In this document: positions 1 through 64,000 of the stretch, piece after piece
How positions within the stretch are numbered: position 1 is the first letter of the stretch
Layout: each line of letters begins with the position of its first letter
NCBI GenBank assembly: GCA_002245135.1
Contig: NGBS01001163.1
Span: 124,001 to 188,000, forward strand
DNA length: 64,000 nt
Direction of reading: 5' to 3'
Source: Proteromonas lacertae
Lineage: Eukaryota
The notes under the pieces: generated by a model
Seen by the model: the letters and a program-made list of their open reading frames with translations, nothing else
What the model was told of the DNA's origin: nothing
Databases searched by the model: none
Program-made: the position numbers and the translations under genes

Positions 1-155
1 GAAGAAAGATATAATCAAGTGAACAATAAGTAATAATGATAAGAATTGAATTACTTTATTATTATTTCATTACTTTGTTTTTTGTAAATATTTTCAAAAT
101 TTGCAATTAAATTAGGAATAAAATCAAATTATTTCTTTAAATTAAAATAAGTCTA

Positions 156-3100
156 TTATTTAGCAGGAGATCTTGGTGGTGATGCAGTTTTAACTGATGA
201 ACTTCTAGAATGGGATTTAGGTGAATTACTGTTATTCTCTTCTTTATTCATCTCTTTTATTGATTTATTAATCTCTTTCAAAAAATCTTCATAAAAGAAT
301 TTTTCATTTTTACTCCATTTAATAAAGAAACCACTTTTATCATTATCTGATAATTCAGGAAATACAGACGACATTATTAAATCATATGTTCCATATTCTA
401 CATAATTCAAATTATCTCCATCATATCTATGAAACAGACTACAAATACTCTTCTGTAAATCAGGAATTAGAATTATATCACTTACTAAACTATCCATATT
501 TCGACGAATTTGAGTTCTTTCAGTAACTACAAATTCTTCTTTTTCTTTTTCAACTTTTCCAGATCTTCTACCTGAATATACTTTTGATTGTCTAAGAGGA
601 TGTTTTGGAGGTTTTGGTTCTGCACCATAAGCTGAATGACTCTCTGGTGGTGTTGGTTTCATAAAACTCTTCCTCTTGTTCTTTGGCATTGTAAATGACT
701 TGGTATATTTAACATAAGGTGATTCAGTTACTGACATTCGTGGTTTTGATACAAGAATACTACTTCTCGTGGAATTATTATTGTTATTATTATAATCACT
801 ATCATCATCATCACTTTTATATGTTGCCACAGATGATGAAGTATTTAATCTATTTCGTTTATAATAATCATCACTACTATTTTCTTCATTTTCATCATCT
901 TCATCCTCATGAATTGTTCCAAAACGATAAGAATCTAATTCACTTTCAGCTCTTATAACAGAATCTAACGCTGGAGATTTTCGAAGTATATCAGGCTTCT
1001 TATTTCCACCCTCTTCTTTTTCTTCTTCAACAATTTTCAAATCTTCATCAGATGGATTGGATGGATAGTATTTCTCTATTTCTTCTCTTCCCTCAAATAA
1101 CTGTGGATCATTTGAAGCTGTTAAATAAGGAGCATAATATGCATCTCTTTGAACCCATATTGGAGCTAATTCATTCTCAATAGCGATTTGTAAATCTTCT
1201 TTATTTAAATGTTGGATTTTTGAATTTACATCTAACGATTCTAATTTCAAGTCTTTTATATCAGGTAGTCTAAATGCAGAATCTGGAGCTATCCATAAAG
1301 GATTTTCACCCAAATCTTCAGCTTCTTCTGGTTGACCTTGACTTTCTTTAATTATTTTCTGTTCGAGATATCTCTTTGCTATTCCAGCCTTCATATTTTT
1401 CAATTTATCTAAATCACTTTCTTCCTCTCCTTTCTTCTTGTTTCTATTTCGACGAGATTTCTTTTTTCCTGATTTCTTTATCCATGAACTCCATACTTCA
1501 ATAGCTGCTCTTGGATGATCAGGTGAATAATCTTGATCATTATAAGTGACATAAACGGAAACAATTCCATCACTGGATTTCTTAAAAGCAGGAAATTTGA
1601 TTTGTAGTTTATTTTCACCAATATAATCAGGAATAAAACTAAATTCTTCCATACTTGTCTGATGTAATAATCTAACATGTAAATCATGAGTAAATTCGAC
1701 ATTCTTTGTTTCGATTGTTAACAGAAATTTACCATAAAGTGGACCATCTCTTGGAGCAACATTCCACACTAATGGAATCTCCTTATACAAATTATATTCT
1801 TTTAAAGGATAGAGAGGATCAATTTGATATAATGTTGATCCACCATATAAACAAACATCAACAGTCACTTTAAACTCTCTTGTTTTATTCTTACAATCAA
1901 TAAATGAAGGAACATTACATTGAATTGTTCCATCTTTCATATAAGTACCAAAGACTCTTCTATCACCTCCCCATTCACTATTAAACGATATTATTATTCT
2001 ACCAGTATCAGCAAAATTCTCTCCTTTTAATGTCATTACTGTTCCACCACATAATGGACCCCACAATGGAACAATCTCAGTAACAACAGGTAATACTTTA
2101 AACAAAACACTTTTACCATTTTCAGTATAATGCTCTTTATCCATTGTCACTTCTATAATACATTTTTCAGTGAATATTGATGGTGATTTACATTCTAATT
2201 CAGTATCTGATATTAGTTTAGCTTCTACATCAATTAACTCGCCTTTCTTTTCACCATCTTGTGGAATAAACCTAACAACTGGAATTATTTTACTATAGAA
2301 ATTAGCTCCTTTTACTATCACAATATCATTAAATGGACCACTCAACTGTAATTCTTTTACAACAGGTAAATCATATATCATAAATTCACAACTTTCTATA
2401 CCATTAACATAATTACAATCCCAATTTCTGCCATTTAAACTAACTTCAACAACTGCTTTTCCAGAAGATGGGAATTGTGAGGTTGTAAATACAATAAAAC
2501 CATTCTCAAAATTACCTGGAACAATTACTGGATCAAATTCAGAATTTTTAATAACTAATCTTACAACACACATTCCTGTATTTACTAAACCACTTCCTTT
2601 GATATATACTTTAGTATCACCAGTGATTAATCCAAACTTTGGTTCTATCGATTCTAATGTTAAAGGACCATAAACATCAATACACTTAGGTTCAGTATAA
2701 TAATGACCATTTAAAGAAAGTCTAAACTGCCAACTACCTAATTCATTAAATCTTGGAGTTTTAAATTGAACAATTCCACTTTTAACAATACCATGAGTTA
2801 ATAAAGAATGTACATTTGGTTCTGGACTTGTCATTAAGATTGATACTTTACCCATATCTTTCAAATTACCTCCAATTATTGATATTACTTCATTACCAGT
2901 AAAATGAAAAGCTGATGGTTTCATTTTCTTTATTACAGGATTTCCAACAATTGAGAAATATGTATCACATAATGAAAAATGTTGCTTATTATCAATAGAA
3001 ACATAGAATTTAATTTTACCTGGTGGTAATGTATCTGGAGTATTGATTAATATGTTATTCTCACATGACAATAATGTCATTTGTTCTTGAATAACATCCC

Positions 3101-5790
3101 ATAATTCTTTTAAACATACACGAATATTGATATTACTATAATCATTTCCAACACTTGTATAGAAATTATCTAAATATATTTGCCAATTGAATGCTACTGT
3201 TGGTTGTGTTGGTATAATCGTTTCAATACCACTTTCATGTACAATTTTAATATCACATTGTCCTGGAAATATAATATCATTTGCTACTAAATTAATAGTA
3301 GAAGTGTAGAAGTTCATTGCATATTGAGGAACACAACTGATTGAAAATGGTGGTTTCTATTTAACAGGAATTATATTAATAGAGATATATTATACAAAAT
3401 AAAAAAAGAGTAGTGGTTTAATCATGTAAAACTGTTGACCATTCAATGAAACTGATACTGTTACATATCCTGGTTGTTTTATTGCTGGCACTATTTATAT
3501 AATAATAACAATAATAATATATACTAACACATCTTATTTCTCTTAAAGATATAAACTTTACATCTAAGATAAACTCATCATCAGTAAATGTAAATACTCT
3601 CACTTTAATTGCATTTGTATCAATAAATCCTTTTCCAAAAATAGATATTTCAGTTCCCCCTGATAATGGTCCAGATTGAGGAAATATGTTATCGCATTTA
3701 GGTATCTGATAATATTTATAAAATATATTCGTTTCACAAAAACAATTATCTCCAAACCCAACATCAAGTCTAGCTTGTTGTGAATCAGAATGGCATGATG
3801 GTGTCACTGTGTAAAAACGATTATCGATTATTTCCACTGGAGTTATTAACTGTACATCTGCAAATCTTTCACTTCTCCATGACCATTTTACAGATATTCT
3901 TTTATTCTGTTCAATTAACTGTTGAACAAATGATTCTGTATTACCAAATATCAATTCTATTCTATCATTACCAACTAAATATCCCCATTCTGGAATAACT
4001 CCTAATAGATCTGGAACAAAGTAATAATTCACTTTAATAAATGATCCTGTATCATATGAAAAGTCAAAATTATTGTATGAGAAATCAACAATAGTGTCAA
4101 CTCCATTTACCGGACAATTATCAAGTTTTGGAAGTTTGCATTCTAATTCATAAGATGCATCAGGATCTTCTAAGTCCTGATATCTCCACGCTTCCTGTAT
4201 AAATGTTCTACCATTCATTTGAAATCTAATATAATACTCATTTGTTTCAATCACAGTATCTTTAAGAAGAATTGAAAATGGAATATTTCCACTGGATGGT
4301 ATGTTTTTTATACTGCAATTCACAACTGGTGGTGATATAAAATATCTAAAAACATTCACTCCTTCGCTCACAAATGTATCTGAATTAAGTGCAACATATA
4401 CTTGAGTTTCTTCTATTTTAGCATATTGAAATGTTTGTAATGCTAAATTTGACGGAGTTCTTAACTCTAATTCACCATTTTCATTCAATATTGCTGGTGA
4501 TATTCCTACTGTTTTAGTTGAACTAGTCATTTTACCATCTTTATCTTTTGACATTGTATTTACTACAAATTTCACTTTTATATCACCAGTATCTTGGAAA
4601 TAAGTATGTTGTATTTCTCTTTTAACTAATTGTGTTTGATTGTTATTATTATTATCTGATTCATGTAATAGTAATTTCATTTTCATTGGTGTATTTCCTT
4701 GCGCAACTCCATATTCTGGGAATATTCTTTCAATTATTGGAGGATAATAAACAATAAACTGTAGAATCTGCTTGGAATAAGAATCGCCATTATTCATTGA
4801 TATTTTTACATCATAAATACCATCTCTTCTCAACTATTTTAATATAATATATAAGCATAATACTTTCCCCAATGTGAATTTAATAGTATTTTCATCAGTT
4901 CTCCTTCCTATTACATTAAATACCTCTTTATCATCCTTATAAAAACCTATTATAATGTGATTAGATTTGAATATATTAATGCCAGTTAATTTAAAATCAT
5001 TATATCCATCAATTGGTTTACATCCTGGAGTGATTCTTCTAAATATTGGTTCATCATAGATCAATAAACTATCCATTGTATTTTCTTTATGTTCAGAATA
5101 AAGAAATCCATTCATTGTAATAGTAACAAAACACTTTCCTGTATATTCTAATGGAGGTTTACAGGTTAATACAATTTTATCATTCTTTGTTCTCTTTTGT
5201 TCTGCTGGGCTTATCACTTCTTCACCTGTTTCAAATTTGAATTTTACTCTGAAAATGACTTGTGCATCTCTTGCTGAATCTATACATTGATTTAAGCATA
5301 TATCAGGTATATCTTTCCATTTCTTTTGCTCTTCAGTTAGCATTTTTCTCCAATTGTCACACATTATGGATATTTCTAAGTCTCTCTCAAACGTTTCAGA
5401 TATAGCTGGAGGCATTACATTTGTTACATAGAATTCAGGCTAACATAAACTATAATAATATAATATACGAAATAATGGAATATATGTTGGTTATAAGTAT
5501 AATATCCATCCACAAATGCTTCTATAGTAGCATCACATTCATAATCGAAAGGTGGAATTTCACAAACCATTCTATAATCATTCTCAGATTTTGCTGTTGT
5601 GTATTTGATAGTGTTTTCGTGTTGAAATTTTACTCTAATTGACTTATTTGGAGGGAAGTTGTTTCCATATATGTATAAAGTTATACCACCAGCCATAGGT
5701 CCACATGATGGTTGAAAGTATGTTATTTCAGGTAATTCTATAGAAAATATGATAATTAATAATACTCTTTTCTATCTCTGTTGTACTCAT
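156..5790 (-). CDS. Large multi-IPT/TIG-domain protein (~1,800 aa, 6 exons), no signal peptide or TM; low-complexity C-terminal region with a degenerate EF-hand-like end
   Basis: ORFs 5424-5696, 4834-5415, 3418-4833 and 156-3317 join in frame through five short GT-AG introns from ATG 5790 (MSTTEIEK|KLPEITYFQPSCGPMAGG). Repeated IPT signature P-x-x-G-P-x-x-G-G-T-x-I-x-I-x-G-x-x-F ... V-x-V-S-L-N-G (e.g. IFPQSGPLSGGTEISIFGKGF, IVPLWGPLCGGTVMTLKGENF). Confidence 0.85.
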
Positions 5791-5994
5791 GTATAGTATA
5801 AATTAATTATCCTATTTTTAGATTTTAAAAATGTGAGAATAAAAAGAAAAATAAATAATCGATAATAAAACGGTCAATTTTTGTTTAAATTTGAGAAACA
5901 TAAAATCCATGTAATTTGCTAATATAAGTGTTATTCTTGGATGTATAATGTCAATAAACCTCAATAAAAACAATTAAAAAAATAGATAATGAAA

Positions 5995-6445
5995 TTACTT
6001 CTTTTTGTAACTCTTAATGTTTGACTGTTTTGATGAATATCCATATATCGATTCAGAACAAGTAAGAATATAATAAATCATAAATCCAGAGAATATAACC
6101 CTGATAAATAAAATTCAGAAAAATAATACGATGTAGTGGTGCAAACAGGGTGAACAATTGATCCAATCACAATACCAACAATAACTGAAATTATAACTAT
6201 ATAAATAACAACAACAACAAAATACCTTCAAACCAACCACAATTTTCATATCCCATAATATCTTTTAAATCACTTAATGATATTAAAAACAAAACACTCT
6301 CAACTGCGCATAGAAATCCAGCCAAAAGTGTTAATGAGTGTGATGACCTGAATAATGCTGTTTGAAGGTTTAGGATTGCAACTACTGCAACAAATAATCC
6401 TGAAGAAATAGCAAGTGATGTAGTTGATGAAGTCTGAGCCTTCAT
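5995..6445 (-). CDS. KRTCAP2: Keratinocyte-associated protein 2 (KCP2), oligosaccharyltransferase accessory subunit; 3 exons
   Basis: Spliced product MKAQTSSTTSLAISSGLFVAVV...LTLLAGFLCAV...IVHPVCTTTSVIFS...KSYKKK*. Matches the KCP2 pattern (TSLALSS; HRVCVTTC) and ends in a basic ER-retrieval-like tail. Confidence 0.8.
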
Positions 6446-6788
6446 AAATAAAAAAATATAAAAAAAAAATCTCAAACTTGTTTGAGTGATTCAATCAACA
6501 ATTAATCCCTATTCAAATTGTACGACCATAACAAAAAATATATGATGAGTTTATGTAAGCATAATTAAAACAAAAATGAAAAAAATGTATGTGCTCGAAT
6601 AACTTTCATCTATCTCTCCTCTAGTTTTTAATATCATCTTAATTGTTGTTCCATAGACTTGTGAAATATATTTTACCGGTTTTGATATTCTAAAAATACC
6701 ACTATTAAAGTATGCAGATCTGTTGGTCAAAATTTAATAAAATAACAACCTTTCTTTTCATCCTAATTTACACTCCGCCATACATGAA

Positions 6789-8940
6789 ATGGATAATTTA
6801 AGCGTTAGCTGGGGTAGCTCCATTAAATGGGCTAGCTTCTACAGAAGAAATAACAAAACTGGTGCGATTAAGAATGTACAGTGTTTTCCAGACCATTTTA
6901 ACGGTGTTCATAAAGTATATATTTTTATAATTACACCAATAATTAGGACGCAGGTTTTGTGGTCAATCTATTTTAATAAATGTCATATGTGATGTATCGC
7001 TAATTTCTACCATTCATATCATGGGAGAATTTTGTCTAGAAGAAAATGCTAAGAGCAGATTCCCTGTAGGTAGTCATTTGTCAATAGAAGAATATGAATC
7101 TAACAAGAAGAATCACACTTTCTTTACTGGTGTTTTAGAGGTATTTTTTTATAATAATAGTATTTTCATTTAGAATAAAAATGCTGATAATCAGTGTGTA
7201 AATTGCACTTTTGAGATAAATAGAGAACTGAGGGGATGGCACTACGGTTGGACAGCAAGTAGACACCGTCAAGATATAGACCATGTGTTTATAATCCACG
7301 TATTTTACTTTAATGAAGGTAAATACGATTCAATTGGAGTATTATATTCACCTCCATTCCAAATCAAGTGCTCAAGACGTGTAACCACATTTATTGAGTC
7401 AAGAAATACACCAAAAGCCTTCAAAAAGATGCTTCCAAAGCCTTACAATCCAAATGAGAAATACAATCAATTTATTCCACATAATAAAGATATCAATGAT
7501 AATCAAGAATGTTTATACGATGGTTTAAATCGATTTAATCATGATGAACCAGGTACAAAATATCCAGTGCCAATCAATCATATGAATATTACAGAAATAC
7601 AAATTCAACCATCACCACCAGTTGTTACTAAAAGAAAAGTTAATCAAAAGAGAAAAATAGATAGAAATAATTTATTATTAGTTTATGCTAGTCAAAATAA
7701 CCATAAGAAGAAGATGAAAGTATTAAAACCACCACCATTAATCCCAATTACTTCATTATCTCAGAATTCATCACCATTAGAAACTGATCATAAAATGATT
7801 TTAGATATTAAATCAGAACCTCCTTCTCCAATTTCTTTACCACCTCCACCACCATGTATTACTTCTACAGTTAATTGTAATAATAATTATGATAATAAAA
7901 TGCCATTATATTCTAACTTTAATTCTCCTACATTATCACTTTATAATAATAATAATAGTAACAATTCGTTTAATTCGGATAGAGACAGTTCTATACAAAC
8001 TTCACCTCCTATTATTAATTATGATGATGATGATAAAATGACGTTATTGCCTGATACTTATAGCAAGACCATTTCAAAGTCTCCATCATTTTTACATTCT
8101 CCAACTATTCCTCTTTATAGTCATTTTAATTACTCATTGTGTATTAATACAGATGATATGATACAGCCACCACCACCATCTGATATACCACCTCCTCCTG
8201 TTACTCCTCCTCCATATTTTCATTCATTAAATTCCCCACCTCCATTATCATTACTACAACCATCCAGATCCATCTCACCAACTGTTGAACCATCTATGCT
8301 ATATGATGGACCTGTATTATCAGATGATTATGCAGATTCTCATAGTTTTGTACCTTTACCTCCTCCTACTTTAAGTCCTATGTTACCTACATCATCATCT
8401 ATGTCGTCTATTATATCAACTAACTCAGAATCATCGTCTTCACAAGATAATGATGAAGTATCACAATCTGCATTCTTCAATAATAATGATGGTGATGATA
8501 ACAGCAACAGTGGTACTGGTAGTGGTAGTGATAATTTGGATTGGAATTCATTTTCATTAACTGGTGATTATGAAGAATCAAGATTTATATTTACCCCTCC
8601 ATCATTACCAACTCAAAATTCACCTAATTTGGATTATATTGAATCTCAGTTTTTACAATCATCTCCACCTATTTCTGTTACTACATTATCATCATCATCA
8701 TCATGTTCTTCATCTTCATCATTATCATTTATTGATAGAAGATTGGAAGAATATAAAATGATGTTTCATTATTTTATATTCCTGTTTCTATCAACAATAT
8801 TCGTTACAATGATAGTTTTATTGTTTAAAGGAGTTTTTAAGTATTTGGATTATAAGTTGTTGATGATTGATAAAGATGTTTACTTATATTTATTAGTATT
8901 CATGGTGTTTATAGGTATACTCCACCAGTATATCTTGTAA
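6789..8940 (+). CDS. Uncharacterised protein: N-terminal globular domain, Pro/Ser-rich middle, two C-terminal hydrophobic helices; 3 exons
   Basis: ORF 6789 joins the 7285-8940 frame via introns near 6915-6946 and 7141-7173. Motifs FYRRNNKTG, CFP, GFCG, GWHYGW, SPPFQIKCSRR; basic clusters KRKVNQKRK and KKKMK; hydrophobic segments FHYFIFLFLSTIFVTMIVLLF and VYLYLLVFMVFIGIL. Confidence 0.75.
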
Positions 8941-9068
8941 AATTATATAGTATTTTCTCAATTAATTTCCATTCCATTTTTTTGTTATTTTTTTATTGTT
9001 CTATTTACTTTAAAAAGAAAAAAAAACATTTACATAAATTATTTATATATTAAAAATACAAAAAAAAA

Positions 9069-10363
9069 CTAATCACCTTCATTAATACAGCAAGAATGTA
9101 TAAATGTCGCTCCAGTCTCCATATAATCAGCTTTAGTCATTTTCTTTACATTACTAAAGTTAGATAATATTCTCTCACCCTTCCAAGTTGAAATTATTCT
9201 ATTATCAATCGATCTAACAGTGATTGGTGGAGCAGTAGGTGCAACCATAACCATTTCATTAGTCAATCTCTCAGCAAAATTAGGAAACAATGTAGTACCT
9301 CCTGCTAATATCAAATTACCAAATAATTCAGATCTAATCGCAGTATCACATCTATAAATAGAATTAACTATTCTTTTATGTAAAGGATCAACTGATGTTT
9401 GTGGTTCACTTTGTGCATATAAAAATTCTTCCTTAGCTTTTTGTAATTCCTCATCTGTTAGATTTTCCTCCACTTTTCCTTCTTCATCTTCTTCAGTATC
9501 GTCTTTCATTTGTTCTACTTTAATATCCTCCTGTACATGAGCATTTGGATCATCATAAAGAGTTGGATTGAAAATCAATTCTGATGAATTAATTCTTTCT
9601 TGGTTTAAGGCTAATAATGTGCCATCTGGTAAAGAATAAGATTCTTCTTTACTTGCTGAACTTTCATATTCTTGTAATTCTCTTTCAAAATCAAGGGCAA
9701 CATATCCATACAACTCTTTACATTTTTGAACATATAATCGATGTGTTGGTTCTGTGATATTATCATATAATCGATAGGATAATTGATGTGCTAATTCAGC
9801 TGTTATTGTGGAACCACCAAAATTGGTTACATCATAACCATCTATTGGAACACCATCCCAGAAACAACAAATCTGAGACAAATCTTCACCTACATCAACC
9901 ACACAGCCTGTAAGGAATCCTGTACCATATAATGATAATAGTGGTTGAGGATATATTGATACTTGAGGGATATTGTAATATTCGAACAAGATATCCACTA
10001 ATTTTTCTCTACTTACTGGATCGCAGAATAGTCTTTCACTAACAATGAAATTATATTCTTCTGTTGATACTTCTAATAATGAATCAACGATATAATCAAT
10101 CACTTTTTCAAAAGAATCATCACTACTAATAACTCCGTTTGTAACAGGTCTATCAATTGGATATTTTTCACAATGGGGAAATACATTATCTCCTACAACA
10201 GTATCATCAGAAGTAGTTGAAAAAGCAACTAAAGTAGGAACAATGAATCTTGGAGCAACATCTGTGGAGAAACCAACCTTTGTAAGTCCACTCCCAATAT
10301 CAAATAAAAGATCTATGATATAAATTTATATTAACAATAGCTTATACATGGTTTATCAGACAT
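9069..10363 (-). CDS. Divergent actin-related protein; 2 exons
   Basis: MSDKP|YLLFDIGSGLTKVGF...APRFIVPTLV; LSLYGTGFLTGCVVDVG; YSLPDG; LFGNLILAGGTTLFPNFAERL. These are actin-fold motifs, with an acidic insertion. Confidence 0.9.
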
Positions 10364-10447
10364 TTTCAAAAAAAGCGTTTTTGAATGAAAAAAACTCTCC
10401 CCAAAAACATTGAAAAAAGTACCCACAATTCAAAACGATTGATTTTT

Positions 10448-13400
10448 ATGTTTCAGTTATACACACTAGTTTTGCTAATAGTAAGTGTTACTTCATTAAA
10501 AGTAGGTTATATTTACCAGGATAGCTCAGATGGAGATAAAAACATCGAAATTATCACAGATTACAGTAAATATCTACTAAATAATACAGGCTATGAAATA
10601 CAAGTAGAGGAATGTAAATATTCTGGTAGTATAAACTTGGAAAAGGTGAATACATGTATGTACAAATACGAAGAAGATAATATAAATCTCATATTTGCTG
10701 AATGTAAGGCACACATATATATGGTAAGTGAGGAATACTTTAACAGAACAAACGCCCTTATTTGGTGCATCACAACTGTAGCTACTGGAAGATGTATGTC
10801 TCACTATGTCATAGGTAATTCAATGATTCCCACTTTGAAGACTTTACCATTCCTTATAGGTGATTATGCTCAAGCAACAGGTTATATAGGTGGAGGCGCA
10901 AATGTTGATGTTGATAACTTCTATTTTCAGCATCTAAGTGTGGCAAGTGATAGTGTAGGAGAAAATTTAATATATTCTGCTGTAAGAACATTTACATCTA
11001 CAGTAACTGTTGATAATGTGAAAGAATACGTTGAATTTATCAAAAATAGTAAAAATGATAAAACAACCACTTATGTTTATAACAACGATCCAACTATAGT
11101 AAAAGCTCTTATTGATGAATTATACTCAAATAATTTAAACACAACTTTTAATCCAATTATCTTTCTATCAGGTGGTATAACAACAGATGATATTCGAACA
11201 GCATTAGGAAGTGATATAGCTAATAATTTAAACAATATATACATGTCAGGATATGTAATTAAAGCTAATACAACCGATAATGACTTATTGAAAAACACCT
11301 ATCATAAAGCTGGAAGTGATTATTTTAATGAAGCATATATGATGGGAATAACAAAGATGTTATGTTATGCAATACAGAATTCTTATTCTACTAATCCATA
11401 TGTATTATTAACGACAATATATGATCGAATATTTGAATATCCAGGTGGACAAATATCACTATTAGCAAACCACTATACAACCACTACATATTATGGTTTG
11501 AAATTTGATAAAAATGGAGAAGTTGATTTGAAATATACTATTCCGATAATGATGAGATTTGAACCAAATGGTACATTAGATGATGTATTAACAGAGACCT
11601 GTAATTTTACACTAAATCCACAAACTGGATTATTCAATAAACCATATATAAATATACTGATAGTTCAAAATGTAAAAGGAGATTTTAAATTTGCCCAATT
11701 GATCGTAAGAAAGATGTTAATAGAATATATTAATGAAATCAACCTAAAAGGAGGAATATTGAATAAAGAATTGCAATTAGTATATGAGAATATGGGAGAT
11801 ATGTATGATAATGATGATGATGAGAGTAGTATAGAAGAAACAATATATAATATATTAAACAAAACTGAATTATATAATATAAACACAGTATTTCTATTCT
11901 CATCACCTGAAGTAAGACAAAAAATAACAAGTGAAGTATATAAAGAGAATGAAGATATATTGTTTTTATATTTTGGTCCTGTAGAAGGTGAGGAATGTAT
12001 TGATAATGTGATTTATACTCAACCAATATCATCTGCTTATATACAAACTCTTGTTACTCATTTAGCATCTTTACCTACAAGAGAAAAGATATTTATAGTG
12101 TCAAGTAAATATCGATTTGCTAATTTCACTACTAGGAATTTAATTAACTGAATTAAGTGCTTTAGACTATACTGAAAATGACTTACCATTTTCTGATTTG
12201 ATTAGTTTCAATGAGAGTTATATTAAAGGAATAGTTGAACATGATGTAAAACACTTTTTACCTGATGGAGGTATTATTATATTAACATGCGAAGATGCAT
12301 TTCAAAATGTATTATTTAAGGCGTTTAAAAATGCAAATATGACATCTGCAAATGGTTATTCAATTATTTCGATGAATTTAAACTCCATTACTGTGAAAAT
12401 AATTGGATATGATGTATTTGACAATCATAAGTATTTAGTTCATTATAAAGAAGGACTTCAACATAATTATAATGGTAATTTCTTAGTTCAATTTCATGAA
12501 GAAATGAATATGATGTTAAATGATTATTATCCAATATCAGGTACAATGGGAATATTGTATAATATCTATCAACAATGGGAACAAGCTGTCAAGCTTTGTG
12601 GATATACAAATCCAAAACAGTATAAAGAGTATATATACCACCAACCAATACCAGATCCAGCAGCAGGTCCATATGAAATATATTACAATGGCTATGCTCA
12701 AGCACAATTAAGAATTGTCCAAGTCACAAGTGATGGTGATTATAATATGATAATGGAAGATTATTTTGCTCGACAACCTCAAACCTATCAAAGTGGCAAA
12801 CAAACTTGTGATTGGCATGATCCGACAACCGAACCAGGTGGACCAATCAAAAGTTATATAATCGGTGTATTGTATGATGTAAGAACAACAAATGGAGTGA
12901 AAAGATATAATGAATTACGATTAATAACAGAAATGATTAATCAAGATGGTGGTATAAATGGAAGGCAGTTAGTTGTGAATCAAACGAATTATGATGATGA
13001 TTATAATCATATCATAACTGCAGCTAATCAATTGATTAATGATCCTGATTTCTTATGCTTCTTTGGTACACAAAGTGAAGAAGAAAGAAAAACAATTGAA
13101 CCATTATTAGAAGAGAAAGATAAGTTGCTGTTCGTATTTTTAGATTCTAATGGTGAAGTTACTTACAAGAATATTATACAAATGAGCTTTATTACACATC
13201 AATATTATACATATCAAATGTATTGGTTATTTGAACATTTTCAGAAATATGTAATTGTTCATTCATCTGATAATACTACTGTAGAAAGAGTAAAGTTTAT
13301 AAAAAGCTTGAGTGAGTTTGTAGAAAGACCAGATAATGGTGTTTATGTATTTGATGGTGGTAATGCTACTAATATAACCAATGAAATAAAAGATAAATAT

Positions 13401-16400
13401 CTAGATGATAATGCATGTATAGTAACATTGCTAGGAAGTTATACAAATGATTTTTTGTTTTATTACAATGAAAGTGGATTAACTCCAACTACTATTCCTT
13501 TATTAATAACTGATTTTACAATTAGAATGTTGAACGATGAGAATGAATTATTATTTTCTAATCACTATGGAGGTGAATCGTTTTATCGTAGAAGCAAATA
13601 TCCAGCAAATGTTGAACTATTTAATTATATTCAAACTTATAAAGGTAATCCAGATGATAATGTCAATCAGAATATGATAGTTATGTATGATGCAATCCAT
13701 ATATTAGTAACTGCTTTGGAAGGAATTGCTTCTACAGATTCACAGACGTTAAAAGATGCTTTATATGGTGTAAGATTGGATATGCCAAATGGAAAAATGG
13801 GAATTATTAATAACAACTATGCAACTACTCATTTCTTAATTGTTAAAATTAAAGATGATAAAGATGTTATTGAAGTGATGGATTTACCATTTCCTATTGT
13901 TCCACATCCTTGGTATTTCTTAAATAATAATCAAGACTATTATACTACTGATTTCTCAATAAGTGGAGGAGATAAAGATAATGTAAAAGAAAGTAAAGAT
14001 TATTATGGAATAGCCTTCTTCTTAGATATAAAAGATGCAAATAATAGAGGATTTTTAGATTTTATATTAGTGAATCTATATATAGAAACAGCTAATTATA
14101 ATGGTGGAATAAAAAATAAATATGTCTATTCTGAAGTTTATCAATGTCCAACAGATGATGGTGAAGCTGCTAAAAGGTTAATGATATTATATAGAAGGAA
14201 ATTTAAGATTATAATAGGTGGTTGTTCAGTTCATACAAGAGATATAATGACTGAATCCTTAGAAGCTTTAGATTTCATATTACTTTACACTGGTCCAAAC
14301 TCAGGTCAAAAATGTTCTAAGAATATAATATCACTTTCTACACATCCTACACAAGATGTTTTACCATCAGCATTACATTTATTATATAGAGAAACAAGAT
14401 CAATATCATTTATATATTCAAATGAAGTGGATTATGATGGACAGGTCAAAATGATTGAAAGTATATTTGAAGCATTTAATGTTCAATTTGCTGATAAGAA
14501 AAATATTGATCCAACTAGTACTTCTACTATAAGTGTTGATATTGAATCAGCTTTATATGCATTACATCAAAGAATGCCAAATGGTGGTGCAATTCTATTA
14601 TTACTCTCTAACTCAGCAGTTGAACAATTCTTAGAAATATTTTACAAGTATTTTTCTGAATCATTAAATTTGCAGGATTCTAATGAAATAGCTAAAATCT
14701 TTACACTTTATATTATTGATAATACCCATACAGAATATAATAGACTTTATGCTGATGGTCATTATGTATATTCACCCTATAATATTGATGCAAGTAATCA
14801 AGTATCAACTGATTTTGAATCTACATTTCAATCTATCGCAGATAGACAACATGCTACATATCAAGATGCATTATTGTCAAATGCTATTCAAATAATGTTA
14901 ACTACATTAGAAGGTGCTACATCATCTGAATTTGAGGTAATTCGTAAACAGTTATATGAAACAGAAGTTGAAACTGTATTAGGAACAACAAAGATTGATT
15001 CTGGCAATATAGTGATTCAGAATATGAATTTTGCTCAGATAATTAATGGAATTGTTACACATGTTGATGTATTACAGTCGAACCTACCTGGTGAAGCTTT
15101 TAGAGTTGAATTTAATCGAAAGAAATATACTGTTTGTAATTGGTTATATAATATTGAATATTTAGAAGTTAAAACAATCAATATTGGCTTGATATTACCA
15201 TCCAAAGTAATCTACAGAAAAGAAGGAATTGAGTTTTATCAAGGTATTTTTACAGCAATAGAATATACCAACAGAAACAACGGAATTAAGGGAAAATATA
15301 TTGTACCAATAACAATGGTTGATGGTGATGATCCAGAATATGCTAAGAATATAATGAGGGAATATATTAAAGAATATAACATATTCATCTTCTTAGGAGG
15401 TTGGACAACTGAAATAAGAGATGCTTTACATGAAGTTGCATTAAATACAAGTAGTATATTATTCTATCCCAATGATTATGAAGGTGAAGAATGTCATTAT
15501 AATGGATATTATTTAGGTTTATCTTATTCATCCTTCTTTACATTCCCAACAATTATAAGAGGTGTAGATGAAGGTAATACTATATTATTATATAGTAACA
15601 CATATTATTCAACTTATTTTGCCCAACATCTTACCGAAGATTTAGCTGTATTTGATGTTAAATTGCTATTATCTTTACAAATACCTGTAGAGAATGAAGA
15701 TATGAGTGAAGTAGTATCACTTATTAGTAGAGTAGCTCCAAGGAATGGTATTATATTGAACTTATTAGATGGTAATTCAAAAACATCACTTGTTATAATG
15801 ATGAAACAGAATGGTTTAGTACCTCCAAAATATTACTCTTATAATTTGAATTTTGACGATTTAACTGTGATGGAAGTGGAAGATTCAATAGGTGGTAATT
15901 ATATATTTGATTCATATGACAGTAGTAAATTAGATGATTCTACATTAGCATTATCAAAATCATTTGATAAAGAGTTCTTATCTTATTGGACATATCTAAA
16001 GGCTACTAATAAAGTGATTGGTAGAGGAATTACAGCTGTTGAAATTATAGCAAATGTAGGAAATCAATGTGAGAATTTTACTTATAAAGACTTTAGAGAA
16101 AATTTATATACAACTAAAACAAAGACGATATTAGGGGAATTGACGTTTTCAGAGAATAATCAATTACCAAACCTTGTATCAGTAGAATCAAAAATATATA
16201 ATCCAAATGATGGTAGTATTGATAGTAAAATGTTATATAGAACCCAAGTATCTATTATATCTCGGCCATATGGTAATATATTAAGAAATGAACCAGTAAA
16301 AAGATGTAATTTAAGACATACGAGTGATATAGAAACTATAAGTGTTAAATATATTGCGTTAATCTTCTCCGTATCAGGTTCTGAAAGAATAACACATGAA

Positions 16401-19400
16401 AATGCAATTTATGGAGCTTTAACTGCATTACATTACTTATATGATAATGAAATGGGTGAATGATAATATATTATTAATGAAATTAGTTGATTATGGAAGT
16501 GATAATGAAGTATTAGCAGAAAAATTGAAAGAATTAGAAAATGATGATTCAATTGTTGCTTATTTAGGATGTACAAGTCCAACATGTAAACGAATGGTAG
16601 AACAAGCTGCTAATAAGAATAATAAACTATTCTATTATCCAAGAATAACAGCAGGACAAGAATGTGATTATAATACAATCACTACCAGCATGGTTGCAAA
16701 TCAATATGTTACTCGATTTTTAGAATATTTAATTTCTACTAAATATGAGTCTTATATTTATATTATTGCTGAAGAAACTACAGCTTGTACAAACTTGATG
16801 AGTATATTTGAAGATGCTGCTCAAGGTTTATTCACTACGAAAGGTAGGTTTATAATCTCAGATTCAAATCCATTAACTATCAATGTAGTTGAGAATATAA
16901 CTAATGTTTACTTACCAGATGGTGGTATAATAATTACAATATTTAGTTTACCTGGTTATTTAAAGAAGTTTTTAGAATATCAATATAAAATGCATATAGA
17001 CCATACAAAATGGGGTATAGCTGATGCATTATTAGAAATTGAAGACACAAACGGTATTCCCAATGAACATTTAACTGATTTATTAAAATATAGTCGTTAT
17101 TTTATGGATATAAATACAGAAAATAACCAAAAATTTGGTCAAAGATATTACCATTATACAGCCCAACAGAAAATCACCAGTTTAGCAGAAGCATCCTATT
17201 CAGGAATATTATTATATGCCAAAGCAGCACAAAAGGCCGAATCCTTTGATACTGATTTAATACGATCAGCTTCACATGGTATAAGTGTCGATTCAGGTAG
17301 TGGAACTGTACAAATTGCTGATAATAATTTCGTTGATTCTCCATTCTTTGTGGCACAGTTCCATAGTGATGGTAGTTATAGTACAATCTATAGTAAATAT
17401 GATGTACAAACACCTTCCCCTTGGAGTTGGAATATTGATTCAACTTATGGATTAATGTGTTCATTCTTAACAGAGAAGAAGCCACAGTATGAAGTTCCAG
17501 TGAAAAGAACAGTTTTAATTGCGTCTTTAACAGGTGTTAATGCGATTGATACTCAAGGATTAGTTGATATTTACCAAATGGCTATTAATGATATAAATAA
17601 TAATAATGGTGGAATTGGTGGTTATACTATCAAACCAGATGTATTTGATGTTCAATCCAATACTGAATATTGTAAAATAGAGATTCCTAAATATATGAAA
17701 CAATTCGAGCCATTAGTTATATTTGCAGCTATTACATCTGAATGTTATGAAGCAGTATATCAACAAATGGAAATACAACCAACGCTCTATGTTGAATTGA
17801 ATAAAAAACCTCAGGATTTCTGTAATAGATATGTATTAGTTGCTGTAGAACATTCTACATTATATAATCCAATTATAGATGTTATTAGAAATAGGTTTTA
17901 TGATAATATATTGATAGTTACCTCTACTGGAAGTAATAATAATATTGATGAGAGTGAAAATCAACATGATACTTCATTATATATTCAATCATATTTCAAG
18001 AAATTTTATGTCGATTTTGTTTCTTACAATACTAAAGAGGTAACAGAAAGTGAGTTATTGGTGAAGTTACAGGAATATGATGAATTAGTGAAAGAGAAAG
18101 GATGTATATTGTATTTTGGACATGTTGATTCATTCAAAGTGTTTATGAATACATTACAATCAAAAGGATATACTGAACCTAAACATCATGTGATAGTAAT
18201 GGAGAATAGTAATTTATTCAGAAGTTTAGATCATTATGGTTATGAAGAAGTAGAATTCTACCAATCAGATGAAGAAAGTGATGTAAATAAACAATTCAAA
18301 GAGAAAATCTATCAAAGAATCGATACTACCACTTACATTAGTGATTTAATGATTAGAACTTACAGTGCAATAAACCTATGGGCAAAAGCAATTAATACAT
18401 TACCATTAGAAGATAAGAGTGGTTTTATGGTTGCTGATGTTGATGTTAAGAATGTAAGAGCAGCAATATTAACAGTTGAAGATACATATCCAGAAGGTTT
18501 AGTGTATTTCGGTAAAAATCAATATTTAGCTCGTATTCCTAGATTGACAAAGTTAAATCAAGATAAATCCACTACATTGGTATATACATCAATGTATGCG
18601 AGATTACCAGAAGCATGGGCAAATACAGCAGATGGTAAGTTTAGAAAATGTGATTTTACCAATGAAGATATTGAAGAAGATAAAGTAGTAAATACTTATC
18701 TAATTGCTATTATATTATCACTTTCTGGTAAAGATAGAGAGAAAGAAACTCCAATATTACAATCTGTATTAACAGCAATTGATAGAATTAACTTAGATTC
18801 ATTATTATTAGATAATTATATAAATTATGACTTATACAATGCTGAATCGAATGATACTAATTATATTAAATATGCTAAAGAGATAGTTGAAAATAAGAAA
18901 TATGATTATATATTTGGAGGATATAATCCTGAGACTTTAATAGAAATTGGTCATTTATTTGATAATACCAAACAGCTATTCTTCTTCTTAGGTAAATCAT
19001 TAGGTACAAATTGTTATAGTAATACAATAATCTCTTATTTACATCCTTATCAAATAGCTGATGCTACAATTCGAAGATTATTAGAATTAAGTTCAAGTGC
19101 ATTTTTAATAAAATCAAAAGATACTTATTCTAATATGATTGCTCAATTAATAACAGATAAAATGCAGAATCTAATTATTACATCGAATGGTAATGTTGAA
19201 TATAGTGGTGGTGGAACTACAGGCAATAAGATAATTAACGATATACAAAGAGCTTTACCTAATGGAGGTTATATATTAACAGTAATGGATATTGAAGCAG
19301 ACATTATTGATTTTTATAAATACTTCTGTAAATCATCATTGAAATATCCAACTTACACTATTATCAATGTGATATTGAATGAAAATACTATTCAGAAATT

Positions 19401-22203
19401 AGATAAATCATGTTTGAATGGCTTTATTATCATTGGATCTTATTTTGAATCAATTGGTAATGAAGATATGACTGATTTAGCAATTCCAGCAGAAGCTCCA
19501 ACTTATAATACATATTTCCATATTCGTATAGGTAGTATTTATGCTACAAGTGAATATGAATCAGCTTACTCAGCCTTTGAACTGTGGAAAAACATTGTAA
19601 GAAAAGTCAATTCATTTGAATATGATGATATTAAATACTTATATCATTATTATGTAGATGTACCATCTGACCAATTAGAAGTTAATCCTAATAATTATTT
19701 CAACAGAAGAGTATTTGCTGGTACAATAGATCAGAATGGTAATATCAGAGTAAATTGGGGACCAACAGTTACATTTAAACCACAGATATATGATCAATAT
19801 AATGATAGTGAAATAGGATATATATGTGATTTTAGTGATGAAAATAAAGGTGAGCATTACAATACAAATCCAATTATATTATCGTTTATTCATGAGAAAG
19901 ACTTAGGTGGAAAAACTGAGAAATATAATGCATTACTCCAAGATATGGTGATTAATGAAATTAACTCATTAGGTGGAATATTAGGAAGACAATTAGCAGC
20001 TAATCACACTTGGTTAACTATAAATGATGCTTATAGAAATGTAAGAGCAATAGTTGAAACAGGAAGATCAGAAACAATATTAGGAGGAATAACTGCTGAA
20101 TGTAGAAATGAAGTGGTTAGATATTTACAATCTCATGATTTATTATATTTCTTTACTGGGAGAGATGATGGAACTCAATGTGATGAAAATACAATAACTT
20201 CTGGTTTGTCAATGAATCAAAAAGTAGATGCGTTATATTTATATATGACTACATTGGAATTAACCTATGTATATTTTGTAGGAAGTGATAGGAATTCAAC
20301 ATTAACAGAATATCATTTATTTGAAGAGAAATTCAATGGTTCAAAGTTTACTTTCTTAGGAACATCTTTCTTTTCACCATTCAATAAACAAGTAACAACT
20401 AATGTAATGAATAAAATAGATGCATTATTTGAAGAAGTAGATAGAATAGCATTAATCAATCTATTTATTGCTAATGAGAATAGTGAATTTTTACCATATT
20501 TAACTAGTAGTCATAACTTTGCATCAATGACAAATATATTTTTAAAATATGATCCTTCTGATATTTCATCAAAGTATAGTTCAGTATTAGCTGGTTCTTA
20601 TGTTGTATCTTCATATGCACCAAGTGTATCTAATACAGCATCAGGCACATTCCAATATTTAACAACATCAGAATATCAAAATGCAATTACACTCTCTGAA
20701 TTATATGAAACAAGTTATAGTACAATCTATATGTGGAAAGCAGCTGTAGAATATTCAAAGACATATGCTTCTAGTGAATGGCCTAATAATGAGTATATTC
20801 GATTGAGTTTAAAGTATGTTACATATGATGGTCCTAGTGGTAGTAGTTCAATCATTAATAATAACCATGCAAAGAAGAATGTTTATATATTTAGATTATT
20901 AGATGGTGATATTACACAAGTTTACCCAAAACAAGGAATTGAATATACAACAGAAGGTAAAATGACATATAGAAGTGAATCAGATTGTTCATTTTCTAAA
21001 AATATAAAGATTTATGAATTAAATAATGTTACTCAATTAGCAACAATTGTTTTAGATATAATTAATACATTGTTATGTCTATTTATTGCATTAATTGTCT
21101 TTATATTTAGACATACGAAAGTTATTAAAAGTGCCAGTCCTTTGTTCTTATATTATACATTAGTTTCATTGATATTCTTAGCAGCAATTGGTAATGTATT
21201 CCCATCTTTACCAGATACTCAATTTGTATGTGAAATGAGAATATGGGGCTTAGCCATAACTATAGATTTTGTATTTAGTATAATGTTTTGTAAAGCTTGG
21301 AGAATTCATAAATTATTCAACAATAAAGAATTAGCAAGAGTAAAAGTATCAAATACTATGTTATTGAAGATGATTGGTATTATTTTAATGGGACAAATCA
21401 TTTATTTAATCATTTGGACTGTTGTTAAACCATCAAAACCAATATTATCATTCTCTACAGGTTATTCTACCTATTTAGATGATGTATTTATTCAAGAATG
21501 TACTTCAAATATTATATTTGTTGTTATACAATTAGTTGCAATTGCTTTAATATTCTTATGGGGTGCAAGACTGGCATGGAGTGTGAGAAAAGCATCAGCT
21601 GAATTTAATGAATCAATGTCTTTAATGTCAACTATTGGATTAATGTTAATTATGGGTGTGATATTAGTTCCTTTGGATTATTTAATGGCTTCAGAACCTG
21701 ATACATTATCAATATTAAGAAGTATGGGTATTGAAATAGGCGTATTTGCTATTATTATATTACAATTTGGAAGTAAGATAATGTATATTTGGAATGTTGA
21801 ATTAACTACTACTTTTGGATCTTCTTCTTTACTTGGTGGAAGTAGCAGTATGAATAGTTTACATCAAAAGTCACAAGCAATGAAACGAGCTGCAGCTCGA
21901 GGTAGATTTGCAGTTAAACCGAATTTAATGGAGTGTTTACCCATCACATTAGCAACAATATCTGAAGCTGAGAGATTCTTCGATGAAAGAGCTGGAAGAA
22001 CTAATTCTGTTGGAACACCTATGAGTTTTAGTCGTAAACAGTCATCTTTAGCTCATCCTAGTGGAAGACCCAGTGCTAGACCAAGTGCAAGAATATCAAA
22101 CGCATCTGCAGCTAATCCTAACAATGTTGCTATAAATACAGCCGTTGGTGTATTAAGTCCTATTACACCAATAAGAGAGAGAGCAGAATCTGGTAAACAC
22201 TAA
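10448..22203 (+). CDS. Giant class C (GABA-B-like, 7tm_3) GPCR with signal peptide and nine tandem periplasmic-binding-protein type 1 (UrtA/AmiC-like) domains; two apparent single-base frameshifts (~12145, ~16455)
   Basis: Signal peptide MFQLYTLVLLIVSVTS. ~390-aa repeats with IN-x-x-GGI-x-GR-x-L, FLGGWT and LFYPNDYEGEEC motifs. The 7TM region (~21030-21790) has the class C hallmarks KVIKSASPLF, CEMRIW, KAWRIHKLFNN and EFNES. Three consecutive ORFs break in the middle of domains. Confidence 0.88.
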
Positions 22204-22346
22204 GTGAATTTAGTCCTTTTTTGTTATGTAATTATAAAACATTTTATATATATTATTGTAAGACTGTTATAATGTGTGTGTTTTTTATGAAAAGCAAGAA
22301 AAAATTACGAAATAAAAAAAAAGAATCATCATTAAACACACTTTAT

Positions 22347-23378
22347 CTATATTCCTTTAACAATTTCATTCTCTTTTTGAGCTGCCCATTCGCACCAACT
22401 ACCATCATACACTTTCACAGATCCTGGAGCTGTTCTTCCAAGTAAATGCAAAGCAAATGCAATATAGCAAGCAGTACAACCAGAACCACATGCACATATT
22501 ATTGGTTGTTTTTGTTGAATATCAACACCTATTTTCTCAAAGGCTTGTCTCAATTCATCAAGACTTCTCCATTCAGGTATAACTGGTTTGATTAATTCAG
22601 TGAATGGTATATTCTTACCACCAGGGATATGTCCTGATGATAACTCTACTCTTGGCTCTGGGTCTTTACCTATAAATCTTCCATAACTTCTAGCATCGAT
22701 GGTTGTAAATGGAATTTTTCCTTGCTTATATAAATTAATAGTTAATTTAATTTGGTCCATGTTAACCACTCGGTTCTTGAAATCACTATCACAAACGTAA
22801 GGATGTTCACTTTTGACTGGTTTTATAGTGTTATCAGTGACAACTGGACTATCTTCATCAACCCATTTCTTTAAACCGCCATTTAGAATGGCTACAGGTT
22901 GATTTTTGTTGAAACATTTGAAAGTCCACCATAATCTTGGAGCTGTAACTGCATCTGCATCATCATAACTAATAAGTAAAAAAAAAATAAACATTTTATA
23001 AATACACAATAACAGTATCACTACTGTTTATACCCAAATTTTCACAATATTCGCTAAATTCCTTTTCTGTTGGTAACATATGGGGGTATGGACTTTTCTT
23101 ATCGCAACATTCATTTATATCAAAAAAAGCAGCATGAGGAATGTGGATCTAACACAAATTAGTGTTTGAAGAATACTTGGTCAAATTTCTTTTGAAATCC
23201 TGGGAATGGACTCCATGAACAGTCTAAAACTTTAACATTGGGCTTGTTGTAATGAGCTCTAAGCCAATCAGTAGTAACAAGTCCTAGAACATTATAAATT
23301 GCTTATACCTGTTTCAACGCCATATGCCATTGATGTCATATTACGACTAGCTAGTTTTGCACCACGTAAGAGATTCAT
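22347..23378 (-). CDS. MPST: 3-mercaptopyruvate/thiosulfate sulfurtransferase (tandem rhodanese) with probable mitochondrial/MRO targeting peptide; 4 exons
   Basis: LVTTDWL, HIPHAAFFDI, PHMLP, APRLWWTF, LNGGLKKW, DARSYGRF, GHIPG, active-site CGSGCTAC, YDGSWCEW. N-terminus MNLLRGAKLASRNM is Arg-rich with no acidic residues. Confidence 0.92.
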
Positions 23379-23528
23379 TAAAATCTTAATGTAAATCTAT
23401 GTCAATTTACATTGTCAATTTTTGAAATTACTTCAGTTTAGTTTTGAATTTCAAAGTGAAAATGTATATGATCCAAGCAATAGATGCTTATAATATTTTT
23501 ATAAAATGTTTTATTATTATTCTCATAG

Positions 23529-24102
23529 ATGTCTACAAGAGGTTCAGCTGCAAAGAAAGGAAAAGAAAAGAAATATGAAAGACCAGGTTTAACAGAAGAA
23601 GAAATCGAAGAAATTCGTGAGGCATTTAATTTATTTGATACAGATGGCTCTGGTATATTTATGCATGCTGATTTTCACTAGGAACTATTGATCCAAAAGA
23701 ACTTAAAGCCGCAATGCAATCACTTGGATTTGAAGCTAAGAATGCTACTATTTATCAGATGATTGGAGATATTGATAAGGATGGATCAGGTGAAATAGAT
23801 TTTGACGAATTCCTTGATATGATGACTGCTAAAATGGTATAGAATCATATAATTAGTGTTTATTATACCAATAGAGCGATAAAGATACAAAAGAAGATAT
23901 CAGAAAAGTCTTTAATTTGTTTGATGATGATATGTCAGGAAATATCTCTCTAAATAACTTGAGAAGAGTTGCAAAGGAGTTAGGTGAAAATATGACAGAT
24001 GCTGAACTTATGGAAATGATTGAAAGAGCAGATACAAATGATGATGGTGAAATTGATTTTGATGATTTCTACACTATTATGACCAAAAAGACATTTTCAT
24101 AA
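23529..24102 (+). CDS. Centrin (4 EF-hands); 3 coding exons
   Basis: [46 protein letters not shown]...[32 protein letters not shown]...MTKKTFS*. Confidence 0.95.
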
Positions 24103-24220
24103 ACTAAATGCTTAACTATGTAATTATTATTTTTCAAAATGTATTTTATTGAGTTGTTCTTGCTGTAATGATTAATTGAATTTTTAACCGTTATTTAATA
24201 TTTCAAATATTTTTAAAAAT

Positions 24221-24692
24221 ATGTCAAGACAAGGTTACCCACCAAGTCCAAGTAATCGTGGAAATGGTCGTCATGTGTCATGGGACACATCACCTATAGT
24301 GTATCAATAAAGCATTAACATTTATGTAGATCTCCTTCAAGAGCTAGAAATGGTCCATACAATAATATGTATATTAATTTATTAATTGCTCTATAGAATT
24401 CCGCAAGGCGATGCTCCCTATAGCGATCCTGGAAGACCTCCAATTACGGTTATGCAAGTATATTTTCAATCACATATCATAATAGCCAACTGGTGGAAAT
24501 GACAATATGGGAGGTATATTCACATATGACCAACAACCATTCTCTCAACCAAGAAATCCAACAAATTCTTCTCAAGTATTAACTATTTTCTTATATATTA
24601 TTCAATAGAATAGAGGCGATCAAATGGTTGGTGTATTTACATACGACCAACAACCATTTTCACAACCTCGAGATCCAACAGGAGTTTCACAA

Positions 24693-24726
<34 letters not shown>

Positions 24727-26276
24727 CTATATTATTTATCAATAGAGAGGAGTTGATCAAATGGGTGGTATATTCAATTACGATCAACAGCCATTCTCTC
24801 AACCTAGAAATCCACAATCAGGCCCAGTTCATGCTGCAATGAAAGACAACATGAGTAATATATTTGATTATTCAACCGTCGATGCACCAAAGTCAAGTGT
24901 AAATGTATCACAACCTAGTGGTGGTAAAGATCAAATGGGTGGAATATTTAATTATAGTCCAAGTTATGATATGCCAAGATCAAGTACAAATGTGTCAAAT
25001 GTATTTAAATATATTATCTATTCATTTATTTATGTATGTATATAGCCAAGTGGAGGTAAAGATCAGATGGCAGGAATATTTAATTATGACCAGCAACCTT
25101 TTTCTCAACCACGTAGTTCAGTAAATGTCTCGCATGTATAAATAAATATATATATATATATAATTAATATAGCCAAGTGGTGGTAAAGATCAGATGGCAG
25201 GTATATTCAACTACGATCAACAACCATTCTCACAGCAACGAAGTACAGTCAATGTCTCTCAACCATCTGGTGGTAAAGACAATATGTCTGGAATATTCAC
25301 ATACGACCAACAACCGTTTTCTGTACCTCGATCTAATGCAAAACAACAATATGGTGGAAGTGAGCAAATGTCTGGTTTATTAGGAAATGATAATAGAATG
25401 GATAGAGGATATGTTGATCCATATAAAATCCCACCTAGTCAAGGTTATTCTAAACCAACCAATGTTCCAGGTTTAACAGATGTTGGTGATTTTGGTGGAA
25501 GAGGTGTTAATAGTAATTCATACAAACCAAACCCACCTCAAGCTCAATCTAGACAAGCTCCACTTCAAGCTTTGCCAATAGGTGGTGGTGGTGCAGCTAT
25601 CAATGATGATGATTTATTTGGTGGTCCAAATGCAACAGGAATGGGAAGCAGAGATAGAAATAGATCAACACCATTAAAACCACCATCCTCACATGGTTAT
25701 GATAATATATATGGCAGTAGTAGTGGTGTAGGTAGTGGTAATGTATTACATGCAAGTGATGTATATCCAAGTGCAGCTGTACCTGATTTATATGGCAATA
25801 ATAATAGCTCAATTGGTAATTATGTAAAACCATCAGTTGTTCCTGGATTAGATAATTTAGGCTATTCTAATCCCTATGATCCTCCAGCTAGTAGTTATAT
25901 TAGCCAACCAGATCCATATTCAGCTAAACCTCCTAGCAGTAGTGGAAATGGTAATTATTCTAGACCTCCAGTTCCATCAATACCATTATCAGATTATAAT
26001 AGTAATATTCAACCATCAAATCCACCATCTTATAGTAATAATACAAGCGCACATACTAGTGTAAAAACATCACATCAACCAGGCGGAGAAAGTCATTGGT
26101 CGTTATATGATATGTCCAGTATGGCACCACCTCAATCTCAATTGAAAGGAAATAATAATTGTTATACTGCTCCTCCTAATCGATCAACTCTATCATCTGC
26201 TGGTAGAAATAGTATGAAAGGATATGATCCTAGAGGTCAACCACCTGGTGGAAGGGAAACTTTTCAATTAGGATAG
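24221..26276 (+). CDS. Intrinsically disordered repeat protein with 8-9 copies of (P)SGGKDQMxGIFxYDQQPFSQPR and C-terminal PGG motifs; multi-exon
   Basis: Repeat Met positions at ~24507, 24624, 24761, 24851, 24935, 25067, 25194, 25284 and 25368. Terminal TSVKTSHQPGGESHWSL and QPPGGRETFQLG*. Confidence 0.8.
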
Positions 26277-26392
26277 ATTATAACCTATTTCTAATTATTA
26301 ATCTTATTATCAAATAGAATAGTGTTTTTGTTTAAAAGTGAAATCAAAAAATAATAATAAAATTACATAAAGATTGATAATAGTAAAACAAA

Positions 26393-27444
26393 TTATGCTT
26401 CTACTTCAGTAACAGTTGGATCAATTTCACTATTCTCTATAGCTGTTTCATTTTTACTCTCCTCGGATACTTCATTACCAATATTATCAGATTCAATAGA
26501 TTCATTTGATTTATCAATTTCATTTATTTCATTATTCTTACTAACATCCTTATTACTATCATCTTTACTTATATTTTCATCATTTTCATCAGAACTAGAA
26601 CTTGATCCTGAACTAGAACAGATATTCTCCAGTCCAGTTTCTGGTGGAATAATTGCATCTATTTCATCTCTCTTTTTATTCTTTTCTCTCCATCTTTCCA
26701 TTACTTCATCATATTTGAACTTTATCTTTAATTCTTCTAAACTTGGTGCTATTTCATTACTTATTTCATTTGTCATTTGTTTCACATGAGTGTGTAATGA
26801 TGTGGATTTATTATCAACAGCTGTAGTTGGAATATCTTCGACTTTCTCTTCTACTTTTTCACTTTCTTCTTCTTTTACTTCTTCTTTTAGTTCTTCTTCT
26901 TCTATTGGCTTATTTTCTTCTTTCTCTTCTTTCTCTACTTCTTCCACTTTATGTTTTTGTTCTGGTTGAGATGATTCAACTATTTCTATTGTTTCTTCCT
27001 TAGCTTTTGATTTTTCTTTCTCTTCTTCTGCTTTAATTGCTTTAATTGCTGATGGTGATAGCTTTATTGGCATATCTTCATCATCACCTTCTTCTTCTTT
27101 ACTATTGTTAGATTTCTTTTCTTTTTTTGGTGATTTGGTAGATCTCTATATTATATAATATAACTATACATACTTTTCCTGTTGATGTTGATTTTCGTTT
27201 TTTAGGTGTTGTATCTGTTGAAGAACTAACTTGATTTTGTGGTTCATCTTTTAACGCATCTATAAATCGTATAATCAAACATAATACCTCTTATTTTCTG
27301 TAAATTTTCTTTTCCAGGACAACTATGAAAGTCTACTGACAAAATTGCAACTGATTTGCTACAAGATTCACTAATAATAAATGAATGCAAATGGCGATAC
27401 CATGTTAAATATGAAGATCCTTCCTTTGTTCTTAAAGATGGCAT
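26393..27444 (-). CDS. Protein with N-terminal CxxC...HxC putative zinc-binding motif, basic NLS-like segment and long Glu/Lys/Ser-rich tail
   Basis: Removing the in-frame 30-nt intron gtatcg...tattag gives LTCESCSKSVAILSVDFHSC. Two more short introns link to the 26393-27073 ORF through TPKKRK and KSPKK. Confidence 0.65.
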
Positions 27445-27471
27445 ACTTGACTAAATAAATTGAAAAATATA

Positions 27472-27481
27472 TTTTCGCGCC
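27472..27481 (+). promoter_or_regulatory. E2F-type site TTTTCGCGCC in a 63-bp bidirectional promoter
   Basis: Matches the TTTSSCGC consensus and lies between divergent ATGs at 27444 (-) and 27508 (+). CGCG is rare in this AT-rich DNA. Confidence 0.5.
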
Positions 27482-27507
27482 TTAATATTGTTTGAGATAA
27501 TCAAGCC

Positions 27508-28721
27508 ATGAATATAAAATATTTACTCAAACGCTCTGTATACTAAAGTTGTAATAAAATAGAAAACGGATTCTGATAGTTCTAATGAAAAAATTCAAAA
27601 TAGCCCAGTATTAGACTCAATATTTTATTAACAGGTGAAATCACTCAAAGAAATAGCAATACACACAATATCACTAAATTCAAAAATATACAAATATTCA
27701 AAGTTAGGTAATAATGAAATTGAAGATTTAATACCAGCATTATGCAAAGAAAATTCAATGACAGTATTTATTCTATGAGTTGTTTATCAAAAATAGGATC
27801 AATTGTTTGTAAATATTATAAGAAACTCCCTTATATCAATTGATTTGTCATACTCTTCGAAAATCACAGATAAATCAGTGTCACTCATAGTTCAAGTGTG
27901 TCCAAATATACAGCGCTTGACACTCTCTCATTGCAAGTATTATTTTAAGTAATAGTTTTGTATAGATCTCTTACAAAATCTTCAATTTTACAAATATCAC
28001 TTCTTTTTTATCTCACAGAATTACAATTAGAAGGATTATCGATCATTGATTCTAGTTGTTGTAGAATATTAGAAAACATTAATAATCTCCGTATATTAAA
28101 CATATCATGGTGTAATAATTTAAATGGAAAAGATATTGAGAATTTATTAATGTCATCTGATAAAATAGAAATATTAAAAATTGATAATTCTCCAGGATTA
28201 ACAACTGATAGTTTGGATTATATTGTAACAGAATTAAGTATTAATTATATATATCATTAATATATATAATATATTAGCCAATATAAAAGTATTGTCTGTA
28301 AAAGGTTGTAGTCAGTTGAAAGATGATGTATTATATTCAATTGCAGATTATTGTCCTGATATTGAAGAATTGAATATAGAAAATTGTACAGGTTTTACTA
28401 CAACTGGTGTATATAAATTAATAATAAATTATAATTATATTTCAATAGATATATAGGGTTATATTGGATTGTTCTAATTTAAAGAAATTGAATATATCGT
28501 TTTGTTCATCTGTAGATGGTAATATTTTGAAAGATTTGACAAATATGAGAGAATTGTATATTGCTGGTATTTCTTCTATTACTGAAACTATTTTTATTAA
28601 TTTGTTGAATAATAATCCTCAATTAGAGATAATAGATGTTTCTATGTGTAATCAATTATCTGATTCTTTTATTAGAAGTATTAAAAATTCTTATAAGGAT
28701 TTAGTAATAATAAATAAATAG
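27508..28721 (+). CDS. Cysteine-containing leucine-rich repeat protein (FBXL/AMN1-like LRRs); multi-exon
   Basis: Spliced exons give VKSLKEIA..., IDLSYSSKITDKSV, LRILNISWCNNL, LKKLNISFCSSV, LEIIDVSMCNQLSD. Confidence 0.8.
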
Positions 28722-28827
28722 AATTTGAAGAATATATAATAATATTTATTTCTTTTTTTTATTTTTATATAACATAAAAAATCATAACCAAATTTATAAC
28801 AGAATAAAAAAATAAATTACAACAAAT

Positions 28828-29129
28828 TTATGATTTTACACTTTTCTTTCCTACCTTCTTATTTTTCTTCTTTCCTTTATCTCCTTTTGTTTTTGTTAAA
28901 GGATTTGCTTTTTCTTTCTTTGCTGGAGGTGTTTCTGTTGATACTGGTGGTAAACTATTGTAGAGTGGTAAAGCAGGTGAATTGATAGTTTTGATGTTTA
29001 TACTCTGTACTATATCCCATTTTCCAGGTAATAAATCAATTACTTTTTCAAGTGTTGCTTCAATATTTTCTACTACTTTATCTTCATCCATTATTGTTGT
29101 TCCTACTTTTATTGCACTATTTTAATAAA

Positions 29130-29167
<38 letters not shown>

Positions 29168-29732
29168 AATGGACCTAATCCTTGATGGTATACTACACTA
29201 TTTAACACTTTATTTACTCTGCTTGATAAATTACCTTTGATTTGAATTGGAATTGGTAATTTTTTACTATTGATGAATTTCTTTCCTAATAATTTGGTTG
29301 TCATTGGTGCAATTCTTTCGTCACAAATAAATACATCATATTCTGAACATAGTTTTCGTCTTGCTTCATAAGTTTGATATCTAACTCTCAATTTCTCTAA
29401 TCCTATAACCTTCTTTATTGGAGTGATTGGTTTTGATTCTAATGCTTCTTTGAATGGTTTCGTTGGATCTTTCATAATTAAACATACCGAAGGATCTTTA
29501 TATATTGAATTTGGTACAGGAATTAAAATTGGATGTATCTTTTTGTTATTTGGGTGACTATTCAATCCTACTGTTAATAAAAAGAAATTGTTCTCGTTCT
29601 CTATCAACAATTTCTTTTCACTTTCTTCATCTTTCTTGTTTTCATAAACTTTTAAAGCTTTTACAGCTTCTAATATCTAATTAATTAAATAAACAATATT
29701 AATTATACTTTTGACTGCTTAATTTCCTTCAT
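28828..29732 (-). CDS. RSL1D1: Ribosomal L1 domain-containing protein (RSL1D1/Cic1/Utp30 family); 3 exons
   Basis: VCLIMKDP, KVIGLEKLR, YEARRKLCSEYDVFICDERI, LLGKKF, KKLPIPI, IKTINSPALPLY; Lys-rich tail. Confidence 0.9.
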
Positions 29733-29799
29733 TTGCTCTAAAATGCAATTCAAGCTCGACTTCTACGCAAGCTTTTTGAGTTTTATTTTTATTTAATTT

Positions 29800-30237
29800 A
29801 TGAATATGCAGCAAACAAAGTATAGAAATAAACATATTATATGAATAGTATGTACGGTGCTTCATCAACTGTTGCAACAAATTATCAAAATATAAATCTA
29901 CAAAATCAACCTCTTGTATACTATAATGAAATAACTATTCTAAATAGTTTCAAAAGCTATATCAATCAACAGACAGAGTGATCTTACAAGTTTCTACGGA
30001 AGATATTCAGATGATTCTTGATGAAAACTCAAGATTAATAAATAATTATGTTCATTGTATGTATCATATATATTTTTAATGGAAATAGCAACAAATAAAG
30101 TGAAGGCTATTGAGGATTTAAAGTATTTAGAAAGAAATATACGATTCTTAACACATTTGCATGATGGATTACTTACAGAAGATATGGCTATACAATATCT
30201 GACTTATTATCGTAAAACTCTTCCTCATAGAGGTTAG
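29800..30237 (+). CDS. Small SSXT-domain (SS18/GIF-like) protein; 4 exons
   Basis: Spliced sequence STEDIQMILDENSRLINNYVHSTNKVKAIEDLKYLERNIRFLTHLHD resembles the SSXT consensus IQxxLDENxxLI...LQxNLxYLA. Confidence 0.65.
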
Positions 30238-30359
30238 AATAATATAAATTAATAATTTTTCTTTACATGTTTATTATAATTCTCATACATACAGACATTT
30301 AATATAAGATAATAATAAAATTTCTGGTAAAAAATAATTGATTACCATTTTTAAAGAAA

Positions 30360-33300
30360 TTAATTAGATTCTTCTTTAATTGGATCAGGATCTATTTCAT
30401 TATGTATGGGTGATGTTAAAGGTTCTAATCTTACAGAGTGAACTGATGCGTTACTTACTTTCACAGCTGATCTATTAGTGTTTTCCATTACATTAGGCAT
30501 TACAAATTTATCTTCTTCATCTGTTGTATCACCTCCACTATCTTCTACTTCCTTCTTTTCTTCGTCCTTATTATCTTCTTTATTTTCATTATTTTCACTC
30601 TCTTCATTATTATTTTCATTATTTTCATTCTCTTCGTTATTATCTTCTTCATTTTCACCATTTTTCTCTTCTTTATTCTCTTCATTCTCATTCTCAGTTT
30701 CATTTCCTTCTTTATTCTCATTTTCATAGTCTGGTCTTTCAAATTCTTCATATTTAACTGGTGGTAGTTCAATCTTTTCATCTTCTTTTTCTTCCTCTTC
30801 TTCTTCATCCTCTTCAATTTCTCCTTCCTCTTTTTCATCATCTGCAACTTCTCCTTCTTCTTTCTTTTCTTCTTCTACTTTTTTCTCTTCATTTTCCTCC
30901 TTCTTTTCTCCCTCATCTTCTTTCTTTTCTTCTCCAACTGGAGTAGGATTAACATTGTTATTTTCTTCATTATCTTTTTTTATTACAACTCCTACATTAT
31001 CAGCATCAACAGGTTCTTTCTCATTAATTGGAACAATTTTATACGTTTGACCTTTTCCATAATTCGTTAATATCATTTTTGAGAAGAAAAGAGGTAAAGC
31101 AAAAACAAAATACATCAACCCCATCCACCATATTGAAACAACCATTCGACTAAATCTACCAACTACATCACAAATTAATACTTCTACTACCGAATATACA
31201 ATCCTGCTTAATGAATTACAACCAATTACATCACCTAATTCTATAATTAATGTTCCTAGTGTATCACTTAATTGATCAATTGTAGAATTTACTATTTTAA
31301 CTGTTTCATCTCCAAGTTCAATACTTCCAAGTATACCATCTTCTCCATTAATCATATCTTTAGCAAAATCAGTTACAGTCTCAGCTGCTTTACCAGTAAT
31401 ACCTCTTATTGGATTTTCTTCACCTTGTAATTTACATGTTCCTAATATATTACCCAACAAAGGAGTAATTTGTATATCCATTTTTAATTCACTTCCCATT
31501 AAATCAAGTGAATATGTACAATTTGGTTTATTATCATATACACCACCAATCATATTACAGATTGATGGTTCAACATCTTCTACCATAATATATACTTCAT
31601 TTCCTAAACCATCACCAATATCTCCAATTAATAATAATAAAGCCATTACTATGGAGGTTATAACCATACAAGTTGAACAACAACAACAACCACAACAATT
31701 AATACAACACCAACTACATTTCATACAACATTTCCATGTAAAGAAAACACAGAAAAGAAGTAATATTTGTATTATAGCAACGAAAAATCTATTTATATTA
31801 TTCATAAAAATTATACGGTATTATAGCAATATAGTCCAATATATAATGAATGTAAGTTTTTATATACCATATAGCCTTATCCAAATACATTCCAACAATC
31901 GGAATCTCATCTTGAAAACTTATATCTAAGGGATCATCAGCCATTAATCCTTTAAAATTCATGCCTTCTAATATTAATCTAATTGATCTTTCAATACAAC
32001 CATATGAAATACACATTTCACCATTATTTCTCTCTTCCAACATCGAATTTGACATTATATAACCTTCATCATCTTTAATTGAATCAGATAATAATTTACC
32101 AGCAAATGTAAGGTAGTCTAAGGAATTACCTTCTATATGATCAACATCCCATACTTTATTAACATCACGTTTAATATCAGTCCAATCATCAGTTTGGAAG
32201 TATTTTATTGTATTATTATGTGTTTTATTAGGTGATATTACTCTATATATATTAATAGAAATATATTATATTATACGATGCATAAACGATGTTTAATTGA
32301 TCTTCAACAGCTTTAAATGCATTATCCAATTTACTCTGTTTCGTTAATCTCTGTAATTCTGATTCATTAAACTTTGATAATACATCATACACAGGTTGTT
32401 CAAGGAAATTACTAACATTATTTATAAAATTGGTAAATCCATCTTTATTATCATAAGCATTACACATACCTAACTTCATTTCATCACTTAATGATGTTAC
32501 ACTTTCGTCAATTTCAGTGCAATTTACTCCCATCAATTCTGTTGGACTTCCTAATACTGAAGACATACTGTTAAAATCATTAACATATTCATCCATATTA
32601 ATTTTATTTATTTCTTTTTTAGCCTTTGCAATATCACCAACAGAACTGTCAACTTCATCTAATCCAAAATCACCACTGGCAGAATCATTAACTGCACTTG
32701 TCTATAGGAAAATAAGAATATATAAAATACAAATTGATCAATTGTGGTTGGTAATTCTTCATACAACTTATTAATAGATTTAAGTGCAGTCTATTAATAA
32801 TAAATAAAATATATATTATACACAATGTGAGAAATAACCAGTTGCTATTTCATCTCCATTTTCTATATATTTATCATATGCTTCCATATTACTAAAATAA
32901 CTTTTGGAGTTAATATAACAGTTTTGATTAACAATATTATCTATAACATTCGATTTATAGCTACTGAATGAAGAATCATAACCACTTGGAAAATCAAATG
33001 TCTTTGGTGAATCATTACAATCTCCATCACCATCACAATCTCTATCATCTAAACATCTCTTGGCTTGATTAAGACTACAATATCCATATCCCACAAAACT
33101 CATATTACAATAACTATTTACTGATGGATCTGCTGATGGAGTTGTTGTTGTTGTTGTTGTATCCTTTGCATCAGGAGGTGAACATCTCTGATTAGTACTA
33201 TTTAAACCTTGAGTGAATATTTTATTCAAATTACTTGACTGTTTATATAAATCATTAGTATGTATGCCACATATTGTAGCTATGACACTTTCTTTGCTTT

Positions 33301-35877
33301 TATAAAATGAAGCTAACTGTTTAAAATTCTGTACATTTTGTACAATACTTTCGAAATTCTCAACATTTTTAAATATTCCATAGGTTATAGCATTAGTTGT
33401 TTTTTCCAACTATAAATAAATAAATAAATATTATATAAATACATCACTAAGTAAACTACCCATTGCACCACTTTGAAGTTCAGTAACATTTTTCTATTAT
33501 TAATAACAACAAAAATATACTAAATTATTATTCAAATCTCTTATTTTGTCATTTAGATTTAATTTACTTAGATCATCAGTTTTATTCTTAATTTCATCAA
33601 TTTGATCTAAAACATCATCAATTTTTTCCACTAACTCTCCACTAACTTCATCCAAATTACTAAAATCACCAAAACCTCCAATTAGACTATTTAGATCAAT
33701 AAAGTCTTCAGATATTTCATCAATATATTTCAATGTTTTCTAAATATCATATATAACAAAATATACATTTAATGGATCAATTAAATCTTGAACGTCTTTC
33801 AATCTACCTATATCTTCACTTAATTTTGTGTAATTATAACTAGTGATGTCATTAACAGAACTATTCAACCCCACTAAACTAGTGTTTAATCTTTCAAAAG
33901 CAGCTGTGTCTAAACCATTACTAATACTTTTCATCTATGCATAAAGATCATAATATTGAATATACTGTTTTAAAAGTTTCTGTAACATTATAATTACCAA
34001 GCGCTGTTTCTATTTGCTTAAGTGTATCAACATCTATATCACTAGAATTGACTTTAATTTCGAGTTCTTGTGTATGTCCACAGAATATCTGAAACTGTGA
34101 TTCTTTTAGATAAATTTTATGTATAGCTTTCTGTACACTAATCAATGTTTCATTTGTCTGACTTATTTTCTATAATAAACATAATCATAATATAATCATA
34201 CCCAACTTGATAACTTTTCATTATAAGGCGTCATACTATCTTCAATCTCTTTAGGTAATTCAAATAATGTTAAATCAAAGAATTTATTCACTTCTTTTAT
34301 TTTATCATTATCATTACATAATTGTTCTATTGAACTGTTAATTTTTGTTTGAATATCTATAATTTTATATCTATCTTCTGTCAAATTACTTGATTGTGTT
34401 TTCAATTGATTAAAATTACTAGACACTAGTTGTAAATCATCTTTAAAATCATCATCAATTGCATTTAATAATCCAGTAAGTTCATTAATTGAATCAGTTA
34501 GATTATTTACATCTGGTAAGCCATTCAATTTTGTAGTAACATCTATTATTATATAAATAACTATATTATACTTCCCATAGATTTTAATAATCCATTCAAT
34601 GGATCATTCACTAAATAATATATAAAAATAATAATAAATACTTTTATGTAATAATTTGTCAATAGCAGTAATACCAACTCCTCCAACTAATGAAGAAACA
34701 AGATTAGCAGTAGGATCTTTAATATCACTAACCAATAAAACAACAGCATCAACAACTTTTGTAATTTTCATCACACTATCCACCAAACCATTAACCGAAA
34801 TAGTGTAAGACCAACAAACAATGGAGAAAATGAAAAACATTAAAGCATATAATGCTAAACATCCTTTTAAAGTCCACTTCACTTTCTTACTGTAACTATA
34901 CACAATAATATTAACAACAAATATATATACTTATTCTTTCTAGCACTTGGATAACAGCAACAACATGTAACCCAACATTTATAACATGGATGTTTATATT
35001 TTCTCTTTGGCTTTGCTACTCTCTTTTCTTTTTCAGGTTTTTCAGGCATTGGATCTTCTTTTACTATCTCTACTGTTTCAACTGCTGGTTGTGCTGCTGA
35101 TGTAAGTGCTGGAGGTGGTTCTTGTTGATTGATTGGATTTCCATTTGGATCAACTGTTAAAGGTAACACACATTCTTTATCAACGGATTTATCAGATTTA
35201 CTATTGTGACTTTCAGATTTCTTTTCATTATCTTTACCACTTTTTGATTTATTGTCTTTATCTTTTCCAACATGTTTTAAACTACCATCTACAACTTCAT
35301 AAGTTAATTTGTCTCTGTTTATCTTAAAGCAACATGGACAACAGCATCCTAGACAACTTCCTAAACAATAAATAAAACACCAACAGCAGAAAAATAACAT
35401 AATTAATAAATGTGCAACAATAAATATTACATAAAACTAAATGAATTACAAAATAACAATATCATACAAAAATAAGGTAATATGGTGATGTCTTATCAAT
35501 ATTTAAGAACATTAATTCTAAAAGTGGAAGAATATCGAAGTTTGAGATATATTTTATAAAATCTGAGATATCTTTATGAAATTCAAGTTCTAACTCACCA
35601 TCATCATTTTCTACTTTTTTCTAAAAGTATATATATGCCATTACTATACAAATTCTGCAATTGGTTCATATTTTGTAAGATCTCTCGAAAAAAATCCTGG
35701 CCAGACGTAAGTACTGGATCTCTAAAAAATAATATAACACATCCATACAATATAGGTCCCTTTACAAGTCTCATCACACTTGATTTTGTTTTCATCGCAG
35801 TAGACATCTGTAGCCATGCAAACAGGAAAAATAACAATAAATAAATAAAATAATAAAAGACGAGAACAACTATTCAT
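30360..35877 (-). CDS. Prominin-like multi-pass membrane glycoprotein, copy A (many short introns)
   Basis: Signal peptide MNSCSRLLLFYLFIVIFPVCMA. TM segments flanked by Cys clusters (FFCCWC...CCCPCC), large helical and Cys-containing extracellular loops, last loop GCNSLSRI...ICD...SIWW before a final TM, acidic cytoplasmic tail. The gene itself is well supported; the family label is less certain. Confidence 0.65.
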
Positions 35878-36148
35878 CCTATATTTATTTTCAACCGAAA
35901 TTATTCTAATATATTCGTTTCTTACTCTCTAAATTTGAATTTAAGTAACGACATTTTTTGTTGTTGAGGTAATTACAAAAATGGAGGGTTCTAAAGAATA
36001 TATTATATCAGTAATTGTTATAGAAGTAAAACAGTGGTTATTGTTTCAGTGTAAACTAATATTCTTTATATAGACACTTAGACAATTCTATAATCTAAAT
36101 ACACAAATAATGTACATATAAAGACAGTGACTATAAAAATAAATGATT

Positions 36149-39100
36149 TTAATTTGATTCCTCTTTAATTGGAACATTCTCTATTTCTTTCACTGCAGGA
36201 GGAGTCAATGGAGGTAATCTCACTGAATGAACTGATGCATTACTTAACTTTAACGGAGAGCTATTAGCACTTGATAAAACATTAGGCATTACAAACTTTT
36301 CTTCCTCATCTGTTGTATCACCTCCACTATCTTCTATATTCTTCTTGTCTTCATCTTCCTTCTTTTCTTCTTTATTCTCATTCTCATTTTCATATTCTGG
36401 TCTTTTAAATTCTTCATATTTTGCTGGTGATGGTTCTACTTTTCCTTCTTCTTCTTTTTCATCATCATCATCTTCATCATCATCATCTTCATCATCATCA
36501 TCTTCTTCCTCCTCCTCCTCTTCTTCTTCTTCCTCTTCTTCTTCTTCACCATCTTCACCCTCTTCATCATCTTCCTCTTCTTCCTCCCCCTCTTCATCAT
36601 CTTCTTCCTCTTCCTCTTCTTCTTCTTCTACTTTCTTTTCATCTTCAGTTACTTTCTTTACTTCTCCTGCTGGAGTTGGATTAACATCTTTATCATAATT
36701 ATTATTTTCATCATTCTGCACTTTTATTTCAACTCCAATATTATTAACATCAACCGACTCTTTCTCATTCATTGGTGCAATTTTATTATTCTTTCCATTT
36801 CCATAATTCTCCAACACAATCTTAGAGAAGAAAAGAGGAATAGCAAATACCACACACATTAAACATACCCACCATATTGAAACAATTAATTCACTAAAAG
36901 CTGGTAAGAAATCACAAAACACTATATCAAATACAGTATATATAATCCTACTTAATGAATTACAACCAATTTTATCACCCAACTCAATTATTGACTCTCT
37001 AAGTGCTGGTCCAAAGTTATCAAGAGTATTATTAAATATTACCACAGCTGAATCACCAAGAGCAAGAGGTATCATACCACCAATATCCAAACCTTCAGTT
37101 GAGTCGGTTATTGAATTTGCCATTCTACCTGTTATTCCTCTTATTGGATTTTCTTCACCTTGTAATTTACATGTTCCTAATATATTACCCAACAAAGGAG
37201 TAATTTGTATATCCATTTTTAATTCACTTCCCATTAAATCAAGTGAATATGTACAATTTGGTTTATTATCATATACACCACCAATCATATTACAGATTGG
37301 TTCTTCTGCATCTTCTAGAATAATGTATGCTTCATTTCCCAAACTATTACCAACATCTCCTGCTATAAAAAGTATGACCATAAGTATAGCTGTTACAAAA
37401 AAGCAACATGAACAACAAAAGCAGTTACAGCAATTAATATATCCCCAACTGCATTTCATACAACATTTGCATGTGAAAAACATACAAAGAATAAGCAATA
37501 ATTGTACAAATGCATAAATGAATCTATAATCAATAAACAATAAAATAATAATTATACGGAATTGCACCAATTAGATTCAAAACAAGTGAAATGTGGTCTT
37601 TAAACCAATTCATTGTGTCTAACATGATATTAAGAACACCACCAAGAGGACCATCTACTGCTAGTCCTCCTGATCCACTACTATCTTCCTCATATCCATC
37701 ATCACCATTATTTCCATCATATCCTGATGTTTCTTTAGATACAATATTTCCTAACAGTCTTTTAACAAACATTATTTTATTTAATAATTTTCTATTCAAT
37801 ATTCTTTTACCTAATGATAATGATTTACTTAACAATCCATCTTCAGGTAATAATCCTCCACCAAATCCTTTAGTATTAAATCCATCAAATAGTAATTTCA
37901 ATGTATTTTCAATACAATTATTTGTTATACACTTTCCTTTTTCTCTTTCATTCAATGATGCATCTGCACCAATGTAGCCATTATCATCTACTAATAAACC
38001 ATCAGAAAATACATTAACAACCATTGTCACATAATTTAATGATCCAATATCATTTATACTTTCCAAATCCCATACTTTATTAACATCATCCTTCATATTC
38101 TTCCATGAATCAGTTTCGAAGTATTTTATTGTATTATTATGTGTTTTATTAGGTGATATTACTCTATATATATTAATAGAAATATGTTATATTATACGAT
38201 GCATAAACGATGTTTAATTGTTCTTCAACAGCTTTAAATCCTTTATTTAATGTTGGTTCATGAGTATATTCCCTTAAATTTGTCTCATTAAATGCTTTTA
38301 ATACATTATACACAGGTTGTTCAAGGAAATAAGTGACATTTCCTATAAAATTGGAAAGACCGTTTTCTTTATCATCATAAGCATTACACATACCAACTTT
38401 CATTTCTTCACCTAAATCAGTTGTATCATAATCAATTTCAGAACAGTTAATTCTCATCAATTCTGTTGGACTTCCTATCATTCCAGACATACTATTGAAA
38501 TTGCTCAACATATTGATCAACATTAATACTATTCACTTGCTTCTTAGCCTCTGCAATTTCACCAACAGAATTGTCAACTTCATCTAATCCAAAATCACCA
38601 CTGGCAAATTCATTAACTGCACTTGTCTATAGGAAAATAAGAATATATAAAATACAAATTGATCAATTGTGGTTGGTAATTCTTCATACAACTTATTAAT
38701 AGATTTAAGTGCAGTCTATTAATAATAAATAAAATATATATTATACACAATGTGAGAAATAACCAGTTGCTATTTCATCTCCATTTTCTATATATTTATC
38801 ATATGCTTCCATATTACTAAAATAACTGTTGGAGTTAATATAACAGTTTTGATTAACAATATTATCTATAACATTCGATTTATAGCTACTGAATGAAGAA
38901 TCATAACCACTTGGAAAATCAAATGTCTTTGGTGAATCATTACAATCTCCATTACTACCACACTCTACATTACTTATACATCTCTTGGCTTGATTAAGAC
39001 TACAATATCCATATCCCACAAAACTCATATTACAATAACTATTTACTGATGGATCTACTGATGGAGTTGTTGTTGTTGTTGTATCCTTTGCATCAGGAGG

Positions 39101-41823
39101 AGAACATCTCTGATTAGTACTATTTAAACCTTGAGTGAATATTTTATTCAAATTACTTGACTGTTTATATAAATCATTAGTATGTATATCACATATTGTA
39201 GCTATATTTTTTTTATTATTAATATAAAATGAAGCTAACTGTTGAAATTCAGTAATACTATTTTTAATATTTTGGAAATTCTCAACATTTTTAAATATTC
39301 CATAGGTTATAGCATTAGTTGTTTTTTCCAACTATAAATAAATAAATAAATATTATATAAATACATCACTAAGTAAACTACCCATTGCACCACTTTGAAG
39401 TTCAGTAACATTTTTCTATTATTAATTACTGCAACAAAAATATACTAAATTATTATTCAAATCTCTTATTTTGTCACTTAGATTTAAGTCATTTAGTTCT
39501 TTTGTTTTATTCTCTATTTCATCAATTTGATCTAATATTGTATCAATATTCTCTACTAAATCATTACTAAGATCATTCATATCACCAAAATCAGTTAAAC
39601 CTCCCATCAACGCACTAAGATCGATAAAGTCTCTTGATATATCATCAATATATTCCATTGTTTTCTATATAATATTATATACATAATATATCATATATAC
39701 ATTCAATGGTTTAATTAAGTCTTGTACTTTCTTTAATTCTGTGATATTACCTTTTAATTCTGCATAATTATAATTAGTGATGTTATCTACAGAATCTTGC
39801 AATCCCACTAAACTGGTGTTTAATCTTTCAAAGGCAGCTGTATCTAAACCATTACTAATACTTTTCATCTATACAATAATATTATTAATAAAAACAATAT
39901 ATATACAGTTTTAAAAGTTTCTATTACATTATATCCATTCATTGCTTCTTCTATTTGCTTAAGTATATCATCATTTATTGAATTACCATTTAGATTGATC
40001 GCTGTTTCATCCAAATGTGAGCAAAATAATCTATACTGCGATTCTTTTAGATATAAATCATGAACAGCTATTTGTACATTGATTAAATACTCATCTGTTT
40101 GACTCATTTGCTATAATAATAAATAATAATTAAATAATACCCAATTTGTTAAGTTAGCATTATAATAATCTTTAGAACCACTAATCTCTGAAGGTAATGC
40201 AAATAATGTAACATCAAAGAAATTATTCACTCCTTTTATATGATTATCATCATTACATACTACTTCTATTAAAGGATCAATTGCCTGTTGAACACTCTTA
40301 ATTGTATTTTTATCCTCTGATAATTTAGCTGATTGTTCTTTTAATTTCTCAAAATTACCTGAAACTAATGTCAAATCATCTTTAAAATCATCTTTAATTG
40401 CAACTAAAAGTGTAGTAAGTTCATTTATTTTTTCACTTAATGAATCCATTTTTGGTAAATCTCCTAAAGTTGAAGTTACATCTATCATATAAATATATAA
40501 ATGACAAATCATACTTTTCATCGAATACAACAATCCATTAAATGGTTTATTTGGTCCAGCCACTAAATACAATATAATAATAACAATAATAAATACATGC
40601 TAATATTATATCACTAATAGCACTAACACCAACTCCTCCAACTAATGAAGAAACAAGATTAGCAGTAGGATCTTTAATATCACTAACCAATAAAAAAGCA
40701 GCATCAAGAATCTTGGTAACTTTCATTATCAATTTCACTATTTTATTAACTGAGAAACCATTTGCCCAACAGACAATACCAAAACATAATGACATTGTTG
40801 CATATAGTATCAAACACCCTCTGAATAACCATCGCATCTTCTTACTATGACTATACACAATAATAATAATAATAATAATAAATATATATATATACTTTTT
40901 CTTTCTAACATTTGGACAACAGCAACAACATGTTATACAACAAACATTACATCTACGACAACAACTTTGTTTCGGTTTTTTCTTTTCTTTTTCTATTTTG
41001 TTCTTTTTGTCTTTTTCAACTGCTGATGTAAGTGCTGGAGGTGGTTCTTGTTGATTGATTGGATTTCCATTTGGATCAACTGTTAAAGGTAACACACATT
41101 CTTTATCAACGGATTTATCAGATTTACTACTGTGACTTTCAGATTTCTTTTCATTATCTTTACCACCTTTTGATTTATTGTCTTTATCTTTTGATACACG
41201 TTTTAAATTGCCATCATCATCTTCTTCATAACCTATTTTGCTTGTGTTGATCTTACAGCAACATGGACAAAAGCATCTCATACAACTTCCTAAACAACAG
41301 CAGTTACAGTAAAAGAAACACCAACAACAGAAGAACAACATAATTAATAAATGTGCTAAAAGGAATACAACATATAACTATAAAAAATAAACAAAAATGA
41401 CAATTAAAAACATACAAAAATATAATAATATGGTGAAGTTGTTTTAAAATCCCACAAAGCGAATTTTATTCCTTCACCTATTCTACCTTCTGTAAAATCA
41501 TCTTTTAAATCTGTGAAATCATGATGCAATGTAACAGCTAATTTCGCAGGATCATCCTGTTCTGATCCCTAAATGTATATTTGCTATTACTATACAATAT
41601 TTATAATAGGTTCATATTCTGTCAGATCACTTGAAAAAAATCCGGGCCAAATGTAAGTGGTAGATTTCTAATAAAATATAAAATGCACCTATACAGTATA
41701 AGTTCCTTTACAAGTGTCCTCACACTTGATTTTGTTTTCATCGCAATGAACATCTGTGGACATATAAATAGGAGTAATTAAGATAAATATAACAAATAAT
41801 GTAAGATTACAATTGTTTGTCAT
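36149..41823 (-). CDS. Prominin-like multi-pass membrane glycoprotein, copy B (tandem paralogue of 30360-35877); apparent +1 frameshift at ~38507
   Basis: Collinear exon-by-exon similarity with copy A (TDVHCDENKIKCEDTCKGTY; EKTTNAITYGIFKNVENF; ...PIKEESN*). Confidence 0.65.
36449..36630 (+). repeat. (TCT/TCA/TCC)n trinucleotide tract encoding poly-Glu/Asp in copy B
   Basis: Directly visible; encodes EEEEEEEEEDDEEGEEEE...DDDDEDDDDE on the minus strand. Confidence 0.9.
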
Positions 41824-41982
41824 CTTCTACTCTGTTATTTTCGCAAAAACTGAAATATTTGAATTTATTCGTTTTACTTTAGTGAACTTTTCAAATAAAG
41901 CCATTCATGCAACTGAGATAACCAAATAAACAGAGGGGGATATTACATACAATATTATTATAATTACTAAATCAGTAAATCA

Positions 41983-42892
41983 CTAACTATTATCTTGATG
42001 TTCTTTAATTATCTTTCCAGCTGCTATTCCTACAATTCCACATGCTAAATACATACATCCTTTAAATAGATTACTATATTGTTGTACTGTATAATACTCG
42101 ATTAATTCGTCTTCCGGTTGATTTGTAACAATAAAAGGCTATTAAATATCACAATAGATATATTTATACTGTAGTTTTGTGTTTAGGTTTGGATATTACC
42201 AACTCACTTGTATTATTGCTTCCTAAAGTCCTTTTCACTTTTCCATATATTATAGCTGTTTCTCCTGAAGATATTCCACTCAAATATTCAACTTCTTCTG
42301 GCATCTATTACAAAATCATTAAAAAATGATAACTATACCATAATATTTGAGTCATGTTCCTCTTGTTTCATGCTATGAACCATATTTGATAAAAATAAAT
42401 GCTCACAACCTGCTGTCAATACTTTCAACACCACATTATTTCTAATTGAAAGTATTATTGATAATATGAAATACTTTGATATTAATTTGAAGTGATCAGC
42501 AAGTGATGAATAAGCAGCTTCAGATAAATGAGTATTTTCAATGTCTTTATCATAATCTGGAACACTTGACACAATAATACTCTCTAGATAGACACTATTA
42601 TCAAACATCCGCTTTGGATTCCTTGGTTCAGGATGTATTAAAGTAGAATCGGCTTTAATAGTTCCTAATTTTGTTAAATGAACAAAAAAATACCTTTAAC
42701 AATCCCATAAGGTATATCATTTGCGTCATCAAAGAAATTCACATAATCTGCATCTTTGATATTATCATGACACCTCTTATTCACATAACTTTGATAGATA
42801 CAGTGCAATCTAATAAAAATCACATAATCAATATACCCATAAGCAATAGACGTAGAAGATAATGCAAAAAGACCATTTAATAGTAAAACCAT
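41983..42892 (-). CDS. Two-TM protein resembling the GIDE domain of MUL1/SP1-type organellar outer-membrane proteins, without a RING finger; multi-exon
   Basis: N-terminal hydrophobic segment MVLLLNGLFALSSTSIAYG; GISSGETAIIYGKV...LVISKP...PFIVTNQPEDELI; C-terminal TM GCMYLACGIVGIAAG; stop at 41983-41985. Confidence 0.5.
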
Positions 42893-42964
42893 CGAAATAT
42901 GGATAAAAAAAGGATTGAAATCTCAAACTCTTGTCAAGCTTATATTGAATTATTTAAAAATAGA

Positions 42965-43835
42965 ATGTCTGAGATAAGCAGTTCTGCTGAACAGATATTT
43001 CAACAAAATCCAATTGAAGTGATACAAAGCATGGTTGTTACTGCAAAGTATGAATTCTAAAAAAGCTCTATTTTTGTAATTCAACAGACAAAAAGCAAAT
43101 GCTTTGGACGAACAACTTCAAGATTTGGTAGGAACAAGATATCGAGATTTATTGACCACTTCTGATGTCGTTGGAGCGATGAAAAGCAAATCTGAGTGTT
43201 TATTAACCGAAATAAAAGATTTCAAAAATGTATATATATCCAATATGATTGTCTATTTAATTAGACAATGAATGACATATCTGAATATAAACAAGAATGG
43301 AAGTTCTCAGAATCAGTGTCTTCCAAAGAAATCACTTCATTAATCTTTTGGACACCTGAAACTGCATAAATATTATATATATGTTCAATAGATTTGGAAT
43401 TATTTAGATAACAACAATTGCTTAGATGCAGCTATACACTATTTAAAAGCAGAAAAGGCACATATAGCTTCTAGTTCATTATTATTTTTAGATGAGAATA
43501 TTTCTAATTATAATACTCAACAATGGGAATATTGTTTATCATTACCACACGAAATAAAGAATATAACATACCAACTATTACGATCTCATAATCTAACAGT
43601 AAAAGTATATAAAATGATATACAATAGACATTTGTTAATTGTTTCGCAACTTTATTACTAATGACAGGCAATAGTGTAGAAGATATATTAGATATATGTT
43701 GGAAAGAAAGAGAAAATGCAATAAAATCGCTATTCCAAACACAAAATATATCACCAGATGATGTATTATCTCAATTAATCAGTGGTACTTCATCATTATT
43801 ATCACATACATACTACTGTATTATACATCCATTTG

Positions 43836-43867
<32 letters not shown>

Positions 43868-45482
43868 GTCAATATTACACTATTATCTGTATTAATATAT
43901 ATCTGTAAACAATTGAATATAAAGTATGAAAGTGAAACAATTGATGAAATATTACCATTAGTTATGAATATAAGATCAAGCAGCAGTAGCAACAACAACA
44001 ATAATAGAAATATTGTATTACAAACTGATAAATTAATAGAGAAATCGGTTAGTAATTTGACGAAGATATCTAATAAAATTAGTCAGAATATAAGTGATAT
44101 TATTGGTAAGATATCATCATTAAAAGAGTTGGGAGAATTGAGAAGTAAACTAAGTCAAGAAGGAACTAGTATATATAAATCTTTTTTTATTTTTATTGTT
44201 TTCTATAGATGAAGAATCATTATATGAAGTAATGTTAAATGGTCAGAATTATTGGGGAATTTTATTCCAAACACCATTCTTACTAAGTTCTGATTCATTC
44301 TTAAAAGGAACATTCGAAACATTAAAGAGTTCAATTACTAATAAAATTGGAATATTGAAGAAATCAAATAAACAAAAATCATATGCATCTGTATCACAAT
44401 ATATAGAAAATGAAATAACATCATTATTGAAAGATTCTAATTCTTTTATTACGAATAAAGATAGTGTAGAATCAAAAAGTATATTAAGTGATATGGAAAA
44501 GCACTTAGCTGCGTTATTGCAATGGTTTAAAGATGCAATTATTGACTATTTAAACTTTTGTGAAAATAAAGAAGCAAATAGTTATAAATTGTCATGTTTA
44601 ATAACAATTGAATGGTGTTATTCAATTGTTAATAATTCACCAACTATACTATCAATATTAGGAAAAGAGTAATATTTATAAATATATTATATTGTTTTAT
44701 AGTAATGAAATATTTCAAATCTATAATGAATTATTACAACAAACTCTGAACAAATGGACAAGTGTAACATCAATGTTAATCAGTAATTCTTTCAATGAAG
44801 ATATGATCAAATACAATTGGTATGACAATAATAATGATTGGAAATTAACTCACAGTGGATGGACTACTTCACTTATATCAGAAGAGACTGAAAGTGGTGA
44901 GAAAGTAGAAGATTCTTTATCTACACCATTATATCCATCTTTACCAGTTCATACATTAATATCTAATACCATTAGTACAATATATGAATGTGTATTATTA
45001 TATATTATATATTATATATTATATATAGACTGTATCACAATTGTATAGCAATTTAATTGATTCTATTAAAGTGACTTTATCAAATTCTATAAAACCAACT
45101 TATGAGTATAAAAATATGATTTAATGTTTTTAGAGAGATGAATAAACAAGATATTATCTCAGATTCTGCACTCTATCAAATAGCATATGATTTATCATTC
45201 TTAGAATTAACATTAGATCCGACTCCATCTGTTTTACATACATTATATATACAATTCGTCCAAAAGATTGATCCGATCGATTGGGCTTTATATCAACCTA
45301 CTTTTAAGAAGAATATAATGAGTTACCTTGCTTCTACGAGATTATTGTTTGGTTTATTAGCTGATGAACATGATATTGATACAAATGTTACTATTCCATT
45401 TCAACAAGAACATTGTAGCATTATACCAACCAGTAAGCAAATTCCGCGTTTACAATTATTACCTCTTGCTTTACCTAAATAA
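42965..45482 (+). CDS. COG1: Conserved oligomeric Golgi complex subunit 1 (Vps51/COG1 family); multi-exon
   Basis: N-terminal LQDLVGTRYRDLLTTSD...AM and C-terminal IDPIDWALYQP...TRLLFGLL...IPRLQLLPL. Confidence 0.82.
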
Positions 45483-45589
45483 TTGATATATATATATATA
45501 TAACCTAATAGACCTTCTTTTTATTCTTTTTTATTTTTTGACTATGAAAGGACTATTTCTTTTTGAATTGTGTTTTTTTAGCTTTTGAA

Positions 45590-47169
45590 ATGAAGAATTT
45601 AGCAGTTCTTTGCTTACTCTTTGCTGCTTCTTATGCTGCTTTGAGACCAAACATTCTATTCTTATTAGTATTACCATTATTTTACTTTTTAGACCGATGA
45701 TATGGGTTATGGTGAAATTGGTGTATACCCATCCGGATCAATTCATGGTAAATTACCTACTCCAAATATAGATAAGTATTAATAACCTATTCATTTTAGA
45801 CTCGCTCATGAAGGAATGATGTTTACTGATGCTTATGCTGGAGAGCCAGTTTGTGCTCCATCACGTTGTAGTTTAATGACTGGTCGTCATACTGGTCATA
45901 CAATCGTCAGAGGTAATTATTTTACCAATAATAGTGATTTACCTCTTCGTGAAAATGATTTCACCATTGCAGAATTATTAAAGGTATATTTACTAATTGA
46001 GGAATATAAATATAATCATATTTTTAATAGACTGCCAATTATTCAACTGGATTATTTGGTAAATGGGGTTTAGGTGCAAGTCACACAACCGGAGCACCAT
46101 GGAAGAAGGGTTGGGATTATTTCTATGGAGAATTAGATCAAGCTCAAGCCCACAACATGTATCCAACCAAAATCTGGGATATGGACAAACACTTGGACAT
46201 TCCTGAGAACATAAACGCCACACGTGAAAGATGTATGATGAAAAATACAACCTGCAAATGGGTACATGATTTATTCACAGATAGTGCCTTTAAATGGATA
46301 GAACAAAGAAAAGGTGAGAAGAATCCTTGGTTTGCATTTATGTCCTGGACTGATCCACATGCTGGTGGCTATAAAGGAGTTGTTGAAACAGGAAATCCAG
46401 TACCAAGTAATGATGATTTTAAAGATGAACAATGGCCAGATGTTGAGAAAGATCATGCTGCTGCAATTTCTACATTTGAAGATAGAGATGTTGGAAAATT
46501 TGTTGAGATGTTGAAGAAGTGGGATATGTATAATAACACGTTGATAATATTTGCAAGTGATAATGGTCCTCATGCTGAAGGTGGTCATTCTTATAAAGTA
46601 TATATATATATTATTATTATTATATATTTAATACTAATAGTTTTTTAATTCTTCTGGACCATTAAAAGGATTTAAAAGAAGTTTATATGAAGGTGGAATG
46701 AGAACTCCTTATATTTTCGTATATATATATATATAATTTTTATTATTATTAATAGCATTGGGATGGTCATATTAAACCAGGTCAAGTAAGTAGATTCCCT
46801 ACTGCTTTTTGGGATATAATGCCTACACTTGCTGATTTGTCAGGTGCTAAATTAGATGGTAAAGAAATAGATGGTGTTTCTATTTTACCAACTTTATTGA
46901 AGAATGGAGAACAGAAGGATCATGATTATTTGTATTGGGAATTTTGTACTAATGAGAAATGGGGACATGCTGTAAGAATTGGTAATTACAAAGCTGTTAG
47001 TTTTGCAAAGGATGAAAATTATGAATTGTATGATTTAGATACTGATGTTGGTGAAACTCATAATATTGCTGATCAACATCCTGATATTATAGAAAAAGCA
47101 AAGAAATATGCTTCAGAAGCTCACGAAGATAACCCATATTTCCCCATCAATAATTGTGTAAGTTCATAA
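45590..47169 (+). CDS. Secreted formylglycine-dependent (family S1) arylsulfatase-like enzyme; multi-exon
   Basis: Signal peptide MKNLAVLCLLFAASYA; RPNILFLL|TDDMGYGE; TPNID; CAPSRCSLMTGRHTGH; GKWGLG; SDNGPH; LKGFKRSLYEGGMRTP; ELYDLDTDVGETHNIA. Confidence 0.93.
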
Positions 47170-47268
47170 ATGCACTTAATATAATATGATCTTATCTTCA
47201 TTTCTTTGTTAAAAAAGAAATGATAAAATCGTAAAGTTTATGTATACAAATTTAATGTAAATTTCAGT

Positions 47269-47341
47269 GCTGTGATAGCTCAGTTGGGAGAGCGTTAGAC
47301 TGAAGATCTAAAGGTCGCTGGTTCAATCCCGGCTCATAGCG
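47269..47341 (+). tRNA. trnF: tRNA-Phe (GAA), intronless
   Basis: Acceptor stem GCTGTGA/TCATAGC, D-arm GCTC-AGTTGGGA-GAGC, anticodon arm TTAGA-CTGAAGA-TCTAA, T-arm GCTGG-TTCAATC-CCGGC, followed by oligo-T. Confidence 0.97.
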
Positions 47342-47664
47342 TTAATTTTTATTTTTTTACAAACTAATAAAAGAACCGCCTATTTTACCTTTATAAATAC
47401 CGCAAATGTACAATTAAACATACAGTATGGAAAAAATATTACTCAATAAAAAAGAATTTAGTTCAATTTAAAATATTATATTCCTATTTCCTTTAGGTGT
47501 ATGGCCAGTGAAATTAAATATTAATTATATATTGAATATCACTATATAAACATATTATAATATCTTACTTTTTCATGTACATACTTTTATTCTTTTTTTT
47601 ATGATTTATTATAAATTCCAACAAACAACTACCATAAAATATATATTATATTATCATTATATTA

Positions 47665-49571
47665 TTATAATAAACTAACAATTCTTCCTTTTATCTCCTC
47701 AAAATTACTAATATTATTATCATATATTTCTAATTTCTTTAATCTTTTACAAACTGTTAATTGCTCTATCAATTTCTCTATACTCTTTTCTGTAACTTTA
47801 TTATCTAATATTTATAAACATAATCACTGATAAGTATATATATATATATATATACTGTTTATATTTAAACTTCGAAGTGTAGTAATACAACTAATTCTAT
47901 CAACAAAACATAAGAATCCATCATCACTTATCGAATTTCCTATTCATTATAAAATAAATAAAAAAATAGATAATTACTTGACAAATTCAGACTTTCTAGT
48001 TGTGTTAAATATTCCATTTCTTCAGTAAATATTTTAAATGAATTATCAGTTATTCTGTTGTTAGATACTTCAATATTTACAAGTTGCGGAATATCACAAA
48101 ACGTTTTACTTAGTCTTATTAAATCATAATCTCCCAGTTTCGCATCTAGTTATATTTATATTAACAACAATAATAAAAAATACTATTTAGAATAATTTCA
48201 GTAAGATTAGAAAATTTTGCAAAAAAATATAACACAATGAAATCTAAAGTTGTTCTATTACTGGATATATTTATTGATTTTATATTTTTATTATCTTGTA
48301 TTACACCACAGATTTTGGACAAACCAATATTTGATATATTACTTCCTATTCACATATAATATATATATATATATTTATATATATAATACCACTAATATTA
48401 ATGGCTGTAATAAACTGCAATGGTGTTATTCTTTCACTTAAATAAGTCATCTCTTCGTCAGTAAGATTCTCTATAGAATAATAATAAAATATATACTTCC
48501 AGACATATCAACTATTGTATCCATTTCTGGATTTAATGTGTTAATATAACTATCAATCATTTTCATATTATCACTCAAGTTATTATTATTATTTGCTTCT
48601 TTCACTTTTACTTCATTCACTTTCATTTCTTCAGTCTTGTTTATTTCCTTTTTATTTTCTATTTCAACAGTTTGTTGGATTGGTGGATAAGTCTTTTCAG
48701 TTTTCTCTATATTTTCATTTCTTCCATATACATTATCTTCCATTACTTTAAATTCAAATCCTTCAGGTATTTTTATAAACTCATTAACCATTATTTCTTT
48801 CATAAAACCATCAATATTCATCCTCTCTTTTGGATCATATATAAACACTTTCTTTAAGAACTTACCCATTGATTCAAACACTGTTACTCCTTGAAATATT
48901 GAATCTATACTAAAATACATATTTCTATTTTTCCCATCACTTTTTAATAAGTGTTTTCTTTGTATTACAAAATGAATTATCATTCCCAAACTCCATATAT
49001 CTGATTTGTCAGTTATTTCTTTGTTTAATAAATTTTCTGGACTTAGATAACTGTAATTATCATGACAATTAGGAATGCCCGCTCTATATGAATTATATAT
49101 TATATTTTGACAGTAATCGGTAATGTAACATTTTGAGAAATTTTCACATATTAATATATTTGAAGGTTTTAAATTACCATGTACAAAACCATTCTGGTGA
49201 AGATAAGCAACTGCCACAACTACATCTCTAATTACCATTAATTGCGCTTTTGTAGTATACTTTATAGTATTCGCAAAATCAATCAAATTCATTTTTATAT
49301 GAGGCATTATTACTAATAAACGGTTGTTGACTTCAATAATTGAGTTATATTTTAAAATATATGGATGACTTATGTTTGCTACCTTCTCAATCTCTTTCTG
49401 AAAAATTTTTCTATCGTTTAACCTTCTTCCTATACTATTATACTTCTTCATTATTTCATCTTGAGTTGAATCGGCTTTCTTTACCTTAAATGTATCATAT
49501 AGTTTACTGCTACAAATATTTTTCACAATAACATAATTTGGAGGCAATTCAATACTTTCTTCACATCCCAT
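47665..49571 (-). CDS. Protein kinase-fold (probable pseudokinase) with C-terminal LRR exons
   Basis: MGC start; HPYILKY, VAYLHQNGFVHGNLKPSNIL, ITDYC, YLSPE, KSDIWSLG. Downstream short exons encode LRR-like units (LVNIEVSNNRITDNS, LKKLEIYDNNI). The 3' exon structure is approximate. Confidence 0.78.
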
Positions 49572-49614
49572 TAACAAAAAACGAAAAATAGAATAGAACA
49601 AAACGGCTATAATT

Positions 49615-50324
49615 TTAACTACTAAATTTCTTCACATATTCAAGATAGATATTTCTCATTTCTTTCGTTCCAGGTATAAAATGACCACCTTCATGTTCTT
49701 TTACTTCTTTGTTCTTGTAATAAGTAGGTAATTCTTTCAAATCTTCTATAGATAACACTTTATCAGTTAAACCATAACAGATAAATGATGGTGTTTCAAT
49801 CTCTTTTTTTATCATCTTCTATAAATAGTTTAACAATTAAGATTTTACTTTTATTTCTTCATTCTTTAGAGAAATACCACTAAATAACATAGAAAACTTA
49901 AATTTAATATCGGAATATTCGGCATCTATACAATTGTTTATATATATACATACACTTATCTGATTCCATTATTGAATTCATTAAAGTGATTATCATACTT
50001 CCTTGAGAAAATCCTAATACTCCATCAAATGGTCCATGATCTTTGAAATAATTGTTCACATAAGATAACGTATTTAATATATCAGAATATTGATTTTCTG
50101 GTTCTAAACGATACCATGCTTTTTGACATTCATGATGACCTTCACTATCATCAAAAGCAGCATTAATTACGATCGGCCCATCCAAATATTCTAAGAAAAG
50201 TAAATCTCTTTATAATCTTACCAAATTCTACATATTTCTTTAAATATCGATGTATTGAAGCCAATCTAATTTTAAAAGCAGAAGCATTTTGTAAATAACC
50301 ATGAAAACAAAGAATTTTTAGCAT
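49615..50324 (-). CDS. FSH1/OVCA2-family serine hydrolase; multi-exon
   Basis: MLKILCFHGYLQNASAF; GPFDGVLGFSQG nucleophile elbow; YGLTDKV; HEGGHFIP. Confidence 0.92.
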
Positions 50325-50872
50325 TTTTAGAATAAAAGCTTGAATTCTAGTTTGAAACAATTTTTAGAATTATTTATTAAAATAAAGCAGTATAATAGTT
50401 TATGTTATTTTTATATAGTTGGAGAAACTATAAATATAAGATATAGATGTTTGTGTATATGTAATATTATTCTCTTTTAATGATAAGAAATTATAACACA
50501 CGTTAGGTTATGCTAATTTTGTATTTAACTTGCCTAGAATAATTTTCATGAAATTAATTATACACTCAACCCATTATAACCATTTATAACTTGATAGTGT
50601 AGTTGAATGAGAAAATTATTTAATATAAGTTCAGCATTACACTTCAATAAAATAACTGGTAGAGTTTCAATAAGAAAACATATTTATGAATGAAATCTAA
50701 ACACATACATACACACTAAGGAATTACAATAACAATATCACACTTCCAATTATTCTGATATGTTTATAATCACTCAAATATGATCATTTCAATATAACCA
50801 ATAAAATTTCTTTCAGAAAACCGAAGATCTAAAACCGATCTTGATAGTTTTAAAATTTTTGAAAAATTACAG

Positions 50873-53800
50873 ATGAGCTATTTATTCATATTTATCTCAT
50901 TTCTGTGTATTATTATATATGTTTATTTTTTTATATAGGTTTATCTACATCTAGTCAGCCTTATTTTGAGAGGAACACAAATAGAGATGTAATATTCTCA
51001 AAAAATGAAAAACCAGAACTCATTGATCAAAGACTAAATGCTGGATTAGGTGCGATTAAAGAGAGTTATTCAGAGAATAAGAATGAAATTTGCCAAAAGA
51101 GTGAAATTTTTGTTAAACTCCATCTTAACAGCATATTAACAGTTGGCCGATTAAATAATCAGTTCAGTGAAGGTATAAACTTCGAGCCATTCAGCTTGTA
51201 TGATGGTAAAAAGAAGATTGACTTAACTGAGTTGTTTAGATCAAAAGTAATAAATGGTACACAATCTAGTTCATTATGCTTAAGTGCTGGCATATATGAT
51301 ATTAGAAGAAATGAAGAAATGAAATCAAATATTGAGTATGGAGTTTTAGAAATTGAAGTGGATGGTAAAATTATATCAACAATCAATATTAAAGATATAC
51401 AAGGTGATAAAATAATAAAAGTGAATATAGGTAAAGAAAATGAAGGAAGATCCTCAGTGAGAGAGTTATCAAACATAGCATTACCTGAAAACAGTGAATG
51501 GGGTTATTCAAACAATCCACAAAGAGATAGTAGTTGGAGTAATGCATATAATGATTGGATTGTATATTCACCTTCTTCATTCCCCTCAAAGACTACAACT
51601 ACCACTTATTATCGTAGAACATTTATTCTTCCAGATATTGCGTTAATTAACTCTCCTATTTTGAAGATAAAATACACTGATGGTTTAATAGTGTTTGTAA
51701 ATGGAATAGAAATCTTTCGAAAGAATATGCCATTAGGTGAAATAAAACCAGATACAAAAGCAACCAAGTCATTCAATGAATTGATAGAATCAACAATTTC
51801 CATCCCTCAATCAGTTATTCATAGTTTATACAATTTCATTGGTATAGAAATTCACAAATCTAATGAAAGTCCTGAAAAACAAATAGATGAATTTTCAGCC
51901 ATAATTGAAAATGTTGATAGAGGATTAAAAAAAGTTACAAATGCTGATAATGTGGATGTTACTATTAAATCAGAATCAGGTACAGAATTTGTATCAGAAC
52001 ATATTAATAAAATTTATGATATGAACACTATTTTTAGTGTAGATAAAATTAATACAGATCATTATCCAATTAATTTTGATTTTACATTTAAGAATCATGT
52101 AGCTAAATATTTTAACCAAATCCAAATCAGTGGATGTACAAATGATGCTAGTACTCATCCAAAGCATATTCAGGTTTATGCTTCTGTTGATAGTGAAAAT
52201 ATAGAATGGATAAAGCTTTATGAAAATGAAGATATGGGATATTCTACTTCAGGTTGTAAAGATATTACAGCAATCCAAGTAAATGCAAATAATAAAGCTT
52301 ATGAAATTTATAGATTGAAAGTTATAACAAATAATGGTAATGGCAATTATTTACAATTTCAATTGTTTATATTGGATGAAAATCCACTTACAGTGTGTGA
52401 AAGAAACGATATATACCCATCTATTCATGCAGGTTCAACTTACACTTTACATTGTGGTAGTGGATATAAAGAAAGAAAATGTGGAGAGAATGGTGTATGG
52501 GAAGATGTTTTTGATCATGAATGTACAACAAATTATTTATATTTATCAACCAAACCATATACAGAAAATACATTGGAATTAGAAAAAGATATAAAATCCT
52601 TATCAGTAATGATAAAAGGATTAACCTATTCAGGTAGAATTTTAACATTGAGTAATACAGATGGTGTAGAATTCAACAGCAGAAAAGTGATTATCACATT
52701 TAATGATGATTCTACTTCAACAGTTTTTGTGAATGTATTTGGTCGTGAAGTAAAATGTAGTTACGGTTTTGATTCAATCAATTTATTTGAAATGGATTAT
52801 GATTTAAAATTGAAGTGTAATATTCAACCTGCTATAAAATCAATTGAAAATTTACCTCCTGGTCTTACATATAATATTTTAACAGGTGAAATAACAGGAA
52901 GAGTAACAGATACAACTCAAGAAATAACAACGACAATAACACTTCATGCTGATAAAGAAATTACTTTGACAATAGTTTGGAAAACAGGAGGAAGTTTAAC
53001 AAAAGGATTAGAATTTGTTATATGGAAGACACAGAAAGAAGATGGTATTAATGGAGATGATGATTTTTCTGCTAAGAGATTATATGAAATGTGGATGAAA
53101 TTTGAAAATGGATATTATGATGTAAAAGACCCAACAGTAATTACTGATACTGAAATAATATATTCAAATGGAGGTTGTAAAACTAATTATTGGGTTCCAT
53201 GCGAATATGCTGTGGCTAGAATGAGAGGATATATATACATTGCTGAAGAAGGAGATTATGTATTATCTGGAAGTTCTGATGATAGACAAAAGTTTGCATT
53301 TGGTAATTATGAAGTGGAAAGATATTCAACAGCTAATTATGGAGATGAAAAGACTTTTCCAGTCCATTTAACTAAAGGATATCATCTTGTTGGATATTTA
53401 TCATGGGCAGGAGGTGGTCAAAATGATTTTAAAGCTTTTTATAAAAAGTCTGATACTGAACACAAAAATATTAATGATATAATTTATCATGGTGGTTTTT
53501 TATTGACTCACTTATCATATGGATCATCAACAATAGTATATGAAGAAGGTGTTAGTAGAACAATAATACCATCATATGAAGGATATCCATCAACATGGTC
53601 AATGAATCCTCCAATAGATGGTTTAAGTATTAGATTAGATGGAGCATTAGTTGGTGTTCCAACAGTGTGTGATAATCAGTTTAAATCAGTTGAAATAAGT
53701 TCAAATGGTGCAATTGATGTTTCAAAAACAACTGTTCAAATAGTATGTTATAGTGGAAGCAATAAAGAAAATAAAATCAATGGATTATTAGTTAAATATT

Positions 53801-56800
53801 ACACTGCGAGTATAGTTAATATAGATTCTTTTGAAGAACCATCATTAGCAATTGGTTCAAAATTGATGTTAGGAAGATTAGAAACAACTTCAATATTCCA
53901 TTCTGAAAGTGAAGATTTATGGAATGGTTTACCTTCAACAATGAATAAACTATTTATAGCTGATTATAAAGGATATTTGAATATAGAAACAAGTGGAAGA
54001 TATAAAATGAGATTAAAATGTTATGATTATTGTCGATTAGTGATAGGAGATATAATATTTGAAGGAGTAGGAAGTGGTTTACATGAAATAGACAAAACGA
54101 TCGAATTAACCAATCAAATATACAAATTAAGAATAGTTTATACAAAAGGTGGAAAAGATAATATAAAGCAATTAGAATTTTTATATGTAAGTAGTAGTGG
54201 AAGTTATGTGCCAATTCCAAATGAATGGTTTTTAACTGATCCACCATATCCATTTGTTTATTCATCCATATATAATAACTACTGTGTAAATGATGGTATT
54301 ACAAATACCATAGTTGATCAAAATGTTGTATTAGATGGATTTAATTATTCAATAGAACCATCATTACCAAAGGGTTTGTCATTCTCTGAAGAAACTGGTG
54401 AAATATCAGGAAAAGTTAATGAACGTGATGTAGAAAGAATTTACACAATAACAGCTGAAAAAGATGGAGTAAAGTTAATATCTGAAATTACATTTGAAGT
54501 AAAACCACAAGTAGAACCAGTAATTGAATATCCAAGTGAAGGAATAGTAGGAAAGATAAATGAAGACTTTAAATTATCACCAACGATAATGGTTTGTGAT
54601 ACTATTTCTTTAGTATCACCAGTTGATTTTATATTCATTGATTCAAATGGAGTTTTGACAGGTAAAGCAATTGGTTCATATTCAGGAACAATAGAAGTAG
54701 AATGTATGACTTATAAAACAATATCTGTTAATATCAATGTAAATATAGTTGGTTGTGATTCTGGAAATGAGTTTTTAATAATGGATTACTTAGTAAAAAA
54801 TCAACCAGAAAGTGTAACATTAGAAATATTGAATGGTGAAATACCAATTTATTCCTCATCGAGTGAAGGATCATTAGAAGTGAATAAAGTATATACATTT
54901 ATGAAATGTGTTCCATCAACAACAAATCAATTGAAAATCACATCGAAATCCAAATTAGGTGGTTGGTATAAATTGTATTATAGCCACAGAAATTTGTTTA
55001 AATATTCATCATTCTATAAAGATGAAATAATTCCAATAACAATGATTCGTTCAAGTGATAAACCAATATTAAGATATGAATCAACATCATTTGAATTAGC
55101 ATTTGAAATATATTATGAAATATATCCATCAATAGAAAATGGAGGTAAGAAGTTTATAATAACAAATGAAGAGAATTTACCAAAAGGAATGATATTTGAT
55201 AAAGAAAGTGGTTTAATTTATGGAACTCCAACAGAAACATCTGAGCCAAAACAAGTCAAAATAACAGTAAAGAATTCACCAAATGGGGAAATGAGTGATG
55301 AAATTACATTAACAGTTTCATCTTGTAATTGCAAGAAAGTATTCTTCGAAGTAAATTTATACATTGCAAAAGGCGATGAAAGTTTTATAACCTATAAAAT
55401 GACGAAAGAAGGAAAAGAAATTCAATTATTTGATGAAAAAGTAGGTGAGAATAAGAAATATTTCTGTGAAGATCCAACAACTTATGAATTAACATTAGGA
55501 AGTATTGGAAATGAAATATGGGAATATAGTGAAATGAGATTACAAATATTAAACAATGGAGCAGTGTTATTTAGAGGAAGAAATACAGGTGGAACAAGTG
55601 AATCAAAAGCCAAAGTTAATACAAAGAATCTAATTCCATTTAAAAGTCAAATCAAATATACTGAAGAGATTCAACAGAGTAATGATTGGAGTGAATTATC
55701 GTATGATTCAAGTAATTGGCAAAATGTAGATGTTTTACCACCATTTAATGCTGATAAATTGGTGAGATATTATGTCCAATCATTTAAATTTACTGAAGAT
55801 ACAACTGATTTATCAATGTTTTATTTATCATTTACATTCTCAAATGGTGGTATTAGAATGTTTATGAATGGAATAGAATTTTACAATAAATATTTACCAA
55901 AAGATGCAACAAGTGAAACATGGGGTGGTAGTTATGAAAAGAGTGAAAGAAAATATTTTGTAACAGCTCCAATAACATTATTACAGAAGAATGGAAATAA
56001 TATTTTAGGAATAGAATTTCATAAATCTGATAAAAGTTCAACCGAACCAGATGAATTTAAGATAAATGAATTTCATTTATTATCTGGAATAAATAGTTGT
56101 CAATTTGATAAATATACATATTATTCAGATGAAAATGTTTATAGTGATCAGCCGAATTACAATGGTAATGAATTGACTAAATATGCATTTAATTATGAAG
56201 TAGAAAGAAAAGGAACATGGAAAAGTTCTTCAATTCCATTATATTTCCAATATACATTCTATCCAGAAGAATCAAGATGGTTTAATGGTTTACAATATAG
56301 AACTGGTAGTAATGGTAACCGTTTAATTAAAAAATTTGAAGCATATGGAATGAAAACATATCCAAACACAGCTGATAGAGATTATATTCCAGTATTTTAT
56401 TATAACGATAATACAACTGAAAGATTAAAAGAAGGTTATCATTCAAAATACTTTTCATTACCAAGTGAGAATAATATGGCATTTAATGGTATTAGAATTC
56501 AAGTAAATGAAGGAAGTTCTGATGGTATAGATACAGGAGGTGTTTACCCATATAGTTGTAGATTATCATGTTTGACAGAAGGTGAATGGAAATCTACTCC
56601 AAATGGTGAAACAAGTCAAATCAGTTGTGGAGGTGAATCAAAAGCCTTAAAAAAAAGAAGATGTGGAAATAATGGAGAATGGGAAAAAATTGATGATATA
56701 ATGTGTAATGCAAAATGTACAATAACAGTATATAATCAATCTGTAGAAGCAAAACCTGGTGAATATTTTGAATTAGCCTGTCCAAACAATCCAAATAAGA

Positions 56801-59800
56801 AATGGAAAGCATTTTGTTCACTTACTAACCCTCCTGAATTCATAAATATTGTTGATGCATGTGTTAGTATTACTTATCCAGAGAATTATATTACTCAAAG
56901 TGGTAAAGATGTAAGTATAACTCCAACAATATCTGAAAATCCACCAGCATTAACATTTAGCAAAGAAACTGGTCCTGATTTTATAATAGTAGAATCATCT
57001 ACAGGTGTTGTAAGTGGAACAATTCCATCAAATATTTTAGAAGGAAAAGAATATGAATTAATAATTCATGTTCAACCAGTTGATGAAAGATATACAATAA
57101 AGATCGAAATAAAAGAAGAACCAAATAATGATGAATTTTATAGATTAATAACAACGAATAGTGAAACAGCTGAAATAACTAAATCATATGTAATTGATAT
57201 GAGTAAATGGAAAGTTCCTGAATCTTTATCATTTAAGAAATTAAAAACTAGTGGTGATTATACAGTGAAAATGAAGCATTATATAAAAGACAATGAGAAA
57301 AATGTATTGAAATTATTTGGTTCATTGGAAAATCAAATAATTGAACATTTACATTTGATAATAGAATCTCATGATGGAAATAGTGTAAATCCTTTACTTA
57401 AAACCACAGAAAATGGAATATTTAATCAAATAAAGAACAGTTATTTGTATGATGTAGAATTGAAATTAAATTCAAATATTGAAATGATTCAAAGTGAAGA
57501 AGAAAAAACCTTCGGTTTATTGAGTAATTCTATGGAAAATGTAATAATAATTCATGTTGGAATATATTTTGATGGAAAGATTTCAATAAATTCCAATACA
57601 TATATATCAACATTTGGCTTAATAAGTGGTATGATAAAGAATATCGAAGGAAAAGAAGTGAGTGGAATATTTGTGAAAGGAAATGAATATAGTTTTACAT
57701 CTACCAGAAATGCAAAAGATCATGTAGTTCATCATGGTTTGATGTTTGGTTCTTCTGAAAATTTGATAATTTCATACAGTTATAGTGATGTAAATACATT
57801 TAATGTAGAAGTAACTCAGGGAATAAGTAGTAGTTTAACAGTAGCACATGCAACAGCTGAATCATCCTATATGAAGTTTTATCGATGCTTTGCTATTGTA
57901 AGAGTAGTAGCTGATATAGATGGAAAAGATTGGGCATTCTTTGGTCCATTTGTTTGTAGAAGTAATGTGATTGAAACAGTTGATGAATGCTGGAGTGATA
58001 TAAGAATAGGTATATTAACTGGAACAACTGAATTAGTTGGATTTCGGGGAATGTATGAAAGTAGTGGTGATAATGCAAATGTGATATTATCTAACAGTTA
58101 TATTAATTATCATTTTACAAAAAGTATTGAAAGTAATGGTGCTGCTATATTCATGATTGCAAAATATACAAAAGCAGGAAGTTCATTGAATAATGTGTAT
58201 AGTTCAATAACATATGATGATGGATTAACATTTTCATGTGAAATTAGAGATATACAACATAAAGAAGGAACAGAAAATCCAGGTAGTATTCACAGTACCA
58301 TCATACAACAGAAAAGTGGAATAAATATAGTTCGATCATTTCATAGTGAACAGATTGGATTAGTTGATGAAACATCTGATATAAAAGAAAAGCCATATAA
58401 ATATTTGAATGGATTCTTTACAAAAGATACAAAAATGTATTATTCTACAATGCCAAGATATGATGGAAATAAAATAATTGATGAATATAAGCTATTAGAA
58501 AATGTTGATATATCATTTGATGAAAATTCTTATCCATATTATAACAAAGGTAAATCAATCTGGTATCGAAATGAGATAAGTTTAAATCCAATATATGTTG
58601 ATTCATCATTAGGGATTTTTATTCAGAAGAATATGTATTTGTTATTAAAAGATATACAAGATGAATCAAAGACTGTGTCTATACAAAATCCATATATAAA
58701 TGCAGTTCCAGTTACAATCAACAGTTGGTTAAATTCCACTTCTGTTATCTATACTATTAATCAAATGATCTCATTAATTTCATTTATAGAATCTTACACT
58801 AAAGTTGAATATACTATTTCACCTGAGAATAAAGAAGAAGTAATTGAAATAGTAAATAAAGATGTAAATCCATCATATACAGTTAGTTATAGTGAATATG
58901 TAGAAGAGAATAGAGAATTTAATATAATATTTAGTTTACCATATCCATCTGAAATAGTAGTAAGTGGAAGTGAAATAATAAGTATGAAATCATTAGAAAG
59001 TGTAAAACATTTACCTCATGAGTATGAATCAAAATTAATAATGAAAGTAGGTGAAGTAGAAAATGATAAAGAAGAAACAGTGAATATTTGTGTAAAATCT
59101 CCCTTTGGCTATGGTGAAGTTGATAAATGTTTTGATTTGAAAGTAAAAATCCATAATTATGATCCAAGTAAACCAACAACTCAACCACCACCTACTACTC
59201 AACCACCAACAACCATTAAACCAACAACACAAACTCCTACAACACAAAAACCTACAACAGTAAAACCAACTACCCAAACACCTACAACCATTAAACCATC
59301 AACTCCTTCACCCACTACAGCAAGACCAACCACAGCTGAACCAACCACTCATACTCCAACAACAGTTCAACCGACAACACAAAAACCAACTACACCAAGA
59401 CCAACAACAATAAAGCCTACAACAATTAAACCTACCACTCAAATACCCACTACAATAAAACCATCTACAATAATACCAACAACTGAATCTCCATCTACTT
59501 CAACTATTTATGAAACTGGAACAATTGAAACTGGTATAACTGAATCAACAAATGAAACATCCAATCCAACAACTTCAATACCAACAACAACTATTCCAAC
59601 AACTCCAAAACCAATTGAAAGAATATCAATAGAAATCAAAATCTCAAATATTACATCATCTGTAGTATCTGAATTGAGTGAAAATGATAAAAATATAATC
59701 AAAGATTCAATAATGGAAATCTATAAGAAAGCTGGTATAACACTAAGAAGAGAAGATGTTGAAGTAATTGTGAATAATCGAAGAATATTATTGCGAGGAT

Positions 59801-61265
59801 TAGAAAATGATATGAATATCGAAGTAATAGTGACAGTTCCAGAAGAATCAACAAAAACTCAAATATTCTTTGTAGCAAATAGCTTGAAAGATTCAAATGA
59901 ATTGAGTGAAGAAATCAAAGCCAAAGCTGATTTAAGTGAAGAAGAAACAATATTCAAAGATTGTGAAGTTGAAGTAACAAAAGTAGAAGAGAAGATCAAT
60001 AATCCAACAGGAAAACCTAGTAATGGAGGAGATAAATCAGATAGTGGTGGTTTATCTACAGGTGCTTTAATAGGAATAATAGTTGGAGCAGTCGTAGTAG
60101 TGATAATAATAGTGGTAGGAATAATATTATGTAGATCAAAGAAGACAGAATCTCATCCAACCAAAACCAAATCCAAACCCAAGCCCAAACCATTACCACA
60201 GAAAGGAGTAAAAGCAAGTGGAAATAATGAACCAGCAGGCGCAAATATAGAATTACCAAAAGTGACAGAAGAAAAGAAAGAAGAAGAAAAACCCAAAGAA
60301 ATAGAAAAGCCTAAAGAAGAAGAAAAGCCAAAAGAAGAAGAAGTGAAGAAAGAAGAAGATAAACCCAAAGTTGAAGAAGAAGTAAAGAAAGAAGAAGTTA
60401 AAAAAGAAGAAGAAGTGAAGAAAGAGGAAATAGAAAAACCAAAAGAGGAAATAGAAAAGCCAAAAGAAGAAGAAGTGAAGAAAGAAGAAGATAAACCCAA
60501 AGTTGAAGAAGAAGTAAAGAAAGAAGAAGTTAAAAAAGAAGAAGAAGTGAAGAAAGAGGAAATAGAAAAACCAAAAGAGGAAATAGAAAAGCCAAAAGAA
60601 GAAGAAGTGAAGAAAGAGGAAATAGAAAAACCAAAAGAGGAAATAGAAAAGCCAAAAGAAGAAGAAGTGAAGAAAGAAGAAGATAAACCAAAGTTGAAGA
60701 AGAAGTAAAGAAAGAAGAAGTTAAAAAAGAAGAAGAAGTGAAGAAAGAGGAAATAGAAAAACCAAAAGAGGAAATAGAAAAGCCAAAAGAAGAAGAAGTG
60801 AAGAAAGAAGAAGATAAACCCAAAGTTGAAGAAGAAGTAAAGAAAGAAGAAGTTAAAAAAGAAGAAGAAGTGAAGAAAGAGGAAATAGAAAAACCAAAAG
60901 AGGAAATAGAAAAACCAAAAGAAGAAGAAGTGAAGAAAGAAGAAGAAAAAACCAAAGAGGAAATAGAAAAGAAAGAAGAAGAAAAACCTCAACCAAATCG
61001 AAAGAGAAGTGGAAGTGGATCAAGTTATTCTTCTAGTTATAGTGGAAGTAGCAGTGGAAGTAGTAGTGAAAGTGATAGTGAAAGTGATAGTGAAAGTGAA
61101 AAACCAAAGGAAGTAAAAACAAATCCATCAACAGCTGCTCCAGAAAGAAAAGAAGAAGCTAATCCAAACCCTGCTCCGACTACTACTACTGAAAGAAAAG
61201 AATCAAGAAGATCAAGAAGTAGTTCAAGTTCAAGTAGTAGTGGAAGTAGTAGCGGAGAAGAGTAA
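50873..61265 (+). CDS. Giant type I membrane surface protein (~3,450 aa): galactose-binding-like, PA14-like and putative-Ig domains, Pro/Thr mucin stalk, TM, KE-rich tail; one 5' intron; frameshift at ~60688
   Basis: ATG 50873 (MSYLFIFISFL) plus a short intron joins the 3267-aa ORF. LPxGL/MxFxxxTGxIxG putative-Ig motifs; PA14-like ARMRGYIYIAEEGDY..SDD and YKGYLNIETSGRY; TM GALIGIIVGAVVVVIIIVVGIILC; ORF 60738-61265 continues the repeat. Confidence 0.85.
59165..59610 (+). repeat. Coding PTTxx pentapeptide (mucin-like) repeat
   Basis: PTTQP PTTIK PTTQT PTTQK PTTVK... visible in the translation. Confidence 0.9.
60270..60990 (+). repeat. Nested coding tandem repeat with a ~132-bp (44 aa) higher-order unit, ~4 copies
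   Basis: Marker gataaacc(c)aaagttgaag recurs at ~60358, 60490, 60682 and 60812. Built from EEEVKK and EEIEKPK subunits. Confidence 0.92.
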
Positions 61266-61545
61266 AATCTTATTATTATTATTATACCTTATACAATTAT
61301 TTCATTTTATTATTATGTATTTTTAATAGTTTTATACTCCCCATTAATGGTTAACTCTATAAAATTCCAAATTTGTTAATATCGACTATATTTTATATTG
61401 TTCAATTAACCCTTTCAATCATTTCTGATGAAAGTTCTTACAATATAGAAAAGAATTTGTTTATTGAAAATATATTCGTTATTTTGTTTCGATTTTTCAT
61501 AATATCTTTTGTTGAATCAAAAATTATAAGTTAACAATCACTCTG

Positions 61546-63210
61546 ATGGTATAAAAACGAATTCATTAAACATTAAAATAGGAAGTTGTATATAGACAAG
61601 GATATCTGACAAAACAAGGTGGAGGAGATGGCTTCTTTGGTCGAATGAATTGGAAGAAAAGGTATTTTGTTCTTAAAGGTCATTTATTATATTATTACAA
61701 AAACCAAGATAGCTTTACCTCAGGTAATCAACCAATTAAAGCTCCTGTTGATATAACTTTTTATACTCCGTCTTCACTTGCTAATCTACAGTTCTGCTTA
61801 TTGCCAAACGACAAAAATGGGAGAAGATATTTATTTGAAAGTATTTCAATTCCTGATAAAGAAATGTGGCTGGAAGCATTTTCAAAAAGTTTAAATCCTT
61901 TAATACAATCAAATTCATCATTATCTATACAAAAGGAATTACAAAGTGAAAATAAAATATCAATCAGGAAATCCAAGCAAATGATTTTGAAACTAACTAA
62001 ATATTATTTGTATATTACTCCATATTATCAAAAGGTATGATTATAATATATTATAATACATATATATGTTTATATTGTGTAGATTGTAGAGAGTTTATTA
62101 AGCAAAGATAATAGTATTAAAGATTGTAGTGTTGAAATTGAAAATCTGTTGAGAATGTTGGATATTTGCCCTTTACAGTTTATTGGATATGTAATTTCTT
62201 CAATACTATTATTGGCAAGTATTATTTAATTATACTTTATAAATATATAGATGAAAAAAGATATATATCATTTCTATTAAAGAATAGAATAATCAAAAGA
62301 ATAAACAAGATATTTATCAAAATAATAGAATCAGATGATGAAGAGCAATATACAATATTAACCATTCAATTATTAGAATTGTTAATAAGATTATGCAAAT
62401 CAAAGAAATTAGTTAAATATTTATCAATTGAAAAGAAAGATAGTATATCAGCTAAATCAATATCTAAGGTTTATTCAAGTGAAGATAATAATAGTAACAA
62501 TGATGAAAGTAGTGGTATAGATTCTGATGTAGAGAGAAAAAAGATCAAAATAACCAATGCAGCAAAAGTAGAAGATACTTCGATTATAATATCTCATTTG
62601 TTATGTAGTTCAGTATATATAAATAAATATAAAGAATATTGTTTTATATTAATATAATAGAATGAGATTATATTATACAATATATCAAAATTTATAAAAT
62701 CTTATTATTTACTCTGTCTAAGAATTAATAAAACTATTAATTCATTTATATTATATCAATTATTATCAAAGAAATATAAAGTAATTATAGAAATAATACT
62801 AGAAATTATAATGCTTTATTCATTTCATGAAGAATTATTTATTAATATATTCAGGCAAAACAAGTTTTTATTAGATGAAATATTAGATCAAATGTTGTGT
62901 AATGATTCCATAAAGATATATGAATTGTTTATTTACGTATATTTTACAGTTGTATTTATTGTGAATAGATTTTTTATTCATTGTGTTGTTACAGATATCA
63001 ATTATTTAATGATAAATACGATAAGATAAGTATTATATTGGCAGAATATAATGGAGATAGCAGTATTGAAATTTATAAAATGTTGTTTCTATAGATGCAG
63101 TAAAGGAAGAGATAAGATTTATAAATAGTTATTTAGAGATGATCCAAAATGAAGCTGTTACATCTTCATTATATGTATTAAAGCAAAGTTTATTAATTAG
63201 TGATATTTAA
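61546..63210 (+). CDS. PH-domain protein with helical C-terminal region; multi-exon, 3' part uncertain
   Basis: ATG|intron|EVVYRQGYLTKQGGGDGFFGRMNWKKRYFVLKGHLLYYYK...RRYLF...KEMWLEAF. Confidence 0.75.
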
Positions 63211-63293
63211 TTATTATTTATGTGTTTATGGATGTTTTTTATGTTTTGATATGATCAAACTCTAAATCAAGCCTAAACTGTTATTTTTGAATT

Positions 63294-64000
63294 ATGTCAA
63301 AAACTAAAGATAATGTGGAGTTACCACCACTAAAAGATAAAACGTATTACTGCAATATATATACTTATAGAAGAGACAAAGGCATAGCAAAAGAATCTGC
63401 ATATAAATGGGAAATAGAAACACCTGAGTCATTAGTTTTAAAAGGACGAGAAGCTAGAGAACGAGGGTTATTACTAAATGCCATTCAATTTTATGATAAA
63501 GCAATAAGAAAAGATCCACTTAATTATTTACCACATTGGGAAGCAGCTCGTTGTAGAGTAACCCTGAAGAAATACATAGATGCTATACCAAATTGTAAGG
63601 CATTAATAGAATTAAAGAAAGAATGGTATATAGGATATGGTTTATATGGTCAATGTTGTTATAATTTAAACGATTTCCATGGTGCTTATTGGGCATTTAC
63701 TCGTGGTTTGAGATATGCACCTTCTAATGAGTATATGTTGAGAGGATTATCATTAACACAAGCAAATCTAAGACTAGAAAATGAAATAATGAAAATGCAA
63801 GATGAACAAAAAGATCATTATTTAGGAAAAGGTGATAAAAGAAAGACTGGTAGTCATTTTACAAGTATATCAGCTGATTGTGTATGTAATTTATTAACAT
63901 TAGCTTGTGATTACTGTACTAAATATGAAGAAGAATATATATTCTCAAATGATGATTATTTGTATAATAATTATATATTAATTTATAAATTTATTATAGT
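63294..64000 (+). CDS. TPR-containing protein, probably continuing beyond the window edge
   Basis: After a short intron: LKGREARERGLLLNAIQFYDKAIRKDP...ARCRVTLKKYIDAI...YGLYGQCCYNLNDFHGAYWAFTRGLRYAP. Confidence 0.75.
   Translation, partial: MSKTKDNVELPPLKDKTYYCNIYTYRRDKGIAKESAYKWEIETPESLVLKGREARERGLLLNAIQFYDKAIRKDPLNYLPHWEAARCRVTLKKYIDAIPNCKALIELKKEWYIGYGLYGQCCYNLNDFHGAYWAFTRGLRYAPSNEYMLRGLSLTQANLRLENEIMKMQDEQKDHYLGKGDKRKTGSHFTSISADCVCNLLTLACDYCTKYEEEYIFSNDDYLYNNYILIYKFII

What the first reader, a model, noticed from the sequence alone, without database searches (positions are those of the whole stretch)
10448..22203. Class C GPCR carrying nine tandem bacterial UrtA/AmiC-like sensor domains
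Seen: signal peptide, then nine ~385-400 aa repeats starting near 10496, 11648, 12855, 14001, 15177, 16350, 17506, 18697 and 19873, then one 7TM domain and a Ser/Arg-rich tail. Known: class C GPCRs (mGluR, CaSR, GABA-B) normally carry a single Venus-flytrap (PBP type 1) domain. Inference: a nine-flytrap receptor is an architecture I do not recognise as described. The repeats are strongly diverged from each other, so it could be a multi-ligand nutrient-sensing antenna, or only the membrane-proximal domain signals while the others capture ligand.
Basis: partly seen in the sequence, partly recalled or inferred. Interest (0 to 1): 0.92.

Follow-up and report, generated by a model that had tools for sequence, protein, structure and literature searches.

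The report
Nine-flytrap receptor from urea-binding domains
This eukaryotic gene encodes a GABA-B-type membrane receptor whose outer part is a chain of nine copies of a bacterial urea-binding domain; the copies have lost the urea-binding residues, the fifth copy likely still senses a small positively charged nitrogen compound, and relatives in chytrid fungi and other microbes keep the urea site and are predicted to be urea receptors.

Summary
Confirmed. One gene, broken here by two single-base insertions, encodes a signal peptide, nine UrtA-type flytrap domains, a class C 7TM and a 133-aa tail. An intact 3,886-aa ortholog (80% identical) carries all nine repeats plus the 7TM in one reading frame. 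Each repeat is orthologous position by position across relatives down to about 45% identity. The receptor belongs to a wider family: 25 of the 150 best hits have two or more UrtA-like repeats plus a 7TM. Named members occur in chytrids and Capsaspora, and an unnamed GC-rich relative has at least nine repeats. Many GC-rich relatives keep the full eight-residue urea pocket in distal repeats while the membrane-proximal repeat is degenerate. Here no repeat keeps it (0-3 of 8). Only repeat 5 keeps a conserved cleft, rewired to acidic residues (8 of 16 versus 0 of 144 elsewhere). Best reading: one sensing repeat, probably for a cationic nitrogen compound, with the other repeats acting as stalk and relay. 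This is a new variant of a known kind. No description turned up in the papers searched. Ligand, dimerisation and G-protein coupling are untested.

The parts
10448..10495 (+). Predicted signal peptide (16 aa, hydrophobic core)
   Evidence: Hydropathy; orthologs P0008 and P0005 start with an equivalent segment
10496..11647 (+). R1, most diverged UrtA-like repeat
   Evidence: Profile and hhalign match to R2-R9; low-confidence model whose top four PDB hits are UrtA proteins
11648..12854 (+). R2 UrtA-like repeat, with a one-base insertion at about 12149
12855..14000 (+). R3 UrtA-like repeat (lacks both conserved Cys)
14001..15176 (+). R4 UrtA-like repeat
15177..16349 (+). R5 UrtA-like repeat with the only conserved cleft (W120, T122, Y141, D144, E146, D246, N274 in UrtA numbering); predicted ligand site
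16350..17505 (+). R6 UrtA-like repeat, with a one-base insertion in 16452-16455
17506..18696 (+). R7 UrtA-like repeat
18697..19872 (+). R8 UrtA-like repeat
19873..21012 (+). R9 membrane-proximal repeat, most conserved unit (91% to P0008); degenerate urea pocket
21013..21804 (+). Class C (7tm_3, GABA-B-like) seven-helix domain
   Evidence: Pfam E 2e-37; GABA-B2 best PDB sequence hit, E 1.7e-12; seven helices
21805..22203 (+). Ser/Arg/Ala-rich cytoplasmic tail and stop codon
   Evidence: 80% identical in P0008

Best explanation
This is one gene for a class C (GABA-B-like) seven-helix receptor whose outer part is nine tandem copies of the bacterial urea-binding protein UrtA; none of the nine keeps the urea-binding residues, and repeat 5 likely remains the ligand site, predicted to bind a small cationic nitrogen compound (ammonium, amine or guanidinium type), while the other repeats likely act as a stiff stalk that would relay its closure to the membrane domain and a G protein. 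SHOWN: architecture, single ORF in orthologs, UrtA ancestry, loss of the urea pocket, selective conservation of the R5 cleft, a conservation gradient towards the membrane. INFERRED: the two breaks are assembly indels; the ancestor was a urea sensor with a degenerate proximal repeat; R5's ligand chemistry (urea's N-H acceptors Q144 and N246 became D and D/E, and the carbonyl-binding Y190 is lost); the relay; G-protein coupling.
For: P0008 and P0009 are intact 3,886-aa ORFs on separate contigs, and P0008 is 80% identical over the full length. P0005 spans R1-R9 and P0001 spans R4-7TM without breaks. A third one-base slip lies in an A-run of another gene at about 60693. Repeats cluster strictly by position: 8 changes, the minimum, against 32 in shuffles (quick tree). 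UrtA pocket residues come from PMC10392092. Window repeats match 0-3 of 8. P0038 keeps 8 of 8 in five of nine repeats; 6 of 9 chytrid-type relatives tested keep 8 of 8 distally, and proximal repeats score 0-2 of 8. At position 5 the residues are Y141 14/17, D144 12/17, E146 15/17 and D/E246 18/29; the triple-acid pattern occurs in 8 of 16 position-5 repeats against 0 of 144 at other positions. An independent MAFFT alignment gives the same register. Identity to P0008 rises from 65% (R1) to 91% (R9). The R8-R9-7TM model has pTM 0.82, suggesting defined packing. Both Cys of a conserved pair are kept in 170 of 177 domains. The TM3 Lys (40/43) and the acidic ICL3/TM6 residue (33/34) are kept.
Against: No binding or signalling data exist. 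The R5 p-value (0.007) is one of nine tests, and the rows are related, so the Fisher value is inflated. W120 is kept in only 6 of 16 position-5 rows. The register at Y190 differs by one residue between aligners: phmmer puts a Tyr there in the window copy, though the position is variable among orthologs either way. R9 has its own conserved R144/D146 pair in close orthologs and may bind something else. A relay across four domains is unproven, and the predicted R9-7TM geometry differs from GABA-B (rmsd about 25 A). TM7 has Ser where Pro is commonest among relatives. No G-alpha could be checked in this genome. None of 104 bacterial-type UrtA fusions shows R5's acidic pattern, so no natural ligand precedent was found.
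Confidence: 0.5

Rival explanations
1. Multi-ligand antenna: several repeats have each evolved their own pocket, so one receptor integrates several gut or environmental metabolites.
For: All nine repeats are kept distinct and in order, without homogenisation. R9 keeps R144/D146 in 6 of 6 close orthologs, and R2 keeps P/Y/E/E/N in 3 of 3.
Against: Pocket positions in R1, R6, R7 and R8 are at or below background conservation. The R9 pattern dissolves in deeper paralogs (R144 8/25).
Confidence: 0.22
2. The repeats no longer bind small molecules. They form a long, glycosylated stalk for adhesion or for sensing macromolecules or mechanical contact, coupled to a 7TM as in adhesion GPCRs.
For: Urea pocket lost in all nine repeats. 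23 N-glycosylation sequons. The family is large and fast-evolving in the AT-rich lineage.
Against: A buried cleft motif is selectively kept in R5 across paralogs at 20-40% identity, which a pure stalk would not need.
Confidence: 0.15
3. The family is real, but this copy is a recent pseudogene with two genuine frameshifts.
For: Two frame-breaking insertions in 11.7 kb. No reads were available to check them.
Against: No other in-frame stops in 11.7 kb. Branch lengths are similar to the intact P0008. Another gene in the window has a one-base slip in an A-run, as expected of indel-prone assembly.
Confidence: 0.13

Closest known systems
GABA-B receptor subunits / class C GPCRs
   Same: 7tm_3 domain (best PDB hit GABA-B2); type I flytrap ectodomain joined to the 7TM with no NCD3G domain; TM3-ECL2 Cys pair and TM3 Lys/acidic pair kept.
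   Different: Nine flytraps instead of one. They derive from UrtA rather than the ANF-type module: no animal class C flytrap appears in the profile search at E 0.001. The predicted flytrap-7TM geometry differs.
UrtA urea ABC-transporter binding protein (8HIC, 7S6E, 7S6F, 8TG1; TIGR03407)
   Same: Fold (TM-score 0.81, rmsd 3.6 A), including the C-terminal Cys-bearing extension.
   Different: Fused in tandem to a GPCR; 34-120 bits per repeat against a cut-off of 493; 0-3 of 8 pocket residues.
Non-metazoan class C GPCRs with swapped binding-protein ectodomains (Bmp, OpuAC, SBP_bac_1, PBP_like_2; PMC3251606, PMC5168858, PMC3971589, passages read)
   Same: Recruitment of a bacterial solute-binding domain onto 7tm_3.
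   Different: The passages read name no UrtA-type domain and no long tandem array. Capsaspora CAOG_05347, a family member here, is in the PMC3251606 sequence file, but 'urea' does not occur in that main text.
Trypanosome receptor adenylate cyclases (two flytraps; PMC6027212 passages) and Bordetella BvgS (two flytraps; recalled)
   Same: Tandem flytrap domains on one signalling chain.
   Different: Two domains, not nine; the output is a cyclase or kinase, not a 7TM.
Chytrid and other GC-rich UrtA-7TM proteins (KAJ3101170.1, P0213-P0221, P0038, P0060), database entries named 'hypothetical', 'periplasmic binding protein domain-containing' or 'urea transport system substrate-binding protein', or unnamed
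   Same: Tandem UrtA repeats plus 7tm_3, with a degenerate proximal repeat.
   Different: Most keep a complete urea pocket distally. The chytrid 7TMs are a separate lineage (one clade for all UrtA-bearing 7TMs rejected, p-AU 0.001).

Membership tests
Class C GPCR | 7tm_3 domain with seven helices | tested here: met
   E 2e-37, 130 bits against a cut-off of 33.5; seven helices
Class C GPCR | TM3 Cys and ECL2 Cys; TM3 Lys and acidic residue at ICL3/TM6 (their role as an ionic lock is recalled) | tested here: met
   C 43/43 and 38/38; K 40/43; E or D 33/34 in alignment A3; aligned to GABA-B2
Class C GPCR | TM7 Pro-Lys motif (recalled) | tested here: inconclusive
   Lys kept; Pro is Ser in the window copy, Pro in 15 family rows
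Class C GPCR | Single ANF-type Venus flytrap | tested here: not met
   Nine UrtA-type repeats; ANF_receptor at most 20.4 bits per repeat, cut-off 25.4
Class C GPCR | Obligate dimer | not tested
Class C GPCR | Coupling to a heterotrimeric G protein | not testable with these tools
   No genome held
UrtA urea-binding protein | Type I two-lobed fold with the UrtA C-terminal extension | tested here: met
   TM 0.81 to 8HIC for the R8-R9 model; Cys pair in 8 of 9 repeats
UrtA urea-binding protein | W120, S122, Y141, Q144, E146, Y190, N246, S274 | tested here: not met
   0-3 of 8 per repeat; residues from PMC10392092
UrtA urea-binding protein | TIGR03407 cut-off per domain; urtBCDE transporter context | tested here: not met
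   34-120 bits against 493; neighbours are an actin-related gene and a rhodanese
AmiC amide receptor | Closest solved relative of the repeats | tested here: not met
   AmiC E 4e-25 against UrtA E 2.6e-59

The most novel reading that the evidence does not exclude
Microbial eukaryotes have an unrecognised family of urea-sensing class C GPCRs built from bacterial UrtA, fused at least twice, with arrays of 2 to 9 or more flytraps. In this AT-rich lineage the array was reprogrammed so that a single mid-chain flytrap senses a cationic nitrogen compound and signals through four ligand-less flytraps, a long-range allosteric relay unknown in GPCRs.
Probability: 0.25. Interest if true: 0.93.

Novelty: new variant of a known kind. 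Interest (0 to 1): 0.8.

Why it matters
All characterised class C receptors carry one flytrap per chain. A conserved nine-flytrap chain shows the 7TM can be driven by a very different ectodomain, and raises a testable question about long-range allostery. The intact-pocket relatives give a direct ligand prediction, urea, for orphan GPCRs in chytrids and other microbial eukaryotes; no eukaryotic UrtA-type urea receptor turned up in the papers searched. They could be tested quickly and may serve as urea biosensor parts. The family may also explain part of a published but undiscussed expansion: one gut stramenopile has 116 class C GPCRs and 182 type I binding-protein domains, while eight Blastocystis strains have no class C GPCR and no G-alpha.

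Tried and rejected
Introns at the breaks: rejected. Splicing the first 31-nt candidate gives a stop, both candidates remove residues aligned in orthologs, and they lack the GTAT start seen in neighbouring genes' introns.

Separate genes: rejected by P0008, P0009, P0005 and P0001.

Blastocystis as the organism: my first guess, from about 28% GC and short introns (71 GTAT..AG candidates, median 33 nt). Set aside because eight Blastocystis proteomes list 0 class C GPCRs and 0 G-alpha. The organism remains undetermined.

Urea binding by this copy: rejected on pocket residues.

One origin for all UrtA-7TM fusions: rejected (p-AU 0.001; groups were named after a first quick tree had been seen). One clade for the non-chytrid members is not rejected (p 0.08) but is unstarred (89/75).

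Bacterial donor: unresolved; the window repeats are long branches.

R1 fold from four sequences: low confidence (pLDDT 44.5).

Full report
Setting. The window is an AT-rich (23-34% GC) eukaryotic sequence. Neighbours include an actin-related gene, a rhodanese, a kinase and TIG and He_PIG/PA14 surface proteins. Short introns interrupt most genes. No genome is held and the organism was not determined.

Observation. Three + strand ORFs cover 10385-22203. Read through with X at two breaks they give 3,918 aa: a hydrophobic leader, nine units of 380-402 aa at 11-22% pairwise identity, a transmembrane block and a 133-aa tail. R2-R9 hit Peripla_BP_5 and TIGR03407. R1 is recovered only by a profile of R2-R9 (E 2e-5 to 1e-7 for 3 of 3 orthologs; best of 903 decoys E 1.8) and by hhalign (97.7%). 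Its four-sequence model is poor (pLDDT 44.5), though its top four PDB hits are UrtA proteins. The 7TM is 7tm_3 (E 2e-37) with GABA-B2 as best solved relative. An R8-R9-7TM model from 53 sequences reaches pLDDT 91.7 and pTM 0.82 with seven helices. It matches UrtA at TM 0.81 and GABA-B only with a different domain geometry (rmsd about 25 A).

One gene. P0008 (3,886 aa) is 80% identical over the whole length in one ORF. P0009 is a second intact copy with 10 differences, on another contig. P0005 (R1 to part of R9, 49%) and P0001 (R4 to tail, 48%) also cross the break positions. tblastn places one extra base at 12149 and one in 16452-16455. Intron readings fail. A third one-base slip in an A-run of another gene near 60693 favours assembly error, but no reads were listed, so a recent pseudogene is not excluded.

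The repeats are UrtA-derived. A profile of eight window repeats (R2 left out, R6 partial) hits UrtA structures at E 1e-54 to 3e-59, AmiC at 2-4e-25 and LivJ-like proteins at 6e-9 or weaker. No animal class C flytrap is among the 15 hits, and the match includes UrtA's C-terminal Cys-bearing extension. In a quick tree of 45 repeats from eight proteins, every position R1-R9 is its own group (8 changes, the minimum; shuffles 32), so the array is old and not homogenised. Identity to P0008 climbs from 65% (R1) to 91% (R9), against 88% for the 7TM.

A family. Of the 150 best hits among 1.84 billion representatives, 41 have two or more UrtA-like units; 25 of these also have a 7TM, and 15 have five or more units plus a 7TM. 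Many ORFs stop at apparent introns, so counts are minima. Most are AT-rich and unnamed, and their 7TMs form one clade (100/99; five long or odd rows left out). GC-richer members are P0038 (at least nine repeats plus 7TM, unnamed), P0060, Capsaspora CAOG_05347 and Phlyctochytrium KAJ3101170.1. A further search found two-repeat receptors in Phlyctochytrium planicorne, Dinochytrium, Chytridium, Blyttiomyces and Gorgonomyces, two-repeat units fused to glutaminase, and over 100 bacterial-type UrtA-kinase, cyclase or chemoreceptor fusions. All UrtA-bearing 7TMs as one clade is rejected (p-AU 0.001). The non-chytrid ones together are not rejected (p 0.08) but are weakly supported (89/75), and one ANF-type receptor nests among them. 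So there were at least two fusions or ectodomain swaps. The donor is unresolved.

Pockets. UrtA binds urea through S122, Q144, Y190 and N246, with W120, Y141, E146 and S274 supporting (PMC10392092, passages). P0038 keeps 8 of 8 in five of nine repeats, and its two proximal repeats are degenerate. Of nine further relatives of the chytrid receptor (P0213-P0221), six keep 8 of 8 distally, one keeps the 6 positions present and two are degenerate; all nine proximal repeats score 0-2. The window's repeats score 0-3 of 8, and none of 198 AT-rich domains has more than 3 of the 5 core residues. Within orthologs, pocket positions exceed background only in R5 (0.71 versus 0.51, p 0.007, one of nine tests). 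Counting positions from the membrane across AT-rich proteins, position 5 has Y141 14/17, D144 12/17, E146 15/17 and D/E246 18/29. The triple-acid pattern occurs in 8 of 16 there and 0 of 144 elsewhere (rows are related, so the Fisher value overstates it). A separate alignment of 15 rows (three motif-less position-5 rows dropped, the window added) gives the same register, with S/T122 in 12 and no Tyr at 190. phmmer shifts that last register by one in the window copy. None of 104 bacterial-type fusions has this pattern.

Mechanism. Inferred: the ancestor was a urea receptor with binding repeats distal and a degenerate repeat at the membrane. In this lineage urea binding was lost. R5 swapped the amide acceptors for carboxylates and lost the carbonyl-binding Tyr, which suits a cationic ligand without a carbonyl, such as ammonium, an amine or guanidinium. 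Repeats abut with no long linkers, keep an internal Cys pair (170 of 177 domains; a disulfide is inferred) and pack in a defined way near the membrane, consistent with a relay. The 7TM keeps its TM3 Lys, acidic partner and Cys pair. G-protein coupling is untested. In a published table (PMC12129017, supplementary table S5 rows) Proteromonas lacertae has 116 class C GPCR, 182 type I binding-protein, 7 G-alpha and 75 RGS entries, while eight Blastocystis strains have no class C GPCR and no G-alpha. A related gut stramenopile thus has both an expansion of these domains and the machinery; whether the window's organism belongs there is an untested lead.

Literature. Eight searches aimed at this architecture found no description of tandem-UrtA or many-flytrap GPCRs. 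Passages read in PMC3251606, PMC5168858, PMC3971589, PMC8687355 and PMC10445921 show that non-animal class C receptors swap binding-protein ectodomains, but name no UrtA array. CAOG_05347 is in the PMC3251606 sequence file. Two Blastocystis genome papers have no main-text hit for GPCR or periplasmic (passages; one section). Trypanosome cyclases carry two flytraps (PMC6027212, passages); BvgS is recalled. Figures, the PMC3971589 supplement and the Proteromonas genome paper (not held) were not seen and may bear on novelty.

Verdict. A real, conserved and apparently undescribed architecture within a known receptor class: new variant, interest 0.8. Confidence is about 0.95 in the architecture and 0.5 in the single-site relay mechanism.

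Noticed in passing
P0222, P0223, P0226: Secreted-type proteins with one intact and one degenerate UrtA repeat fused to a glutaminase domain; P0224 has the same pair with an ephrin-receptor-like cysteine domain. The intact-plus-degenerate pair may be a portable urea-sensing module.
   Followed up: partly
P0038: Unnamed GC-rich protein with at least nine UrtA repeats, five with a perfect urea pocket, plus 7tm_3; the best candidate for a multivalent urea receptor.
   Followed up: partly
window 50863-61265 (+): Protein of more than 3,300 aa with He_PIG, PA14/GLEYA, one transmembrane helix and a Glu/Lys repeat tail; a one-base slip near 60693 splits it.
   Followed up: partly
window 30360-35436 and 36149-41377 (-): Tandem pair of intron-rich membrane-protein genes, 72-79% identical, with Cys-rich segments and acidic tails; no convincing Pfam family.
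   Followed up: no
window 156-5771 (-): Multi-exon gene with several IPT/TIG domains and an EF-hand-like C-terminal motif seen by eye.
   Followed up: no
P0077, P0084, P0085, P0098, P0102, P0111: A clade of 7tm_3 receptors with PA and LRR ectodomains lies near the UrtA receptors in the 7TM tree; P0154 has two LivJ-like flytraps and P0007 two PstS-like domains before 7tm_3.
   Followed up: no
window 9069-10325 (-): Divergent actin-related gene starting about 120 nt from the receptor's start on the opposite strand; possibly a shared promoter.
   Followed up: no
window 45900-47169 (+): Intron-bearing sulfatase gene, possibly of bacterial origin.
   Followed up: no

What the first reader, a model, noticed from the sequence alone, without database searches (positions are those of the whole stretch)
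12855..19870. Receptor ectodomain repeats resemble bacterial urea ABC-transporter binding protein UrtA, suggesting lateral acquisition then internal amplification
Seen: FLGGWTTEIR, LFYPNDYEGEEC, GQKCSKNII, AGQECDYN...ANQ, and repeat-terminal motifs such as KPQIYDQYNDSEIGYICDFSDENKGEHY, TPSPW...CSF and QTCDW. From recall of the family, UrtA (particularly cyanobacterial) has FGGWTSASRK, YPVQYEGQECSKNI and a C-terminal P-W...G-Y-x-CDW-x-D-x-x-KG, including this Cys pair. Animal flytrap domains do not look like this. The ~11.7 kb gene also has no clear intron, unlike most neighbours. Inference: a bacterial transporter subunit was recruited as a GPCR ligand-binding module, possibly for urea or amides.
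Basis: partly seen in the sequence, partly recalled or inferred. Interest (0 to 1): 0.8.

Follow-up and report, generated by a model that had tools for sequence, protein, structure and literature searches.

The report
GPCR with nine bacterial urea-binder domains
This eukaryotic gene encodes a class C G-protein-coupled receptor whose outer part is nine tandem domains most similar to bacterial urea-binding proteins and likely taken from a cyanobacterial-type gene long ago; this copy lacks most urea-contact residues and likely senses other small molecules, while relatives in other eukaryotes keep the full pocket and would be candidate urea-sensing GPCRs.

Summary
Observation confirmed. The gene (+, 10448-22203) encodes a predicted signal peptide, nine ~390-aa periplasmic-binding domains (12-23% identical to each other) and a GABA-B-like 7tm_3 domain. 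A profile of the repeats scores UrtA structures 192-206 bits, AmiC 94, LivJ-type at most 36, and lists no animal flytrap domain; a predicted model also ranks cyanobacterial UrtA first. The gene is intronless but carries two +1 frame breaks, absent from a 3886-aa homolog.
Three corrections. (1) The fusion is not specific to this lineage: UrtA-type domains plus 7tm_3 occur in Capsaspora, a chytrid and unnamed GC-rich eukaryote-type proteins. (2) Their slow repeats group with cyanobacterial-type UrtA (98/95); the window's long-branch repeats fall in the same branch in a quick tree, but an AmiC-like placement is not rejected (AU p=0.17). (3) The window repeats keep only 0-3 of 8 urea-pocket residues, so urea binding is unlikely here; five repeats of relative P0004 keep 8 of 8.
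Bacterial binding proteins on class C receptors are a known theme; I found no description of the UrtA type or the nine-fold array. New variant of a known kind.

The parts
10448..22203 (+). Intronless class C GPCR gene, about 3,917 codons read through with X at two breaks; an upstream in-frame ATG lies at 10385
   Evidence: homolog P0001 starts at the equivalent of 10448
10448..10495 (+). Predicted signal peptide
   Evidence: hydropathy peak; no dedicated predictor run
10496..11638 (+). Repeat R1, most divergent; no UrtA HMM hit on its own
11639..12845 (+). Repeat R2 (holds frame break 1); pocket 3 of 8
12146..12149 (+). +1 frame break 1 (one extra base against homologs; assembly error or recent lesion)
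12846..13985 (+). Repeat R3; lacks the Cys pair; pocket 0 of 8
13986..15173 (+). Repeat R4; pocket 1 of 8
15174..16343 (+). Repeat R5; keeps W120, Y141, E146 equivalents; pocket more conserved among orthologs than background (0.58 vs 0.36)
16344..17496 (+). Repeat R6 (holds frame break 2); best TIGR03407 score, 120 bits; pocket 1 of 8
16452..16455 (+). +1 frame break 2
17497..18687 (+). Repeat R7; pocket 1 of 8
18688..19863 (+). Repeat R8; predicted fold closest to cyanobacterial UrtA; pocket 0 of 8
19864..21024 (+). Repeat R9, membrane-proximal; basic pocket (R, R, K) nearly unchanged in 2 orthologs
21025..21798 (+). Class C seven-transmembrane domain (7tm_3), joined to R9 by a short stalk with no cysteine-rich domain
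   Evidence: Pfam 7.7e-37; seven long helices in the model; best PDB sequence hit GABA-B2, 52 bits
21799..22203 (+). Ser/Arg-rich C-terminal tail, predicted cytoplasmic
   Evidence: sequence

Best explanation
The gene encodes a class C (GABA-B-like) seven-helix receptor with nine tandem UrtA-type binding domains, likely descended from a cyanobacterial-type urea-binding protein that fused to the receptor long ago, and it likely works as a cell-surface sensor of small metabolites other than urea. Shown: the architecture, the UrtA-clade affinity, the loss of the urea-contact residues, and the presence of the fusion in other eukaryotes. Inferred: each domain is a disulfide-closed clamshell; some (R5, R9, perhaps R2 and R8) have re-tuned pockets, R5 acidic and aromatic (amine- or amide-like ligand) and R9 basic (anionic ligand), while R6 and R7 are likely spacers; closure is passed through R9 and the short stalk to the membrane domain, probably in a dimer as in GABA-B, and switches a G protein. 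The two frame breaks are most likely assembly errors.
For: Pfam Peripla_BP_5 on 8 of 9 repeat rows and 7tm_3 at the end. The repeat profile against PDB gives UrtA 192-206 bits, AmiC 94, LivJ-type 36 or less, and no GABA-B, mGluR or ANF ectodomain among 44 hits to E=10. The R8 model (pLDDT 90) has Z 44.3-44.5 to three picocyanobacterial UrtA, 41.3 to Caldicellulosiruptor UrtA, 40 to AmiC and about 32 to GABA-B. Ten slow eukaryote-type repeats plus six cyanobacterial-type UrtA form one branch at 98/95; with all nine window repeats the branch has SH-aLRT 97. Among six bacterial profiles the cyanobacterial-type one scores best for 152 of 185 AT-rich homolog repeats and 6 of 9 window repeats. Of 53 GTDB UrtA-type frames (none titled as cyanobacterial), 1 has the first Cys and none has the LPxGG loop or the terminal GYxCDW motif. 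Pocket 0-3 of 8 in the window and at most 4 of 8 in 185 AT-rich repeats, against 8 of 8 in five P0004 repeats and in P0033, P0052 and P0055. P0049 is Capsaspora and P0061 is Phlyctochytrium. GC3 0.15-0.18 matches three neighbours, 0.14-0.21, so the gene is native to this genome. Identity to P0001 stays 65-91% along all nine repeats, rising after the breaks.
Against: The tree cannot pin the window's own repeats: forcing them with AmiC-like proteins is not rejected (AU p=0.169), and with a LivJ-type outgroup the root falls among the long eukaryotic branches. Three of 9 window repeats score best to kinase-fused bacterial UrtA-like domains, by margins of 4-6 bits. Only 2 of the 8 'cyanobacterial-type' rows are named as cyanobacterial; the group was defined by motif and drawn from the search with the window's profile. 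The R8 model was folded on a UrtA-rich alignment. Pocket conservation across ortholog groups is not significant overall (0.50 vs 0.43, p=0.06), and R9 rests on 2 orthologs. Pocket mapping at about 20% identity is uncertain for the second-lobe sites. No expression, ligand, dimer or G-protein evidence was obtained.
Confidence: 0.6

Rival explanations
1. One reading: this receptor still senses urea or a small amide through one or more repeats, most plausibly R5.
For: R5 keeps the W120, Y141 and E146 equivalents, and W, Y, D, E recur in 4 of its 5 orthologs. AmiC-like proteins bind amides with a partly different residue set (AmiC-acetamide structure titles).
Against: R5 lacks the S122, Q144, Y190 and N246 equivalents; mutating any of these in UrtA strongly lowers or abolishes urea binding (PMC10392092 passages). 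No window repeat has more than 1 of the 5 essential residues.
Confidence: 0.15
2. The array has become a mostly ligand-free rod (adhesion, spacing or protein binding); signalling is constitutive or set by a dimer partner, as with the non-binding GABA-B2 flytrap (recalled).
For: R6 and R7 pockets are less conserved than the rest of their domains (0.25 vs 0.42; 0.21 vs 0.40). Membrane-proximal repeats have lost the pocket in P0004, P0033, P0049 and P0061 too. 23 N-glycosylation sequons in the ectodomain.
Against: R5, R9 and R2 pockets are more conserved than background, and the full two-lobed fold is predicted with high confidence for R8 and R9.
Confidence: 0.17
3. This copy is a recent pseudogene: the two frame breaks are real and no full-length receptor is made.
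For: Two +1 breaks in 11.7 kb, while a 9.8-kb frame elsewhere in the window has none. Only the second break sits in a short G run. Reads could not be examined.
Against: No in-frame stops in the three segments; identity to the intact homolog is 69%, 77% and 86% over the three frames, with no decay after the breaks.
Confidence: 0.12
4. On origin only: several independent fusions, or eukaryote-to-eukaryote transfers, rather than one ancient fusion inherited vertically; the nine-fold arrays of the window and of P0004 arose separately.
For: The chytrid 7TM is only 20% identical to the window's, against 34% for Capsaspora and 30% for P0004. No position-by-position match between window and P0004 repeats. 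Eukaryote-only monophyly is weak (73/96; 79). Distribution is patchy.
Against: Window, Capsaspora, P0004 and P0033 7TMs share visible motifs and score 116-118 bits against 52 for GABA-B2; all eukaryote-type repeats fall in one branch with the same bacterial type.
Confidence: 0.4

Closest known systems
UrtA urea ABC-transporter binding protein (TIGR03407; PDB 8HIC, 7S6E, 7S6F, cyanobacterial)
   Same: Fold, length, Cys pair, LPxGG loop (4 of 9 repeats exactly) and C-terminal extension; top sequence and structure match.
   Different: About 21-23% identity; 45-120 bits against a cut-off of 492.75; urea residues lost; nine copies in one chain on a 7TM domain rather than a free subunit of an ABC importer.
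GABA-B receptor (class C GPCR without cysteine-rich domain)
   Same: 7tm_3 domain with best PDB sequence hit GABA-B2; flytrap joined to TM1 by a short stalk; top Foldseek rows for the R8-R9-7TM model.
   Different: One ANF-type flytrap against nine UrtA-type ones; no sequence match between the ectodomains to E=10.
Non-animal class C GPCRs with bacterial-type binding domains (Bmp, OpuAC, SBP_bac_1, LysR_substrate, PBP_like_2; gut-fungal SBP type II receptors)
   Same: Same theme: a prokaryote-like solute-binding domain on 7tm_3 (PMC3251606, PMC5168858, PMC3971589 passages). A generic 'Peripla_BP//7tm_3' label is in the PMC3971589 supplement.
   Different: Those texts do not contain 'urea' and name no UrtA-type domain; the ectodomains they report reach 1,600-1,667 residues, against about 3,500 here.
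AmiC amide sensor and bacterial UrtA-like domains fused to histidine kinases, sigma-54 activators or protein kinases
   Same: UrtA-clade domains used as sensors rather than transport subunits.
   Different: Bacterial, mostly one domain, no 7TM; most lack the LPxGG loop and the terminal Cys.

Membership tests
Class C GPCR | 7tm_3 domain above the Pfam cut-off with seven helices | tested here: met
   127.7 bits vs 33.5; seven long helices in the model
Class C GPCR | N-terminal type I periplasmic-binding (flytrap) ectodomain | tested here: met
   nine repeats; Peripla_BP_5 on 8 of 9 rows
Class C GPCR | Dimer formation and G-protein coupling | not tested
   no complex prediction or assay run
mGluR/CaSR subgroup | Nine-cysteine domain (NCD3G) before TM1 | tested here: not met
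   no NCD3G hit; R9 has 3 Cys in all
Eukaryotic ANF-receptor flytrap | Ectodomain closer to ANF/GABA-B/mGluR than to bacterial binding proteins | tested here: not met
   no such hit among 44 to E=10; Z about 32 vs 44; ANF_receptor weak on 3 of 9 rows, best E 2.9e-4. No eukaryotic flytrap sequence was in the trees.
UrtA (TIGR03407) | Score above curated cut-off 492.75 | tested here: not met
   45-120 bits per repeat, none for R1
UrtA (TIGR03407) | Urea pocket W120, S122, Y141, Q144, E146, Y190, N246, S274 | tested here: not met
   0-3 of 8 in window repeats; 8 of 8 in five P0004 repeats, P0033, P0052, P0055
UrtA (TIGR03407) | Stand-alone subunit of a urtABCDE importer | tested here: not met
   fused to 7tm_3; flanked by actin-family and rhodanese genes
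UrtA/AmiC clade (Peripla_BP_5) by descent | Best sequence and structure matches within the clade | tested here: met
Cyanobacterial-type UrtA subclade | Grouping of slow eukaryote-type repeats with cyanobacterial-type UrtA | tested here: met
   98/95 in the careful tree of 39 rows
Cyanobacterial-type UrtA subclade | Grouping of the window's own repeats with it | tested here: inconclusive
   SH-aLRT 97 in a quick tree, 6 of 9 by profile, but AU p=0.169 for the AmiC-like alternative
Urea-sensing receptor | Measured urea binding and response | not testable with these tools
   needs binding and signalling assays

The most novel reading that the evidence does not exclude
An undescribed, ancient family of eukaryotic GPCRs built from cyanobacterial-type UrtA, with up to nine flytraps in one chain, spans opisthokonts and other protists. 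Members with intact pockets (P0004, P0033, probably the chytrid protein) are urea-sensing GPCRs, and the window's lineage expanded the family into dozens of paralogs whose repeats were re-tuned to other metabolites.
Probability: 0.4. Interest if true: 0.82.

Novelty: new variant of a known kind. Interest (0 to 1): 0.62.

Why it matters
Animal class C flytraps are too diverged to name their bacterial donor. Here the donor type can be named, and relatives preserve the stages: intact urea pockets at 45-49% identity to Synechococcus- and Alkalinema-type UrtA in P0004 R5-R7, and eroded pockets in the window's lineage. That makes the question of how class C receptors took on bacterial binding domains directly testable. 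The intact relatives give a precise ligand prediction for orphan protist and fungal GPCRs; my search found no urea-sensing GPCR in print. A nine-flytrap ectodomain also raises the question of how distal domains signal to the membrane.

Tried and rejected
Mini-introns at the frame junctions: rejected. Removing 12105-12135 leaves a stop. Removing 16456-16486 restores the frame but deletes a strand that 9 of 9 aligned homolog repeats keep without a gap. Bacterial contamination: rejected by 7tm_3, intron-split neighbours and matching GC3. Recent duplication: rejected, no DNA-level repeat. Position-by-position orthology with P0004: no signal. Word-index homolog searches were weak: 1 hit, none, 2 hits with no new eukaryote. 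ESM Atlas gave only generic 7tm_3/ANF or Bmp clusters; its clusters need 50 members, so this is no evidence of absence. The plasmid search returned proteobacterial urtA in the 25 rows shown of 1,623. The metagenome scan gave 1 short eukaryote-type fragment among 9 loci. No whole genome is held and no reads were examined, so copy number, G-protein genes and the frame breaks stay unchecked. The organism was not identified; a recalled Blastocystis-type 3' motif is not enriched (5 found, 5.84 expected). FastTree with a LivJ-type outgroup gave long-branch joins and was set aside. Earlier scan notes: nothing found. No complex prediction was run.
Full report
1. What is there. The region lies inside one + strand gene spread over three stop-to-stop frames, 10385-12151, 12144-16463 and 16423-22203. 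All seven motifs searched are present. Read through with X at the two breaks from the ATG at 10448, it gives 3,917 residues without a stop: a hydrophobic N-terminus, nine repeats of 380-402 residues, a 7TM domain and a tail. Repeats are 11.5-22.7% identical to each other and show no DNA-level similarity. Pfam gives Peripla_BP_5 on 8 of 9 repeat rows and 7tm_3 at 7.7e-37. The window is 28% GC, gene-dense, with intron-split neighbours. The organism was not identified.

2. The frame breaks. P0001, an unnamed 3,886-aa protein, aligns across all three frames at 69%, 77% and 86% identity and has no gap at either junction. Nine of nine aligned homolog repeats run through the second junction; at the first, the two close homologs of three shown do so. 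My mini-intron idea failed. So the gene is intronless with one extra base at each of two sites. Assembly error is the likelier cause, but this is inference: no reads were examined.

3. Which family. A profile of the nine repeat pieces against PDB sequences gives UrtA 8HIC 205.7 bits, 7S6E 198.2, 8TG1 196.8, 7S6F 192.4, AmiC 94, then LivJ-type proteins at 36 or less; none of 44 hits to E=10 is a GABA-B, mGluR or ANF ectodomain. The R8 model (pLDDT 90.4) ranks the three cyanobacterial UrtA structures first (Z 44.3-44.5, rmsd 3.2 A over 375 residues), then Caldicellulosiruptor UrtA 41.3, AmiC 40.0 and GABA-B 32.2 or less. The model was built on a UrtA-rich alignment, so this is not independent. 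The repeats are not UrtA members by score: 45-120 bits against 492.75, and none for R1.

4. Relatives. A search of 1.84 billion representatives with a repeat-plus-7TM profile gave 170 proteins at E<=1e-30, of which 150 were listed. Of these plus P0001, 30 of 151 carry both repeats and a 7TM by local search; P0061 adds one by Pfam. Sixty-one were classed as AT-rich by amino-acid composition; the 13 of them I looked up are unnamed Logan proteins. In the longer ones the order R5-R6-R7-R8-R9-7TM recurs, so the array predates this paralog expansion. A second, GC-rich set has the same fusion: P0004 (nine repeats, 2,937 bits to Peripla_BP_5, unnamed, starting mid-repeat), P0033 (JGI), P0049 (Capsaspora owczarzaki CAOG_05347) and P0061 (Phlyctochytrium bullatum KAJ3101170) (29 of 150 were Pfam-scanned). 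P0052, P0055, P0109, P0123 and P0188 are tandem-repeat fragments without a 7TM and are only presumed eukaryotic. 7TM identity to the window is 34% for Capsaspora, 30% for P0004, 28% for P0033 and 20% for the chytrid.

5. Donor. Eukaryote-type repeats share three marks with cyanobacterial UrtA: a Cys after the YEG motif, an LPxGG loop and a terminal Cys motif. In 185 AT-rich repeats the two Cys are kept in 169 and 163. Of 53 GTDB UrtA-type frames, none titled as cyanobacterial, 1, 0 and 0 have the three marks. Four of 8 AmiC-like rows do have both Cys, so the pair alone is not diagnostic; a disulfide is inferred, not shown. A careful LG+C20 tree of 39 rows without the long-branch repeats joins 10 eukaryote-type and 6 cyanobacterial-type rows at 98/95, with the split between them at 73/96. 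A quick tree of 64 rows (21 of 85 dropped: 8 LivJ-type, 13 other bacterial) puts all 9 window repeats in that branch at SH-aLRT 97. Against this: an AU test does not reject window-plus-AmiC-like (p=0.169), and a LivJ-type outgroup attracts the long branches. Profile scoring favours the cyanobacterial type for 152 of 185 AT-rich repeats and 6 of 9 window repeats. Only P0069 (Synechococcus) and P0059 (cluster mate named Alkalinema) are named among the 8 cyanobacterial-type rows. I put UrtA-clade origin at about 0.9 and a cyanobacterial-type donor at about 0.7. Presence in opisthokonts, which have no plastid history (established knowledge), argues against plain plastid gene transfer. One ancient fusion versus several cannot be settled here.

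6. Ligand. PMC10392092 (passages) names nine pocket residues, eight conserved; S122, Q144, Y190 and N246 hydrogen-bond urea and W120A does not bind. Mapped through P0069, window repeats keep 1, 3, 0, 1, 3, 1, 1, 0 and 0 of 8, never more than 1 of the 5 essential ones; 185 AT-rich repeats reach at most 4 of 8. In contrast P0004 R2, R3, R5, R6 and R7, the full P0033 repeat, P0052 and P0055 keep 8 of 8, and the first chytrid repeat 6 of 8, its two misses lying in a stretch that looks mis-spliced. Membrane-proximal repeats are eroded in all four GC-rich receptors (0-1 of 8). Among orthologs, pocket sites are more conserved than background in R5 (0.58 vs 0.36), R9 (0.89 vs 0.55, 2 orthologs) and R2 (0.67 vs 0.46, 1 ortholog), and less in R6 and R7; overall p=0.06. 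Second-lobe sites are mapped at about 20% identity and may be off.

7. Mechanism. The R8-R9-7TM model (pLDDT 88.1, pTM 0.79) has two complete flytraps, a short stalk and seven helices; Foldseek ranks GABA-B first by E-value but with TM-scores near 0.27, so the domain arrangement differs. Inferred from class C biology (recalled): ligand closes a flytrap, the dimer rearranges and a G protein is switched. For this copy the likely ligands are small metabolites other than urea, with some repeats acting as spacers. Bacteria already use UrtA-clade domains as sensors on kinases and sigma-54 activators.

8. Literature. Bacterial-type binding domains on non-animal class C receptors are known: Bmp, OpuAC, SBP_bac_1, LysR_substrate and PBP_like_2 (PMC3251606 passages; its supplements gave no hit), SBP type II in gut fungi (PMC5168858 passages), and a generic 'Peripla_BP//7tm_3' label in the PMC3971589 supplement (passages; supplement text; one file was not searched and figures were not visible, so the Capsaspora protein may be counted there). 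'Urea' does not occur in those three main texts, nor in PMC10445921 or PMC8687355 (passages). Searches returned no paper; in one search none of the 30 listed of 100 held both Pfam names; listings 63, 70, 94 and 99 showed none on a UrtA-type or urea-sensing GPCR. The library lacks most subscription journals. bioRxiv 2024.02.22.581678 (passages) concerns a different family and adds nothing.

9. Verdict. New variant of a known kind; interest 0.62. The strongest lead is in the relatives with intact urea pockets.

Noticed in passing
P0004 (unnamed, 3,745 aa): Nine UrtA-type repeats plus 7tm_3; five repeats keep all 8 urea-pocket residues. Best candidate for a urea-sensing GPCR.
   Followed up: yes
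P0039, P0042, P0047, P0050, P0121, P0149: About 1,500-aa proteins with a Peripla_BP_5 domain at each end, one hydrophobic segment in between and, in four of the six, HEAT, NACHT-associated or AAA domains; presumed bacterial, function unexplained.
   Followed up: no
window 30360-35436 and 36149-41377 (-): Tandem pair of multi-exon genes with Cys-rich hydrophobic segments, 72-79% identical in DNA; no Pfam hit on three pieces.
   Followed up: partly
window 50863-60708 (+): 3,281-residue open frame with He_PIG and weak PA14/GLEYA hits, Pro/Thr repeats and one hydrophobic segment; looks like a surface protein.
   Followed up: partly
window 45786-47169 (+): Intron-split sulfatase; origin not tested.
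   Followed up: no
window 156-4833 (-): Long frames with TIG/IPT repeats.
   Followed up: no
window 9069-10325 (-) and 22347-23027 (-): Immediate neighbours are a divergent actin-family gene and a rhodanese; no functional link seen.
   Followed up: partly
L106 1-111: Inverted copy of an internal coding stretch of the same contig; probably an amplification or assembly chimera.
   Followed up: no
P0066, P0085, P0087, P0142: AT-rich cyanobacterial-type UrtA-like proteins of about 530 residues with long N-terminal extensions; P0142 keeps only 2 of 8 pocket residues.
   Followed up: no
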